Notes: generated by a model not told the origin, from the sequence alone. A DNA stretch of 53,636 bases from an uncultured bacterium (GCA_965364445.1 CBDTXM010000002.1:1-53636), one strand, 5' to 3'; counted from the first letter of the stretch, positions 1 through 53,636 are shown. Program-made: numbers and translations.

Positions 1-512
1 TTGCCGGCATGGACCTGGAAGATCAGGGGCGGGCCCATGGCCCGGCGGTGGCGCCCGGGCTCTTCGGGAGTCTCCACGAACCGTTCGAGATAGCCGGCAT
101 CACCGAGCTCGCGGCGGACGAGGGTCGCAAGAGCGTCTGCGGTCCACTCCCGGGCCATTCCGCGCATGGCTTCACGAGTCGTCCGTTGCGACCAGCCCAG
201 TCCGGACTGAAGTCGGAACTCCGCCTCCCTTCCCAGGGCATCCCCCGGGTCGGCCAGCCGCATCGCGGAGCGAGAAACGGCCCGCATCACCTCGGCCTGC
301 GACAGTTCGCTTCGGGCCCTCAGCGCGGCGGCTCGAACCGTATCCGAAATCACCGCGGCGTCCTTTTCTGTCAGCTGGGGCGCCCGTGGCTCGCGTGGCA
401 GGTCCGACGTCCCCCCGGTCGCCTCCGGAACTCCACCATAGCCGGGAAGGTGCCAGGCGGGCGTGGCAGGGATCCGCCTGGAGTCAGGGGACTTCTTCCG
501 GTCCTCGGTCAC
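1..512 (-). CDS. LuxC-like acyl-CoA/acyl-protein reductase, 5' part only (gene continues beyond the left edge)
   Basis: Absent from the ORF track because it has no stop inside the window. My translation of the minus strand from GTG (512-510) reads VTEDRKKSPDSRRIPATPAWHLPGYGG...LTEKDAAVISDTVRAAALRARSELSQAEVMRAV...ELGDAGYLERFVETPEEPGRHRRAMGPPLIFQVHAGN and stays open to position 1. The ...HAGN ending and the position directly after a LuxE-like gene (GTGA start/stop overlap at 509-512) fit the LuxC reductase family. Confidence 0.5.
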   Translation of the reverse strand, partial: MTEDRKKSPDSRRIPATPAWHLPGYGGVPEATGGTSDLPREPRAPQLTEKDAAVISDTVRAAALRARSELSQAEVMRAVSRSAMRLADPGDALGREAEFRLQSGLGWSQRTTREAMRGMAREWTADALATLVRRELGDAGYLERFVETPEEPGRHRRAMGPPLIFQVHAG

Positions 513-1723
513 CCTTCCTCCGTTGCACGAAGCAGCTCGGAGGTGGCCAGCGAACACCCGCGTGGGGGCGCGCCGGGCGTCCTTCCGAGCAACCGGATCC
601 CGCCGCCATCGAGAATCCCGCGATCCTCCGTCAGCACGCTCATTACGGATCCCGCGTTCGCGAGATCGAAGTGGCAGAGAATTCCCTCCGAACCTTCGGA
701 TCGCGGCTCCAGACTCACGGGATCGAGGACGAGGGTCCGCAACCATGGTGGACCTGTTAGGGCCGGAAGGCCTATGCCCCGGCCATATCGCTGCGACAGC
801 AACTCCGTCATTCCGAACTCGTTGACCAGGTGGGAGGGCTCGAGTCCCAGGCGTGGCAGCAAACCGCGAAAGGTGGCATCTCGATCCAGTCCGTCCCGGC
901 CTTTCGTACCGCCCGTGTCCATGAGCAACGAACCGGCCGGCAACGTCCAGAGCCGATCCGTCCCGGCGAGCCGATCCGACCAGGCGTCGAACGCGAGCGT
1001 AGTGCCCAGCAGAACCATGGGCGTACCAGCCAGATCCGATGCTTCCGCAGCGCCCGTCGCTGCGTCACAGAGCGCGGACAGCGCTCGCCAGTCGATGCCC
1101 ACCGCAGATGCCACCGAGCGCGAGCCCGGTCGACCGGCGCTCCGAATCAGATCGTCGAGCATCCAGGAGAGCGAGGATCCATCGGCCGGGTCGAAAGGAG
1201 GAACGAGGCTGATCAGGAGTGGAGCTCCCATGGCCGGCGACTTTCCCCGTGACCCGTCCGGGCCGCCCTCGCGCACCTCCAACACGAGGCGTCGGAAGGC
1301 AGCACGCAGCGACGCCCGATAGAGCTCCGGATCTGGGACGATGTGCGTACCTCGCGAGGTCGAGCCTCGCGTGGTTCCGCTCGTCCGGAACCGCAACTCT
1401 CTGCGGGTCGAAGTCGTCCTGAACTCCACGTGGCGGAATGCTTCCGTCGGAACCGGGGGGATTCGGCGCCAGTCGTCCACCGACGTGGGCGAAACACCGC
1501 GTGCGGAGCAGTAGTTGCGATAGGGCGTGCAACTCTCGAATTGAAACTCGAAGATGTCGTGCGCGAGAGCGGCGAACTTGTCCTCGGACCAGTCCCCACC
1601 CGTCCAGGACGAGAACTCCCCAATGAGCTGCTCAGAGAGTCGCTCGAATGTCGAGAGTGCCGGCCGGTCCGAAGAACGCGGATTCATGGCGGGAATCTGG
1701 GGCGACCGCGTGCGGCGCGACAC
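509..1723 (-). CDS. LuxE-like acyl-protein synthetase (adenylate-forming fatty-acid activating enzyme)
   Basis: 404-aa ORF. The N-terminal FAALAHDIFEFQFESCTPYRNYCSARG and internal RTSGTTRGSTSRG / DTGGTKG segments resemble the LuxE acyl-protein synthetase family. Third codon positions are G/C-rich. The stop overlaps the start of the LuxC-like ORF. Confidence 0.7.
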   Translation of the reverse strand: MSRRTRSPQIPAMNPRSSDRPALSTFERLSEQLIGEFSSWTGGDWSEDKFAALAHDIFEFQFESCTPYRNYCSARGVSPTSVDDWRRIPPVPTEAFRHVEFRTTSTRRELRFRTSGTTRGSTSRGTHIVPDPELYRASLRAAFRRLVLEVREGGPDGSRGKSPAMGAPLLISLVPPFDPADGSSLSWMLDDLIRSAGRPGSRSVASAVGIDWRALSALCDAATGAAEASDLAGTPMVLLGTTLAFDAWSDRLAGTDRLWTLPAGSLLMDTGGTKGRDGLDRDATFRGLLPRLGLEPSHLVNEFGMTELLSQRYGRGIGLPALTGPPWLRTLVLDPVSLEPRSEGSEGILCHFDLANAGSVMSVLTEDRGILDGGGIRLLGRTPGAPPRGCSLATSELLRATEEG

Positions 1724-1745
1724 CCATCCGGTCAGAGGTCGGCGG

Positions 1746-2885
1746 TCAATGAAGTGTCAGAAGCCCTTCCTGCACCAAGCCTTTACGTATCCACTTTACC
1801 TTGATCCCAGCATCCTGGCCCTCCTGGACCTCGCGGCGGAAGTCCGCGCTGGATGGAACGGAACGTCCGTTCACCTCGACCACTACATCGCCACCGCGAA
1901 GCCCCAGCCGACCGGCAGGAGTGTCCGGAATCACCCTGAGGACGAGCAGACCGTCGGACTGTCCGTCGAAGTACTCGGCCAGCTCCGGGGTCATCTCCCG
2001 GAATTCCGCGCCGGCGACCCTGCCGTGTGTGTCTTCCGGCGTGAACGTCCAGACGGCATCCCGGTGCATTCGCGCCAGGCTGTCCAGCTGCACTCGGGCG
2101 ATTTCGAGGGTGCGATGGCGAACGGATTCGAGCCGACGTGCGAGGCCCTTGCCCTGCACGACCCATGCTGCGCGCGGCTTGCCGTCGGGTGCGGGCGCTC
2201 GCGATCGCACGAGCAGGGAATCGTGATCCGCGATCTCGACGTTCAGCCCGCCTTCGGCATCGGGCTCGATGAGGACGAATGCCCGACCCGCTTCTCCCAC
2301 CTCCAGTGAGTCGAGCCGGATTTCCAGCTCTTCGATGAACTCGGGAGCTGGAAACCGGTACACCTGGACGTGCTCCATACCGCCATCGGGAGCCGGGCTC
2401 CTCCATTCGAAACGCATCGTCCGGGACGGGGTGCGAACCTCGGGCACCACGTCCAACTCGCGGCGACCCTCCGGACCGGCCAGGGAGAGCCGGACGGGCT
2501 GACCCGACACCAGCGACTGCAACGAACTCCTGCCTTCGGCGGTTGCGAGGGAGACTCCGTCCAGGGCGACGATCGTATCGCGCGCCCGCACGCCCGCCCG
2601 ATCGGCCGGCCCGCCCTCGACGACAGAGATCACGACAGGTGAACTGTCACACTCGGCCGTGGGATCCGAGGGCGCGCAGAAGGGATTCAGGAATAGCCCG
2701 AGCCGGGCGCGCCCGGGACCGTCGGGAGACACGAGCATTCCTGCGATCGGAGCCGGTGCCGGCTCCTGCAGCTCCTGGGCGACGAGCTTTGCTCGCACCC
2801 CATCCCGCCCGGGAAGCGCGGGGACGAGGACCGCAGCGACTCCGCTCAGTATCACTGCTGCCGGAAAGAGACGACGGACGCGCAC
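1746..2885 (-). CDS. Membrane-anchored tandem-PDZ protein (no protease domain seen)
   Basis: The ORF-track entry 1746..3467 was trimmed. Its first ~190 codons are Arg/Gly-rich and overlap the anti-sigma gene in another frame. An in-frame GTG at 2885 lies 2 nt after the anti-sigma stop and gives VRVRRLFPAAVILSGVAAVLVPAL (anchor). Two PDZ-like segments follow (VVISVVEGGPADRAGVRARDTIVALDG and LLVLRVIPDTPAGRLGLRGGDVVVEVNG). Confidence 0.7.
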   Translation of the reverse strand: MRVRRLFPAAVILSGVAAVLVPALPGRDGVRAKLVAQELQEPAPAPIAGMLVSPDGPGRARLGLFLNPFCAPSDPTAECDSSPVVISVVEGGPADRAGVRARDTIVALDGVSLATAEGRSSLQSLVSGQPVRLSLAGPEGRRELDVVPEVRTPSRTMRFEWRSPAPDGGMEHVQVYRFPAPEFIEELEIRLDSLEVGEAGRAFVLIEPDAEGGLNVEIADHDSLLVRSRAPAPDGKPRAAWVVQGKGLARRLESVRHRTLEIARVQLDSLARMHRDAVWTFTPEDTHGRVAGAEFREMTPELAEYFDGQSDGLLVLRVIPDTPAGRLGLRGGDVVVEVNGRSVPSSADFRREVQEGQDAGIKVKWIRKGLVQEGLLTLH

Positions 2886-2887
2886 GA

Positions 2888-3562
2888 TCAATACTCCACC
2901 GACGTGTATCGAAGCGATCGATTCAGCTGCCCGGCGAGAGATGCTCGCTCGTCCACCACATCGAACAGGAAGTCGTTCAGCGCCGGATCTGTCGGCGCCG
3001 TCCGCAGCGCCTCCCGGGACGCCTCGATCAGCGCATCCAGCTTCATCAGCCGCTCGGTCGCCGCCGACGGATCGCTCCACGCCTCGGAACCGGACGCGCC
3101 CTCCCCCCGGAGCCGTTCGATCTCCGCGACGGTTCGCAGATACGCTTCCGTCGCATCGCTCGACCCTACCGCACGCGCATCGACGCCGGGAGACTCGAGG
3201 ATGGCGGTTCTCGCCGGCGGTTCGTCGTCGGTAGACGCCATCTGACGCCCGACACCCAGACCCGCTGCGAACAGAACCACTACGGCCGCCGCCCAGAGCG
3301 GTCGCATGGGGAGCCGTGCAGGGAACGAACGTCGCTGACCGATCCGATCGACGCCCGCTCCCAGCCGCTCGCTGACCCGGTCCCATTCGTCGGCCGGCGG
3401 CTCGAGTTCCGGCATCGCCGAAAGCGCCATGCGGACGCGAACCATCTGCTCGTATTCGTGCGTGCACGCTTCGCAGTCCTCCAGGTGTGCCCGGTCCGGA
3501 CCGAGTTCGTCCGGCCCATCCAGGAGGGCCGCGATCCGTTCTCTGCTCAGGTGCTCAACCAT
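2888..3562 (-). CDS. Anti-sigma factor (zf-HC2 type, single-pass membrane protein)
   Basis: The N-terminal H-x3-C-x2-C motif (AHLEDCEAC) is typical of ECF anti-sigma factors. It has a central hydrophobic helix PLWAAAVVVLFAAGLGVG. Its ATG overlaps the end of the ECF sigma gene by 8 nt. Confidence 0.75.
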   Translation of the reverse strand: MVEHLSRERIAALLDGPDELGPDRAHLEDCEACTHEYEQMVRVRMALSAMPELEPPADEWDRVSERLGAGVDRIGQRRSFPARLPMRPLWAAAVVVLFAAGLGVGRQMASTDDEPPARTAILESPGVDARAVGSSDATEAYLRTVAEIERLRGEGASGSEAWSDPSAATERLMKLDALIEASREALRTAPTDPALNDFLFDVVDERASLAGQLNRSLRYTSVEY

Positions 3563-4154
3563 GATATCCCGCTTCGTTCCTTCCCTCTCTTGGAGACAGC
3601 AGATCGCGCATCCGGGCGCGCGCCTTGTGCAATTGGGATTTCGACGTACCGATCGCCACGCCCAGCTGTTCCGCGATTTCCTCGTGCGTCATGCCTTCGA
3701 CGTCATGCATCACCAGCACCTTTCGATATCCCTCGGGCAGACGATCCAGAGCCTGGCCCAGCACCCGCTGGTTGAGGATCCGATCGTCGGGCTCCGGCGG
3801 GACCGCTGGAGGCTCGGCCGCCGATTCCACGTCGGGCCTTCGCCCCTGGCGGCGCAGCCGGTTCAGCGCCGTGTTCACGGCCAGGCGGTGCATCCAGGTC
3901 CCGAACGCGGCCTCGCCGCGGAACGAGCCGAGCTTCTCGAAGGCCCTGACCCACGCGTCCTGCGAGACGTCCTCGGCGAGGTGGTCATCCCCGACCAATC
4001 GGCGCACCACGCTGTACACCCGGCCGGAGTGCTCCCTGTAGAGGGACTCCATGGCCCGGGCATCGCCGGCGCGGGCTGCCGCGAGCAGCCGGGCGTCGGT
4101 CACCGGGGACCCGTCGAGTCTTCCATGTTCACCAACCGTTTGGACCTTCGACAT
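3555..4154 (-). CDS. ECF-type RNA polymerase sigma-70 family factor
   Basis: 199 aa with region 2 (GRVYSVVRRLVGDDHLAEDVSQDAWVRAF) and region 4 HTH (EGMTHEEIAEQLGVAIGTSKSQLHKARARM). Confidence 0.9.
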   Translation of the reverse strand: MSKVQTVGEHGRLDGSPVTDARLLAAARAGDARAMESLYREHSGRVYSVVRRLVGDDHLAEDVSQDAWVRAFEKLGSFRGEAAFGTWMHRLAVNTALNRLRRQGRRPDVESAAEPPAVPPEPDDRILNQRVLGQALDRLPEGYRKVLVMHDVEGMTHEEIAEQLGVAIGTSKSQLHKARARMRDLLSPREGRNEAGYHG

Positions 4155-4233
4155 GGCCGGACGGTTGCCCGCGCAGCCCTTGCGCCCGTCGGCTCCGGGT
4201 TCGGCTCGAAGACCGGCATCGGGACGGCCACGT

Positions 4234-5142
4234 TCAGGGCCGGGGGCCGAGCCTCCGGATCAGGGGAGGCGTCGCGAAGAACGCGGTCAGGGCCCACACG
4301 AGACCGGCCGCCATGTCGATGCCGTAGTGGAATCGACCGTAGACGGTTCCGAGTGTGAGTGACACCGCGAAGGGGGCCAGGATCCAGAATGCGCGCTTGT
4401 TCACCGAGCCGCAGGCGAACCAGGCCGAACAGGTGGCCGCTACGTGAGAGCTCGGGAAGGCGGTTCCCTTCGAGGAGCCGCTCTCGAGGATCGAGTGCAC
4501 GAGGCCGAAAATCACGCCGTCGGACGGAGGGCCCGTAATCTTCGGAAAGTCGTAACGCGGCCCGGCCACGGGAAACACGGCGAAGCAGAGGTAGCAGAGG
4601 AAAAACCCCAGCGCGGTCGTGAACGCGGCCCGCTCGAGTCCCTCCTTCCCGGCGGCGCGCCAGGATGCGATCAGGGCGGCCGGCACCACCAGGTAGTAGG
4701 ACACGTAGCCAAAATGCAGCGCCTCGGAGAACCAGCGATTCGGAATCCAGTCGCTCGCCGTGACGCTGAGCTGAACCCCGAACAGCGCTTCCTCCCAGAT
4801 CTGAACGGCGGGGTCGAAGTATCCGGGAAACAGGAGCTGATTGAGCGTCGCCAGCTCCATGTAGAAGACGGGCGTCACGGCGACGGGATAAGCGATCCTG
4901 AGAAACGAGGCGATCGTTCCGGTCGGTCGCGGCAGCTTTCCGAGTACGAGAACGGCCCCGATCCCGAACAGGTGAAGCAGCGCGATCCATGCGCCGGTCT
5001 CGGTGCGCGATACGAGCGCTATGATCGCGGTCGCCGCGAGGTATGCCGCGGTCAGTACGTCGACGGTCAGCGGGGCGGAGCGGTCGAGCCCGAGGTCGTC
5101 GGGCAGATGAGCCACGGATCCCGCGTTCGGAATGTCAGCCAT
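4234..5142 (-). CDS. PAP2-superfamily integral membrane enzyme (lipid phosphatase / phospho-head-group transferase type)
   Basis: 302 aa, multi-pass hydrophobic. Carries PAP2 acid-phosphatase motifs FPSSHVAAT and GRFHYGIDMAAG near the C-terminus. Confidence 0.8.
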   Translation of the reverse strand: MADIPNAGSVAHLPDDLGLDRSAPLTVDVLTAAYLAATAIIALVSRTETGAWIALLHLFGIGAVLVLGKLPRPTGTIASFLRIAYPVAVTPVFYMELATLNQLLFPGYFDPAVQIWEEALFGVQLSVTASDWIPNRWFSEALHFGYVSYYLVVPAALIASWRAAGKEGLERAAFTTALGFFLCYLCFAVFPVAGPRYDFPKITGPPSDGVIFGLVHSILESGSSKGTAFPSSHVAATCSAWFACGSVNKRAFWILAPFAVSLTLGTVYGRFHYGIDMAAGLVWALTAFFATPPLIRRLGPRP

Positions 5143-5151
5143 CAGATCTCC

Positions 5152-6117
5152 TCATCGACGCAACCATCCCTTTTCTCGATACCAGGCCGCGGACTCCGTC
5201 AGTCCCTCCTGAAGCGTCACGGCGGGGCGCCAGCCCAGAGCGCGCTCGATCGGGTCGAGCTCGCAGGTCCAGTCGAGACGGGTCAAATCAATGGCCCGTC
5301 TCCGATCGAGATCAGGGGCCCGTCTCAGCAACTTCGCCGCCAGCTCGCCGAAGGTGCCCGCGGCGAGAAACAGAGACGCCGGAATCCGCACCGGGCGAAC
5401 CTCACGGCCGACGGCTGCACCAAGCGCGGCCGCGATCTCCTCCCAGGAATGCACATCCGGTCCACCGATAGCCAGCGGTCCAGCGATCTCGGACTCGTCG
5501 CCCAGCGCCCGCAAGACGGCCGCGGCCACGTCGGCTGCGTAGACCGGCTGCAGGCGTCCAACGACCCCGGGGACAGGAACGAATCCGCTCGCTGCGAGTC
5601 GGAACAGGGGCAGCAGATCGGTGTCCCGCGGTCCGTACACGCCTCCCGGACGGAGCACCCGCGCCTGCATTCGGCTCGCCGATTCCACCACGCTCGCCAG
5701 CCGTCGCTCGGCTTCCAGCTTGCTGGCGCCGTACGGACTTGCCGGACCACGGCCGCCGTCCGGGCCTCGCGCGGCGAGGCTGCTGACCAGCACGAAGCGT
5801 CGCACGCTCGCTTGCGCCGCTGCCGTGGCAATGATCTCGGTGATCTCGGCATTCACGAAGAAGTAATCTGATTCGTAGCGCGCCCTCGTGAGCCCGGCCG
5901 CATGCACGACGTGCTCGACCCCCTCGAGCGCAGCCTGCAGCATCGATCGCGACGACAGGTCGATGGTGATCGTCTCGATCTCGCTGCCCTCGAGCCACCT
6001 GGTGTCGCTCGTCGCTCGAATCGCACAGCGAACCCGATACCCGGCCCGCACGAGGGACTCGGCCACGTGACTGCCGACGAACCCCGTTGCGCCTGTCAGG
6101 AATACGAGCGAAGACAC
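5152..6117 (-). CDS. NAD(P)-dependent epimerase/dehydratase-type extended SDR
   Basis: N-terminal Rossmann motif FLTGATGFVGSHV and catalytic YGASK. 321 aa. Confidence 0.9.
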   Translation of the reverse strand: MSSLVFLTGATGFVGSHVAESLVRAGYRVRCAIRATSDTRWLEGSEIETITIDLSSRSMLQAALEGVEHVVHAAGLTRARYESDYFFVNAEITEIIATAAAQASVRRFVLVSSLAARGPDGGRGPASPYGASKLEAERRLASVVESASRMQARVLRPGGVYGPRDTDLLPLFRLAASGFVPVPGVVGRLQPVYAADVAAAVLRALGDESEIAGPLAIGGPDVHSWEEIAAALGAAVGREVRPVRIPASLFLAAGTFGELAAKLLRRAPDLDRRRAIDLTRLDWTCELDPIERALGWRPAVTLQEGLTESAAWYREKGWLRR

Positions 6118-6124
6118 GGCCGTC

Positions 6125-7252
6125 TCAGATCGGCCGGTCGTACAGCAGATAACGCTTCGAGATCTCCGATCCGATGCGTTCGAGCGGCTTCCGCATCGCC
6201 GCGTTGTCCTCGAGGATCCAGGAGAACTCGCCCCCGATCGTGCCCGCCGCGCCGCCGTGCCGGAACAGGGCCATGATCAGGAGGTTGTCGATGCCCTGGC
6301 CACGCGCCTCGGGAACGAGCCCCAGGGTGAGAACCCGGCAGTAGTCCATCTTCGGAAGGTACTTCAGGATCTTGAACAGGCCGAAGGGAAACAGCCTGCC
6401 CCTGGCATGAATCAGGGCCTGGTTCGCATCCATGAGAAAGAGCGTGAACCCTATCACCTCTCCATCGTCCCGTTCGGCGAAGATCACCTGGCTCGGAATC
6501 CGCTTCACCAGCGGCTTCAGCTCGTGGGCCATGAAATCGATCTCGGCATCCGTCATCGGGACGAATCCCCAGTTGTCTTCCCAGGCCTTGTTGTACAGGA
6601 CGCGCAGCCGCTCCAGCTCTTCCTCGAAGTGCGCCATGTCGATGGTGCGGGTGCGGACGCCCAGCCTCTTCTCGAGCTTCGACTCCAGCTTGACCAGCTT
6701 CTCGGGAGGCACGCTGTGCGACAGATGATACGCTATGAGACTCTGCGATCTTTCGAATCCGGCCCCTTCGACGAGGTCGACGTAATACTCCGGATTGTAG
6801 GGCATCATCACTGTCGGCGGACGATCGAAACCCATGACCAGCAGCCCGGCCATCTCGTTGAGCGAGAATGAGGTCGGACCCCGCATCGTCTCCAGGTCTC
6901 GCTCGCTGAGCCACCCCGCGACCCGGTCGAAGAGCGCGCCGGCTACCTCGGGATCGTTCTCCGACTCGAAATAGCCGAAGAATCCGACCGGCTCCTCGTG
7001 ATAGGCGACGTGATTCCGGTTGTTGATCGCTGCGATCCGCCCGACCGCTCGGCCGTCGCGGTAGGCTACGAAGGGCTGCACTTCGGAGTGTCGATGGAAC
7101 GGATGCTTCTTCTTGTTGAAGGCCGTCTTCACGTCCCGCAACAGGGGTGCGACCCACCTGGGGTCGCCCTCGTAGATCGCATACGGCAGGTGCAGGAAGT
7201 CTCGAAACCGGCGTCGGTCATCCGCAGGGAGTACCTCGATGCGGCCCGGCAT
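6125..7252 (-). CDS. GNAT-fold N-acyltransferase-like protein of unknown specificity
   Basis: The ORF track gives 6125..7282 with a GTG start. I prefer the ATG at 7252 (MPGRIEVLPADDRRRFRDFLHLPYAIYEGDPRWVAPLL), which begins 5 nt after the upstream stop instead of overlapping it by 25 nt. The C-terminal half (LGLVPEARGQGIDNLLI...) looks like an acyl-CoA N-acyltransferase fold. Confidence 0.7.
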   Translation of the reverse strand: MPGRIEVLPADDRRRFRDFLHLPYAIYEGDPRWVAPLLRDVKTAFNKKKHPFHRHSEVQPFVAYRDGRAVGRIAAINNRNHVAYHEEPVGFFGYFESENDPEVAGALFDRVAGWLSERDLETMRGPTSFSLNEMAGLLVMGFDRPPTVMMPYNPEYYVDLVEGAGFERSQSLIAYHLSHSVPPEKLVKLESKLEKRLGVRTRTIDMAHFEEELERLRVLYNKAWEDNWGFVPMTDAEIDFMAHELKPLVKRIPSQVIFAERDDGEVIGFTLFLMDANQALIHARGRLFPFGLFKILKYLPKMDYCRVLTLGLVPEARGQGIDNLLIMALFRHGGAAGTIGGEFSWILEDNAAMRKPLERIGSEISKRYLLYDRPI

Positions 7253-7257
7253 TCCGC

Positions 7258-8439
7258 TCACAGGACGCCGTACTTCGTACACACCTTCTCGAGAACCTCG
7301 AGCACGAAGTCCAGCTGCTCATCCGTGTGCGTCGCCATGTAGCTGGTCCTGAGCCGGCAGCTGCCCTCGGGCACGGCCGGCGGAACCACCGGGTTGGTGA
7401 ACACCCCGGCGTCGAGGATTTCGCGCCAGACCTTGAAGGTCAGGTCCATGGGTCCAATCAGGAGCGGAATGATCGGCGTCTCGGTGGGACCGATCTCGAA
7501 TCCCAGCGCGGTGAGCTCGGCCATCATCCGCCGGGTGTTCTTCCACAGCCGCTCGCGTCGATCCGGCTCGGTACGGATGATCTGGAGCGCCGCCCGCACC
7601 GTCGCCACGGCAGACGGCGGCATGCTCGCACTGAAGATCTCGGTGCGCGCGTGGTTGCGCAGGTAATCGATCACGATGTCGTCGCCGGCCACGAAGCCGC
7701 CGATCGAAGCGAGCGACTTGGAGAACGTGCCCGTGATGAGGTCGACCTCGTCGGTGAGCCCGAAGTGGGCGGCCGTCCCTTCGCCATTGGGACCCAGGAC
7801 ACCGAGCGAGTGCGCGTCGTCCACCATGATCGCGGCGTCGTACTTCTTCACCAGCGGCACCAGTTCCGGAAGGTTGACGATGTCGCCTTCCATGCTGTAC
7901 ACGCCGTCGACGGCGACGAGCTTGCCGCGTGCCGGGTCGGTGTCCCGCAGCAGGGCTTCCAGGTGCGCGTAGTCCTCGTGTCGGAATCGCTGGGTATCCC
8001 CGAAGCTCAACCTGGCACCGTCCTGGATGCAGGCGTGGTCGAGCTTGTCGAGGTACGCCGTGTCGCTCCGACCGACGAGCGCGCTGACGACGCCGAGGTT
8101 CGTCTGGTACCCGGTGCTGAACACCAGTGCGGCTTCCTTGCCGGTGAACTCGGCGAGTTCTTCTTCGAGCAAGTCGTGGATATCGAGGTTCCCGTTCAGG
8201 AACCGGCTTCCGGTGTTGCCGCTTCCATACACCTCGAGAGCGACGCGCGCCGCCTCGAGAATCTGGGGATGGTGCGTGAGGCCCATGTAGTTGTTCGAGC
8301 CGACCATCACCTTCCGATGGCCGTCGATCACAACCTCTGTATCCTGCGATTCCGTGATCTTCTGGAAGTAGGGGTACATGCCCGCCGCGCGGGCTTCGCG
8401 CGCGGCGGTGAATGCGGCGCACTTGTCGAAAAGGTGCAT
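7258..8439 (-). CDS. PLP-dependent alpha-oxoamine synthase, serine-palmitoyltransferase-like
   Basis: 393 aa. Motifs GSNNYMGL, GSGNTGSRFLNG, VFSTGYQTNLG, RFRH, GVYSMEGDI, VDDAHSLGVLGPNGEG, GTFSKS (PLP lysine) and ERLWKN match bacterial Spt as I recall it better than KBL or BioF. Confidence 0.9.
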   Translation of the reverse strand: MHLFDKCAAFTAAREARAAGMYPYFQKITESQDTEVVIDGHRKVMVGSNNYMGLTHHPQILEAARVALEVYGSGNTGSRFLNGNLDIHDLLEEELAEFTGKEAALVFSTGYQTNLGVVSALVGRSDTAYLDKLDHACIQDGARLSFGDTQRFRHEDYAHLEALLRDTDPARGKLVAVDGVYSMEGDIVNLPELVPLVKKYDAAIMVDDAHSLGVLGPNGEGTAAHFGLTDEVDLITGTFSKSLASIGGFVAGDDIVIDYLRNHARTEIFSASMPPSAVATVRAALQIIRTEPDRRERLWKNTRRMMAELTALGFEIGPTETPIIPLLIGPMDLTFKVWREILDAGVFTNPVVPPAVPEGSCRLRTSYMATHTDEQLDFVLEVLEKVCTKYGVL

Positions 8440-8671
8440 CCGGTGCGTCCTCCGGAGGGGTTTTCGTGGCCGGGCCGCTCTCCGTGGAGAGCCCCGATCC
8501 GACCCGCAGAAGCTACCCGAGCGCTACGGGCCCGGCAAGAAACGTCAGTTCGCGGAATGGCTGAGACTTCCGAGACCGCTGCCGGGTTCTCGAAGCGGTC
8601 CCGTGCCGCAGCGAGCCGGGGGCCAGCGCTTGCCCGCGGGCCGTGGAGGGAGCATCCTCCGCGGCGTGAAA

Positions 8672-9772
8672 ATGGTGAATGCAACTTCGCAGGGGCTCGT
8701 CTCCCGGACGGTCCTGTGGATCCGCCGGCGGGCCCTGGTCGCCCTTCTTCCCGCAGCTCTTGGCGCCTGCGCATCGAGCTCCTCGGGCGATCCGGGACTG
8801 CCGTCGCCCGTGGCCGTACCGGGGTCCGTGGCGGCCGACTCGGTCGGGGAACCCTTCGAGCCGGACGCCGACGCCGCACTGCGAGACGCGGACGATCTGC
8901 GTGCCATGGCTGCGGCGGCAAGGGCAGCAGAGGCCGAACGCCCCCGGTCGATTCTGCCATTCGGTGTGACCTGGGCGCCCGCCGCCCGGGAAGGTTCGGC
9001 GTTCGGCATCCGGGTGCTCGAGAGACCGTCCGGTCGCAAGCCCACATCGATTTCGGGAGAATTTGCAGGCCTTCCCGTTCGTTTCGGGAGACTGGACGGA
9101 CACTGGTTCGGACTCGCTGCCGTCCCGATCGACACCGAGGGACGGCCCGAGCTTCGGCTGCGGTTCGAGTTCGACGACGGCTCCGCCCACGAGCAGACGG
9201 TGCCGATCTCCGTCGCCTCGCGGACATTCCAGAAGTCCCAGCTCACGGTAGCACCGAAGTATTCCTCGCCCTCGGCCGAGGCGATGAATCGGATCCAGGA
9301 GGAGCGGGCGTTGGTTCGATCCGTTCTGGACACCGCGAGTGCCGAGTGGCTGATCGACACCTCGTTCCGTGCACCCAGGCCCCTGGACGTGACCAGCCCG
9401 TACGGAGTGGAACGGGTGTTCAATGGGGAGCTTCGAAGCCGTCACACCGGGCTCGATCTGAGGGGTGCGACCGGTGCGCCGGTCCGCGCTGCAGCCCGCG
9501 GAAGGGTCATGATCGCCCGCGATCTCTACTTCTCGGGCAACGGTGTGTACCTCGATCACGGCCGGGGTGTGTACACGGGGTATTTTCACCTGTCCCGAAT
9601 CCTGGTGGAGGAGGGGGAACTGGTCGAAGCCGGCCAGTTGGTGGGCGAAGTCGGGGCGACGGGTCGGGTGACGGGACCACACCTTCACTGGTCGCTCTGG
9701 GTCGGGGGAACGAGCCTGGACGCGGGCAGCCTGCTCGAGATGTCGGTCCCGGTCGCCGGCGAGACTCCCTGA
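8672..9772 (+). CDS. M23 (LytM) family metallopeptidase lipoprotein
   Basis: The ORF-track entry 8378..9772 was trimmed to the ATG at 8672 (MVNATSQGLVSRTVLWIRRRALVALLPAALGAC, lipobox). M23 motifs are HTGLDL and TGPHLHWSL. Confidence 0.85.
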   Translation: MVNATSQGLVSRTVLWIRRRALVALLPAALGACASSSSGDPGLPSPVAVPGSVAADSVGEPFEPDADAALRDADDLRAMAAAARAAEAERPRSILPFGVTWAPAAREGSAFGIRVLERPSGRKPTSISGEFAGLPVRFGRLDGHWFGLAAVPIDTEGRPELRLRFEFDDGSAHEQTVPISVASRTFQKSQLTVAPKYSSPSAEAMNRIQEERALVRSVLDTASAEWLIDTSFRAPRPLDVTSPYGVERVFNGELRSRHTGLDLRGATGAPVRAAARGRVMIARDLYFSGNGVYLDHGRGVYTGYFHLSRILVEEGELVEAGQLVGEVGATGRVTGPHLHWSLWVGGTSLDAGSLLEMSVPVAGETP

Positions 9773-9850
9773 TTCAAGAGGCTCCCGCTTGCCCCTCCCG
9801 GTGGTGCCGGTCACTTTCCCGTTCCGAATTCACCTACACGGCGAAGCACT

Positions 9851-11494
9851 ATGATCAGGATCGCACTCGTACTCGGTGGCGGCGTCTCTCTCGGCTCCTA
9901 CATAGGCGGCGCCGTAACCGAAATCCTGGAGGCCCTGGCTCGAAACGAGTCGGGCCGGCCCGTCAGGATCCACGTCATCACGGGCGGCTCCGCCGGCGCG
10001 CTCAATGCGGGGCTCGCCGCCCGGGCGCTCGCGGTGAATCCGGCTGTCGTTCCCTGGATCGAGAAAGCGTGGGTCGAAGCGGCGGATGCGCGACACCTGC
10101 TGAACCCGGGTCGAAGCAACCGGCTGGGAGCGCTGGACGCGACGGTGATGGATGATCTTTCGCGCGCCCTGATCACGGCGGAGCCGGCATCCGACGATGC
10201 CGTTTCGGCCTCGCTCGGGACTCCGCTTCGCGTCGGCATCACGCTGTCGAACCTGCATGGCGTTCGATACGACTTCCGCTACGGTTTCCTGAACGTGCCG
10301 GACCGTGCCTACGGCACGCGAACGTACTCCGACTCGATCGAGTTCGAACTGCCAGCGGGCATCGGCCCCAAGCACGAGAGCTGGGAGCGGCTTCGCGCCG
10401 CCGCCGTCGCCTCGGCGGCGTTTCCCTTCGCCTTTCCGCCGCGGCAGCTGGAACGGACCCGTGCAGAGTACCCGGGCGCCCGACTGGCCGGCGGCGTGGA
10501 CCCACTTCCGATGTGGTACGTGGACGGCGGACTCTTCGACGCGGCACCCCTCGGGCTTGCCAAGGACCTGGTCGAAAGGGATGCGGATTACCGGTCGCAG
10601 GACTGGCGGTTCATCGTCGTCGAGCCTTCCCTGCGAAGCACGGGCACGGAGCACGGATCCCCGTCGGGCGCTCCCGACTCGGTCTCCTCGCTCGCGCAGC
10701 ACCTCGCCGGTGCCGTGCTCGGGCAGGGTGCCGCCCAGGACTGGATTCGGGCCAACGAGCTCAACGCCCGACTGGAGATTCTCGAGGCGCTGCTCAAGCG
10801 TCTTCCGGAGATGGACGATCGTATCACGGATCCCGACGAGCTGATGCTGGGTCGCTACATCGGCGAGCTCGCCGAGCGGGTGGCCGAGATGAAGGTCACG
10901 GCGGATCCGACGGGCCGGCTGGTTCAGGGTCCGGATCCAGCCGGTGACTTCCTGGATCGGAACATGGATCGGATCGAGTCTGATCCGAGATACGCCGAGG
11001 TGCTCGCTTCAGCGGACGCGCGGGCGGGTCGTTCGCGTCTCGCCAAGCTGATCTTCGTACTCGAGGCGGCGAGCGGGCTTCAGGACAAGGACATCATGCG
11101 CCTCTACCTGGTCGCTCCCGAGTCCGACCGGGAGCTGGCCGGCGACTACCTCGGTGGATTCGGCGGATTCCTGCATCGAGACTGGCGGGCGCATGATTTC
11201 GCGGCCGGCAGACGCGACGCGCGTCGGATGGTAGAGACGGGCCTGTCGGACGTCGTTCGTTACCGGCCGGCCGAGCCCGCCGTCTACGATGTCTCAGAGG
11301 TCTCGCCCGCGTGGAGTCAGGTTCCGGCCGAGAGCCGGAGGCAAGTCGAGGCGGCGGTCGCGGCCGAAGCCGATCGGCTGATCGCGGAATTCGAGCCCGG
11401 TGCGGTCGCGTCGGCGCTCGGCTGGGCGTGGAAGCCGGTGGTGCGCCGGTGGATCACGGCGCGGGGGATGCGGGCCATCTCCGAAGCCCGCTGA
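9851..11494 (+). CDS. Patatin-like phospholipase with long C-terminal helical domain (DUF3376-like)
   Basis: Oxyanion motif VLGGGVSLGSY, nucleophile elbow GGSAG and catalytic Asp in YVDGGL. The C-terminus FGGFLHRDWRAHDFAAGRRDA resembles the patatin-associated DUF3376 region. Confidence 0.9.
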   Translation: MIRIALVLGGGVSLGSYIGGAVTEILEALARNESGRPVRIHVITGGSAGALNAGLAARALAVNPAVVPWIEKAWVEAADARHLLNPGRSNRLGALDATVMDDLSRALITAEPASDDAVSASLGTPLRVGITLSNLHGVRYDFRYGFLNVPDRAYGTRTYSDSIEFELPAGIGPKHESWERLRAAAVASAAFPFAFPPRQLERTRAEYPGARLAGGVDPLPMWYVDGGLFDAAPLGLAKDLVERDADYRSQDWRFIVVEPSLRSTGTEHGSPSGAPDSVSSLAQHLAGAVLGQGAAQDWIRANELNARLEILEALLKRLPEMDDRITDPDELMLGRYIGELAERVAEMKVTADPTGRLVQGPDPAGDFLDRNMDRIESDPRYAEVLASADARAGRSRLAKLIFVLEAASGLQDKDIMRLYLVAPESDRELAGDYLGGFGGFLHRDWRAHDFAAGRRDARRMVETGLSDVVRYRPAEPAVYDVSEVSPAWSQVPAESRRQVEAAVAAEADRLIAEFEPGAVASALGWAWKPVVRRWITARGMRAISEAR

Positions 11495-11548
11495 GCGGAT
11501 CCGTGAATTCGGACGCCAGGAAGTTCTCCCGGCGCCCGGCCCTCAGGT

Positions 11549-13552
11549 TCAGCTGCCGGGATCGAAACCGGCCAGCTTCCCGGCGAACGCCGACGCCAGC
11601 ACCGTGAAGGGGCTTGCGAGGTAGACCTTACCGGGACCGCTTCGACCCGGGAAGTTCCGGTTGATCGAACTCACGGTCACCTGGTCCGGCGATCCGCTCA
11701 CGCCCGGTCCCGCGTTGATGCAGGCCCCGCAACCCGGAGCCAGAACGCGGATTCCCGATTCCACGAACCGGTCGTGCCATCCCTGCTCGTGCGCATACTT
11801 CTCCACATCCAGGGAGCCGTACTGCAGGTAGGCCTCCACGTGGTCCGCCACCCGGCGGCCCTCGGCAAGCGCGGAATCGACCACGCGTACCGCCATCTCC
11901 ACGTCATCCCGTTTCGCGCCGGTGCACGAGCCGGCATAGACGATGTCGACCGGAACATCGCCGACCTCGCTCACGCTGACGCCATTTCCCGGATCCCCGG
12001 GCGTAGCCACCATAGGAGCGATCGATGAGGCGTCGATCGTCATCGTCCACTCGTACTCGGCACCCGGATCACTCTCCAGGCCGTTCACGAGTCCCCTCGC
12101 CTCCGCGGGGTCCATCCCGCGGCGCTCGACGAGGAAGTCCACCGTCTTACCGTCCGGCGCTACGATGCCCGTGAACCCGCCGACCTCGGCCGCCATGTTC
12201 GTCATTGTGGCCCGTTCGTCCACGCTCAGCGCCCGTACGGCTTCTCCGCCGTACTCGAGGATCTTCCCGATCGCCTCTCCGTCCCGAACGTAAGGGTGCC
12301 GGAGAATCTCCAGCATCAGGTCCTTCGCGGTCACGCCCGGTGCAAGCCGACCGGTGACCTCGACGCGTACCGACGCCGGCACCCGGAGGCGAACGTCACG
12401 GGTAGTCCAGCTGTTGACGATCGCGGTCGTCCCCACACCGAAGGCGACGCACCCGATCGCACCTGAATGCGGCGTGTGAGAGTCACTGCCGACGATCACC
12501 TGCCCGGGGAGTGCGTACTCGTCCAGCATCTTCACGTGACAGATCGCCTCGCTGCCCACCCGGTCCGGGAGCTCACCGTGCAGGCGGACTCCCTGCTGGG
12601 CCGCAAACTCCCGCTGACGGTCATGCAGACCGTGCGCTGCGTCCAGCAGACCGAGCTTGATCTTCTCCTCGCTGATGACCTGGTCGAGGAACGCGAGGTG
12701 GTCGCGGAAGAAGAGGACGCTGTCCCGGTCCGCGATCGGCGCACCTTCGCCCGCGAACTCCTCCCAGAAGGTCGAGGCCATCGGGGTCACGTACTCGTGG
12801 CTGAACCGCAGGTCGCAGCGGACGAATCCCGCGTCGCCGGGCTTCACGGCGGGTACGCCCACTTCGTCGCCAGCCAGGTCCACGACCCAGTGACGAGCCA
12901 GAATCTTCTCGGCGACGGTCATCGGTCGCTGCTCATCGGTGATGACGGCCGGTACCTGAACGAGTCCCTTCAGCCGGGCAACCGCGTAGTCGAGCAGCCC
13001 CCCGTACTCGATGATGTCGCGCTGTATCTGTCCGGCTTCTCCGATGAACGTCTCGAGCGGGATCTCCTCGCCGCTCCGAATCCGGTCGATGACCGAGAAG
13101 TCCGTCGTCGTCAGGATTCCGAGGTTCTCGCAATTCTCGCGATAGATCCGCTCGATGTTCTCCGCGATCACCACGCGAATCCCTGCCGCCCTTTCGGCAT
13201 ACGGAGAGGCCTCCCGGCTCGAGCCCTTCCCCCGGCGCTTGCCGGAGACGGCCGCCACGAATCCTCCGCCGATGACATCGCCCTTGCCGATCGGTTGCTC
13301 GCCCTCGCAGCGCAGGCCGACGTAGGGGTACTGCCCCAGAGTCTCGTCGTAGTAGTAGCAGACCCAGGCCGGGGTGATCTCGTCTGTGGAGATGTTGTCG
13401 CGCAGGGGGATCGAGGGATCCCACTCCAGGTCCTCGCCTGCAAGCTGGCGGCGGATCAGCTCGGGATCCTCGGTCAGAAAGAGGATCCGTCCGGAGAGGC
13501 GAACCGTAGATGGCCGCTTCTTCACTTCGCGGGCGAGCAATGTGTCGAGCAT
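11549..13552 (-). CDS. Aconitase-family Fe-S hydro-lyase, fused and permuted (LeuD-like swivel domain N-terminal to LeuC-like catalytic domains)
   Basis: Start moved to the ATG at 13552 (MLDTLLAREV), preceded by GGAGA 8 nt upstream. N-terminal NISTDEITPA ... VVIAENIERIYRENCENLGIL matches the small-subunit type. It is followed by VGSDSHTPHSGAIGCVAFGVGTT, YAGSCTGAK and PGCGACINAG (three cluster cysteines). Confidence 0.85.
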   Translation of the reverse strand: MLDTLLAREVKKRPSTVRLSGRILFLTEDPELIRRQLAGEDLEWDPSIPLRDNISTDEITPAWVCYYYDETLGQYPYVGLRCEGEQPIGKGDVIGGGFVAAVSGKRRGKGSSREASPYAERAAGIRVVIAENIERIYRENCENLGILTTTDFSVIDRIRSGEEIPLETFIGEAGQIQRDIIEYGGLLDYAVARLKGLVQVPAVITDEQRPMTVAEKILARHWVVDLAGDEVGVPAVKPGDAGFVRCDLRFSHEYVTPMASTFWEEFAGEGAPIADRDSVLFFRDHLAFLDQVISEEKIKLGLLDAAHGLHDRQREFAAQQGVRLHGELPDRVGSEAICHVKMLDEYALPGQVIVGSDSHTPHSGAIGCVAFGVGTTAIVNSWTTRDVRLRVPASVRVEVTGRLAPGVTAKDLMLEILRHPYVRDGEAIGKILEYGGEAVRALSVDERATMTNMAAEVGGFTGIVAPDGKTVDFLVERRGMDPAEARGLVNGLESDPGAEYEWTMTIDASSIAPMVATPGDPGNGVSVSEVGDVPVDIVYAGSCTGAKRDDVEMAVRVVDSALAEGRRVADHVEAYLQYGSLDVEKYAHEQGWHDRFVESGIRVLAPGCGACINAGPGVSGSPDQVTVSSINRNFPGRSGPGKVYLASPFTVLASAFAGKLAGFDPGS

Positions 13553-13741
13553 AGAACGTCTCCGTTGACGGAACCTCCCGGGCCAGCCCGGGGCGCGATC
13601 CCGGCGGTCCCATCCGCGCGTGGCGGTCCCGCCGGAAGGGCGCACAATCTATGAACGCCGGCGATTGCCTGCGAGTCGATCTCGCGCCCGATCCGCCGAC
13701 CGACCATCTTCGAGCCGGCGATCCGGAGTTCCTCTGGGGGG

Positions 13742-14755
13742 GTGACTTTGCATTCCAGCACTCGGGATGAGCATGGACAATCGAACCCGCGCGCGGTTCC
13801 CGTGTCTCTCTTCAGGGATCCGGCGCGCAGGTGCTGGCAGATCACCGGCGACCGAGCGATCGATGCCCTGAACGGGCTGCTCACGAACGATCTTCGGACG
13901 CCGGAATCCGGGTCCGTGATCCCCTGTCTCGCGCTGACGCCGAAGGGGCGTCCTCTCGCCGATCTCCAGGTCTGGAAGCGGAGCCCCGCGTCCGGGCCGT
14001 TGCTGCTGGATATCGCGGCCGCGGGAGAGGAGGCGCTCCGGGAACACCTCGGTCGATACCTGCCGCCTCGCTTCGCGAAGGTCGAATCGCTGGAGGATGC
14101 CGCGTTGCTGAGAGTACTCGGGCCCGCCGCTCCGGCGGTCCTGGCCGCGGTTCTGGGTTCGGAGTCGCCGCTCCCGTCCGCCGAGCGCGTCGCGGAATTC
14201 CCATTCGAATCCGGGATCGTTTTCGTCGCGGGCCGAGTGGAGAGTGAGGGCGGCGGGTGGGATGTTCTCGCACTTCACGACGCCGATCGACTCGAATCGG
14301 CACTGACCGCGGCCGCGGAGGCCGAAGGCGGCCGTTCGATTTCCCCTGAGACCTGGGAGGTGATGCGGATCGAACTTGGCATCCCTCGCTACGGCGTCGA
14401 TTTCGGGATGGAGAATCTTCCCCAGGAAACGGGACTGACCGAGCGAATGGTCAGTTTCGAAAAAGGCTGTTACACCGGCCAGGAAGTGGTCGCCCGCATC
14501 CACTACCGGGGCCACGTGAACCGACGCCTCGTGGGCCTGGCTCGTGACGGCGAGACCCCGATCGCGATCGGCACGGAGCTCTTCGAGGATGACCGCCGGG
14601 TGGGCGGTGTGTCCAGCTCGGCCACGTCGCCGGATTACGGCTCCATCGCCCTCGGAATGGTGCGCCGCGAAGTCGAGCCGGGAGCCAGGCTGGCGACGTC
14701 AGCCGGGGGCACCCGGACGATCGAGGTGCGCACCCTTCCCTTTACGCATACGTAA
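13742..14755 (+). CDS. ygfZ: YgfZ/GcvT-like folate-binding protein (COG0354)
   Basis: Contains the family signature KGCYTGQE and a GcvT-like N-terminal region. The start codon (GTG 13742) is uncertain. Confidence 0.8.
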   Translation: MTLHSSTRDEHGQSNPRAVPVSLFRDPARRCWQITGDRAIDALNGLLTNDLRTPESGSVIPCLALTPKGRPLADLQVWKRSPASGPLLLDIAAAGEEALREHLGRYLPPRFAKVESLEDAALLRVLGPAAPAVLAAVLGSESPLPSAERVAEFPFESGIVFVAGRVESEGGGWDVLALHDADRLESALTAAAEAEGGRSISPETWEVMRIELGIPRYGVDFGMENLPQETGLTERMVSFEKGCYTGQEVVARIHYRGHVNRRLVGLARDGETPIAIGTELFEDDRRVGGVSSSATSPDYGSIALGMVRREVEPGARLATSAGGTRTIEVRTLPFTHT

Positions 14756-14867
14756 AGCGTCTCCGGGCTCGATTGTCATTTGCCGGCAGGTCCCATAGTT
14801 TCGCGCTTCGGTCGAGAAACTGTCCCACGAACACGGCCCGGTCCCGGCCGCGTGCACTCGAGAGGTT

Positions 14868-15899
14868 GTGAGCCTGAGTTCGCTCGGTCGTGAAGACATG
14901 CGTGCCCTCTACCGCTTCCTCGTCCTCACGCGGATGCTCGAGGAGCGGCTGGAGACCCTGTTCAAACAGGGACACATCGTCGGCGGTCTGTACCGTTCGC
15001 TCGGCCAGGAGGCGACGGCCGTGGGCAGTGCCTACGCGTTGCAGGAGGGAGATTGGCTCGCTCCCTCGATCCGCGATGCGGGCGCACTCTACGTGCGGGG
15101 TCTGCCGCCGATCGCGATGCTCCGCCAGTACACGGCGCGCGAGGCCTCCCCCTGCGCCGGGAAGGACAATACGAACCACTTCACGATTCCGGAGTTGGGC
15201 CTGCTCGGGCCGATCAGCCCTCTGGGCACCCAGCTCTGCGTGCTCAACGGCGTGTCCCTGACCTTCCGACAGCGGGGTGAACCGCGTGTCTGCATGACCT
15301 ACCAGGGCGAGGGGGCCTCCCGGACAGGCACGTCCCACGAGGGCTTCGCGATGGCAGCCGCACTGGACTTGCCCATCGTGATCGTTCTGGAGCACAACCG
15401 GTGGTCGTTCGGAACGCCCAGCTACCGGGCTTCGGCCGTCGAGGACTGGGCGGACACCGCGGGCGCGTACGGGCTTCCGGTTCGATCGGTCGATGGCAAC
15501 GACATCCTGGAGGTCTACGAAGCGGCGCGTGAGGCGGTCGATCGTGCCCGGTCCGGCGGGGGGCCCGGCGTGATCGTAGCCGAGACCTACCGGATGTCCG
15601 GGCACGCGCAGCATGACTCCCAGAAGTACATTCCGCCCGAAGAACTGGAGGAATGGAGGGCGCGAGACCCGATCCGCAGGTTCGAGAGCGTGCTGGAGCA
15701 GGACGGTTGGCTCTCGGAGGCCGGGCTCGCGGAGATACGCGACGACGTAGAGCAGGAGCTCACGCGAGCCGTGGACACCGTGCTCTCCGAACCGCATCCG
15801 CCGGCCGAATCGAGTCGAACGCGTGTATACGCGGACCCAGAGCAGGATCCGCCCGAGCCGTGGACGCGAATCCTGGCCACCGAATCCGAGGCACGATGA
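14868..15899 (+). CDS. 2-oxoacid dehydrogenase E1 component, alpha subunit (TPP-dependent)
   Basis: 343 aa. Segments LGQEA...APSIRD, YQGEGASRTG and YRMSGHAQHD are typical of heterotetrameric E1 alpha. The alternative ATG at 14898 is also possible. Confidence 0.9.
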   Translation: MSLSSLGREDMRALYRFLVLTRMLEERLETLFKQGHIVGGLYRSLGQEATAVGSAYALQEGDWLAPSIRDAGALYVRGLPPIAMLRQYTAREASPCAGKDNTNHFTIPELGLLGPISPLGTQLCVLNGVSLTFRQRGEPRVCMTYQGEGASRTGTSHEGFAMAAALDLPIVIVLEHNRWSFGTPSYRASAVEDWADTAGAYGLPVRSVDGNDILEVYEAAREAVDRARSGGGPGVIVAETYRMSGHAQHDSQKYIPPEELEEWRARDPIRRFESVLEQDGWLSEAGLAEIRDDVEQELTRAVDTVLSEPHPPAESSRTRVYADPEQDPPEPWTRILATESEAR

Positions 15900-16876
15900 G
15901 CGAGACGACGTATCTCGAGGCGATCCGGGACGCGATGCGTGAAGAGATGCAGCGCGACGAATCGGTGTTCATTCTCGGCGAGGACATCGGCCTGTATGGG
16001 GGCGCATTCAAGATCACGGATGGGTTCCTGGAGGAATTCGGTCCGGACAGGGTGATCGACACTCCGATCAGCGAGGCCGCCATTGTGGGTGCGGCGATCG
16101 GCGCCGCCCACATGGGCATGCGTCCGATCGCCGAGATGCAGTTCATCGACTTCATCGCGCCGGCCTTCGACATGATCGTCAACTTCGCGGCCAAGTCCCG
16201 CTACCGGACGGGCATCGGCGCCGGAATCGTCATCCGCGGGCCGTGCGGAGGTGGGGCGCGCTCGGGTCCCTTCCACTCGCAGAACGTGGAGTCGTTCTTC
16301 GCGAACGTGCCGGGCCTGAAGATGGTGGCGCCCGCGACCGCGCGTGACGCCAAGGGTTTGCTGACAGCGGCGATTCGCGATCCGGACCCGGTCCTGTATT
16401 TCGAGCACAAATTCCTCTACCGGCGGATCAAGGAAGAGATCGAGCCCGGCGAGGAGATCGTGGTGCCACTGGGCGAAGCGCGCACACACCGACCGGGCAC
16501 GGATCTGACGATCGCGACCTACGGGGCCATGGTCTGGAAGGCCGGTGAAGCGGCAGATCGTGTGTCGTCGGAAGACGGTTCGGAGATCGAAATCATCGAT
16601 CTTCGCTCGATCCGACCGCTCGACATCGGCTCGATCGTGGAGAGCGTGCGCCGCACCGGTCGCCTGCTCGTGGTGCACGAGGCCCCCAGGTTCGGTGGAT
16701 TCGCCGGCGAGATCACGGCGCAGGTTTGCGAAGAGGCATTCGAGTGGCTCGACGCGCCGATCCGGCGGGTCACGGCCATGGATACGCCCGTGCCCTACGC
16801 GCCGACCCTGGAGGATCGTTACCTACCGCAGACCGAGGACATCGTCGCGGCCGCGAGATGGCTGCTCGCATACTGA
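15896..16876 (+). CDS. 2-oxoacid dehydrogenase E1 component, beta subunit
   Basis: Trimmed to MSETTYLEAIRDAMREEMQRDESVFILGEDIG. It has an ATGA start/stop overlap with the alpha subunit. Confidence 0.95.
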   Translation: MSETTYLEAIRDAMREEMQRDESVFILGEDIGLYGGAFKITDGFLEEFGPDRVIDTPISEAAIVGAAIGAAHMGMRPIAEMQFIDFIAPAFDMIVNFAAKSRYRTGIGAGIVIRGPCGGGARSGPFHSQNVESFFANVPGLKMVAPATARDAKGLLTAAIRDPDPVLYFEHKFLYRRIKEEIEPGEEIVVPLGEARTHRPGTDLTIATYGAMVWKAGEAADRVSSEDGSEIEIIDLRSIRPLDIGSIVESVRRTGRLLVVHEAPRFGGFAGEITAQVCEEAFEWLDAPIRRVTAMDTPVPYAPTLEDRYLPQTEDIVAAARWLLAY

Positions 16877-16894
16877 CCAGAAGGGAAGAGTGAG

Positions 16895-18355
16895 ATGGCA
16901 AAGGTCGACGTGATCATGCCCCAGATGGGTGAGTCCATCGCCGAGGGCACCCTGACGAAGTGGCTCAAGCAGGTCGGCGAGAGCATCGAACGCGACGAGG
17001 ACCTGTTCGAGATCTCGACGGACAAGGTGGACGCGGACATTCCTTCGCCTGCGAGCGGCACGCTGGTGGAGGTGCTCGTCGAGGAGGGAGCCACCGTCGA
17101 GGTGAACACGGTCGTGGCGAGGATCGAGACCGAGGCCGGCGCCGCTGACGCGGCGGTCGCGACGGAGGCGGCTCCCGCTGGCGCTGCCGAACAGGGCCAG
17201 ACGGAGACCGCGGCCGCCGAAGCACCGCAGGCCGAAGCCGGGCCTGCACCCGCTCCCGCTCCTGCGGCGACCGGTGGATCTGACGACGGCGCAGCCGCCC
17301 CCGCGCCGCCATCCGAGCCGGGCTCGAAGGAGGAGAGGCTGCGGACGCGGAGCACCCCGCTCGTGAGGAAGATCGCGGAAGAGCATGGGGTCGACATATC
17401 GGCCGTTCAGGGCACGGGGGTCTCAGGCCGGGTCACCCGTGACGACATCACCGCGTACATCGACGCCCGGGACAGGGGCGAGACACCCGCCGTGACCGCT
17501 CCAGCGCCTGGTGGCGCGGCCCCGACGACCGGCGGCGCGCCCGCAGGAGGGGCTCCCGCTCCCGCCCCGGCACAGCCCGGCCACATGCAGGTGCCCATTC
17601 ACGGCGCGACGCTCGACATTCGGATTCCCGCCGTACCGATTCGCGATGGGGACCGGGTCGAGGAGATGAACCGGGTCCGGCTCCGCACGATGGAGCACAT
17701 GCTGATGTCGAAGCGGATCTCGGCGCACGTCACCTCGGTCAACGAGATCGACTTCGAGCGCGTCGTGAACCTCCGCAGGACCCTCAAGGGCAAGTTCGCC
17801 GAGCAGGGCGTCAAGTTGACCTACGGTCCGTTCATCATGAAGGCGGTCACGGAGGCCCTGCAGGAGTATCCGATTCTCAACTCGTCCGTCGACGGCACGA
17901 GAATCGTCTACCACAACGATATCAACATCGGCATCGCCGTAGCGGTGAACGATGGCAAGGAACTCATCGTCCCGGTGCTCAAGAATGCCGATCGCCTTTC
18001 GCTGATGGGCCTGGCAGCTGGTGCGAACGAACTCGCCGAGAAGGCGCGCACGAAGACTCTGGATTTCGACGACATCCAGGGGGGAACCTTCACCATCACG
18101 AATGTGGGTGTGTTCGGGAACCTGTTCGGAACCCCGATCGTCAATCAGCCTCAGGTCGCCATCCTCGGCACGGGGGTCATCGAGAAGCGTCCCGTGGTCA
18201 TCCGGGATGCGATGGGCAACGACGCGCTCGGCATCCGGCACATGTCGTACTTCGGACTCAGCTACGATCATCGTGTCGTGGACGGAGCGATGGCCGCGTT
18301 CTTCCTCAACAAGGTGAAGGACGTCCTGGAGAATTTCCCGGAGGACGCCGTCTGA
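16895..18355 (+). CDS. 2-oxoacid dehydrogenase E2 component (dihydrolipoamide acyltransferase)
   Basis: Lipoyl domain (EISTDKVDADIPSP), Ala/Pro linkers, E3-binding domain (STPLVRKIAEEHGVDIS) and catalytic domain (SYDHRVVDGA). Confidence 0.95.
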   Translation: MAKVDVIMPQMGESIAEGTLTKWLKQVGESIERDEDLFEISTDKVDADIPSPASGTLVEVLVEEGATVEVNTVVARIETEAGAADAAVATEAAPAGAAEQGQTETAAAEAPQAEAGPAPAPAPAATGGSDDGAAAPAPPSEPGSKEERLRTRSTPLVRKIAEEHGVDISAVQGTGVSGRVTRDDITAYIDARDRGETPAVTAPAPGGAAPTTGGAPAGGAPAPAPAQPGHMQVPIHGATLDIRIPAVPIRDGDRVEEMNRVRLRTMEHMLMSKRISAHVTSVNEIDFERVVNLRRTLKGKFAEQGVKLTYGPFIMKAVTEALQEYPILNSSVDGTRIVYHNDINIGIAVAVNDGKELIVPVLKNADRLSLMGLAAGANELAEKARTKTLDFDDIQGGTFTITNVGVFGNLFGTPIVNQPQVAILGTGVIEKRPVVIRDAMGNDALGIRHMSYFGLSYDHRVVDGAMAAFFLNKVKDVLENFPEDAV

Positions 18356-18382
18356 CGGAAGAGCCCTCTCCTGCATTCCTGG

Positions 18383-18414
18383 AGACCCCGCGTCCCGACC
18401 GGATCGCGGGGTCT
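18383..18414 (+). terminator. Hairpin downstream of the E2 gene (possible terminator)
   Basis: AGACCCCGCG (18383-18392) pairs with CGCGGGGTCT (18405-18414) around a 12-nt loop. Only a poor T-tract follows. Confidence 0.4.
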
Positions 18415-18587
18415 TCGCATCTGCACCGACATCCCGGACTTGCGGTGGCCCCTCGGCTCTCCGACTGTCCGGATGCGACACATGGCGTTCCGGCTCCGAA
18501 CAGTCGGAGCTGGCGCACGCGGTATCGTGAAAGCCATAAGATCCATGTCCTGAAGTCACTTACGAGCGTAGTCGCTACGATACCGGG

Positions 18588-18602
18588 TGGCACGCCGATT
18601 GC
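18588..18602 (+). promoter_or_regulatory. Sigma-54 (-24/-12) promoter consensus
   Basis: TGGCACGCCGATTGC matches TGGCAC-N5-TTGC exactly. It is intergenic, on the same strand as and upstream of an operon that encodes a sigma-54 activator. Confidence 0.6.
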
Positions 18603-18824
18603 CCGCTACCGCTGCTGCACGAGAGTCATCCGGAGAGGCGGGTCCGAGTCGGACCTCCAAACGTGACGGGATCGAGACGGGTAGAGATGCTGGACGCCGA
18701 CGGTACCGGACGAAACGAAGTCCCTTACGTGGGTCCGCAGGGTCGGGGCCGACGGGAGGGGGATCGTCATCTCCGAATCGCCGAGCAGGGTACCGACCGC
18801 GAGATGGGTCCCGCAGGCCCCGGA

Positions 18825-20081
18825 ATGGACATCCGACGAGAACGGAAGAGTCCGGGACGCAAAGCCGCGGCGGTGGCCATCGCGATTCTGGCTCTTCTGG
18901 CGGTCACGGTGGTCGTAGGTCGCTTGCGGCCTGCCGCGCCTGTCGTGGACGCGGATCTGATCGTCACGTCGGTGGTGGAGCGCGGTGCTCTCCCGATCGA
19001 GGTTCGCGGTTGGGGGATCCTTGCCACCGACCAGGTGCAGAAGATCGAGGCCACAGTCTCAGGGCGCGTGGCCTCGATTCACGTGGAGCCCGGAGATGTG
19101 GTTCGCACCGGCACACCGCTCGTGGAGCTCGCCAGCCCCGATCTCGCGCTGGACAGGGCTCGCGCCGAACAGGAGTTCACAGCTGCCCGGGCGGCATTTT
19201 CCGCGATTCGGCGTTCCATCGGCACCCAGCAACTCGAGCGGGAATCGTCTCTCGTCGATCGGCGTGCCGAGATGGCGCGGGCCAACCGGTCGGTGGAGCA
19301 GCTGCGGGCCCGGTTCGAGCAAGGCGACGCCGAAGTCGAAGAACTCGTGGCTGCGATCGATGCGGCCGCCGCCATCGAAGAGCAGATCCGTGTCGAAGAA
19401 GAGATGCTTGCTCTGCTGAGAGAGACGGGCGACGAGCAGGTAATGCTCGAGAAGGAAAAGCTCGTCGCACTCGCAGATGTGCTGCACCGGGAGAATGAGC
19501 GACTGGCGGCTCTGGCCGTCGAAGCCCCCGGAAGCGCGGTGGTGGAGTCGGTGGACGTCTCAACTGGCGACTGGGTGACTCCGGGTACCCGACTCGTTCG
19601 CCTCATCCGTCCGGAGCGTCTGCGCGCCGACCTGAAGGTGCCGTACCCGGCCGCCAAGAAGGTCCGGACCGGCAGCGTTGTGTTTCTGGTCGATGCCGTG
19701 GGCGATACGACCGGCGGCGAAGTGCAGGCGATCGGGGACCCCGTGCCCGGCGCAACCGGAAAGCACCTGCAGGTGAGTGTGCGGCTCGATGCGCCGCCTC
19801 GGGCGGACGCCGCGGTCGACGCCGGCGTGGACGCGGTCATTCAACTCGGCGTCATCGAAGAGGCCCTGTTCGTGAAGCGACCGGCCTGGACCGGGGAAGA
19901 GGGAGTCTCGTCCGTGTTCCGCGTTGCCAGCGATGGGAAGTCGGCCGAGCGGGTCAAGGTCCGATTCGGCGCCGGGTCCTGGGAGCGGGTCGAAGTGCTC
20001 GAGGGATTGACGGAGGGCGACGAGATCATTGTGTCGGACATGTCGCGATTCGACGAAGCGGAGTGCGTCAGGATCCAGTGA
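18825..20081 (+). CDS. HlyD/MacA-type periplasmic adaptor (membrane fusion) protein
   Basis: The ORF-track entry 18663..20081 was trimmed to MDIRRERKSPGRKAAAVAIAILALLAVTVVVG (anchor). It has a long coiled-coil middle and a beta-barrel C-terminus. The exact start is uncertain (an ATG at 18804 is also in frame). Confidence 0.8.
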   Translation: MDIRRERKSPGRKAAAVAIAILALLAVTVVVGRLRPAAPVVDADLIVTSVVERGALPIEVRGWGILATDQVQKIEATVSGRVASIHVEPGDVVRTGTPLVELASPDLALDRARAEQEFTAARAAFSAIRRSIGTQQLERESSLVDRRAEMARANRSVEQLRARFEQGDAEVEELVAAIDAAAAIEEQIRVEEEMLALLRETGDEQVMLEKEKLVALADVLHRENERLAALAVEAPGSAVVESVDVSTGDWVTPGTRLVRLIRPERLRADLKVPYPAAKKVRTGSVVFLVDAVGDTTGGEVQAIGDPVPGATGKHLQVSVRLDAPPRADAAVDAGVDAVIQLGVIEEALFVKRPAWTGEEGVSSVFRVASDGKSAERVKVRFGAGSWERVEVLEGLTEGDEIIVSDMSRFDEAECVRIQ

Positions 20082-20106
20082 CTGAACTCTTCCCGGAACG
20101 GCTCCG

Positions 20107-20835
20107 ATGAACGAGAACCGCGATCCGCTCATCCGCCTCGTCGGCGTACGCAAGGTATTCTACACCGACGAGATCGAGACCCACGCGCTGTCCGACGTGC
20201 ACCTCGAGGTTCGAGGTGGCGAATTCGTAGAGGTGATGGGACCCTCGGGCTGCGGAAAGTCGACACTTCTGGCGATCGTCGGTCTGCTCGACACTCCGAG
20301 CGCCGGAGAGTACTGGATGGATGGTCGCCCCGTATACGAGCTGTCGGCTGGCGAGCGAGCCCGCGTCCGCAACGAGTCGATCGGCTTCATCTTCCAGGCG
20401 TTCAATCTGATCGCCGACATGACCGTGTTCGAGAACGTCGAGCTGCCGCTCACGTATCGGGGCATGAGTCAGGCGGAGCGGCGCAGGGCCGTCCTCGAGG
20501 CCCTCGAGCGCGTCGGGATGTCGCACCGCATGGACCACTATCCGGGCCAGCTGTCGGGTGGGCAGCAGCAGCGCGTGGCAGCGGCACGTGCCGTAGTCGG
20601 ACACCCGCGAATCCTGCTCGCCGACGAGCCCACCGGGAATCTCGATTCGACCAACGGGGAGGCCGTAATGCAGCTCCTGCGCGAGTTGCACGGCGAGGGC
20701 ACTACGATCCTGATGGTGACGCACGACCCGCGCTACTCGAGATTCGCGGAGCGCACCGTCCACCTGTTCGATGGTCGCATCGTGGAGGAGTCAGTCGCGG
20801 AGTTGAATCGGACAAGATCCGGAGGCACACCTTGA
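20107..20835 (+). CDS. ABC transporter ATP-binding protein, MacB/LolD-type
   Basis: Walker A GPSGCGKST, signature LSGGQQQR and Walker B ILLADEPTGNLD. 242 aa. Confidence 0.95.
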   Translation: MNENRDPLIRLVGVRKVFYTDEIETHALSDVHLEVRGGEFVEVMGPSGCGKSTLLAIVGLLDTPSAGEYWMDGRPVYELSAGERARVRNESIGFIFQAFNLIADMTVFENVELPLTYRGMSQAERRRAVLEALERVGMSHRMDHYPGQLSGGQQQRVAAARAVVGHPRILLADEPTGNLDSTNGEAVMQLLRELHGEGTTILMVTHDPRYSRFAERTVHLFDGRIVEESVAELNRTRSGGTP

Positions 20836-22202
20836 ATCGCACGGCTCCGAACATCCTCGTAGCGGATGATCAGCCCGACGTCCTGGCGGCGGCTCGACTG
20901 CTGCTGAAGAGCGAGGGCTGTGAAGTCACGACGGCGGCCTCTCCTGCTGAGGTCCTGGACTTGCTCGAGTCGGACGAGTACGACGTTCTCCTGCTCGATC
21001 TCAACTACAGCCGCGACACGACTTCCGGCCAGGAAGGCCTGGAGCTGGTCCCGAAGGTTCTGGCGCTCGACTCGACACTGCCGATCATCGTGATGACGGC
21101 GTGGGGCAGCATCGAGAGCGCGGTTGAGGCGATCAGACGTGGCGCCCGGGATTACATCGAGAAGCCGTGGGACAACGACCGGCTCGTCGCGACCGTCCGT
21201 ACGCAGCTGGATCTCGTCCGCGCGGTGCGTAAGGCTCAGATCCTCGAGGCCGAGAACGAGATGCTCCGCACGGGGGACGACGTTCCCGAGCTGATCTCGG
21301 AGTCCAAGGCCATGGCTCCTGTCCTCCGGCTGATCGAGAAGGTAGGCCCGTCCGACGCCAACGTGCTGATCACGGGAGAACCGGGCACCGGAAAGGAAGT
21401 CGTGGCCCGCTGGCTCCACCACAGATCGAAGCGAGGACAGCGACCCCTGGTCACCGTGAATACGGGCGGACTTTCCGAGGGCGTGTTCGAAAGCGAGATG
21501 TTCGGGCACGTGAAGGGGGCGTTCACCGACGCGAAGGCCGACCGGATCGGATACTTCGAGCTCGCCGACCGCGGAACTCTCTTCCTCGACGAGATCGGGA
21601 ATGTCCCGATGGCCCAGCAGGCGAAGCTGCTGAGGGTGCTGGAGACCGGCGAACTCCAACGGGTGGGGTCATCGAAAACTCGTCGGGTCGACGTGCGGAT
21701 CCTCAGTGCCACGAACGCTTTGCTGGACCAGGCGGTCGCCGACGGTCGATTTCGCGAGGACCTCTACTACCGACTGAACGCCGTCGAGATTCGTCTCCCG
21801 CCGCTCCGGGAGCGCCGGGAAGACATCCCGATTCTCGCGGCGCACTTCCTGGCGGCCGCGGGCCTGAAGTACGGTCGTCCGGAACTGAAACTCAGCGCCA
21901 GTTCCGTGGAAGCGCTGCTTCGGCACCCGTGGCCGGGCAACGTCCGAGAACTCCGACACTCGGTGGAGCGAGCGGTCCTTCTGGCCGAGACGAACGAAGT
22001 AGGCGTCGAGCACCTGGGACTGCGAACTTCGCCCGAGGGCTCGCTAAGGCTCGAGAACATGCAGCTGGACGATGCAGAGCGCATCCTGATCCGGAAGTCA
22101 CTGGCCCGGAACCGCGGAAATGTGAGCCGGGCCGCCGAGGATCTCGGAATCAGCCGAAGCGCCCTTTACCGACGTCTCAAGCGCCACGGGCTTCAGGCCT
22201 GA
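20832..22202 (+). CDS. Sigma-54-dependent response regulator (NtrC family: REC + AAA+ + Fis HTH)
   Basis: REC domain (ILVADDQPDV...LLLDLNY), AAA+ Walker A GEPGTGKE, Walker B TLFLDEIG, GAFTGA-like loop GAFTDA and C-terminal HTH NVSRAAEDLGISRSALYRRLK. It has a TTG start with GGAGG 6 nt upstream and a TTGA overlap with the ATPase gene. Confidence 0.95.
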   Translation: MNRTAPNILVADDQPDVLAAARLLLKSEGCEVTTAASPAEVLDLLESDEYDVLLLDLNYSRDTTSGQEGLELVPKVLALDSTLPIIVMTAWGSIESAVEAIRRGARDYIEKPWDNDRLVATVRTQLDLVRAVRKAQILEAENEMLRTGDDVPELISESKAMAPVLRLIEKVGPSDANVLITGEPGTGKEVVARWLHHRSKRGQRPLVTVNTGGLSEGVFESEMFGHVKGAFTDAKADRIGYFELADRGTLFLDEIGNVPMAQQAKLLRVLETGELQRVGSSKTRRVDVRILSATNALLDQAVADGRFREDLYYRLNAVEIRLPPLRERREDIPILAAHFLAAAGLKYGRPELKLSASSVEALLRHPWPGNVRELRHSVERAVLLAETNEVGVEHLGLRTSPEGSLRLENMQLDDAERILIRKSLARNRGNVSRAAEDLGISRSALYRRLKRHGLQA

Positions 22203-22227
22203 GGCATACGGCGTCGAGCCCGGAACG

Positions 22228-23625
22228 GTGACTCAATCCTCGCGCATCGGGCGCATCCGTCGCTGGCTGACCTATCAGCGATTGCTGCCGTTGCTCGCGC
22301 TCGCCTCCGGGGCGCCGGCGACCGCGGTGTCCCTCCTGCTGGTCTGGACCGGAGATTTCGCCGGGCGCACGCAGTGGACCGTCACCATTTTCGTGCTCGG
22401 CAGCTGGGCCATTCTTCTCTTCCATCTGCGCGAGCGACTCGTACGCCCCCTGCACGCCGTCTCGAACATGCTCGAGGCGCTGCGAGAGGGGGACTATTCC
22501 TTGCGAACGCGCACCCCGAATCGGGATGACGCATTGGGCCTCATCCTGCATGAGGTCAACCAGCTGGCCCAGTCATTCCACGATCAGCGTCTCGACGCGA
22601 TGGAGGCGTCGAATCTTCTGTCGCGCATCATGGCCGTGATCGACGTGGCGCTGCTCGCCTTCGACGAGAATGACCAGCTTCAACTGGTCAATCCGGCAGG
22701 TGAACGGTTGCTCGGGCAACCATCATCCCGATTGATCGGACGCAGTGCCGCAGAACTCGAACTCGCTGACTGCCTTGAAGGTGCGACGCCCAGGGTGACC
22801 GATCTTCTAGTCTCGGAGGGGTTGGGTCGATGGGAGCTTCGACGAAGGACCTTTCGTTGGGATGGCAGACCGCATCGTCTCGTCGTGCTGACCGACCTGA
22901 GCCAGGTACTCCGGGAGGAGGAGCGGGTCGCATGGCAGCGGCTGATTCGTGTCCTCGGCCACGAAATCAACAACAGTCTTACGCCCATCAAGTCGATTGC
23001 AGAGAGCCTGGCCGGACTTCTCGAGCGGGACGAACCGCTCGAGTCGTACGAGGATGACCTCCGCGAGGGTCTGGCAGTCATTGGAGGACGCTCCGAGGCA
23101 CTCGGCCGGTTCATGGCGTCCTACGCGCGCCTCGCCCGGCTGCCTGCGCCGGAGCTGAAGCCGCTGGAGGTAGGCGCATGGATCCGCCGGATTTCCAACC
23201 TCGAAACGCGACTGCCGGTGCAGGTGGTGGAAGGAAGCGAAGTCACTATCGAGGCCGACAGCGATCAACTGGATCAGCTCCTCATCAATCTCGTCGAGAA
23301 CGCGGCTGACGCGTCACTGGAGACGGGTGGGGGCGTACGGGTGGGCTGGGAACGTTCAGACGGCACCGTGGAGATCTGGGTCGAGGACGAGGGACCGGGG
23401 CTGGCCGCTACGGCCAACCTGTTCGTGCCGTTCTTCACCACGAAGCCGAAGGGCTCCGGGATCGGCCTGGCACTGGGTCGTCAGATCGCGGAGGCGCACG
23501 GGGGAAGCCTGACGCTGAGAAATCGTGCCTCACAGCCCGGGTGCGTGGCTCTGGTCCGCCTCCCGATTGGCCGGTCCAAGGCCGACCCGCCCCACCGGCC
23601 GGATTCCGCTATTCCAACCCCCTGA
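22228..23625 (+). CDS. Sensor histidine kinase (two TM helices, HAMP, PAS-like, HisKA, HATPase)
   Basis: H-box LGHEINNSLTPI, N-box LLINLVENAADA, G-boxes DEGPGL and GSGIGLALG. The two N-terminal hydrophobic helices are separated by only about nine residues. Confidence 0.9.
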   Translation: MTQSSRIGRIRRWLTYQRLLPLLALASGAPATAVSLLLVWTGDFAGRTQWTVTIFVLGSWAILLFHLRERLVRPLHAVSNMLEALREGDYSLRTRTPNRDDALGLILHEVNQLAQSFHDQRLDAMEASNLLSRIMAVIDVALLAFDENDQLQLVNPAGERLLGQPSSRLIGRSAAELELADCLEGATPRVTDLLVSEGLGRWELRRRTFRWDGRPHRLVVLTDLSQVLREEERVAWQRLIRVLGHEINNSLTPIKSIAESLAGLLERDEPLESYEDDLREGLAVIGGRSEALGRFMASYARLARLPAPELKPLEVGAWIRRISNLETRLPVQVVEGSEVTIEADSDQLDQLLINLVENAADASLETGGGVRVGWERSDGTVEIWVEDEGPGLAATANLFVPFFTTKPKGSGIGLALGRQIAEAHGGSLTLRNRASQPGCVALVRLPIGRSKADPPHRPDSAIPTP

Positions 23626-24412
23626 GTGCCCCGAGGTCCAGGTCGGGCAGCCGTGCGAGCGATTCGACGACCACATGGGGCGACAGCGCTGCAGGCGCGG
23701 CCTGCGTCATCGCCTCGTCGAACTTGCCGGTCCGAACCTGGATCGTGATCAGACCTGCGTCCCGCCCGCCCCGGATGTCGCTCTCCAGGTCGTCTCCGAT
23801 CACCCCGAGTTGATCGATTTCCCGGTCCAGGATCCCGGCCGCCATCGCGAAGAACGCGGGCGCTGGCTTGCCAATCAGAGTGGCTGACCGGCCTGAAGCG
23901 TACTCGAGTGCAGCGACGAACGGACCGGCGTCGAGCGTCGGTCCCGCGTCGGGAAGCCAGAATCGATTCCGGTGAATGGCGATCAGATCTGCACCGTTGC
24001 GCAGGCTGCGGAATGCCGAGTTGAGCAACTCGAAGGTGAACCCGGGGCCCAGATCGCCGACGAGCACTGCCTCCGGATCTCGGTCCGCGACGGCGATCCC
24101 CTCGAAGTCCTCGTGCGTGGAGTCCGCAACGAGCAGCTGAACGGATCCGATCCCCCGGGACCGCAGCCAGGCGGCGGCGGCGACCGGCGCGGTCAGGACT
24201 TCCTCGGCCGACACCGGAAAGCCCATGCGAACAAGGTCCGACACGACATCGGCGCGTGACTTCCGACTCGTGTTGGTGGTGAACAGATACGGAATCCCAT
24301 CTGCCCGCAGCCGCTCGATCGCCTCCACGACTCCGGGGACGAGCGAACTCCCCTCGTAGACGGTCCCATCCAGATCGATCAACAGCCCTCGTACCGGGCG
24401 AATCGAGCTCAT
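23609..24412 (-). CDS. HAD-superfamily hydrolase, subfamily IIA (NagD-like)
   Basis: Trimmed to MSSIRPVRGLLIDLDGTVY (DxDGT motif), with TTNTS and GDDLESDIRGG motifs. Confidence 0.85.
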   Translation of the reverse strand: MSSIRPVRGLLIDLDGTVYEGSSLVPGVVEAIERLRADGIPYLFTTNTSRKSRADVVSDLVRMGFPVSAEEVLTAPVAAAAWLRSRGIGSVQLLVADSTHEDFEGIAVADRDPEAVLVGDLGPGFTFELLNSAFRSLRNGADLIAIHRNRFWLPDAGPTLDAGPFVAALEYASGRSATLIGKPAPAFFAMAAGILDREIDQLGVIGDDLESDIRGGRDAGLITIQVRTGKFDEAMTQAAPAALSPHVVVESLARLPDLDLGALRGLE

Positions 24413-24602
24413 TTTCACGCCACGATATCCCTTTCTGTCGCTTCTTCTGCTCACGATCGCAGGATCGACGAAATCCTGTCGCCCGTGTGCGACTTCCGAC
24501 TTGCAGCCCGCGCTCGGGCACCGGATGTTCCGGTCATGGCCCCGACGGATCAAGCTCGAGATTACAGGGGATGATCGTCAATTCCACCAGTGTGAGGTAG
24601 CG

Positions 24603-25868
24603 GTGCCCGATCTCAGACCCTTTCGCGCTCTGCGATACAGCCCCCGGGCCGGAAGTCTCTCGGAACTCCTGGCTCCGCCGTATGACGTGATCGATCCACG
24701 GCAGGCACGCTCTCTCCGGAATCGACACGATTCGAACAGCGTACGCCTGGTACTGCCCGAGGGCGAGGTCCCTGAGAGATACGAGGTCGCGGCCCGGACT
24801 CTGGGGAGCTGGATCGAATCGGGAATCCTGGAGCTCGATTCCGAACCGGCGGTCACGGTCTACCGGCAGAGCTTCCCGGGACCGACGGGTCCGGTCACGC
24901 GCCACGCGCTCTTCGCGGCCCTGAGGCTCAGTCCGTTCGGAGAGGGGGAGGTGCTGCCCCACGAGCGCACACATTCCGGACCGAAACGGGACCGCCTGGC
25001 TTTGACGCTCGCCACGCGCACACAATTGTCACCCGTCTTCCTCACCACACGCGACGAGGCAGGAGAGCTTCTCACGGCGCTGCGCGGCATTGCGGCGGAC
25101 TCCGAGCCGGACTACCGGGCCGAGACCGAGGACGGCGTCGCACATGCAGCGTGGAGAGTAATGGACCCGAAGACCTGTGACCGACTCTGCCGAATCGCGG
25201 GAACCGGCCCACTTCTGATCGCGGACGGTCACCACAGGTACGAGACTGCGCTGGAGGTCCGACGGCAGCTCGGAGAAGAAGTAACCGAGGCCGGAAGCGT
25301 TCTGGCCTGCGTGGTGAGCGGCGAGGATCCGGGTCTTCGGATCCAGCCAACCCACCGTGTGCTGATCGGCCCGCCGCCGGGACCGGGAGAGGACGGCTGG
25401 ATCGATCGTCTCCGCGAGAGTTTCACGTTGAGCCCGATTCCAGACTCCGAGGCGAGCCCGGATGCACTTGCTGCAGAGGCGGAGAGAACCGGTTCCATGG
25501 TGGTCGTCACGCCCGACGGAGCCTGGCGCCTGCAACCCAGGAAGAGCGTCGCCTCAGATGCGGGCCTCGATGACGACGATCTGGCGATTCCGAGCGTCGT
25601 GCTCGATCGTCTGGTGGTCGAGGCCATCCTCGGATCGGATGCGGATACCGCGGCACACGTGGACCGACTCGTCTACGTTCGCGAACCGGCCGCGGCCGTG
25701 TCCGCCGCCGGAGCGCAGGGGGCGGCCTTTTTGCTGCCCGCCGTAAGTCCCTCGGCCGTATGGACGGTAACCGGGCTGGGTCGCCGCCTCCCGCCGAAGT
25801 CCACCTATTACGAGCCCAAGATTCCCTCGGGTCTGCTCTTTCGGCCGCTGGACGACCCGGAAGCCTGA
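24603..25868 (+). CDS. DUF1015 family protein
   Basis: GTG at 24603 with GAGG 5 nt upstream. VPDLRPFRALRYSP...LAPPYDVIDP...NSVRLVLPEG is the characteristic DUF1015 N-terminus. Confidence 0.85.
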   Translation: MPDLRPFRALRYSPRAGSLSELLAPPYDVIDPRQARSLRNRHDSNSVRLVLPEGEVPERYEVAARTLGSWIESGILELDSEPAVTVYRQSFPGPTGPVTRHALFAALRLSPFGEGEVLPHERTHSGPKRDRLALTLATRTQLSPVFLTTRDEAGELLTALRGIAADSEPDYRAETEDGVAHAAWRVMDPKTCDRLCRIAGTGPLLIADGHHRYETALEVRRQLGEEVTEAGSVLACVVSGEDPGLRIQPTHRVLIGPPPGPGEDGWIDRLRESFTLSPIPDSEASPDALAAEAERTGSMVVVTPDGAWRLQPRKSVASDAGLDDDDLAIPSVVLDRLVVEAILGSDADTAAHVDRLVYVREPAAAVSAAGAQGAAFLLPAVSPSAVWTVTGLGRRLPPKSTYYEPKIPSGLLFRPLDDPEA

Positions 25869-25873
25869 CTCCG

Positions 25874-25898
25874 GAGCCGGGAGATACGGAACCGGCTC
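25874..25898. terminator. Hairpin between convergent genes
   Basis: GAGCCGG (25874-25880) pairs with CCGGCTC (25892-25898) around an 11-nt loop. It lies between the DUF1015 stop and the PIN-gene stop. Confidence 0.35.
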
Positions 25899-26373
25899 AG
25901 TCCGAATTCGTTGGCAGTGCCGCATACGCATCCAGCGACTCGATGCCCATGCCGGCCACCCGGCGCAGCGACGAATGACGGGTCAGAAACAGATCGGCGT
26001 CCTCGGAGAGCGCCGTGGCGAGCTGAACGGATCGCTCCAGACTGCCGCCGATCCGCGCCCTGACCTGAGCCGCCTGACGGGCGATACGTCCGTCGAGGGG
26101 AATCACTTCCAGGCCCGGTAGCGCGCCAATCAATCGCTCGACCCGGTCAGCGGTCGTCTCTTCTCCTCGGCGATACGACTCCATCAGCAACTGATAGAGG
26201 CTGAGCGCCGACGTCTGCGCGGCGACTTCACCTGATTCCATCAAGCGGAACAGGGTGCGGGTCAGCGGCAGGGAGCCCGGGATGCCCGCCGCATGCAGGG
26301 CGAGGACGCTCGCGTCCAGGTGCACCAGCGCCGGGTCTCGAAGTAACTCCTCGAACCGATCGTGCTCACTCAC
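25897..26373 (-). CDS. PIN-domain (VapC-like) toxin
   Basis: Start placed at GTG 26373, overlapping the antitoxin stop (GTGAGTGA). It has an early acidic motif VHLDASVL and later conserved acidic positions. Size and position after an AbrB-type gene fit a VapC. Confidence 0.65.
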   Translation of the reverse strand: MSEHDRFEELLRDPALVHLDASVLALHAAGIPGSLPLTRTLFRLMESGEVAAQTSALSLYQLLMESYRRGEETTADRVERLIGALPGLEVIPLDGRIARQAAQVRARIGGSLERSVQLATALSEDADLFLTRHSSLRRVAGMGIESLDAYAALPTNSD

Positions 26374-26596
26374 CGCGCACCTCCGGCCAGAGAACCACCG
26401 ACCCGTTGTCTGCGTCAACCCGAATCAGCCCTTCCAGCTCGGCCGCCGGGTCCTCCGGGCGGCGCCGCATCTCGATGACTCCGTCGTCACGGACGCTGAC
26501 CAGCAGTCGATCTCCGGGTCCGAGTCCCAGCGCATCACGGGCTTCGCGAGGAACGACGATCTGGTGCTTGCTGCTGATCTTCACCGTTGAAGGCAC
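26366..26596 (-). CDS. AbrB/SpoVT-MazE-type antitoxin (VapB-like)
   Basis: This is the C-terminal 76 codons of the long ORF 26366..27208. GTG at 26596 is preceded by GGGGAGG 5 nt upstream. VKISSKHQIVVPREARDALGLGPGDRLLVSVRDDGVIEM is a typical swapped-hairpin DNA-binding domain. Confidence 0.75.
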   Translation of the reverse strand: MPSTVKISSKHQIVVPREARDALGLGPGDRLLVSVRDDGVIEMRRRPEDPAAELEGLIRVDADNGSVVLWPEVRGE

Positions 26597-26652
26597 ATGG
26601 ACCTCCCCACGAATTTCGAACAGGTGGTCGGGGCTGCGGCACGACCCCGTCT

Positions 26653-26678
26653 CTTTACTCTGATACTTTACAGTAAAG
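26653..26678. promoter_or_regulatory. Candidate operator of the toxin-antitoxin operon
   Basis: CTTTAC (26653-26658) plus the 13-bp palindrome CTTTAC-A-GTAAAG (26666-26678). It lies about 70 nt upstream of the antitoxin start and is AT-rich relative to its surroundings. Confidence 0.4.
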
Positions 26679-26682
26679 CCTG

Positions 26683-27642
26683 TCAGATTACCATGAAGAT
26701 GAACAGCGCATAGCCTGCAAGAAGGAACCCGCCCTCCGCACGGCTGATCCGCGCGCCGGTGTACGCGATGGGGATCAGCGCGAGGCAGAACAGGAACGCG
26801 GGCAGAAGCTCGGTCTGCACGGCGAGGTGGGAAAACTCCAGCGGGCGGACGACCGCGGCCGTGCCGAGTACGAGCCCGAGATTGAAGATGTTGGAACCGA
26901 TTACGTTTCCGATCGCGATGTCCCCCAGGCCGCGCGCGGCGGCGGCGATCGTGGAGGCCAGCTCCGGCACCGACGTGCCCACGGCCACGAGAGTCGCTCC
27001 GATGACCTCTTCGGGTACGTCGAACGCACGGGCGATATTGACCGCCGAGTCGACCAACCAGTCGGCCCCCAGCAGCAGCATTACGAGTCCGAGGACGACG
27101 CGCGCCCAATTCAGCCATGGACGCCGGCCTTCGGGGTCTCCCTTTTCCCTGGCGATCTCGATCTCGGCGGAGATCATGTCCTCGCTGTGTCCTGAGGCGT
27201 GCCCCCACCGGAACAGATAGTAGATGTAGAATCCGAAGACGCTCAACAGAAGGAATCCGTCAAATCGATCAACCGTGCCGTTGTAGGCTAGAATCATCAC
27301 GACGAGTAGAAAGCCGATGAGGAGCGGAGCCTCCCTCCGAATCAATCTGCGGTGCACCGAAATCGGCCGGATCAGAGCTCCCAGACCGACGATCAGTCCC
27401 ACGTTCGCGACCGTCGATCCCATGATGTTCCCGATTGCCAGGCCCGACTGTCCGCGAAGCGCAGCCGCACTGGACACGACGAGCTCAGGGGCTGAGGTCC
27501 CGAAAGCGACAATGGTCAGACCGACCATGAGCGGGCTCACGCCTCGCTGGGAGGCGACCCGAGCGGCGCCTGTGACCAGCCAGTCGGCACCCAGAGTCAG
27601 CGCGGTCAGGCCGACCGCGAACAGGAGAAGCTCGAGGATCAA
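26683..27642 (-). CDS. Ca2+/Na+ antiporter (CaCA / YrbG family)
   Basis: 319 aa with two internally repeated membrane halves, each carrying the alpha-repeat GTSAPELV / GTSVPELA. TTG start with GGAG upstream. Confidence 0.9.
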   Translation of the reverse strand: MILELLLFAVGLTALTLGADWLVTGAARVASQRGVSPLMVGLTIVAFGTSAPELVVSSAAALRGQSGLAIGNIMGSTVANVGLIVGLGALIRPISVHRRLIRREAPLLIGFLLVVMILAYNGTVDRFDGFLLLSVFGFYIYYLFRWGHASGHSEDMISAEIEIAREKGDPEGRRPWLNWARVVLGLVMLLLGADWLVDSAVNIARAFDVPEEVIGATLVAVGTSVPELASTIAAAARGLGDIAIGNVIGSNIFNLGLVLGTAAVVRPLEFSHLAVQTELLPAFLFCLALIPIAYTGARISRAEGGFLLAGYALFIFMVI

Positions 27643-27692
27643 CCGGCGCTCCGGGACCGCATCTCAGCCTTGCGTCCAGGATGAGGATAGCG

Positions 27693-27701
27693 TGTGGATA
27701 A
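27693..27701 (+). promoter_or_regulatory. Perfect DnaA box (TGTGGATAA)
   Basis: Exact 9/9 match to the reverse complement of TTATCCACA. It is intergenic. A 7/9 box, TGAGGATAG, sits immediately upstream (27682-27690). Confidence 0.5.
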
Positions 27702-27823
27702 CTTCCCGCGCGCCGCAACTCGTCGCAAAGGAAGAGCGTAGCGCCTCACAGCTGATTCCGGTTGAAGCTCAGATACCATAACACACTGTTAGATATAGGT
27801 TTATGTAGTCCGAGGCGCTCCGC

Positions 27824-28255
27824 TCAGCCCGTCCGCGACTCCTTGGCTTTGGCCACTTCGCCAGCCTTCGCACGTGCCTCCGAACTCTGTTGAACGTTGG
27901 CACCCATGTGCAGTGCTCCGTCGACCTGGCCGCCCTCCTCGAGCTTCACCCGGCGACTGCGAATATCGCCCTCGATCCGACAACTCGCCTGTAGCTCGAC
28001 GCGGCTCTCGGCCGTGACGCTGCCGTTCACCCGACCGGCGATGATCGCGTCCTGCGTGCTGACGTCGCCGACCACCAGTCCGTCCTTCCCGACGACCACG
28101 CTCTTGGCTGCTCTCACGGCTCCCTCTATGGAGCCTTCGACACGAATCGTCCCGTCGCTCTCGCAGTCTCCCGTGATCTTCATCCCGGGTCCGATGATCG
28201 ACACGACGTCGCCGAGCTCGCGCGGCGAGCCGTTGCCGAGACCCTTCGTCATCAT
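27824..28255 (-). CDS. Bactofilin
   Basis: Trimmed to MMTKGLGNG..., with GGAGG 7 nt upstream. It has the repetitive beta-helix pattern (KITGDCESDGTIRVEGSIEGAVRAAKSVVVGKDGLVVGDVSTQDAIIAGRVNGSV...) typical of the bactofilin domain. Confidence 0.9.
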   Translation of the reverse strand: MMTKGLGNGSPRELGDVVSIIGPGMKITGDCESDGTIRVEGSIEGAVRAAKSVVVGKDGLVVGDVSTQDAIIAGRVNGSVTAESRVELQASCRIEGDIRSRRVKLEEGGQVDGALHMGANVQQSSEARAKAGEVAKAKESRTG

Positions 28256-28289
28256 GAGCTGCCTCCCCCCGTTTGCAGTTCCTGTTCGG

Positions 28290-29078
28290 TCATGACCTGC
28301 CGGAGACCCAGGGCAAGGGATCCACCGGCTCTCCGTCCTGTTCGATCTCCAGGTGAAGGTGGGGCGCGGTAGATCGACCCGTATTGCCCGACAGGGCAAT
28401 CACTTCGCCGGCTTCCACCGTGTCGCCCTCTGCGGCGAACACCCAGGATGCGTGTGCGTACAGTGAGCGAAGACCATCGCCGTGCTCGATCCTGACATAG
28501 CGACCATACTCCCTGTCCTCGCCCGCTTCATCGACCACGCCGGCCCCCGCCGCACGGATGTAGGAGCCCGAAGGCACGGCAATATCCAGTCCGACATGGC
28601 CGCCATCGCGGACTGAAGACGTATCTCCGAAGGCCCGCGTGACGAAGCCGGGCTCGACCAGAGGCCAGAGTCGCGGACCGGGCTCGTACTCGGATTCGGG
28701 CCGTGTCGTCCCTCCACTCCGCGACTCGGTCGATCCAACCGCCGGCAGCAGGATGTCTCCAGCGGAGGGTTCGACTTCACCGGTCATGACGCCTCGCAGC
28801 TGATCGTAGGAGCGTTCCATCTCCGTCAGGGTCGCCGCGAGACGCTCGATCTTCGCCGTCTCCCCCTGAAGAGAGTCGATGCGAGATTCCAGTTCCGCCA
28901 CCCTGGCTGGCGTTTGCAGAGACGCCGCCCATCGACCGGCGGCGAAGGAGCCGAGAACGCCGGCGACCGCGACGAACCCGAGCAGAAGCATCCTGAGAGG
29001 GCTGAGCACGAACCGGTGCGACTGCGCCTCACCTTCGCGCACGAACAGCACGTTCCACCGGCCGCCGGATGACGTCAT
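28290..29078 (-). CDS. Bitopic M23 (LytM) endopeptidase with N-terminal anchor and coiled coil
   Basis: TM segment LLLGFVAVAGVLGSFAAG, coiled coil ELESRIDSLQGETAKIERLAATLTEMERSYDQL, and M23 motifs HVGLDI and APHLHLE. ATGA overlap with the parB stop. Confidence 0.9.
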   Translation of the reverse strand: MTSSGGRWNVLFVREGEAQSHRFVLSPLRMLLLGFVAVAGVLGSFAAGRWAASLQTPARVAELESRIDSLQGETAKIERLAATLTEMERSYDQLRGVMTGEVEPSAGDILLPAVGSTESRSGGTTRPESEYEPGPRLWPLVEPGFVTRAFGDTSSVRDGGHVGLDIAVPSGSYIRAAGAGVVDEAGEDREYGRYVRIEHGDGLRSLYAHASWVFAAEGDTVEAGEVIALSGNTGRSTAPHLHLEIEQDGEPVDPLPWVSGRS

Positions 29079-29986
29079 ACGTCCTCGAACAACTCCGCGG
29101 AATCGCGGGCTTCGAGCATACGCCTGATGATCCGCTCGAAGTCCTCGGCGTCGTGGAATGGAATCCTGATTTCCCCTGCCGCCTTGCTCCGGAGCCTGAC
29201 CTTCACGTCGGTTCCGAAGTACCGGGCCAGTGCCGTCGCCGCCCTGCGCGCGACGGGATCGCCCTCACCGCCGCCCGTACGACCGGAAGCGTTCCGTCCG
29301 GCGCCCCCGGCACGATCAGGTCCGCCGCGTGCGCGTCGCTCCGCCTCGCGGACGGACAGCCCTTCGGCGGCGATCCGTCGCGCGAGCTGAAGTTTCGCGG
29401 CGTCCGAGTCAAGCGACAGCACGGCCCGAGCGTGCCCGGCGCTGAGTGCCCCTGAGGCGAGCATCTCCTGAACTTCGGGTGGCAACGTGAGCAGACGAAG
29501 GCTGTTCGCGACTGTCGATCGACTGCGTCCGACCCGACCCGCCACCTGATTCTGGGTCAGGCCGAATCCGTCGATCAGACGCTGATAAGCCACCGCCTCC
29601 TCGATCGCATTGAGCTCTTCACGTTGAAGGTTCTCCACCAGGGCCAGCAGCAGCATCTGCTCGTCCGAGAGGTCCCTGACGATCACCGGAGCCGTTTTCC
29701 GGCCGAGGCCGGTGAGAGCACGCAGTCGGCGTTCGCCCGCAACCAGCTCGTAGCCCGTGTCTGTCGGACGAACAACCAGCGGTTGCAGCAGACCGTTCTC
29801 GCGGATGGAAGCCTCGAGTTCGCTCAGAGCCTCAGGGTCGAATTCGCGGCGTGGCTGAAACGGATTCGCGCGGATTCGCTTCAGCTCGATATCGCGGACC
29901 GGCTGCTCGTCCAGCTCCTGCTCATCGAGCATGTCCCCCAGCAACGCCCCAAGGCCGCGCCCAAGTCTGTTCTTCGTGTCAGGCAA
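29075..29986 (-). CDS. parB: Chromosome partitioning protein ParB/Spo0J
   Basis: ParB box LLQPLVVRP...YELVAGERRLRA, HTH QNQVAGRVGRSRSTVANSLRLL. 303 aa. Confidence 0.95.
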   Translation of the reverse strand: MPDTKNRLGRGLGALLGDMLDEQELDEQPVRDIELKRIRANPFQPRREFDPEALSELEASIRENGLLQPLVVRPTDTGYELVAGERRLRALTGLGRKTAPVIVRDLSDEQMLLLALVENLQREELNAIEEAVAYQRLIDGFGLTQNQVAGRVGRSRSTVANSLRLLTLPPEVQEMLASGALSAGHARAVLSLDSDAAKLQLARRIAAEGLSVREAERRARGGPDRAGGAGRNASGRTGGGEGDPVARRAATALARYFGTDVKVRLRSKAAGEIRIPFHDAEDFERIIRRMLEARDSAELFEDV

Positions 29987-30770
29987 CTCCCGCCCTCCGT
30001 TTCCTCGTGTCCCGCCTCACGATTTCGGATGCCAGGCTCAGGTAGCCCCGGGCGCCGGTCGACAGGACGTCATACAGAGCGATCGGCTGCCCGAAACTCG
30101 GGGCCTCGGCCAGGCGGACATTCCGCGGAATCGCGGTCCGAAACACCTTCGCTCCGAAGTACTCCTCCGCCTCTCCCTTCACCTGCTTCGAGAGGTTGAG
30201 ACGCGAATCGAACATCGTCAGGAGAACGCCTTCGATCCCCAGCTCCCGATTCAGGTTCCGCTGCACGATACGCACCGTATTGAGCAACTGGCTGAGCCCT
30301 TCCAGTGCATAGAATTCGCACTGGATGGGAATCAGCACCGAGTCGGACGCCACGAGCGCATTCAGGGTCAACAGACCCAGCGACGGAGGGGAGTCGATCA
30401 GGATGTAGTCGTAGTCATCACGCACCGGCTCGAGAGCACTACGCAGCACTCGCTCCCGATTCGGCCGCTCGATCAACTCGATCTCTGCACCCGCCAGGTC
30501 ACGGCTGGCCGGCACGACATCCAGCATCGGGAAGTGAACGCTCTGTCGGAGCGCCTCCGACACCGGGACCTCGTTGATCAGGCAGTCGTAGATGTCGGGA
30601 AGCCCCGGATCCTGGGCAATCCCGAGCCCGCTGGTGGCGTTGGATTGCGGGTCGGAATCGACGATCAGTGTGCGCTTCTCGGCCACGGCGAGAGATGCGC
30701 CGAGGTTGATCGCGGTAGTCGTTTTGCCGACACCGCCCTTCTGATTCGCGATGGCGATGACACGTCCCAT
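29979..30770 (-). CDS. parA: Chromosome partitioning ATPase ParA/Soj
   Basis: Trimmed to MGRVIAIANQKGGVGKTTTAINL (deviant Walker A). Overlaps the parB start by 8 nt. Confidence 0.95.
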   Translation of the reverse strand: MGRVIAIANQKGGVGKTTTAINLGASLAVAEKRTLIVDSDPQSNATSGLGIAQDPGLPDIYDCLINEVPVSEALRQSVHFPMLDVVPASRDLAGAEIELIERPNRERVLRSALEPVRDDYDYILIDSPPSLGLLTLNALVASDSVLIPIQCEFYALEGLSQLLNTVRIVQRNLNRELGIEGVLLTMFDSRLNLSKQVKGEAEEYFGAKVFRTAIPRNVRLAEAPSFGQPIALYDVLSTGARGYLSLASEIVRRDTRKRRAGVA

Positions 30771-30941
30771 CGGCGCCCCGTGGCTCCTGGTTCGAGATCG
30801 TATGATGTGGCACACAGCAACGTCCGGTGGGGCCGGCGCCTCGCCGTCCTCACGCCCTCAGCCCGGGCGCGTTCGCACGCGCCCGTCTCGCCGGGCCCCG
30901 AATATACCCAAGAGGGGTCGAGACGCCAACAAACAGGGAAT

Positions 30942-30957
30942 TGTTGCACGTGCAACA
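30942..30957. other. parS site (perfect 16-bp palindrome)
   Basis: TGTTGCACGTGCAACA, compared with the consensus TGTTNCACGTGAAACA. It is intergenic between mnmG and parA. Confidence 0.8.
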
Positions 30958-30963
30958 GCTACG

Positions 30964-30980
30964 GTCGGGCCCGCCCCGAC
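30964..30980 (-). terminator. Short GC hairpin right after the mnmG stop
   Basis: GTCGGG ... CCCGAC forms a 6-bp stem with a 4-5 nt loop. There is no U-tract. Confidence 0.3.
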
Positions 30981-32894
30981 TCACACTTCGCCGGGTGGCG
31001 GCAGCTCGGTCGGTGTTTCACGTGCAACATCGCCTCCCGAGCGCTTCCGAATCTCGACGAGAAGATTCTGAAGGTCCGCAGGAGAGATGCCGGGTATTCG
31101 GGCCGCCTGGCCCAGGCTTTCAGGGCGGACTTTCTCGAGCTTGTGCCTCGCTTCCCACGACAGGGATCCGAACTCCAGGTACGCGGCGTCCGAGGGAAGG
31201 GGGTGTTCATCCCTTCGACGGAGAGAATCGGCGCGGGCTCGGTCTCGCTCGATGTACCCGGCGTACTTCGTCTCCATCTCGACCGTGGTACACGCGTCGG
31301 CATCGAATGCCGCGCCCTCCAGGGGTCCGCCGGCTGTGAGCAGCGCCTCGAGGTTCACCTCGGGCCGCCGCAGCAGTCGCTCCAGCGGCTGGGGCTCAAG
31401 AATGGGTGAGCCACCTCGCGCCTGAAGCCAGTCGTTCACCTGCTCGGGTCTCAACCGAGCTTCTTCCACCCATTCCCGGGTTCGATCTACGAGACCCAGG
31501 TGCTCGTGCAGGTGCCGACTCTCTTCGTCGGTCAGCAAACCGAGTCGTTCCGCAACGGGCCCTAGACGGGTCAAGCAGTTGTCCTGACGCAGGATAAGTC
31601 GAAATTCCGCCCTCGAGGTGAACAGCCGATACGGTTCGTCCACTCCGCGCGTGACCAGGTCGTCCACGAGGACGCCCAGAAACGCTTCGTCACGCGCGGG
31701 CACCCAGGGGTCGCGCTCCTGAACCTGGAGCGCTGCATTGATCCCCGCGACCACACCCTGGCCGGCGGCCTCCTCGTATCCCGTGGTCCCGTTGATCTGG
31801 CCGGCGAGCCACAGTCCCGGCAAGTCGGGAAGCGCGAGGGTCGCCGAAAGACGCTCCGGTGCAAAGAAATCGTACTCGATGGCGTATCCCGGTTGGGTCA
31901 TCCTCGCGGACTCCAGTCCCGGAACGGCCCTGAGGAATCGCCGTTGCACATCGGGGGGAAGAGAGGTCGAGAGGCCGTTCACGTACAGCTCCGTGGTCTC
32001 CAGGCCTTCCGGCTCGAGGAACACCTGGTGACGGTCGGCGTCAGGGAACTTCACCACCTTGTCCTCGATGGACGGGCAGTAGCGAGGGCCCATCGAGCTG
32101 ATCGCTCCGCCGTAAAGCGCCGAAAGTCCGAGGCTCTCGCGGACGATTTCCTTCACCTCCGGTCCGGCGCTCCCGATCCAGCAGGGAAGGGAAGGAAGCC
32201 CGGCCGCCCGCTCCCAGTGAGAGAATCGATGGCCCTCCACCTCGCCATCCTGCCGGTGAAAGCGCTCGAAATCGACGGTGCGCCCATCGATCCGCGGTGG
32301 CGTGCCGGTCTTGAATCGCTCGGCCCTCATTCCGAGGTCCGAAAGCTGCTCGGCAAGCCGGATCGATGGCGGATCTCCGGCGCGTCCGGCTTCCAGGTGC
32401 CTGTCCGTTCCCAGGTGGATCCGGCCCCGAAGAAAGGTGCCCGCCGTGAGCACGACCGCCCGCGTTCGAAATCGGCTGCCGTCGGAGGCGATGACGCCCG
32501 ACACACGGCCGTCCTCGACCAGCAGCGCCTCGACGGTCGCCTGAAAGAGGTCCAGCGACTCGCGTTCTTCGAGCTGCCTCCGCACTTCCCTCGGGTAGAG
32601 ACCCCGGTCGCACTGTGCCCGCGGGGCCCACACCGCCGGTCCCTTCGAACGGTTCAACATCCTGAAGTGCAGCGTCGTGCGATCCGTCGCTCTGCCCATC
32701 AATCCACCGAGCGCGTCCACCTCGCGGGCCACGGTTCCCTTTGCGACACCCCCGATTGCCGGATTGCAGGACATCTGTCCGATCCGGGCCAGGAAAGATG
32801 TGATCAGGAGCGTGCGCGCACCGAGTCGTGCGGCCGCATTCGCGGCTTCACTCCCCGCATGTCCCCCACCAATGACGATTACGTCGTAGTCCAT
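30981..32894 (-). CDS. mnmG: tRNA uridine 5-carboxymethylaminomethyl modification enzyme MnmG (GidA)
   Basis: Trimmed to MDYDVIVIGGGHAGSEAANAAARLGARTLLIT (FAD fold). About 637 aa, with family-typical segments throughout. Confidence 0.95.
   Translation of the reverse strand: MDYDVIVIGGGHAGSEAANAAARLGARTLLITSFLARIGQMSCNPAIGGVAKGTVAREVDALGGLMGRATDRTTLHFRMLNRSKGPAVWAPRAQCDRGLYPREVRRQLEERESLDLFQATVEALLVEDGRVSGVIASDGSRFRTRAVVLTAGTFLRGRIHLGTDRHLEAGRAGDPPSIRLAEQLSDLGMRAERFKTGTPPRIDGRTVDFERFHRQDGEVEGHRFSHWERAAGLPSLPCWIGSAGPEVKEIVRESLGLSALYGGAISSMGPRYCPSIEDKVVKFPDADRHQVFLEPEGLETTELYVNGLSTSLPPDVQRRFLRAVPGLESARMTQPGYAIEYDFFAPERLSATLALPDLPGLWLAGQINGTTGYEEAAGQGVVAGINAALQVQERDPWVPARDEAFLGVLVDDLVTRGVDEPYRLFTSRAEFRLILRQDNCLTRLGPVAERLGLLTDEESRHLHEHLGLVDRTREWVEEARLRPEQVNDWLQARGGSPILEPQPLERLLRRPEVNLEALLTAGGPLEGAAFDADACTTVEMETKYAGYIERDRARADSLRRRDEHPLPSDAAYLEFGSLSWEARHKLEKVRPESLGQAARIPGISPADLQNLLVEIRKRSGGDVARETPTELPPPGEV
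31014..31029. other. parS site inside the 3' end of mnmG
   Basis: TGTTTCACGTGCAACA, one position off a perfect palindrome. It lies 72 bp from the first parS. Confidence 0.75.
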
Positions 32895-33002
32895 GCCGTC
32901 GCGTACCCCTCCATTCGTCGCCAGATTCGAGTTCGCGGTCCGACCCCCGGGACTCGAGACGGGCGATCGCCCTCGAAGATCGCGAAGATAGGCAGGGAGG
33001 CC

Positions 33003-33290
33003 ATGTCGCACCAAACAGACGAGGTGAGAGCCGATTATCGCGTGATCGGGCGGGTCCAGGGAGTCGGCTTTCGCTGGTGGACTCTGCAGGTCGGACGAGA
33101 GCTCGGACTGCGCGGTACGGTTCGAAACTGCGAGGATGGCTCCGTCGAGGTTCGGGTCGCGGGTAGCCGCACCGCGATCGACCGGCTGTGCGCAGCCCTT
33201 CGCGCAGGCTCTCCGTTCTCGGTGGTCACCGAGGTGCGGGAGATCCCTGAAGAAGGCGATCTGCCCCGGGATTTAGCGGTTCTTCGCTGA
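33003..33290 (+). CDS. acyP: Acylphosphatase
   Basis: This is the last 95 codons of the long shadow ORF 31893..33290. VIGRVQGVGFRWWT...GLRGTVRNCEDGSVEV is the acylphosphatase signature. Confidence 0.85.
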   Translation: MSHQTDEVRADYRVIGRVQGVGFRWWTLQVGRELGLRGTVRNCEDGSVEVRVAGSRTAIDRLCAALRAGSPFSVVTEVREIPEEGDLPRDLAVLR

Positions 33291-33363
33291 CGGCACCTTT
33301 TCGGATTCAGGGTGTATTGCGCCCTCGTAAACGGACTTCTGAATGCCTTCTGAGGATCAACTG

Positions 33364-34161
33364 ATGATAGAGCTCCCCGACGTCGAGCGAATGATCGACG
33401 CCTTCGCCGGGTACGCGACCGGAAAGACTGTTTCGGCCGTGCTTATCGACAACGAAGAATCCGTCGATATCGACCCGGAGCTGACCGAAGAGAAGATCCA
33501 GGGACATGCGATCGACTCCGTGGAGCGTCACGGACGCTTCGTGGTCGTGCGATTCCGTTCCGGTGCCAATCTCGTTTTCCACATGGGAAACGATGGGCGG
33601 ATCTTCCTGGAGTCGCAGACGACCCCTCCCGATGATGACAGCAGGATTCGCCTCCAGTTCGCCGCGGGACGCGAACTCCGGTTTGCCGCTCCCGCGGACG
33701 AAGGCGAGATCCACCTCGTGGACGGCGAGGACTTCAGCGGACTGGGGACCTTCGAACGACTCGGCCTCGATCCCCTCAGCGAGGAATTCACGTCAGCCGT
33801 GTTCGTGAAGCTCGCAGCTGAAAAGCCCAGGACTTCACTCAAGGGCGTCCTGATGAACCAGGAGATCGTGGCCGGGATCGGGAACGAGTACGCGGACGAG
33901 ATCTGCTTCCAGGCAGGATATCGGCCCGACCTGAAGGTCAAGGACATGACGGTCGAGCAACTGGAACGGGTCCACACGTATCTTCGACGGGTTCTGCGGA
34001 GGGCGACACTTCACTGGCAGGCCGCGCACGCGGATCCGGGCTGGCTGATCAATCGCCGCGCCCCGGGCAGCAACTGCCCCCGGTGCTCGAGCTCCCTGAA
34101 GTCGATGAGCGTATCGGGCCGGAAGACGTATCTCTGCCCCCGCTGCCAGCGGGTCGCCTGA
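33364..34161 (+). CDS. Fpg/Nei-family DNA glycosylase homologue (H2TH + zinc finger), atypical N-terminus
   Basis: H2TH LMNQEIVAGIGNEYADEICFQAGYRP and zinc finger CPRCSSSL...YLCPRCQ. The ATG at 33364 has GAGGA 7 nt upstream, whereas the ORF-track start at 33343 has no good SD. Confidence 0.8.
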   Translation: MIELPDVERMIDAFAGYATGKTVSAVLIDNEESVDIDPELTEEKIQGHAIDSVERHGRFVVVRFRSGANLVFHMGNDGRIFLESQTTPPDDDSRIRLQFAAGRELRFAAPADEGEIHLVDGEDFSGLGTFERLGLDPLSEEFTSAVFVKLAAEKPRTSLKGVLMNQEIVAGIGNEYADEICFQAGYRPDLKVKDMTVEQLERVHTYLRRVLRRATLHWQAAHADPGWLINRRAPGSNCPRCSSSLKSMSVSGRKTYLCPRCQRVA

Positions 34162-34203
34162 CCGGAATCACGCGGTCGTAGCCGGTCGGCAGAGACCGAT
34201 CGG

Positions 34204-35595
34204 CTACTTTCCGACGCAGAAGCTGGAGAATACGCGGTCCAGCAGATCCTCAGTGGACACCGATCCCAGCAGTTCCTCGAGTCTGACGGTGGCATCCTGC
34301 AGGTGCGTGACCGCGATCTCCGGAGGCAGACCTGCCTCGCACGCTGCTGAGAACTCCTCAACCGAGCCTCGGGCCGATTCGAGCGCCCGGACATGGCGGC
34401 GCCGTGTAACGAGGGGCGCCTCCGGACGGGCTCGCAGGCCGGACCAGGCGGCGTCGAGCATCTTCTTTCTCAGCTTCTCGATACCCTCACCCTGCTCAGC
34501 CGACAGACGAACCTGCGGCCGGGCAAGATCGATGTCCGCCGGCGACTCCGGGTTACCTGCGGGATGCAGATCTCCCTTGGTGCGGACCAGAATCGTCGTC
34601 CTTCCGTTCGAAGGCCATTGATCCAGGAATGCGATCTCATCCGGTGCGAGAGACCGTCCTGACTCGACGCAGAAGAGCACGATATCGGCCCGCCCCAGAT
34701 AGCTGCGTGCGACCTCGATCCCGATTTCCTCGACGGCTCCTGTCGCCTCCCGCAGGCCGGCCGTGTCCACGAGCCGGAATGGATACCCTTCCACGCCGAC
34801 GACCGCCTCGATCGCATCCCGCGTCGTGCCCGGATGCTCCGTGACGATCGCCCTTTCAAACCCCACTAAACTATTGAAAAGACTTGACTTACCTGCGTTT
34901 GGCCGGCCGGCGATCACGGTGAGTGCGCCCTCTCGGAGCATCTCGCCCTCGGGGGCGAGAGCGAGGAGCGCGTCCAGGTCGTGGTGCAACTCGGCCACGG
35001 CTTCATCGACCCGGGTGCGCTCGAGCGGACCGTCGTCTTCTTCCGGGAAGTCGATGTCATAGGCCAGCAGGGCCTGCACCGCGATCAAGCGCTCTCGGAG
35101 GGATTCGATCCTCCGGGACAGGCCTCTCTCGAGTTGCCGGAGTGCAGCACCCGCGAGCGCGGGCGATGCGGCTTCGATCAGGTCGGCTGTCGCCTCGGCC
35201 TGCAGGAGATCGATTCGCCCGTTCAGGTAGGCGCGCCGGGTGAATTCGCCGGGATTCGCCAGGCGGGCTCCGGCCGCGAGAACGGCGTCCAGCACCAGTT
35301 CCGGAAGGAGCGTTCCGCCGTGAGAGCTGATCTCCAGGAGATCCTCTCCCGTGTACGAAGCAGGACCCGGGAAGAGCACGGCCAGCACCCGGTCCACGGG
35401 CTGGCCGCCCTCGGGATGCTCGAGACGGCGCAGAAACGCAGTGCGGGGGGTGAGGCCGGTCAAGCCCAGGCGACGGGCGACGTTCGACGTGTCGGGGCCC
35501 GAAATACGCACGACGGCGATGGCCCCTCTCCCGGGAGCCGTCGCGATCGCCGCGATCGTATCGTTCCCGGTGTTCGACTCGGAGCTCCGTACCAT
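34204..35595 (-). CDS. mnmE: tRNA modification GTPase MnmE (TrmE)
   Basis: G-domain GRPNAGKSSLFN, DTAG, and C-terminal CVGK tetrapeptide. Confidence 0.95.
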   Translation of the reverse strand: MVRSSESNTGNDTIAAIATAPGRGAIAVVRISGPDTSNVARRLGLTGLTPRTAFLRRLEHPEGGQPVDRVLAVLFPGPASYTGEDLLEISSHGGTLLPELVLDAVLAAGARLANPGEFTRRAYLNGRIDLLQAEATADLIEAASPALAGAALRQLERGLSRRIESLRERLIAVQALLAYDIDFPEEDDGPLERTRVDEAVAELHHDLDALLALAPEGEMLREGALTVIAGRPNAGKSSLFNSLVGFERAIVTEHPGTTRDAIEAVVGVEGYPFRLVDTAGLREATGAVEEIGIEVARSYLGRADIVLFCVESGRSLAPDEIAFLDQWPSNGRTTILVRTKGDLHPAGNPESPADIDLARPQVRLSAEQGEGIEKLRKKMLDAAWSGLRARPEAPLVTRRRHVRALESARGSVEEFSAACEAGLPPEIAVTHLQDATVRLEELLGSVSTEDLLDRVFSSFCVGK

Positions 35596-35614
35596 TACCG
35601 CCGCCCTCCCGGAA

Positions 35615-37426
35615 TCAGCGCTTTCCGCGATCGCCTTTCCGGCTCCGCTCGAGCCCCGGCCGCTTTCCCTTCGACTCCTTGCGGTCGGGCTTGGGAGCGG
35701 AGGTCCCCATCTTCGCTCGGGCCGCCTGGCGTTCCTTCGACAGAAACAGCTGCTGCGGAAGCGACGCGATGTTGCTCGTCGTGTAGTAGAGATTCAGTCC
35801 GGAGGGGAATCCCGCAAACATGACGGTGAACACGACGGGCAGCACGTAGGTCATCATCTTCATCTGCGGATTGATCTGGTCCATGCCTCGCTGTCCAATC
35901 CACGAGAGCAGGAACATCGAAACGCCCATCAGCAGCGGTATGATGTAATACGGGTCCTTCAGCGACAGATCCGGCAGCCAGAGAAACGGCACGCCACGGA
36001 ACTCGATCGTGCCCTGGAAGACGAAGAACAGGGTGAAGAGAATCGGCATCGGAAGCATCATCGGCAGGCAGCCGGCGAGCGGGTTCACCCCGTGCTCCCG
36101 ATACAGCTTCATCATCTCCGTCTGCAGCTTCTGGGGATCGTCCTTGTGCTTTTCCTGCAGTTCCTTCATCAGCGGCTGGACCTGCATCTGCGCCATTTGT
36201 GCGCGCATCGACTTCTGGTACAGCGGAAACAGAACCACTCGCATCATCACGCCGAACAGGATCAGCACCCAACCGTAGGCGAGATTCAGCGTCTCGTGCA
36301 TCCAGCCGAGGATCAGCATCACGATTCCGACCAGCGGCCGGATGATCGGCCTGAGCCAACTCCATCCGTAAGGATTCACCCCCTCGAGGTCCTGTCCGAC
36401 GGCCTCGAGGCGACGGTATTCCTGTGGACCGAGGTAGGCGTCGAACCGGAAACCCGCCCTGCCCGCCGGAACCGGCATCGAGGTAGCGGTCGAAGCGACG
36501 TGCTCCTCCTGCTCCCCCCTCGCGACAAGGCCCCCGAAATCGGGTGCCCCATCGGGTGCCACGAACGCGATCAGGAAATACTTGTTCTTCACCGCGACCC
36601 AGTGAAATGGACCGCCGTCGGCAGTTCGGATCTCGCCTGGCTCGATCTTGTCTACCTGCACGCTCTCGATGCCTCCGGCCTGTCCGTTGGTCACGAGAGC
36701 GAGCTGCGTGAAGTCGTCCTTCGGGTCCTTCTCGTTCGTCGGCAGACCGGAGCCCAGTGAAGTGATCACCGACCAGCCCTGGTCACCGAATCCCTCCAGG
36801 CGACCGGCTACCTCGACCAGATAGCTGTCCGGACGGAAGTGGTAGACGACCACGAATCGGACCTGGCTGCCCGGGAAGTCGTAGGACAGCTGCAGCGAGT
36901 CGGCGCCCGACTGCGCATCGATCGTCAGGCCCTGCCGATCCGCGGTGAACAGCCGCCCGGACAGCGAAGCCGTGTCGCCCGCAACGGCCACGCGCCAGCC
37001 GAAGACCGCATCGCCGGACCGCACGAGCTGGACTCTGTCGTCGCCGTTCTCGCGCGGCGCATACGATTCGTAGCCCAGCAGCCGGGCACCCACCATCCGG
37101 GCACCCAGCGTGGTGAACCGCAGCTCGTAGCGGTCACTTCTCACGACGATCGTGTCGTGATCGATCGCCTCGACCACTCCGGGGAGCCGACCTGGATCCG
37201 TCTCCACGAGGCCGGCGGCACGATCGCCGGACCCGGAGACGTCGCCTGCCGTTTCCGCGTCCCGCCCACTCTGTTCCGGGGCGCCGGGCAGCACTGCGTC
37301 CTGGAGAAGCGAATCCGCCTCCGGAATGCCGCTATCGGGCGGCGGAGCCGGCGGTGGAAACAGAATGTTGGTCAGAAAGATCACCGCGATCGTGAGGACC
37401 ACGGCGAGAACGACACGTTTCTCCAT
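35615..37426 (-). CDS. yidC: Membrane protein insertase YidC (long form with periplasmic domain)
   Basis: 603 aa. The conserved core is PLYQKSMRAQMAQMQVQPLMKELQEKHKDDPQKLQTEMMKLYREHGVNPLAGCLPMMLPMPILF. Confidence 0.95.
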   Translation of the reverse strand: MEKRVVLAVVLTIAVIFLTNILFPPPAPPPDSGIPEADSLLQDAVLPGAPEQSGRDAETAGDVSGSGDRAAGLVETDPGRLPGVVEAIDHDTIVVRSDRYELRFTTLGARMVGARLLGYESYAPRENGDDRVQLVRSGDAVFGWRVAVAGDTASLSGRLFTADRQGLTIDAQSGADSLQLSYDFPGSQVRFVVVYHFRPDSYLVEVAGRLEGFGDQGWSVITSLGSGLPTNEKDPKDDFTQLALVTNGQAGGIESVQVDKIEPGEIRTADGGPFHWVAVKNKYFLIAFVAPDGAPDFGGLVARGEQEEHVASTATSMPVPAGRAGFRFDAYLGPQEYRRLEAVGQDLEGVNPYGWSWLRPIIRPLVGIVMLILGWMHETLNLAYGWVLILFGVMMRVVLFPLYQKSMRAQMAQMQVQPLMKELQEKHKDDPQKLQTEMMKLYREHGVNPLAGCLPMMLPMPILFTLFFVFQGTIEFRGVPFLWLPDLSLKDPYYIIPLLMGVSMFLLSWIGQRGMDQINPQMKMMTYVLPVVFTVMFAGFPSGLNLYYTTSNIASLPQQLFLSKERQAARAKMGTSAPKPDRKESKGKRPGLERSRKGDRGKR

Positions 37427-37681
37427 CTATGGGCCGCTTCTTTCAAGTTCTGGGTTCGGAGAGCGAGCCTCCGGCACAGGATCCGGTCCGAATCCGCCGA
37501 ACGGGTGGCAACGGCCGATTCGACGTGCGGCAAGCCACAGCCCGCGTCCCGCACCGTGTCGCTCGATCGCGATCCTGGCGTACTCGGAGCAACTGGGATC
37601 GAATCGGCATGCGGAGGGGAGAAGCGGCGAAACGCCCGCCTGGTAGAGTCGTATCACTCCAACCAGCAGTCGGGTCAGCAT
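37427..37681 (-). CDS. yidD: Membrane protein insertion efficiency factor YidD
   Basis: Trimmed to MLTRLLVGVIRLYQAGVSPLLPSACRFDPSCSEYA...RCHPFG. Its stop abuts the yidC ATG. Confidence 0.9.
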   Translation of the reverse strand: MLTRLLVGVIRLYQAGVSPLLPSACRFDPSCSEYARIAIERHGAGRGLWLAARRIGRCHPFGGFGPDPVPEARSPNPELERSGP

Positions 37682-38022
37682 GGAATCCTCTGCAGGCAAT
37701 CCGTCATCGCCGTCAGTAGATCGTCGAAGTCGCTGTCGTAGGCCGCCGGCCGCGCTCGCACCACGAGGTCCCCTGTCGCACCCGTCGGGAGCCAGTGGAG
37801 TCGAACGATCTCTCGCAGACGCCGCTTCAGCCGATTCCGCTCCACCGCCGTGTGTCCGTGTCGGGGCACGACGATCGCAGCTCTGGGCACAGCGCCAGGG
37901 CCAGGGGCCAGAAACAGATCGATCGGACCGCATCGATGACGTCGGCCCGATCGGAACACGCTGCGGATCTCGCTGGATCGCCGAAGTCGGCTGGCGCGCG
38001 GATATGCGAATGTACCGGACAC
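37675..38022 (-). CDS. rnpA: Ribonuclease P protein component
   Basis: 115 aa and basic. It has the RNR-like motif VERNRLKRRLRE and sits between rpmH and yidD. Confidence 0.9.
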   Translation of the reverse strand: MSGTFAYPRASRLRRSSEIRSVFRSGRRHRCGPIDLFLAPGPGAVPRAAIVVPRHGHTAVERNRLKRRLREIVRLHWLPTGATGDLVVRARPAAYDSDFDDLLTAMTDCLQRIPC

Positions 38023-38045
38023 GCGCCCGGACTCCCGCGCCTGCC

Positions 38046-38213
38046 TCAGCGGCGATGCTTGCGGTTTACTTCGTCGCTGACCGTCAGGGAATGGCGGCCC
38101 CGCTTACGGCGCCGCGCCAGTACCTTCCGGCCCGCCTTCGTCTTCATGCGCGCGCGGAACCCGTGGTCCTTGACCCGCTTCTTCCGGCTGGGATTTCTAT
38201 ACGTCGGCTGCAT
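38046..38213 (-). CDS. rpmH: 50S ribosomal protein L34
   Basis: Not in the ORF track (55 aa). My translation is [59 protein letters not shown] lies upstream of the ATG at 38213. Confidence 0.9.
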
Positions 38214-38258
38214 CTGCTCGTCGTCTCCGTTCGTGACGTCGTTCGAAAAAAGCCCTTG

Positions 38259-38287
38259 AGACTAGGGGGATACGACCACTCTGTCAA
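38259..38287 (-). promoter_or_regulatory. Candidate sigma-70 promoter of rpmH
   Basis: On the minus strand, TTGACA (38287-38282), a 17-nt spacer, then TAGTCT (38264-38259). Confidence 0.45.
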
Positions 38288-38314
38288 ACCAGATTCACGG
38301 TTGCCCGCTTCGCG

Positions 38315-38343
38315 TTGACAGTGTGGAAAACTTCTCGTAGCAT
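38315..38343 (+). promoter_or_regulatory. Candidate sigma-70 promoter of dnaA with a DnaA box in the spacer
   Basis: TTGACA (38315-38320), a 17-nt spacer, then TAGCAT (38338-38343). The spacer contains TGTGGAAAA (38322-38330, 8/9 DnaA box). Confidence 0.5.
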
Positions 38344-38396
38344 CCCTGCCCGCTCCCTTCCGGGGTGCACCCGTTCCCTCTTACGGTCAACGCGCG

Positions 38397-39806
38397 ATGG
38401 AACTGACGGCTGCCGAAGCCTGGTCCTCGATCACCTCCGCTGCTCGCGAGGTGCTGCCGGAGCAGACCTTCCGCACCTGGTTGATTTCCACGGAGGCCGT
38501 AGCCCTCGCCGAGGGAACGCTCGTCGTCGCCGCCCCGACCCGATTCGCCGTCGAGTGGATCGAGGACAAGTACGGTGACCTGCTCCGGGATCTGGCGCGT
38601 CGCGAGCTGGGCCGGTCCCTGCACATTCAATTCGAGCACCACGGCTCGGGAGATCGGCTGGTCATTCCCGACCTCGGCGATCCGGTCGAGCCTCCGACGG
38701 TAACGAGCCCTGCCGGGGCAGACGAGACCGACAGCCGAGCGGAGGCGGATGGCGAAGCGTCCTACGAGGCGGCGGCTCGGGCATCGGGCCTCAACTCCCG
38801 GTACACCTTCGACCGATTCGTCGTCGGCGCCAACAGCCAGCTGGCCGCCGCTGCCTGCAACGGAGTGGCCGACAGTCCAGCACAGCTCTACAACCCGCTC
38901 TTCATCTACGGTGACACGGGTCTCGGCAAGACTCACCTCATGCACGCAGTAGGACACGAGATTCTCTCGCGGAATCGGTCGGCTCGTGTCGCCTACGTTC
39001 CGTCGGAACAGTTCACGAACGAGATGATCGCCGCGATTCAGAGCGGCAGGACACCCGAGTTCCGGCAGCGCTACCGGAAGATCGACGTGCTCCTGGTCGA
39101 CGACGTGCACTTCCTCGGGAACAAGGAGGGGACGCAGGAGGAGTTCTTCCATACCTTCAACTCCCTCTACGACGCCCACAAGCAGATCGTCATCACCAGC
39201 GACCGCCCGCCGCAGGAAATCCCCGGGCTCCAGGAGCGCCTGGTGTCCCGTTTCGAGTGGGGCCTGGTCACCGATATCAAGCCGCCCGACTTCGAGACGC
39301 GTGTGGCGATCCTCCAGAAGAAGGCGGCGGAGGACCGGTTGGTACTCGAGGATGCGGTGATCGAGTTCATCGCGAGAAACCGAAGGACCTCCGTCCGACA
39401 GCTCGAGGGCGCCGTGATCAAGCTGCTGGCATACAGCTCGCTCACGCGGCGTGAGATCAGCGTCGATCTCGCTCGCGAAGCGCTGGGACCACGGCTCGAA
39501 GATGAGGAACGGTTGCAGGTCACGCCCGAACAGATTCGGGAGCGGGTTGCGGAACGATTCGGGGTCAGCGTCGAGAACCTGGTCTCGAAGCGACGCAACA
39601 AGCCGATCACGGTTCCGCGCCAGGTGGCGATGTACCTGATCAAGACCATGCTCGACATCCCGTACACGGAAATCGGATCGCTCTTCGGTGGTCGGGACCA
39701 CTCGACCGTCATCCATTCCGTGAACAAGGTGGAGGCCGAGATGGCGGCGCGGCCGCAGTTTCGCGACCGGATCGAGTCGCTTCGGGAAGAACTCGGTCGT
39801 GGATAA
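38397..39806 (+). CDS. dnaA: Chromosomal replication initiator protein DnaA
   Basis: AAA+ Walker A GDTGLGKTHL, Walker B LLVDDVHF, and C-terminal DNA-binding domain IGSLFGGRDHSTVIHS. Confidence 0.97.
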   Translation: MELTAAEAWSSITSAAREVLPEQTFRTWLISTEAVALAEGTLVVAAPTRFAVEWIEDKYGDLLRDLARRELGRSLHIQFEHHGSGDRLVIPDLGDPVEPPTVTSPAGADETDSRAEADGEASYEAAARASGLNSRYTFDRFVVGANSQLAAAACNGVADSPAQLYNPLFIYGDTGLGKTHLMHAVGHEILSRNRSARVAYVPSEQFTNEMIAAIQSGRTPEFRQRYRKIDVLLVDDVHFLGNKEGTQEEFFHTFNSLYDAHKQIVITSDRPPQEIPGLQERLVSRFEWGLVTDIKPPDFETRVAILQKKAAEDRLVLEDAVIEFIARNRRTSVRQLEGAVIKLLAYSSLTRREISVDLAREALGPRLEDEERLQVTPEQIRERVAERFGVSVENLVSKRRNKPITVPRQVAMYLIKTMLDIPYTEIGSLFGGRDHSTVIHSVNKVEAEMAARPQFRDRIESLREELGRG

Positions 39807-40079
39807 CCGGTGTGGAGAACGGATTGACCGGCGGGGAAATCCGTCGCTCTTCGGCAACACCCGTGGAACGCCGGTGACTGCCCGGGTACTTTCCCCCGCA
39901 GGATTCACACGGTCCGAGTCGCCGCTTTCGTACCGTACATTAGGCTCCGGCCGGGAGAGCGGGACAGTTTTCCCCGTTCCCACGCTGCCTACTGTTACTG
40001 CTGTTGATGTATCAATAGAGTCTGAGAAGACATCTTTTCGGGGATATCCGTATCCCGATCTGAACCGCGAGGTTGAAGA
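39798..40079. other. dnaA-dnaN intergenic region, candidate oriC
   Basis: Two 8/9 DnaA boxes in tandem (CGTGGATAA 39798-39806, TGTGGAGAA 39811-39819). A locally AT-enriched stretch lies around 39990-40040 (CTACTGTTACTGCTGTTGATGTATCAATAGAGTCTGAGAAGACATCTTTTC). Confidence 0.4.
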
Positions 40080-41183
40080 ATGAAGCTCTCGATCACACGG
40101 GACAGCCTTCACGCAGGCCTGGGCGCGGTCGCGGCGACGATTCCCGCGAAGACCACGCTCCCCGTTCTTTCGAACATTCTGCTCGAGGCGAAAGACGGAT
40201 CACTGGCCCTGAGCGGCACGGACCTGGACATCTCCGTTTCCGTGAAGATCGACGCCGAAGTGGAGCGGGAAGGATCCGTAACCGTTCCGGCCCGGAAATT
40301 CGCAGAGATCGCGCGAGAGTTGCCGGCAGCACCGGTACACATCGAGGTCGATGGCGTCGAGATCAGAATCGAGGGCGGAAAGAGCAAGTTCAAGCTGTTC
40401 GGGCTGGCACCCGAGGAGTTCCCGAGTTTTCCGGAGGTTGGGTTCGAGGACAGCTGGCGAATGAAGGCGACGGATCTGCACGAGCTGATCAGCCGGGTCT
40501 CCTTCGCGGTTTCGACAGAGGAGAGCAGGCCGATTCTGAACGGTGTGTTGTGGCAGCTCCGTCCCGACTCGGCGACGATGGTGGCGACGAACGGTCACCG
40601 TCTCGCCCGCCTGAGAATCCAGCTCGATGGCATCGGAGCTCCTGAGACCGACCTGATCGTTCCGCCCAAGGCGTTGCAGCAGGTGGAGCGGCTGTTCGGC
40701 AGCGAAGGCGACGTCGAAGTCGCAAGATCGCGGAACCATCTCGGATTCCGCTCGTCGGACCGCCAGGTGTATACGCGCTTGATCGAGGGCCCGTATCCCA
40801 ACTACGAGCAGGTGATTCCGAGCGACAGCGACAAGACCGCTACCGCGAACCGGGACAACCTCTCGGCCGCGATTCGGCGTATGGCGGTAGTCGCGAGTGA
40901 TCAGACACACCGGGTTCGAATGGCGTTCAGTGAAGGAACCCTCTCCTTCCGGGTTCAGACTCCCGACCTCGGGGAAGCGGAAGAGGAGATGCCCGTGGAT
41001 TACCAGGGCGAGCAGCTCGAGATCGGGTTCAACGCGAACTACCTTCTCGAGGTGCTGCGCTACATGCCGGACGAAGACGTGATTCTGCAATTCAAGGCAC
41101 CCGAGCGGGCTGCGACGTTCCTGCCGGCTTCCGGGGCACCCGACTATCTCTGTCTCGTGATGCCCCTGCGGCTTCTCGACTGA
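40080..41183 (+). CDS. dnaN: DNA polymerase III beta sliding clamp
   Basis: 367 aa. MKLSITRDSL...LSNILLEAKDGSLALSGTDLDISV..., with canonical size and position after dnaA. Confidence 0.97.
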   Translation: MKLSITRDSLHAGLGAVAATIPAKTTLPVLSNILLEAKDGSLALSGTDLDISVSVKIDAEVEREGSVTVPARKFAEIARELPAAPVHIEVDGVEIRIEGGKSKFKLFGLAPEEFPSFPEVGFEDSWRMKATDLHELISRVSFAVSTEESRPILNGVLWQLRPDSATMVATNGHRLARLRIQLDGIGAPETDLIVPPKALQQVERLFGSEGDVEVARSRNHLGFRSSDRQVYTRLIEGPYPNYEQVIPSDSDKTATANRDNLSAAIRRMAVVASDQTHRVRMAFSEGTLSFRVQTPDLGEAEEEMPVDYQGEQLEIGFNANYLLEVLRYMPDEDVILQFKAPERAATFLPASGAPDYLCLVMPLRLLD

Positions 41184-41192
41184 GGAGGCTTG

Positions 41193-41888
41193 ATGCGCCA
41201 ACGCTCGCCCCTTGTTCTGACATACATCCTGATCTCGGCGCTCGCTGCAGGGGCATGCAGTGACTCGAACGGAACGGACAACACCCTCGACGCGCGGATT
41301 CGCTATGTGAATGTCGTCAAATTCACGACCGGTGCGGTCGAGATCGGTCTGCGCGACGGTCCGTCGGATGTCGTCGGGTTCGGCGACGTCACCGCGTACG
41401 AGGCCCTGCGTCCCGGCGATTACGTGGTCTTCGTCGAGGACGAAGCGGGACCCCTGGATGTGAACGGGAGCGCGTTCCTCTCCGCAGGCACGGATCACAC
41501 CCTCGCGATCACCGGTCAGTCGGACCTGCCGCGCGCGATGTTCCTCAGCGATGACCCGGGGGAACCCGATGTCGGGCAGGCATACGTGCGCGTGGCCAAC
41601 GGCGGGCTGCAGATCGGGCCGGTCGACGTTTACCTGCTCCTGCCAGGCGAGCAGGTGGATGGAACACCGACCGTCGGCGCTCTGGACTGGTTGAACATTA
41701 CCCTCTACGGCGAATTCACGAGCGGAGAAATCACGCTCGTTCTGACCGATCCGGGCACGCAGGACGTGGTATTCGACTCCGGTCCGATCTCGTTGCCATC
41801 GGCCTCGGTTCGCACTCTGTTCCTGTTCGATGGCGCGGCGGCGCTCGACGAGATCGACCTGCTGGTTCTGAACGACGGGGGCAGTTGA
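41193..41888 (+). CDS. Lipoprotein, DUF4397-like
   Basis: ATG at 41193 with GAGGAGG upstream and lipobox LISALAAGAC. The repeated pattern (IRYVNVV...VEIGL / YVRVANGG...VDVYLL) is reminiscent of DUF4397. Confidence 0.65.
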   Translation: MRQRSPLVLTYILISALAAGACSDSNGTDNTLDARIRYVNVVKFTTGAVEIGLRDGPSDVVGFGDVTAYEALRPGDYVVFVEDEAGPLDVNGSAFLSAGTDHTLAITGQSDLPRAMFLSDDPGEPDVGQAYVRVANGGLQIGPVDVYLLLPGEQVDGTPTVGALDWLNITLYGEFTSGEITLVLTDPGTQDVVFDSGPISLPSASVRTLFLFDGAAALDEIDLLVLNDGGS

Positions 41889-41925
41889 CGGGGCGGACCG
41901 CGGACTCCTTGTCCGATTCTCCGGA

Positions 41926-42093
41926 CTACTCCGAGTCGCGGTCGCCGAGCGCGACCAGCACATGTGCGGCGAGCTCCGGATCGGCTGACCGGAGCCAGCG
42001 AAGGAACTTCTGGCGCTCCTCGAGGGGCATTTCGAGCGCTCGCTCCATCGCCATCCGCAATCGAACCTCGTGCGGGTGATCGGGCTTCGCCAT
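41926..42093 (-). CDS. Small hypothetical protein (55 aa)
   Basis: ATG at 42093 is preceded by AAGGAGG with a 7-nt spacer. Third positions are strongly G/C-rich. The sequence is MAKPDHPHEVRLRMAMERALEMPLEERQKFLRWLRSADPELAAHVLVALGDRDSE. I recognise no family. Confidence 0.5.
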   Translation of the reverse strand: MAKPDHPHEVRLRMAMERALEMPLEERQKFLRWLRSADPELAAHVLVALGDRDSE

Positions 42094-42218
42094 CTCCAGC
42101 CCTCCTTCCATCCGGTCAAAGGTGAACTTCTGCCAGGCGCATCCATTCTACCGGCGTCGTTCCCTCGATGTCACCTCCATGGCTTGACGCCTCAGCGCAT
42201 GCGCCCGGAGGTTGACCC

Positions 42219-43418
42219 ATGCACATCGATCCGCACGATCGGCTGATCTGCACGGACTCCGGTTTCGGGCGGAGTCCGGAGGGCGAATGGCAGGCAGGCG
42301 AGGCAACAGGCCGCTCCAAACCGGTCTCGCAGCCGATTGTCCAGAGCTCGCTGTTCAGCTTTCCCGATCTCGCAGCCCTGCAGGCCGGATTCACCGCCGA
42401 GCATGAAACGAACCTTTACTCCCGAGGCCGAAACCCGACGGTGCAGGTGCTCGAGCGGAAGCTGGCGTCGCTGGAGCGAGGGGAAGCCTGCCTCTGTTTC
42501 GGTTCTGGAATGGCCGCCGTGAGCGCCGTGCTGCTCAGCGAGCTCAGGACCGGGGACCATGTCCTGTTCGTGAACGATACGTACGGCCCGACCCTCCAGC
42601 TCGCCGGTCACCTCGAGCGCTTCGGCATCGCACACGATCTCCAGCTGGATCTCGATCCAGAGGCGATCGAGGCGGCGATCCGACCGAACACCCGGCTGCT
42701 GTGGCTGGAGAGCCCCGGGACGATGCTGTTCCGGGTCATGGACCTTCCGGCAGTGACGCGCATGGCACGCGAGCGGGGAATCGCGACTGCGATCGACAAC
42801 AGCTGGGCCACGCCACTTTGCCAGAAGCCTCTGACCATGGGCGTGGACATCGTGATGCACACCTGCTCGAAATACATCGGCGGCCACAGCGATGTGATCG
42901 CCGGCGCCCTCGTGACGAGCGCGGAACGGGCGGAGAGGATTTTCTACTCGACGTACCTGTTGAACGGGGGGGTTCTCGCCCCGTTCGATGCCTGGCTGCT
43001 CCTTCGAGGGCTCGCCTCCCTGCCCGTCCGCCTGGCGCAGCACGAAGCGGATGCGCTCCGGGTCATCGAGTTCCTGGCGGCCCACCCGGCGGTGCGCCGG
43101 GTGCACCACCCGTCCGTCGCAGAGGGCCGACGCCTCGCGGCCGAGCAGATGACGGGTTTCACCGGGCTCCTCAGCTTCGAGCTGGTAAGGGACGAGTTCG
43201 AGGCGGTCCGCCGGGTCATCGACGCTCTCCGGCATTTTCGGATCGGGGTCAGCTGGGGCGGCGTGGAGAGTCTGGTGATCACGCCGAACCGAGGAACGAA
43301 CGAAGCTCGCCTGTCGGAGCTCGGAATCCCGACCGGGCTGATTCGAATCTCCGTGGGCCTCGAGGGGGCGAACGTGCTGATCGAAGACCTGGCCGCAGCG
43401 CTGGACCCGCTCGCGTGA
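42219..43418 (+). CDS. Cys/Met-metabolism PLP-dependent enzyme (cystathionine gamma-synthase / beta-lyase family)
   Basis: PLP-lysine motif HTCSKYIGGHSDVIAGA and the N-terminal YSRGRNPT motif. Confidence 0.9.
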   Translation: MHIDPHDRLICTDSGFGRSPEGEWQAGEATGRSKPVSQPIVQSSLFSFPDLAALQAGFTAEHETNLYSRGRNPTVQVLERKLASLERGEACLCFGSGMAAVSAVLLSELRTGDHVLFVNDTYGPTLQLAGHLERFGIAHDLQLDLDPEAIEAAIRPNTRLLWLESPGTMLFRVMDLPAVTRMARERGIATAIDNSWATPLCQKPLTMGVDIVMHTCSKYIGGHSDVIAGALVTSAERAERIFYSTYLLNGGVLAPFDAWLLLRGLASLPVRLAQHEADALRVIEFLAAHPAVRRVHHPSVAEGRRLAAEQMTGFTGLLSFELVRDEFEAVRRVIDALRHFRIGVSWGGVESLVITPNRGTNEARLSELGIPTGLIRISVGLEGANVLIEDLAAALDPLA

Positions 43419-43425
43419 GTTCTTC

Positions 43426-44880
43426 GTGACAACGTTCCGCACGGAAACTCCCCTGTCGGTCGGGGAGGCCCTGGCGCCGATCCTGACCATGCTGGGGCTG
43501 TTCGTGCTCGGGACCTTCACGATCGGGCTCAGCGGAGAGCTTCTCGTAGCCGTGCTGCTCGCCTCCGCCGCCGTCGCCGGGTTGATCGCGGCCCGACACG
43601 GACACGGGTGGGATGACGTTCAGCGGGCGACCGGCGAGAAGCTGGCCGATGTGCTTCCGGCCATCCTGATCCTGCTGGCGATCGGATTGCTGATCGCCAC
43701 CTGGGTGCTGTCCGGCACGATCCCGTACCTGGTCTACTGGGGCGTGAAATTCATCAGCCCCCGCTGGCTCGTGCTGACGGCGTTTCTCGCCACTGCCCTG
43801 ATGTCCCTCGCCACGGGAACCTCCTGGGGCTCGGCCGGGACGATCGGAGTCGCCCTGATGGGCACCGCGGCGGCGCTCGGGGCCCCGATGGCGGCGACCG
43901 CGGGCGCGGTGGTCTCCGGCGCGTATTTCGGCGACAAGATGTCGCCCCTTTCCGACTCCACGAACATCTGCGCGATCGGGGCCGGGGCCGACCTGTACGA
44001 ACACATCCGCCACATGTCGTATACCGCGCTACCGTCGTTCATTCTCGCGTTCCTCGTGTACGCTCTGGCGTCTCGGCTGACTCCGGTCGCGGCCGATGGG
44101 ATGACGGAGGGAGCGATCGGACTGCTTGCCGAGCTGGAAAGGGTGTTCGTGCTCAGTCCCCTGGTACTGATCCCGCCGGCCATCGTGGTGATCAGCATCG
44201 CTCGACAGGTGCCGGCCGCCCTGGCGATCGCGGTGTCATCGGTGGTCGCGATCGGACTCGGCGTATGGCTGCAGGGATTCGGGTTCGACGAGGCGATCCG
44301 GGCGGCCGTGGCCGGCTTCGACCTCGAAATGGTGGCTTCGACCGGCGCCGACCCGGGGTCTCTCGGGTCGGACTTCCGGCGCCTGGTCGAGCGAGGGGGC
44401 CTCTACGGAATGGCGAACACACTGATCGTGGTGATCGCCGCCTTCCTGCTGGCGGGCGCGATGAGCGCCTCCGGTTCGCTCGAACTGTTGATCGAGCGGA
44501 TGCTCACCTCGGTCCGCTCGGTGTTCGGACTGATCGCCGCCACGATGGCGGCGGGCGCGACCACGATCGCGCTCACGAGTCACGGCGGCGTGACGGCGCT
44601 CGTCATCGGGGGACTGTTCCAGGGGGCCTACGAAGAGCGCGGGCTGGCGCCGGTGAACCTCTCGCGCTCGCTGGAGGACTCGGTGACGATCACCGAGCCG
44701 CTGATGCCGTGGACGGTGTCGGCGGTGTTCATGGCCGGAACCCTCGGCGTCTCCACGCTCGAGTACGCGCCGTGGGCGCTGTTCTGCTTCGGGGGGCCGA
44801 TCTTCTCGCTGCTGATCGCGGCCACGTACGAGCGGACGGGGTTCGGGATCCGACGGGTGAGTCACGACAGTCCCGAGTAG
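43426..44880 (+). CDS. Na+/H+ antiporter, NhaC family
   Basis: 484 aa, polytopic. Overall resemblance to NhaC (..SGTIPYLVYWG.., ..GTSWGSAGTIGVALMG..). Confidence 0.85.
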   Translation: MTTFRTETPLSVGEALAPILTMLGLFVLGTFTIGLSGELLVAVLLASAAVAGLIAARHGHGWDDVQRATGEKLADVLPAILILLAIGLLIATWVLSGTIPYLVYWGVKFISPRWLVLTAFLATALMSLATGTSWGSAGTIGVALMGTAAALGAPMAATAGAVVSGAYFGDKMSPLSDSTNICAIGAGADLYEHIRHMSYTALPSFILAFLVYALASRLTPVAADGMTEGAIGLLAELERVFVLSPLVLIPPAIVVISIARQVPAALAIAVSSVVAIGLGVWLQGFGFDEAIRAAVAGFDLEMVASTGADPGSLGSDFRRLVERGGLYGMANTLIVVIAAFLLAGAMSASGSLELLIERMLTSVRSVFGLIAATMAAGATTIALTSHGGVTALVIGGLFQGAYEERGLAPVNLSRSLEDSVTITEPLMPWTVSAVFMAGTLGVSTLEYAPWALFCFGGPIFSLLIAATYERTGFGIRRVSHDSPE

Positions 44881-44933
44881 CGCTCCAGTTCAGCCGGCTG
44901 CCACCGGGTGATGGTGCTCTCGCGCGTCGAGTC

Positions 44934-45398
44934 TTACTTCTTTCGAGCCGCCTTCCGGGGTGAGTGGACCGCCTTCACCCGCTCAACGAACTCATCCGCC
45001 GGGAGATAAGCGATCGCCTCGCCGATCACCGGCAGCGGCAGGTCGTCCAGTTTCCGGAACCGCACGCACGACTTGCCGACGTCGAACCGCTTTCCGGTGG
45101 CCTTGTAGTCGGCCTCGAACTTCGCGCGCGCCGCCTCGTCCATGTAGATGCCGGAGAGGTAGACGGCCATGTGGTTCTTCTGCGAGGCGAGCGCGGCGTA
45201 CGATAGCGGCTGCCCGTTGTAGGTATCGGGATAGGTCGCGAGCGGAACTTCGTACGCGATCATCCCCCAGTTCATCGACTCTTCGTATCCCTGGGGCAGG
45301 TTTTCCAGAATCACCTCGCGAACCCTGGAGATGGCTTCGCGGCGGTCGTCCGGCAGCTCGGCCAGGTACTCCTCGACGGTCTTCGCTTCAGAGCGCAC
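44934..45398 (-). CDS. DUF1801 (YdhG-like) domain protein
   Basis: 154 aa. VEEYLAELPDDRREAISRVREVILENLP...GMIAYEV is typical of DUF1801. Confidence 0.75.
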   Translation of the reverse strand: MRSEAKTVEEYLAELPDDRREAISRVREVILENLPQGYEESMNWGMIAYEVPLATYPDTYNGQPLSYAALASQKNHMAVYLSGIYMDEAARAKFEADYKATGKRFDVGKSCVRFRKLDDLPLPVIGEAIAYLPADEFVERVKAVHSPRKAARKK

Positions 45399-45416
45399 GA
45401 CGTCCTCCGGGTCGAA

Positions 45417-46019
45417 TCAGGGATCGAGAGCGAGCGGGACGGAGAGAGTCTCGCGCCGGGGCGGATAGCAGTATTCCTCGTCACAGGACTGGAACTGAAT
45501 TCGGAGCTCGAGAGGTTCGACGTATGCCGGGCCGGCGCCGCTTGAAGCATCGACCGGATCCTCGGGCAGACGCACTCGAAGCCGGGCGACCGTGGTGTCC
45601 ACGAACGACAGCAGGTCCAGCGGTTCGCTGGTATAACGGACGGTCACCGTCACGGGCTCGGGCCACTCGATCTCCTCGACCTCGACGCCCGCCGGGGCAG
45701 AGGCTACGCGGATCGAAGTGGCGATCGGGTTGAGCCCCTTGAGCTCGGGCGGTACGACCGGTTCGTCGGGCCACGAATGGAAGTGCCGGGCATGAACGAT
45801 CGCGACTCGAACTTCGAGCCGAGCGCCGCTCGATCCGGCGTCGGCGGAGCCGGAAGGTGGCAGTCGCTCGACTCCGGCCAGTCGAACGCGCACGGAATCG
45901 GCGCCTCCGCGCACACCCTGGGCGCAGGCGTCCCGTGCAGCGGTGCCGGCGAACAGCAGGGCCAGGCAGGAGAGAGCCACCCCACGATACGGGCCGCGAC
46001 TGCTTTTCACCCGAAGCAT
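45417..46019 (-). CDS. Secreted protein with DsbD N-terminal-like (thiol-disulfide interchange) domain
   Basis: Trimmed to MLRVKSSRGPYRGVALSCLALLFAG (signal peptide). The C-terminal QSCDEEYCYPP resembles the nDsbD cysteine pair motif. Confidence 0.65.
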   Translation of the reverse strand: MLRVKSSRGPYRGVALSCLALLFAGTAARDACAQGVRGGADSVRVRLAGVERLPPSGSADAGSSGARLEVRVAIVHARHFHSWPDEPVVPPELKGLNPIATSIRVASAPAGVEVEEIEWPEPVTVTVRYTSEPLDLLSFVDTTVARLRVRLPEDPVDASSGAGPAYVEPLELRIQFQSCDEEYCYPPRRETLSVPLALDP

Positions 46020-47740
46020 CAGTTCTCCCGTTCGAAGACGCGGGCCAGCGTTTGTTCCAGCTTCTCGCCCCGCAGGGCCTCGTTCGTCGCGAGGATCGTC
46101 CCGTCGCGCCCGATGAGGATCGCCCGAGGAATGTTTACTACGTCCAGCTCCTCCGCGAGATCGCTCTCCGCGCCGTCCTCCACGTACGTATGCAACCACG
46201 GCATCGGCCAATCTCCTTCGGCGCGGAAGCTCTCGACATCCTCGAGAGCCAGATCGAACGACAGGCTCAGAATCGTGAATCCGTCGTCCCGCCACCGCTC
46301 GTATGCCTCGTGAAGATACGGCATCTCGGTGATGCACGGGCCGCACCACGTGGCCCAGAAGTCGAGCATTACGACCTGCCCCTCGAGTCCGTCCCGGGAC
46401 CAGCTGAGGCCGGGATCCTCCATCGAGCGGACCGTGAAGTCGGGAATCCGATTGCCCGGCTGGATCTTCCTGTCCGGTGCGTACAACGCGGCGGCCCTCT
46501 CGGCCGCCCGGGTGCCGGCGTACTCTCCTGTCAGCCAGGCGTGGTACGCGGCCAGCTCACCCGTTCGATCGGATCCGAGCGCGTCCTCCAGTAGCCAGCC
46601 CAGAGCGGTCGAGCGGACGGACTCGTCGGCCCCGCTTCGCGCCGCGGGTTCCGCGAGCAGGGCCAGGGCGTATTCGCGCGCCCGGTCGGGATCGTCCGAG
46701 GCGCTCAGCGCTTCCGAGAGCCCGCGCGGCTGAGCACGCCATGCCCGCGAGGCGGGCGGGATCTCGTCGAGGGCCTTCCGCGCCGTAGCTCGATCGGTCT
46801 TGATCGGTGCTCCCATGTACGTCGTGAGCATCAGGTCCCTGACGACGGGGTCGGCCTCGACGGCGAGGTTGGACGCCAGCATGGCCGCGTCGGGCGCAGG
46901 ATCGTACTCCTCGTAAATGGTCCGCATCTGCGTCAGGGTCGCTCCGGCCGCGCTGGAGCGAGCCCTGCGCGCGAAGTAGGCATCGACCCTCGCGAACAGA
47001 TCGCGCGAATAGCGTCCGAATCGGCCGGACTCCGAATCCGGGTCCGTGAACGTCACTTCGCCCGCGCCGCTACCGGCGGGGATCCGGCCCGGATCGAGCA
47101 CGACGCGGGCGAACGCACCCGCGGAGTCGATGACCCCCCGATAGCCGCCGGCCCCGTCGTATACGTAACGGTCCGCGTCCGGCAGTTCGATCACCGCGGC
47201 GACCGCGGCTCCCTTCACCTGGACCGCGATCGTGTCGGAGCCCGATGCCACCTCGGCCGCCAGCGATCCATCGTTCCGCGATCTCAGGGGAATCCCACCT
47301 CGATCGGTACGGAAGTCGTTGAAGTCACCGATCAGTTCTGCCTGCCAGGGAAACGGGAGGATCTCGTGTCTCGCGAGCCGCGCCTCGATTTCGATCGCCT
47401 GCTCCGCACCCGAAAGCAGCAGGCCGACGCGCTCACCCCGGTATCCGACACCCGAGAACCAGAGAAGAAAGAGGCCCGTCGTGTCGGCTTCGAGGGTCCA
47501 GTCGCCGTCTGGATCGACGCGGACGGAAGCCAGGATCGCCCCGTCTACGTATCCCTGGAGGTGCACGTGCGATACGTCGATCGGTCGGCCATCGGTAGCC
47601 ACCAGACGCCCGGACAGCTCGGTGCTCGGGGCCCCGAGGGCGACCGACGGCCCCGTGCCCGCGGTCGCGTCCGTCGGCACGCGAAGCGCAGTGCCGACGG
47701 ACGCGGCGAGAAGCGAAACGATGATGAGGAGACCGGACAT
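46019..47740 (-). CDS. Secreted TlpA/ResA-type thioredoxin-fold oxidoreductase with ~400-aa N-terminal extension
   Basis: Signal peptide MSGLLIIVSLLAASVG. The C-terminal thioredoxin fold is VVMLDFWATWCGPCITEMP. Confidence 0.85.
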   Translation of the reverse strand: MSGLLIIVSLLAASVGTALRVPTDATAGTGPSVALGAPSTELSGRLVATDGRPIDVSHVHLQGYVDGAILASVRVDPDGDWTLEADTTGLFLLWFSGVGYRGERVGLLLSGAEQAIEIEARLARHEILPFPWQAELIGDFNDFRTDRGGIPLRSRNDGSLAAEVASGSDTIAVQVKGAAVAAVIELPDADRYVYDGAGGYRGVIDSAGAFARVVLDPGRIPAGSGAGEVTFTDPDSESGRFGRYSRDLFARVDAYFARRARSSAAGATLTQMRTIYEEYDPAPDAAMLASNLAVEADPVVRDLMLTTYMGAPIKTDRATARKALDEIPPASRAWRAQPRGLSEALSASDDPDRAREYALALLAEPAARSGADESVRSTALGWLLEDALGSDRTGELAAYHAWLTGEYAGTRAAERAAALYAPDRKIQPGNRIPDFTVRSMEDPGLSWSRDGLEGQVVMLDFWATWCGPCITEMPYLHEAYERWRDDGFTILSLSFDLALEDVESFRAEGDWPMPWLHTYVEDGAESDLAEELDVVNIPRAILIGRDGTILATNEALRGEKLEQTLARVFEREN

Positions 47741-48693
47741 CAGTCCTGAAGCGGAATCCGGTCGGCGTTGGCCTCCAGCCAGTCAGCGAACGACTGCAAG
47801 CTCGGATTCAGCGAACGGGCGATGTCGGGATCACGGGGTCCGCAGAACGCCTCCTGGAAGTCGCGCTTGAACTGGAACATGTTCCCGAGATCCTCGGCCC
47901 CCGGAAAGCCGAAGCCCCGGTAGGCTTCCGGTTCTACGGAGTTGTAGACGACCTCCATCCCCTTGGCGCGACCGATCGCGGCAGCCATTTCCGCACCGGT
48001 CAGGTGCTCGCCCGAGATCGCGACCGTCTCCCCGATCAGCTCATCGCCTCGCTTGAATATGCCGTACGCGGAGCGTCCGATGTCATCGACCGCGATGCCC
48101 GGGAGCTTGCCATCTCCCATCGGCAGCGTGATGCCGTACCGGCCATCGGGTCCTCGGGCGGGTCCCATGCCGAAGTGAATGAGATTGTCCCAGTAGAAGG
48201 AGGTGAGGAGGAACGTGGTCGGCACTCCTTCGCGCCGGAAGATCTCGTCGGCCGCGCCCTTCGCGTCGAAGTGAGGCACCTTGTACGACCCCATCAGGGT
48301 CGGCATCCGGTCGTCGTCGAGCGGCACCCAGTTCCGCGTGTCCTCGAGGGTGGACCAGATCACGTGCTTCAACCCGGCCTTCTTCGCGGCGCGGGCCAGG
48401 TTCGCGGCCTGCTCGGTCTCCTTCTCGGGCGAGAAGTGCTCCCAGAAGTTGGTGACGAAGAACGCGCCATGGGCGCCATTGAGCGCCTCGACGAGACTCG
48501 CTTCATCATCCAGGTCGGCGGCCACGACTTCCGCCCCTGCGGCGGCCAGCGCTTTCGCCTTGTCGGAGTCCGGATTCCGGGTGAGCGCCCGGACCGAGAA
48601 CCCGCCAGCGGGATCGTCGAGGATCGCCCTGACCAGTCCGCCACCCTGCGCCCCGGTCGCTCCGACCACCGCGATGATCTTGTTGTCCGACAT
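47740..48693 (-). CDS. NmrA-family NAD(P)-binding protein
   Basis: IAVVGATGAQGGGLVRAIL ... VRALTRNPDSDKAKALAAAGAEVVAADLDD is typical of NmrA/HSCARG-like SDRs. Confidence 0.9.
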   Translation of the reverse strand: MSDNKIIAVVGATGAQGGGLVRAILDDPAGGFSVRALTRNPDSDKAKALAAAGAEVVAADLDDEASLVEALNGAHGAFFVTNFWEHFSPEKETEQAANLARAAKKAGLKHVIWSTLEDTRNWVPLDDDRMPTLMGSYKVPHFDAKGAADEIFRREGVPTTFLLTSFYWDNLIHFGMGPARGPDGRYGITLPMGDGKLPGIAVDDIGRSAYGIFKRGDELIGETVAISGEHLTGAEMAAAIGRAKGMEVVYNSVEPEAYRGFGFPGAEDLGNMFQFKRDFQEAFCGPRDPDIARSLNPSLQSFADWLEANADRIPLQD

Positions 48694-48885
48694 ATGCTCC
48701 TCCGGGATCAGTCGTTCACTCTTCTGAAACCCGGGGTGATGCGACGGGCCGCGTTCGCTCCCCGGTTCCGGCCTCGGTAGCTGAGTGAACCCGGAACACG
48801 GACCCCGGTTCCGGGGGCCGATCTCCGGACGTACGTTGAATGTGACGCAAACGTCCGACGATCAACCGGGAGCAGGGAGGACAGC

Positions 48886-49338
48886 CTGGGCACGAAGAGC
48901 CTGTATTCCGATGACGTCTACCACGAGTGCCTGGAGCGGATCGATCGCCTCTCGGCCGATTCGGCGCCGGTCTGGGGCACCATGACCGCCGCGCAGATGC
49001 TGGCGCACTGTGCGGAGGTCCAGGAGGTGGGGAACGGAAGCCGGAAGCTCGAGGGAACGCCATTCCTGGTCCGGCTGTTCGGGCCTTTGATCCGGCGGAT
49101 GGTCGTGAGCGAGAAGCCGTATCCGCGGGAGGCGCGGACGCATCCCCAGTACGAGCAGCGCGAGCCTCGTGACTTCGAGCGGGAGAAGACGCGCCTGCTC
49201 GGCCTGCTGGCCGCCTTCCGGACCACGGAGCAGGAGTCGCCGGCCCGCCACCCGATCTTCGGCGTGCTCAGCCGCGAGGAGCGGGGCTGGGCCGCCTACA
49301 AACACCTCGACCACCACCTGCGGCAGTTCGGCGTCTAG
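48886..49338 (+). CDS. DUF1569 (DinB-like) protein; start codon uncertain
   Basis: The C-terminus HPIFGVLSREERGWAAYKHLDHHLRQFGV is the DUF1569 signature. The ORF track starts at ATG 48982, but the frame is open from 48781 and encodes family-like N-terminal residues (SLYSDDVYHECLERIDRLSADSAPVWGTM). CTG at 48886 is preceded by GGGAGG with a 5-nt spacer. Confidence 0.7.
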   Translation: MGTKSLYSDDVYHECLERIDRLSADSAPVWGTMTAAQMLAHCAEVQEVGNGSRKLEGTPFLVRLFGPLIRRMVVSEKPYPREARTHPQYEQREPRDFEREKTRLLGLLAAFRTTEQESPARHPIFGVLSREERGWAAYKHLDHHLRQFGV

Positions 49339-50891
49339 TCTTCTTCCCTCTCCCAGAGCTCCTGGAGAGTGGTGGCGGGCTCATTGCAGAAGACGATCGG
49401 AACGTCCCGTTCCTCGGGGACGCCCCAGCGGTTCTCCACGCGCGTCGCGAGCTCGATCCGGCCACAGAGAGCGGAGTCCAGCTCGTCGGGCTCGACGCCC
49501 AGCAGCACGATCGGATCGCCGGGCCGGTCGCCCGGTCCGAAGAAGTACCAGCTCCCGGCGAGGCTGACGACCGGAGGCAGGCCGAGCCGGCGGCCGTACA
49601 GATCCAGCGCTCCCGCCTGCCCGTAGTTCGCGCCGTACAGGACCGCCCCGTGTCGAACGAGCGAGGGCTCCTGAACGAAAAGCATGCTCGCTACGGCCTC
49701 GGCCTTTTCCTCCCAGCCCAGCATGTCGGCGTAATCCTGCGGCAGCTCGAGTTGTGCACCCCAGTTGGTCTTCGTTCCCGCGGTGATTCCGGTCATGGCC
49801 GCGTACTCGGCCATCGGCTGCGGCGGCAGGATCGGGAGGCCGAAGGGTAGGATGAACAGTCCCCACCCCGTGACCGCAGCCACGAGACCCCAGGTCAGAA
49901 GCATCCGAAGGCGCTCGCGTGCGATGCGTTCCAGCGCGACGGCTCCCGCGGCGTACAGGAGGGGATGAATCGGACCCGTGTAGTACGACTTCCCTTTCAG
50001 CGCTGCGAACAGGACGAGACCGGCGAGGGCCGCCCAGCCAAGGAGCCGGTACGGCCGCATGTCCTTTCGGAACAGGAGCGCGGCGAGGCCGCCCCACGCC
50101 AGCAGGATCTGCGGGCCCCAGATCGCTTGCTCGAACAGATGCTCGCCGAGGGTGATCCGGTTGAGCTGGCCCTCCCGCAGTCCCGACATCTGCTCGACGA
50201 CCGGAAAGCCGAGACGAATCTGACCCATGATGCTGGGACTTCCGATCACGAGTGCAATCGCCAGCGCGATCCACGGCCACGGCCCGACCAGTGCCCGCCG
50301 CCGGTCGCTGACCAGCAGCGCCGCAAGCACGGCGAGCCCGAAGAACAGGATCGAGAACTTGCTGAGCAGTCCGAGTCCGGCCGCGACTCCGAGCACGATC
50401 CACCAGCGCGAATCCTCGGTGTTGATCAGGCGGAGCAGGGCCCAGAAGCCGAGCAGCCACCAGAGCTGGTCGATCACGACCGGCTGGAAGAGCGAGGCCG
50501 TGCGCAGGAAGAGGGGATTCAGGAGGACGGCGAAGGCGGTCAGCAGCTGCGCCCGCTTCGCGCCTCCGAGCTCCCGGGTGATGAGGATGGCCAGGAGCAT
50601 CACCACCGCCCCGAACAGGGCAGGGGTGATCCGGTAGCTCGCGACCGTTACTCCGACCGTGTTTCGCAGCGCCTCCGAGAGCAGCGCGATGAACGGGGGA
50701 AAGTCCATCCCGAACAGCTTCAGGTGGGTGCCCATCGAGAAGTAAAGGAGCTCGTCGCGGTGGAACTCGTAGGGCGTGGCAAAGGCCGTCACGAGGTGGG
50801 CGGCGAGCTTGACGCCGATCAGCCACAGCGCCGCCGCCGCGACCGGCGTCCGGTCGGCCGATCCGACCGGGGTCATCCTGGAAACCGGCAT
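49335..50891 (-). CDS. Glycosyltransferase family 39 / ArnT-like (PMT_2) membrane protein
   Basis: 518 aa, polytopic. It has an N-terminal loop with the acidic HRDELLYF motif and many TM helices. Confidence 0.85.
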   Translation of the reverse strand: MPVSRMTPVGSADRTPVAAAALWLIGVKLAAHLVTAFATPYEFHRDELLYFSMGTHLKLFGMDFPPFIALLSEALRNTVGVTVASYRITPALFGAVVMLLAILITRELGGAKRAQLLTAFAVLLNPLFLRTASLFQPVVIDQLWWLLGFWALLRLINTEDSRWWIVLGVAAGLGLLSKFSILFFGLAVLAALLVSDRRRALVGPWPWIALAIALVIGSPSIMGQIRLGFPVVEQMSGLREGQLNRITLGEHLFEQAIWGPQILLAWGGLAALLFRKDMRPYRLLGWAALAGLVLFAALKGKSYYTGPIHPLLYAAGAVALERIARERLRMLLTWGLVAAVTGWGLFILPFGLPILPPQPMAEYAAMTGITAGTKTNWGAQLELPQDYADMLGWEEKAEAVASMLFVQEPSLVRHGAVLYGANYGQAGALDLYGRRLGLPPVVSLAGSWYFFGPGDRPGDPIVLLGVEPDELDSALCGRIELATRVENRWGVPEERDVPIVFCNEPATTLQELWEREED

Positions 50892-51124
50892 CAGATGACC
50901 ATTCCGACCATCGTTCCGAGCGCCAGGATCAGGAAGAGAACAATCAACGGGACGAGCGCCATCAGCACCCTGCGGATCGTTCTCTTCTGGTACTCGATCG
51001 CGTCCCTCTGAGCCTCGATCGACTCGGCCTGGTTGCGCAGCGCCTCTTCGTATCTCTCGAGATGGATACGCTGCAGGTCCCGGATCTCGGTCAGCAACTC
51101 CAGCGTGCGTTCCTCGCCTGTCAT
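50891..51124 (-). CDS. Small C-terminally anchored membrane protein (77 aa), hypothetical
   Basis: Trimmed to MTGEERTLELLTEIRDLQRIHLERYEEALRNQAESIEAQRDAIEYQKRTIRRVLMALVPLIVLFLILALGTMVGMVI. Its stop shares one nucleotide with the GT39 start. Confidence 0.5.
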   Translation of the reverse strand: MTGEERTLELLTEIRDLQRIHLERYEEALRNQAESIEAQRDAIEYQKRTIRRVLMALVPLIVLFLILALGTMVGMVI

Positions 51125-51289
51125 GCTCTCCTCCTCGGCCAGCGGCGACCGTGCCGGCTGCGCTCTCCGGCCGGGCTCGTCCGATGTCTCAGACCTTACT
51201 CGCTTTTCGCACATCGATGTAGTGTGGACAATTGAGCGGTCCGGTCGCCGGGATGCGACGGGACCCGGGTCAGGTCAGGAGAAGAGAAG

Positions 51290-52948
51290 ATGAGAAGAAG
51301 GTTGCTGGTCCCCGGAGTCATCCTCGCGACCGCGCTCGCAACGCAGGGCTGCGAGCGAGGCGAAGCGCAGGACGGAGCTACCCGAGCCGCCGCCGACTCC
51401 GTACCGCTATACGACAATCTCGGTGACTATCATCGATCGGTGAATACCGAGATGGATCGCGCCCAGGCCTACTTCGACCAGGGCCTCCGGCTGCAATACG
51501 CCTTCAATCACGCCGAGGCGATCCGCTCGTACGAGGAGGCGATCCGGCTCGATCCCGGGTGTGCCATGTGCTGGTGGGGGATCGCGCTCGCACGGGGCCC
51601 CAACATCAACGCACCGATGGATTCGGCGTCGGGGGCCCTGGCAGTCGCATCGATTCGAGAGGCGCAGAGGCTGGCGGATTCCGGACCTGCGGCCGAGCGC
51701 GCCCTGATCGAAGCGCTCGCGAAGCGATACGCGGAGGACCCGACGGCCGATCGAGCGCCGCTGGACTCGGCGTATGCGAATGCGATGGGCATCGTCGCCC
51801 AGAGCTTTCCGAGCGATCCCGACGCTCTGACGCTGTACGCCGCCTCGCTGATGAATCTGAGCCCGTGGTTCTACTGGACGGGAGACTACGCGAACCGGGA
51901 GCCGCGTCCCGCCACGCCGACCATGCTGGAGAACCTGGAGAAAGCCCTGTCGCTGAATCCTGAGCACCCGGGAGCCTGCCACTACTACATCCACTCGGTA
52001 GAGGCAGCCTACCCCGAGAAAGCCGTGGAATGCGCCGAGCGGCTCGCCGGACTGATGCCCGGGGCCGGTCACATCGTCCACATGCCGGGGCATATCTACA
52101 TACGGGTCGGTCGGTACGCCGATGCCGTGGAGCAGAACGAGCACGCGGTGCACGCCGATGAGACGTACATCCAGGATCAGAATCCGCGCGGCCTCTACCC
52201 GGCCGGCTATTACCCTCACAACTACCACTTCATGTGGTTCGCGGCGACGATGGCCGGGATGAGCGAGAAGGCGATGTACGCCGCTCGCGTGGTCGCACCG
52301 AAGGTGCCGCTGGAGGTCGCCCGAGAGATCTACTGGATTCAGAACGTGCTGATCCTCCCGATGCTGACTTCTGCCACGTTCGGCGACTGGGAGAGCGTTC
52401 TTGCCGCGCCAATGCCCTCTGCCGATCTCGACAACGCCACGGCGATGGCCCATTACGCTCGAGGCACGGCCCTGGCCGCCACGGGCCGCGCCTCGGAGGC
52501 GGAGTCGGAGTTGCAGGCGATCCACGAGATCGCCTCCCGAATCGGTGCGACGGACGAGAGCGAGGGTCCGGAGATCGTCGTCGCGATCGCGTCACACGCC
52601 CTCGCGGGAGAGATCGCCCTTCGGACGGGCGATGCCGGGGCCGCAGCCGGGCACCTCGCGGTGGCCGCGCGGCTGGAGGACGGGATGGTCTACGAGGAGC
52701 CTCCCGTCTGGTATCTGCCGATCCGCCACACGCTGGGCCGCGCTCTGCTCGAGGCGGACCGACCCGCGGAAGCGGAGTCCGTCTACCGGGAGGACCTGGT
52801 CCGGTTTCCGGCCAACGGGTGGTCGCTCGCCGGCCTGGCCATGGCTCTCGACGCGCAGGGCCGTCATGACGAGGCGACGAAGGTTCGCACCGAATTCTCG
52901 GCAGCGTGGCGGGACGCGGACGTGGACCTGGAGGGCTCGCGGTTCTGA
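51290..52948 (+). CDS. TPR-repeat lipoprotein, hypothetical
   Basis: Lipobox LATALATQGC. Helical TPR-like repeats throughout (AQAYFDQGLRLQYAFNHAEAIRSYEEAIRLDP...). Confidence 0.7.
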   Translation: MRRRLLVPGVILATALATQGCERGEAQDGATRAAADSVPLYDNLGDYHRSVNTEMDRAQAYFDQGLRLQYAFNHAEAIRSYEEAIRLDPGCAMCWWGIALARGPNINAPMDSASGALAVASIREAQRLADSGPAAERALIEALAKRYAEDPTADRAPLDSAYANAMGIVAQSFPSDPDALTLYAASLMNLSPWFYWTGDYANREPRPATPTMLENLEKALSLNPEHPGACHYYIHSVEAAYPEKAVECAERLAGLMPGAGHIVHMPGHIYIRVGRYADAVEQNEHAVHADETYIQDQNPRGLYPAGYYPHNYHFMWFAATMAGMSEKAMYAARVVAPKVPLEVAREIYWIQNVLILPMLTSATFGDWESVLAAPMPSADLDNATAMAHYARGTALAATGRASEAESELQAIHEIASRIGATDESEGPEIVVAIASHALAGEIALRTGDAGAAAGHLAVAARLEDGMVYEEPPVWYLPIRHTLGRALLEADRPAEAESVYREDLVRFPANGWSLAGLAMALDAQGRHDEATKVRTEFSAAWRDADVDLEGSRF

Positions 52949-53076
52949 GTCGATATCCCTATTCATGGGCGAAGCAAACGAGAAGCGAGCGCAGCAGGGC
53001 GCGCAGCCAGTGAGTGATCGAGACGTTCTTCCGTAACGGCTCGACCAGAAGATCTGAATCAGAAAGGACGAGGTGC

Positions 53077-53430
53077 GTGGACCTGAAGATATCCGGACGA
53101 GTGGTGGAGATCCTCGAAGAGCAGTCGGGAGAGGGCAAGAACGGTCCCTGGAGGAAACGGGAGTTCATCCTCGAGACGGAAGGAAACTACCCCGCCAAAG
53201 TCTGCCTCGTGCAATGGGGCGACGAGATCGACAAGGCCGCCCTCGAGGAAGGTGAGCGACTCACGGCCCATATCGACATCCGGAGCCGGGAGTACAACGG
53301 CCGATGGTACACGGATGTGAAGGCCTGGCGGCTGGAGAAGGAGCAGGCGTCGGACGGGAGTGGAGAGTCTGCCGTGGCCGCGCCGGAGTACGAGGTGCCT
53401 CCGCCCGGCGACGATGACATGCCGTTCTGA
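53077..53430 (+). CDS. DUF3127 domain protein
   Basis: GTG at 53077 with AAAGGACGAGG upstream. VDLKISGRVVEILEEQSGEGKNGPWRKREFILET...SREYNGRWYTDVKAWRL is the DUF3127 pattern. Confidence 0.8.
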   Translation: MDLKISGRVVEILEEQSGEGKNGPWRKREFILETEGNYPAKVCLVQWGDEIDKAALEEGERLTAHIDIRSREYNGRWYTDVKAWRLEKEQASDGSGESAVAAPEYEVPPPGDDDMPF

Positions 53431-53636
53431 GTTCGCCGACACATACGCGACGGAATCGGGGACTTTCTCGGCCATCCTCGAATCGTTCACGAATCGAGGA
53501 GTTGACAGCTCCACGATCCCGTCCCAAACGCCCGGCCGCCTGGCCGGACGGGAACGACTGCACGCTGAAGGCTGTCTGCCGACCGGCCTCCAGCGCCTGC
53601 GCTGCCAGCGGTCGGGCGGGAGTCAGCGCCGGCAGC

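Follow-up and report, generated by a model that had tools for sequence, protein, structure and literature searches.

A conserved four-gene operon of a marine benthic Gemmatimonadota bacterium with a probable role in phosphosphingolipid synthesis

Soils and marine sediments harbour abundant Gemmatimonadota. On the minus strand of a 53,636-nucleotide stretch of DNA from an uncultured bacterium (the whole stretch is hereafter called the window), four closely spaced genes between positions 4234 and 8439 raise the question whether they make up one pathway, which would produce ceramide and then provide it with a phospho-head group, and what the last of them, encoding a PAP2 membrane enzyme, contributes. 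A preliminary description of this DNA had proposed a serine palmitoyltransferase (Spt), a GNAT-fold acyltransferase, an extended SDR and a PAP2 enzyme that together could make a head-group-modified sphingolipid. This reading is supported by the gene families, by synteny in 62 of 62 related loci and by the AUR1-like nature of the PAP2 enzyme, and we consider it likely that the four genes are one phosphosphingolipid operon of a marine benthic Gemmatimonadota bacterium, making ceramide and then adding the head group.

The gene quartet is present on the minus strand as first noted, at 7258-8439 (gene 1, 393 aa), 6125-7252 or 6125-7261 (gene 2), 5152-6117 (gene 3, 321 aa) and 4234-5142 (gene 4, 302 aa). 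In each of the four open reading frames, the GC content of third codon positions (0.77-0.87) lies far above that of second positions (0.39-0.55), a pattern typical of real genes in a genome of 66% GC. As described, genes 2 and 3 lie 7 nt apart (6118-6124) and genes 3 and 4 lie 9 nt apart (5143-5151), and the 5-nt gap between genes 1 and 2 holds provided that gene 2 starts with the ATG at 7252. Counted from its most upstream GTG, the gene 2 frame covers 6125-7282; since close relatives are annotated as proteins of 378 aa, which corresponds to the GTG at 7261 and to a 4-nt overlap with the Spt stop codon, its start is ambiguous, and tight coupling would be implied either way. All motifs quoted previously were recovered in the translations, namely GSNNYMGL, GSGNTGSRFLNG, VFSTGYQTNLG, RFRH, GVYSMEGDI, GTFSKS and ERLWKN in the synthase, GATGFVGS and YGASK in the SDR, and FPSSHVAAT and GRFHYGIDMAAG in the PAP2 enzyme, and the fold classes named for genes 2 to 4 agree with Pfam (Acetyltransf_1, Epimerase and PAP2_3). 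Conservation of the block in related genomes, which had been put forward as a check, was found throughout: each of the 62 Gemmatimonadota genomes whose sequence extends more than 3.6 kb upstream of the PAP2 gene has the Spt, GNAT, SDR and PAP2 genes in colinear arrangement, at PAP2 identities as low as 45%. This count was obtained from loci picked via the PAP2 gene and thus says nothing on whether every Gemmatimonadota Spt cluster carries one. Such colinearity shows that the arrangement is not due to chance. The four genes form one real and tightly packed operon.

The product of gene 1 (7258-8439) matches Pfam PF00155 (Aminotran_1_2, E=4e-55) over residues 43-382, as a PLP-dependent alpha-oxoamine synthase. 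Among the NCBIfam models, the SerpalmtaseCFB model scores 539 bits and leads those for bioF (397), KBL (364), ALAS (264) and CqsA (229) by 140-310 bits. The best solved relative is the Spt of Sphingobacterium multivorum (3a2b/8guh, 439 bits), with approximately 55% identity over residues 4-387 as counted from the alignment, ahead of the best BioF/KBL entry (314 bits), KBL (268), cysteate acyltransferase (239) and BioF (219), and the PLP lysine lies in the GTFSKS motif, aligned to the identical motif of the Sphingobacterium enzyme. The 539 bits remain below the curated equivalog cut-off of 640 (NF047600), which is expected because the phylum lies outside the seed of this model; for comparison, the synthases of other clusters reach 487 (Aureispira), 444 (Rubrobacter) and 377 bits (Streptomyces). 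Judged by these matches, gene 1 encodes a serine palmitoyltransferase of the Bacteroidota (CFB) type, so that the earlier preference for Spt over KBL or BioF stands.

Gene 2 (6125-7261) encodes a protein of 378 aa if the GTG at 7261 is taken as its start, and one of 375 aa if the ATG at 7252 is. Its proposed GNAT fold is borne out by PF00583 (Acetyltransf_1), with 25.6 bits against a cut-off of 20.7, and by the AlphaFold model (pLDDT 83.9), for which Foldseek returned the tandem-GNAT structures 2wpw and 7q3a as best matches (E ~1e-14); none of the NCBIfam models matched the protein. Full-length identity of 34-40% was found with Spt-linked GNAT proteins of Sphingomonas, E. coli, Streptomyces, Rubrobacter, Aureispira and Nonomuraea, among them that of the Spt cluster of Sphingomonas parapaucimobilis (35%, E=4e-66), and natural fusions of synthase and GNAT occur among the relatives (P0127 and P0252). 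GNAT proteins of this YghO type belong to the Spt clusters of five further lineages (Sphingomonas, E. coli, Streptomyces, Rubrobacter and Nonomuraea). The cluster synthase of Sphingomonas scores 833 bits with the NCBIfam alpha-proteobacterial Spt equivalog (cut-off 670) and that of E. coli 600 bits with the beta-proteobacterial one (cut-off 500). With these two clusters as references, gene 2 is a candidate equivalent of the bacterial ceramide synthase bCerS.

The extended SDR predicted for gene 3 (5152-6117) was recognised by PF01370 (Epimerase, E=2e-28) and carries the nucleotide-binding GxxGxxG as GATGFVGS and the catalytic YxxxK as YGASK. End to end, it shares 28-54% identity with epimerase-type reductases of Spt clusters, including those of Rubrobacter (54%, E=1e-93), Sphingomonas (34%, 1e-36), E. 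coli (30%, 1e-35) and Streptomyces (34%, 5e-33), and 25% with an SDR of Bacteroides finegoldii (E=1e-37, likewise end to end); a C-terminal (D)W(T/S/Q)(C/A) motif is common to gene 3, the SDRs of five clusters and the Bacteroides SDR. Its best solved relatives are NDUFA9-type proteins (56-74 bits), and Caulobacter CerR has reportedly been described as NDUFA9-like. The HpnA model of NCBIfam matches gene 3 as well (112 bits), and SDR similarity of about 30% is unspecific, therefore the assignment of gene 3 as a candidate equivalent of the ceramide reductase CerR leans on synteny.

Gene 4 (4234-5142) encodes a putative integral membrane enzyme with a clear match to PF14378 (PAP2_3, 51.8 bits, cut-off 27), whereas the generic PAP2 model PF01569 gives 18.2 bits and PF14360 gives 18.4 bits against a cut-off of 27; relatives in Nonomuraea, Bacteroides and Prevotella also pass PF14378, with 61-73 bits. 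The blocks PxxGP, FPSxHV and HYxxDxxxG are invariant in the subfamily across three phyla. His233, His272 and Asp276, which are likely the catalytic residues, are invariant in 34 Gemmatimonadota sequences and likewise across the three phyla. Arginines 196 and 270, which are presumably the equivalents of those typical of PAP2 phosphatases, vary across the subfamily. A comparison with AUR1- and SMS-type enzymes had been suggested earlier, and by both profile and predicted fold gene 4 proved closest to AUR1. In the profile search the top solved relative was yeast AUR1 (E=0.0064), with the aligned blocks VFPAAPPWY/VFPVAGPRY, AFPSLH/AFPSSH and HHYFVD/FHYGID (AUR1/gene 4), followed by PgpB-type phosphatases (E ~0.1). 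For the AlphaFold model (pLDDT 84.7), Foldseek ranked the AUR1 structures 9vj4 and 9ivc first and second with TM 0.54-0.58 and probability 1.00, but with E ~0.07, and the PgpB-type structure 5jki behind them (TMq 0.39). Identity to AUR1 is remote (18-20%), and a single-sequence search with the Bacteroides finegoldii member of the subfamily matched no solved structure, AUR1 included. In Bacteroides and Prevotella, members of the subfamily directly follow a CerR-like SDR, and a further one lies in the Nonomuraea cluster. Taken by its sequence and predicted fold, gene 4 is a candidate ceramide phospho-head-group transferase; within the AUR1 family it belongs to a subfamily of its own, separate from AUR1 itself and from BT_1522.

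The pathway outlined below is supported by the family assignments, the conserved synteny, the catalytic motifs and the fold. In the first step, Spt would form 3-ketodihydrosphingosine by condensation of L-serine and a fatty acyl thioester. Acyl-CoA is the probable thioester, since neither a dedicated ACP gene nor an acyl-ACP synthetase gene was found near the cassette. The tandem-GNAT protein would then N-acylate the long-chain base, and the NDUFA9-like SDR would reduce the 3-keto group to give dihydroceramide. Finally, the AUR1-type PAP2_3 enzyme would take a phospho-head group from a glycerophospholipid via a phospho-histidine of its His-His-Asp triad and pass it to the C1 hydroxyl of ceramide, with release of diacylglycerol. 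What we infer here is the order of the second and third steps, the acyl donors, the head group and that gene 4 acts as a transferase and not as a hydrolase. Among the open reading frames of the 53.6-kb window selected by codon-position GC, none matched the Pfam models for myo-inositol-phosphate synthase or CDP-alcohol phosphatidyltransferase. As gene 4 stands in a separate subfamily and inositol-lipid genes were not found nearby, the head group is probably not inositol. Our guess is phosphoethanolamine, at somewhat short of an even chance, with phosphoglycerol or phosphoinositol next. It is conceivable, though less likely than not, that gene 4 founds an uncharacterised AUR1 branch that is the missing bacterial ceramide-phosphoethanolamine (or ceramide-phosphoglycerol) synthase, as members of this branch keep company with ceramide genes in Gemmatimonadota, Nonomuraea, Bacteroides and Prevotella, and Bacteroides needs an enzyme besides BT_1522 for its phosphoethanolamine-dihydroceramide. 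If this were true, Gemmatimonadota would be unrecognised producers of phosphosphingolipids.

A first alternative is that genes 1 to 3 produce ceramide while gene 4 is a lipid phosphate phosphatase, the substrate of which might be ceramide-1-phosphate, a sphingoid-base phosphate, PGP, undecaprenyl-PP or lipid A. Phosphatases are indeed included in the PAP2 superfamily, the generic PAP2 model does match gene 4 weakly (18 bits) and PgpB-type enzymes are the next-best solved relatives by both profile and structure. We nevertheless regard a phosphatase as unlikely, because gene 4 scores so much higher with PF14378 than with the generic model, its alignment with AUR1 takes in a third block (VFPVAGPRY/VFPAAPPWY) upstream of the stretch aligned to PgpB, the two presumed hydrolase arginines vary and no lipid kinase gene that could supply a phosphorylated substrate is linked to the cassette.

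Alternatively, the substrate of the synthase could be a different amino acid from serine, giving a non-sphingolipid, such as an N-acylated amino-ketone or amino-alcohol of the kind made by secondary-metabolite clusters. The identity of gene 1 to a characterised Spt (~55%), its Spt match 200 bits above that to the cysteate acyltransferase of sulfonolipid synthesis, the presence of these GNAT and SDR families in the cluster of the classical sphingolipid producer Sphingomonas, and an AUR1-type enzyme suited to a ceramide acceptor make this very improbable, even though gene 1 falls below the curated Spt cut-off, some related clusters contain secondary-metabolite-like genes (e.g. the Streptomyces condensation domain) and, to our knowledge, no product has been characterised for the E. 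coli yghO cluster. That the four genes are mere neighbours with unrelated functions would agree with the generic, fold-level annotations of the public records, yet this is scarcely tenable given that the genes are colinear in every one of the 62 loci even at 45% PAP2 identity, are separated by at most 9 nt or overlap, are fused in some relatives and are linked again in other phyla. The synteny effectively refutes this last reading.

Upstream of the operon, a candidate promoter on the minus strand (8510-8538) consists of TTGCCG (8538-8533), a 17-nt spacer and TAGCTT (8515-8510), and ends 70 nt upstream of the Spt ATG. A generic sigma-70 consensus scan did not flag this site; the pattern [CT]TTGCN-N15-19-T[AT]GCTT was found upstream of Spt in 41 of 63 regions (those of the window and of 62 loci from Gemmatimonadota), where it mostly stands 59-88 nt ahead of the start codon, and we infer that it may serve as the operon promoter. 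On the other side, 79 nt downstream of the PAP2 gene and on the same strand, lies a gene for an ECF sigma factor (3555-4154; matches to Sigma70_r2, Sigma70_r4_2 and Sigma70_ECF), followed by an anti-sigma-like open reading frame without a Pfam match (2888-3562). Of 71 loci, 63 carry a homologue of the sigma factor gene on the strand of the PAP2 gene and within 800 nt downstream of it, and no terminator-like sites were found between the two genes in the window. The ECF sigma factor may be co-transcribed with the operon or may be its regulator.

The closest known counterpart of the first three steps is the ceramide pathway of Caulobacter crescentus, with which the cassette has in common an alpha-oxoamine synthase, a GNAT-type N-acyltransferase and an NDUFA9-like epimerase-type reductase. 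As had been pointed out, the gene order Spt-GNAT-SDR equals the order of reactions reportedly found in that organism. Genes 2 and 3 have full-length homologues in the Sphingomonas and E. coli clusters, which we take to be Caulobacter-like (reductase-ACP-Spt, with the GNAT gene separated from these by a few genes). Unlike the Caulobacter pathway, the cassette is devoid of a dedicated ACP or acyl-ACP synthetase gene, its Spt is of the Bacteroidota (CFB) and not the alpha-proteobacterial type, its Spt, GNAT and SDR genes follow one another directly with translational coupling, like those of Streptomyces and Rubrobacter, which have the same gene order, and a putative head-group enzyme is built into the operon. 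The Caulobacter genes for Spt, bCerS and CerR are said to be CCNA_01220, CCNA_01212 and CCNA_01222, as described by Stankeviciute et al. (Nat Chem Biol 2022) and Olea-Ozuna et al. (2021). The Streptomyces cluster also includes a condensation domain, as a secondary-metabolite-like gene. E. coli YghO is homologous to the gene 2 protein over the full length (34% identity, E=4e-52), and its gene is surrounded by those for a fatty acyl-AMP ligase, an epimerase, an ACP and an Spt-type synthase; unlike the cassette, this cluster is of the proteobacterial type with dependence on a dedicated ACP, and contains no PAP2 gene.

For the last step, sphingomyelin synthase and SMSr (PF14360, PAP2_C) perform the chemistry proposed for gene 4, the transfer of a phospholipid head group to ceramide with release of diacylglycerol, but are matched weakly over the C-terminal HYxxD block and poorly in structure (8ijq, rank 19, TMq 0.36). 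Gene 4 shares with yeast AUR1 (PDB 9vj3, 9vj4, 9ivc) its PF14378 family, all three motif blocks and the His-His-Asp triad. The precedent first cited for PAP2 enzymes that add phospho-head groups to ceramide is not eukaryotic alone: the Bacteroides AUR1 homologue BT_1522 is required for inositol-phosphoceramide and shows that bacteria use the PF14378 family to place a phospho-head group on dihydroceramide (PMC9246714). Phosphoethanolamine-dihydroceramide stays intact upon deletion of BT_1522 (PMC9246714), so a second enzyme must exist in Bacteroides. Unlike AUR1 and BT_1522, gene 4 represents a separate subfamily and has no inositol-lipid genes nearby. The cassette would be a further example of the known bacterial ceramide pathway, with a member of a separate branch of the AUR1 family as its last enzyme.

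Translation of the open reading frames places the four genes on the minus strand at 7258-8439 (gene 1, serine palmitoyltransferase, Spt), 6125-7282 (gene 2, GNAT acyltransferase), 5152-6117 (gene 3, SDR) and 4234-5142 (gene 4, PAP2 protein), and in all four GC3 far exceeds GC2, the pattern of real genes in this window. The preliminary description had read the cassette as a (phospho)sphingolipid pathway, a reading supported by protein families, motifs, fold and conserved linkage: every motif it quoted was found in the translations, the four fold classes were borne out by Pfam, and its spacing holds, with 7 nt between genes 2 and 3, 9 nt between genes 3 and 4 and, with an ATG start at 7252, 5 nt between genes 1 and 2. 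Relatives of gene 2 are called at 378 aa, which would move the start to a GTG at 7261 and give a 4-nt overlap with the Spt stop codon; either start implies that genes 1 and 2 are coupled. We consider it very probable that genes 1-3 make ceramide and, with distinctly less assurance, rather likely that gene 4 acts as a phosphotransferase on ceramide.

The G+C content of the window is about 66% with uniform composition, and the cassette, about 30 kb from parAB, mnmG, mnmE, yidC, dnaA and dnaN, is part of the core chromosome; a mobile-element origin was rejected on the uniform composition and the distance to dnaA, dnaN and parAB. Since parB, parA, mnmG, mnmE, yidC, dnaA (38397-39806) and dnaN (40080-41183) all lie within 29075-41183, the window likely spans the replication origin. 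The closest public relatives are metagenome-assembled genomes of the "marine benthic group" Gemmatimonadota, the nearest being Candidatus Carthagonibacter metallireducens with 91-95% protein identity over the block. No Rfam family was found in the window.

Gene 1 scored 539 bits with the NCBIfam equivalog for CFB-type serine palmitoyltransferase, below the curated cut-off of 640 bits, as expected outside the seed phylum, and ahead of the models for beta-proteobacterial Spt (406 bits), bioF (397 bits), KBL (364 bits), ALAS (264 bits) and CqsA (229 bits). Among solved structures the best match was Spt of Sphingobacterium multivorum (439 bits, about 55% identity over residues 4-387), followed by the best BioF/KBL entry (314 bits), Sphingomonas Spt (292-298 bits) and cysteate acyltransferase (239 bits). 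By both sets of scores the protein does not group with KBL/BioF, in agreement with its initial assignment as Spt.

In Caulobacter, Spt is followed in the pathway by a GNAT-type ceramide synthase (bCerS) and then by an epimerase-like reductase (CerR). For gene 2 NCBIfam holds no model, a sequence search of solved structures gave no meaningful homologue and the names of its relatives in public databases are generic ("N-acetyltransferase", "YghO") and offer no functional lead; AlphaFold predicts a tandem-GNAT fold for it (pLDDT 83.9). The decisive result came from annotated plasmid and chromid records, a collection without any Caulobacter locus, in which a translated search revealed full-length homologues at 34-40% identity, E. 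coli YghO included, that adjoin Spt-type synthases and epimerase-type SDRs. The order synthase, GNAT, SDR or epimerase is the same as in the window in Streptomyces and Rubrobacter, Aureispira has the SDR on the opposite strand followed by synthase and GNAT, and in Nonomuraea the synthase, GNAT, SDR and PAP2 genes are clustered. In Sphingomonas parapaucimobilis the order is NAD-binding protein, ACP, synthase, ATP-binding protein, LptF/G, desaturase and GNAT, and in E. coli fatty acyl-AMP ligase, epimerase, ACP and synthase, with yghO adjoining on the opposite strand; we take both layouts to correspond to that of the Caulobacter cluster from which bCerS (CCNA_01212) was first described, which makes gene 2 a candidate bCerS. 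The synthases of these two clusters pass Spt equivalogs, the alpha-proteobacterial one for Sphingomonas (833 bits, cut-off 670) and the beta-proteobacterial one for E. coli (600 bits, cut-off 500). Furthermore, two of the sequences that represent protein clusters are natural fusions of an alpha-oxoamine synthase followed by a YghO-type GNAT (P0127, 780 aa; P0252, 648 aa). A further protein (P0121, 784 aa) seems to be a GNAT protein duplicated in tandem, as it contains two stretches matching gene 2 and two GNAT-domain matches. The E. coli region (NZ_MG591698.1, 4480-10077) carries fatty acyl-AMP ligase, epimerase, ACP, synthase, YghO GNAT and LptF/G paralogues, all under generic names, and the yghO neighbourhood has the appearance of a full ceramide gene set of the Caulobacter type.

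Gene 3 aligned end to end with the SDRs of these clusters, with 54% identity to Rubrobacter, 34% to Sphingomonas, 34% to Streptomyces and 30% to E. coli, and with the SDR of Bacteroides finegoldii at 25% (E=1e-37); gene 3 and all the SDRs aligned with it have the C-terminal motif (D)W(T/S/Q)(C/A) in common. Its best solved relatives include NDUFA9-type proteins, and Caulobacter CerR is reportedly NDUFA9-like. The public names of the SDR cluster are generic ("epimerase") and give no functional lead. Because the generic HpnA model of NCBIfam scores gene 3 about equally (112 bits), its assignment as CerR rests mainly on conserved linkage.

One genome per species was scanned with a PAP2 profile, so that loci were sampled through the PAP2 gene and not through Spt, which yielded 134 relatives; the best 80 of these were all from Gemmatimonadota bins except for one labelled Akkermansiaceae. 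The conservation of the four-gene block in related genomes was confirmed, as Spt, GNAT, SDR and PAP2 were colinear in all 62 loci whose upstream sequence exceeds 3.6 kb, at identities down to 65%, 48%, 44% and 45%, respectively. The Akkermansiaceae-labelled contig (CAXMRU010000057.1), probably mis-binned, carries the whole block with an ECF sigma factor and LuxE in the same order at 47-76% identity. More distant relatives of gene 4 were found by translated search in Phocaeicola, Prevotella, Bacteroides finegoldii and Nonomuraea. The Nonomuraea homologue lies within the Spt-GNAT-SDR cluster beside an MMPL transporter, and in Bacteroides finegoldii (locus L089, 6790-8753; PAP2_3 protein WP_237923849.1) and Prevotella (locus L091, 6657-8669) a PAP2_3 gene from the subfamily of gene 4 begins 3 nt behind a CerR-like SDR or overlaps it. 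What comes next to synthase-GNAT-SDR differs between lineages: the following gene encodes an LTA-synthase/sulfatase-family protein in Rubrobacter (locus L003, 10245-12314) and a condensation-domain protein in Streptomyces (locus L008, 10042-11289), and in Nonomuraea a PAP2_3 protein and the MMPL transporter follow (locus L090, 8603-11615). This variation suggests that a shared ceramide core is combined with differing modules for the head group or for export.

Gene 4 passes the PAP2_3 model PF14378 at 51.8 bits, as does every distant relative scanned, and matches PF14360 (PAP2_C) weakly; database names of the PAP2 cluster ("phosphatase PAP2") are generic and offer no functional lead. Searches of solved structures with the single sequence or with a Gemmatimonadota-only profile found nothing. 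The AlphaFold model (pLDDT 84.7) had as top matches the structures of yeast AUR1, the inositol-phosphorylceramide synthase (9vj4, 9ivc; TM 0.54-0.58, probability 1.00, E only about 0.07), followed by PgpB (TMq 0.39), with SMSr far behind. Of the sequence searches, only a cross-phylum profile of nine sequences from three phyla reached AUR1, which was its best solved sequence (E=0.0064); the AUR1 blocks VFPAAPPWY, AFPSLH and HHYFVD align with VFPVAGPRY, AFPSSH and FHYGID. His233, His272 and Asp276 of gene 4 are invariant across phyla and Arg196 and Arg270 are not. Positions 196 and 270 are presumably the equivalents of the PAP2 phosphatase arginines; if this mapping holds, the pattern is more in keeping with transferases (AUR1, sphingomyelin synthase) than with phosphatases. 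The operon has this AUR1-family enzyme, a candidate transferase, built in. As for the head group, a single-sequence search with the Bacteroides finegoldii member found no solved structure, which indicates a subfamily distinct from AUR1 itself. This distinctness, the tie to the reductase gene and the lack of Pfam matches to inositol-lipid genes among the window ORFs scanned make us lean towards a non-inositol head group, and our guess is phosphoethanolamine first.

A conserved promoter-like pair (TTGCCG-17 nt-TAGCTT, minus strand, 8510-8538) lies upstream of gene 1, ending 70 nt before the Spt start, and a relaxed pattern recurs at a similar distance in 41 of the 63 upstream regions, namely that of the window and those of 62 Gemmatimonadota loci; a generic sigma-70 and terminator scan gave nothing useful around the operon. 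Further minus-strand ORFs follow downstream of the cassette: 3555-4154 encodes an ECF sigma factor, 2888-3562 is anti-sigma-like, 1746-2888 encodes a double-PDZ protein and 509-1723, near the window start, a LuxE-type acyl-protein synthetase; in a related locus (L001) a LuxC acyl-CoA reductase comes after these genes. In 63 of 71 loci the sigma factor is found within 800 nt past the cassette, and many loci again have LuxE about 3 kb downstream; a regulatory or fatty-aldehyde tie to the cassette is possible. On the other side, at 8666-11494, an M23 peptidase gene diverges from the operon; behind it lies a gene for a patatin-like phospholipase carrying a DUF3376 domain (9851-11494). An aconitase-family protein (11549-13645, minus strand) has a permuted order, with Aconitase_C (residues 133-179) preceding the main aconitase domain (277-689), and a 2-oxoacid dehydrogenase E1-alpha/E1-beta/E2 set (14868-18355) could supply branched acyl-CoA primers.

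Bacterial ceramide synthesis is an already known kind of pathway, to which the window adds a predicted example in Gemmatimonadota, for which we know of no sphingolipid report. If true, bacterial sphingolipid synthesis would extend to a phylum widespread and mostly uncultured in soils and sediments, and this would bear on the reading of environmental sphingolipid signatures; moreover, the compact four-gene operon should easily suit heterologous expression. The pathway itself will not surprise the specialist; the finding that a single PAP2_3 subfamily is closely linked with ceramide genes across three phyla offers a directly testable candidate for a bacterial non-inositol phosphosphingolipid synthase. 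Compared with known systems, the operon shares the contiguous synthase-GNAT-reductase order of the actinobacteria Streptomyces and Rubrobacter and is a self-contained unit without an ACP module, whereas the Sphingomonas and E. coli clusters include ACP. In Bacteroides, the AUR1 homologue BT_1522 is used to make inositol-phosphoceramide, and its deletion left phosphoethanolamine-dihydroceramide unaltered; the synthase of that lipid was not identified in the study (PMC9246714). A separate synthase of this major non-inositol phosphosphingolipid of gut Bacteroides must therefore exist, and since the lipid survives the deletion, the PAP2_3 gene behind the CerR-like SDR in Bacteroides and Prevotella is a candidate for it.
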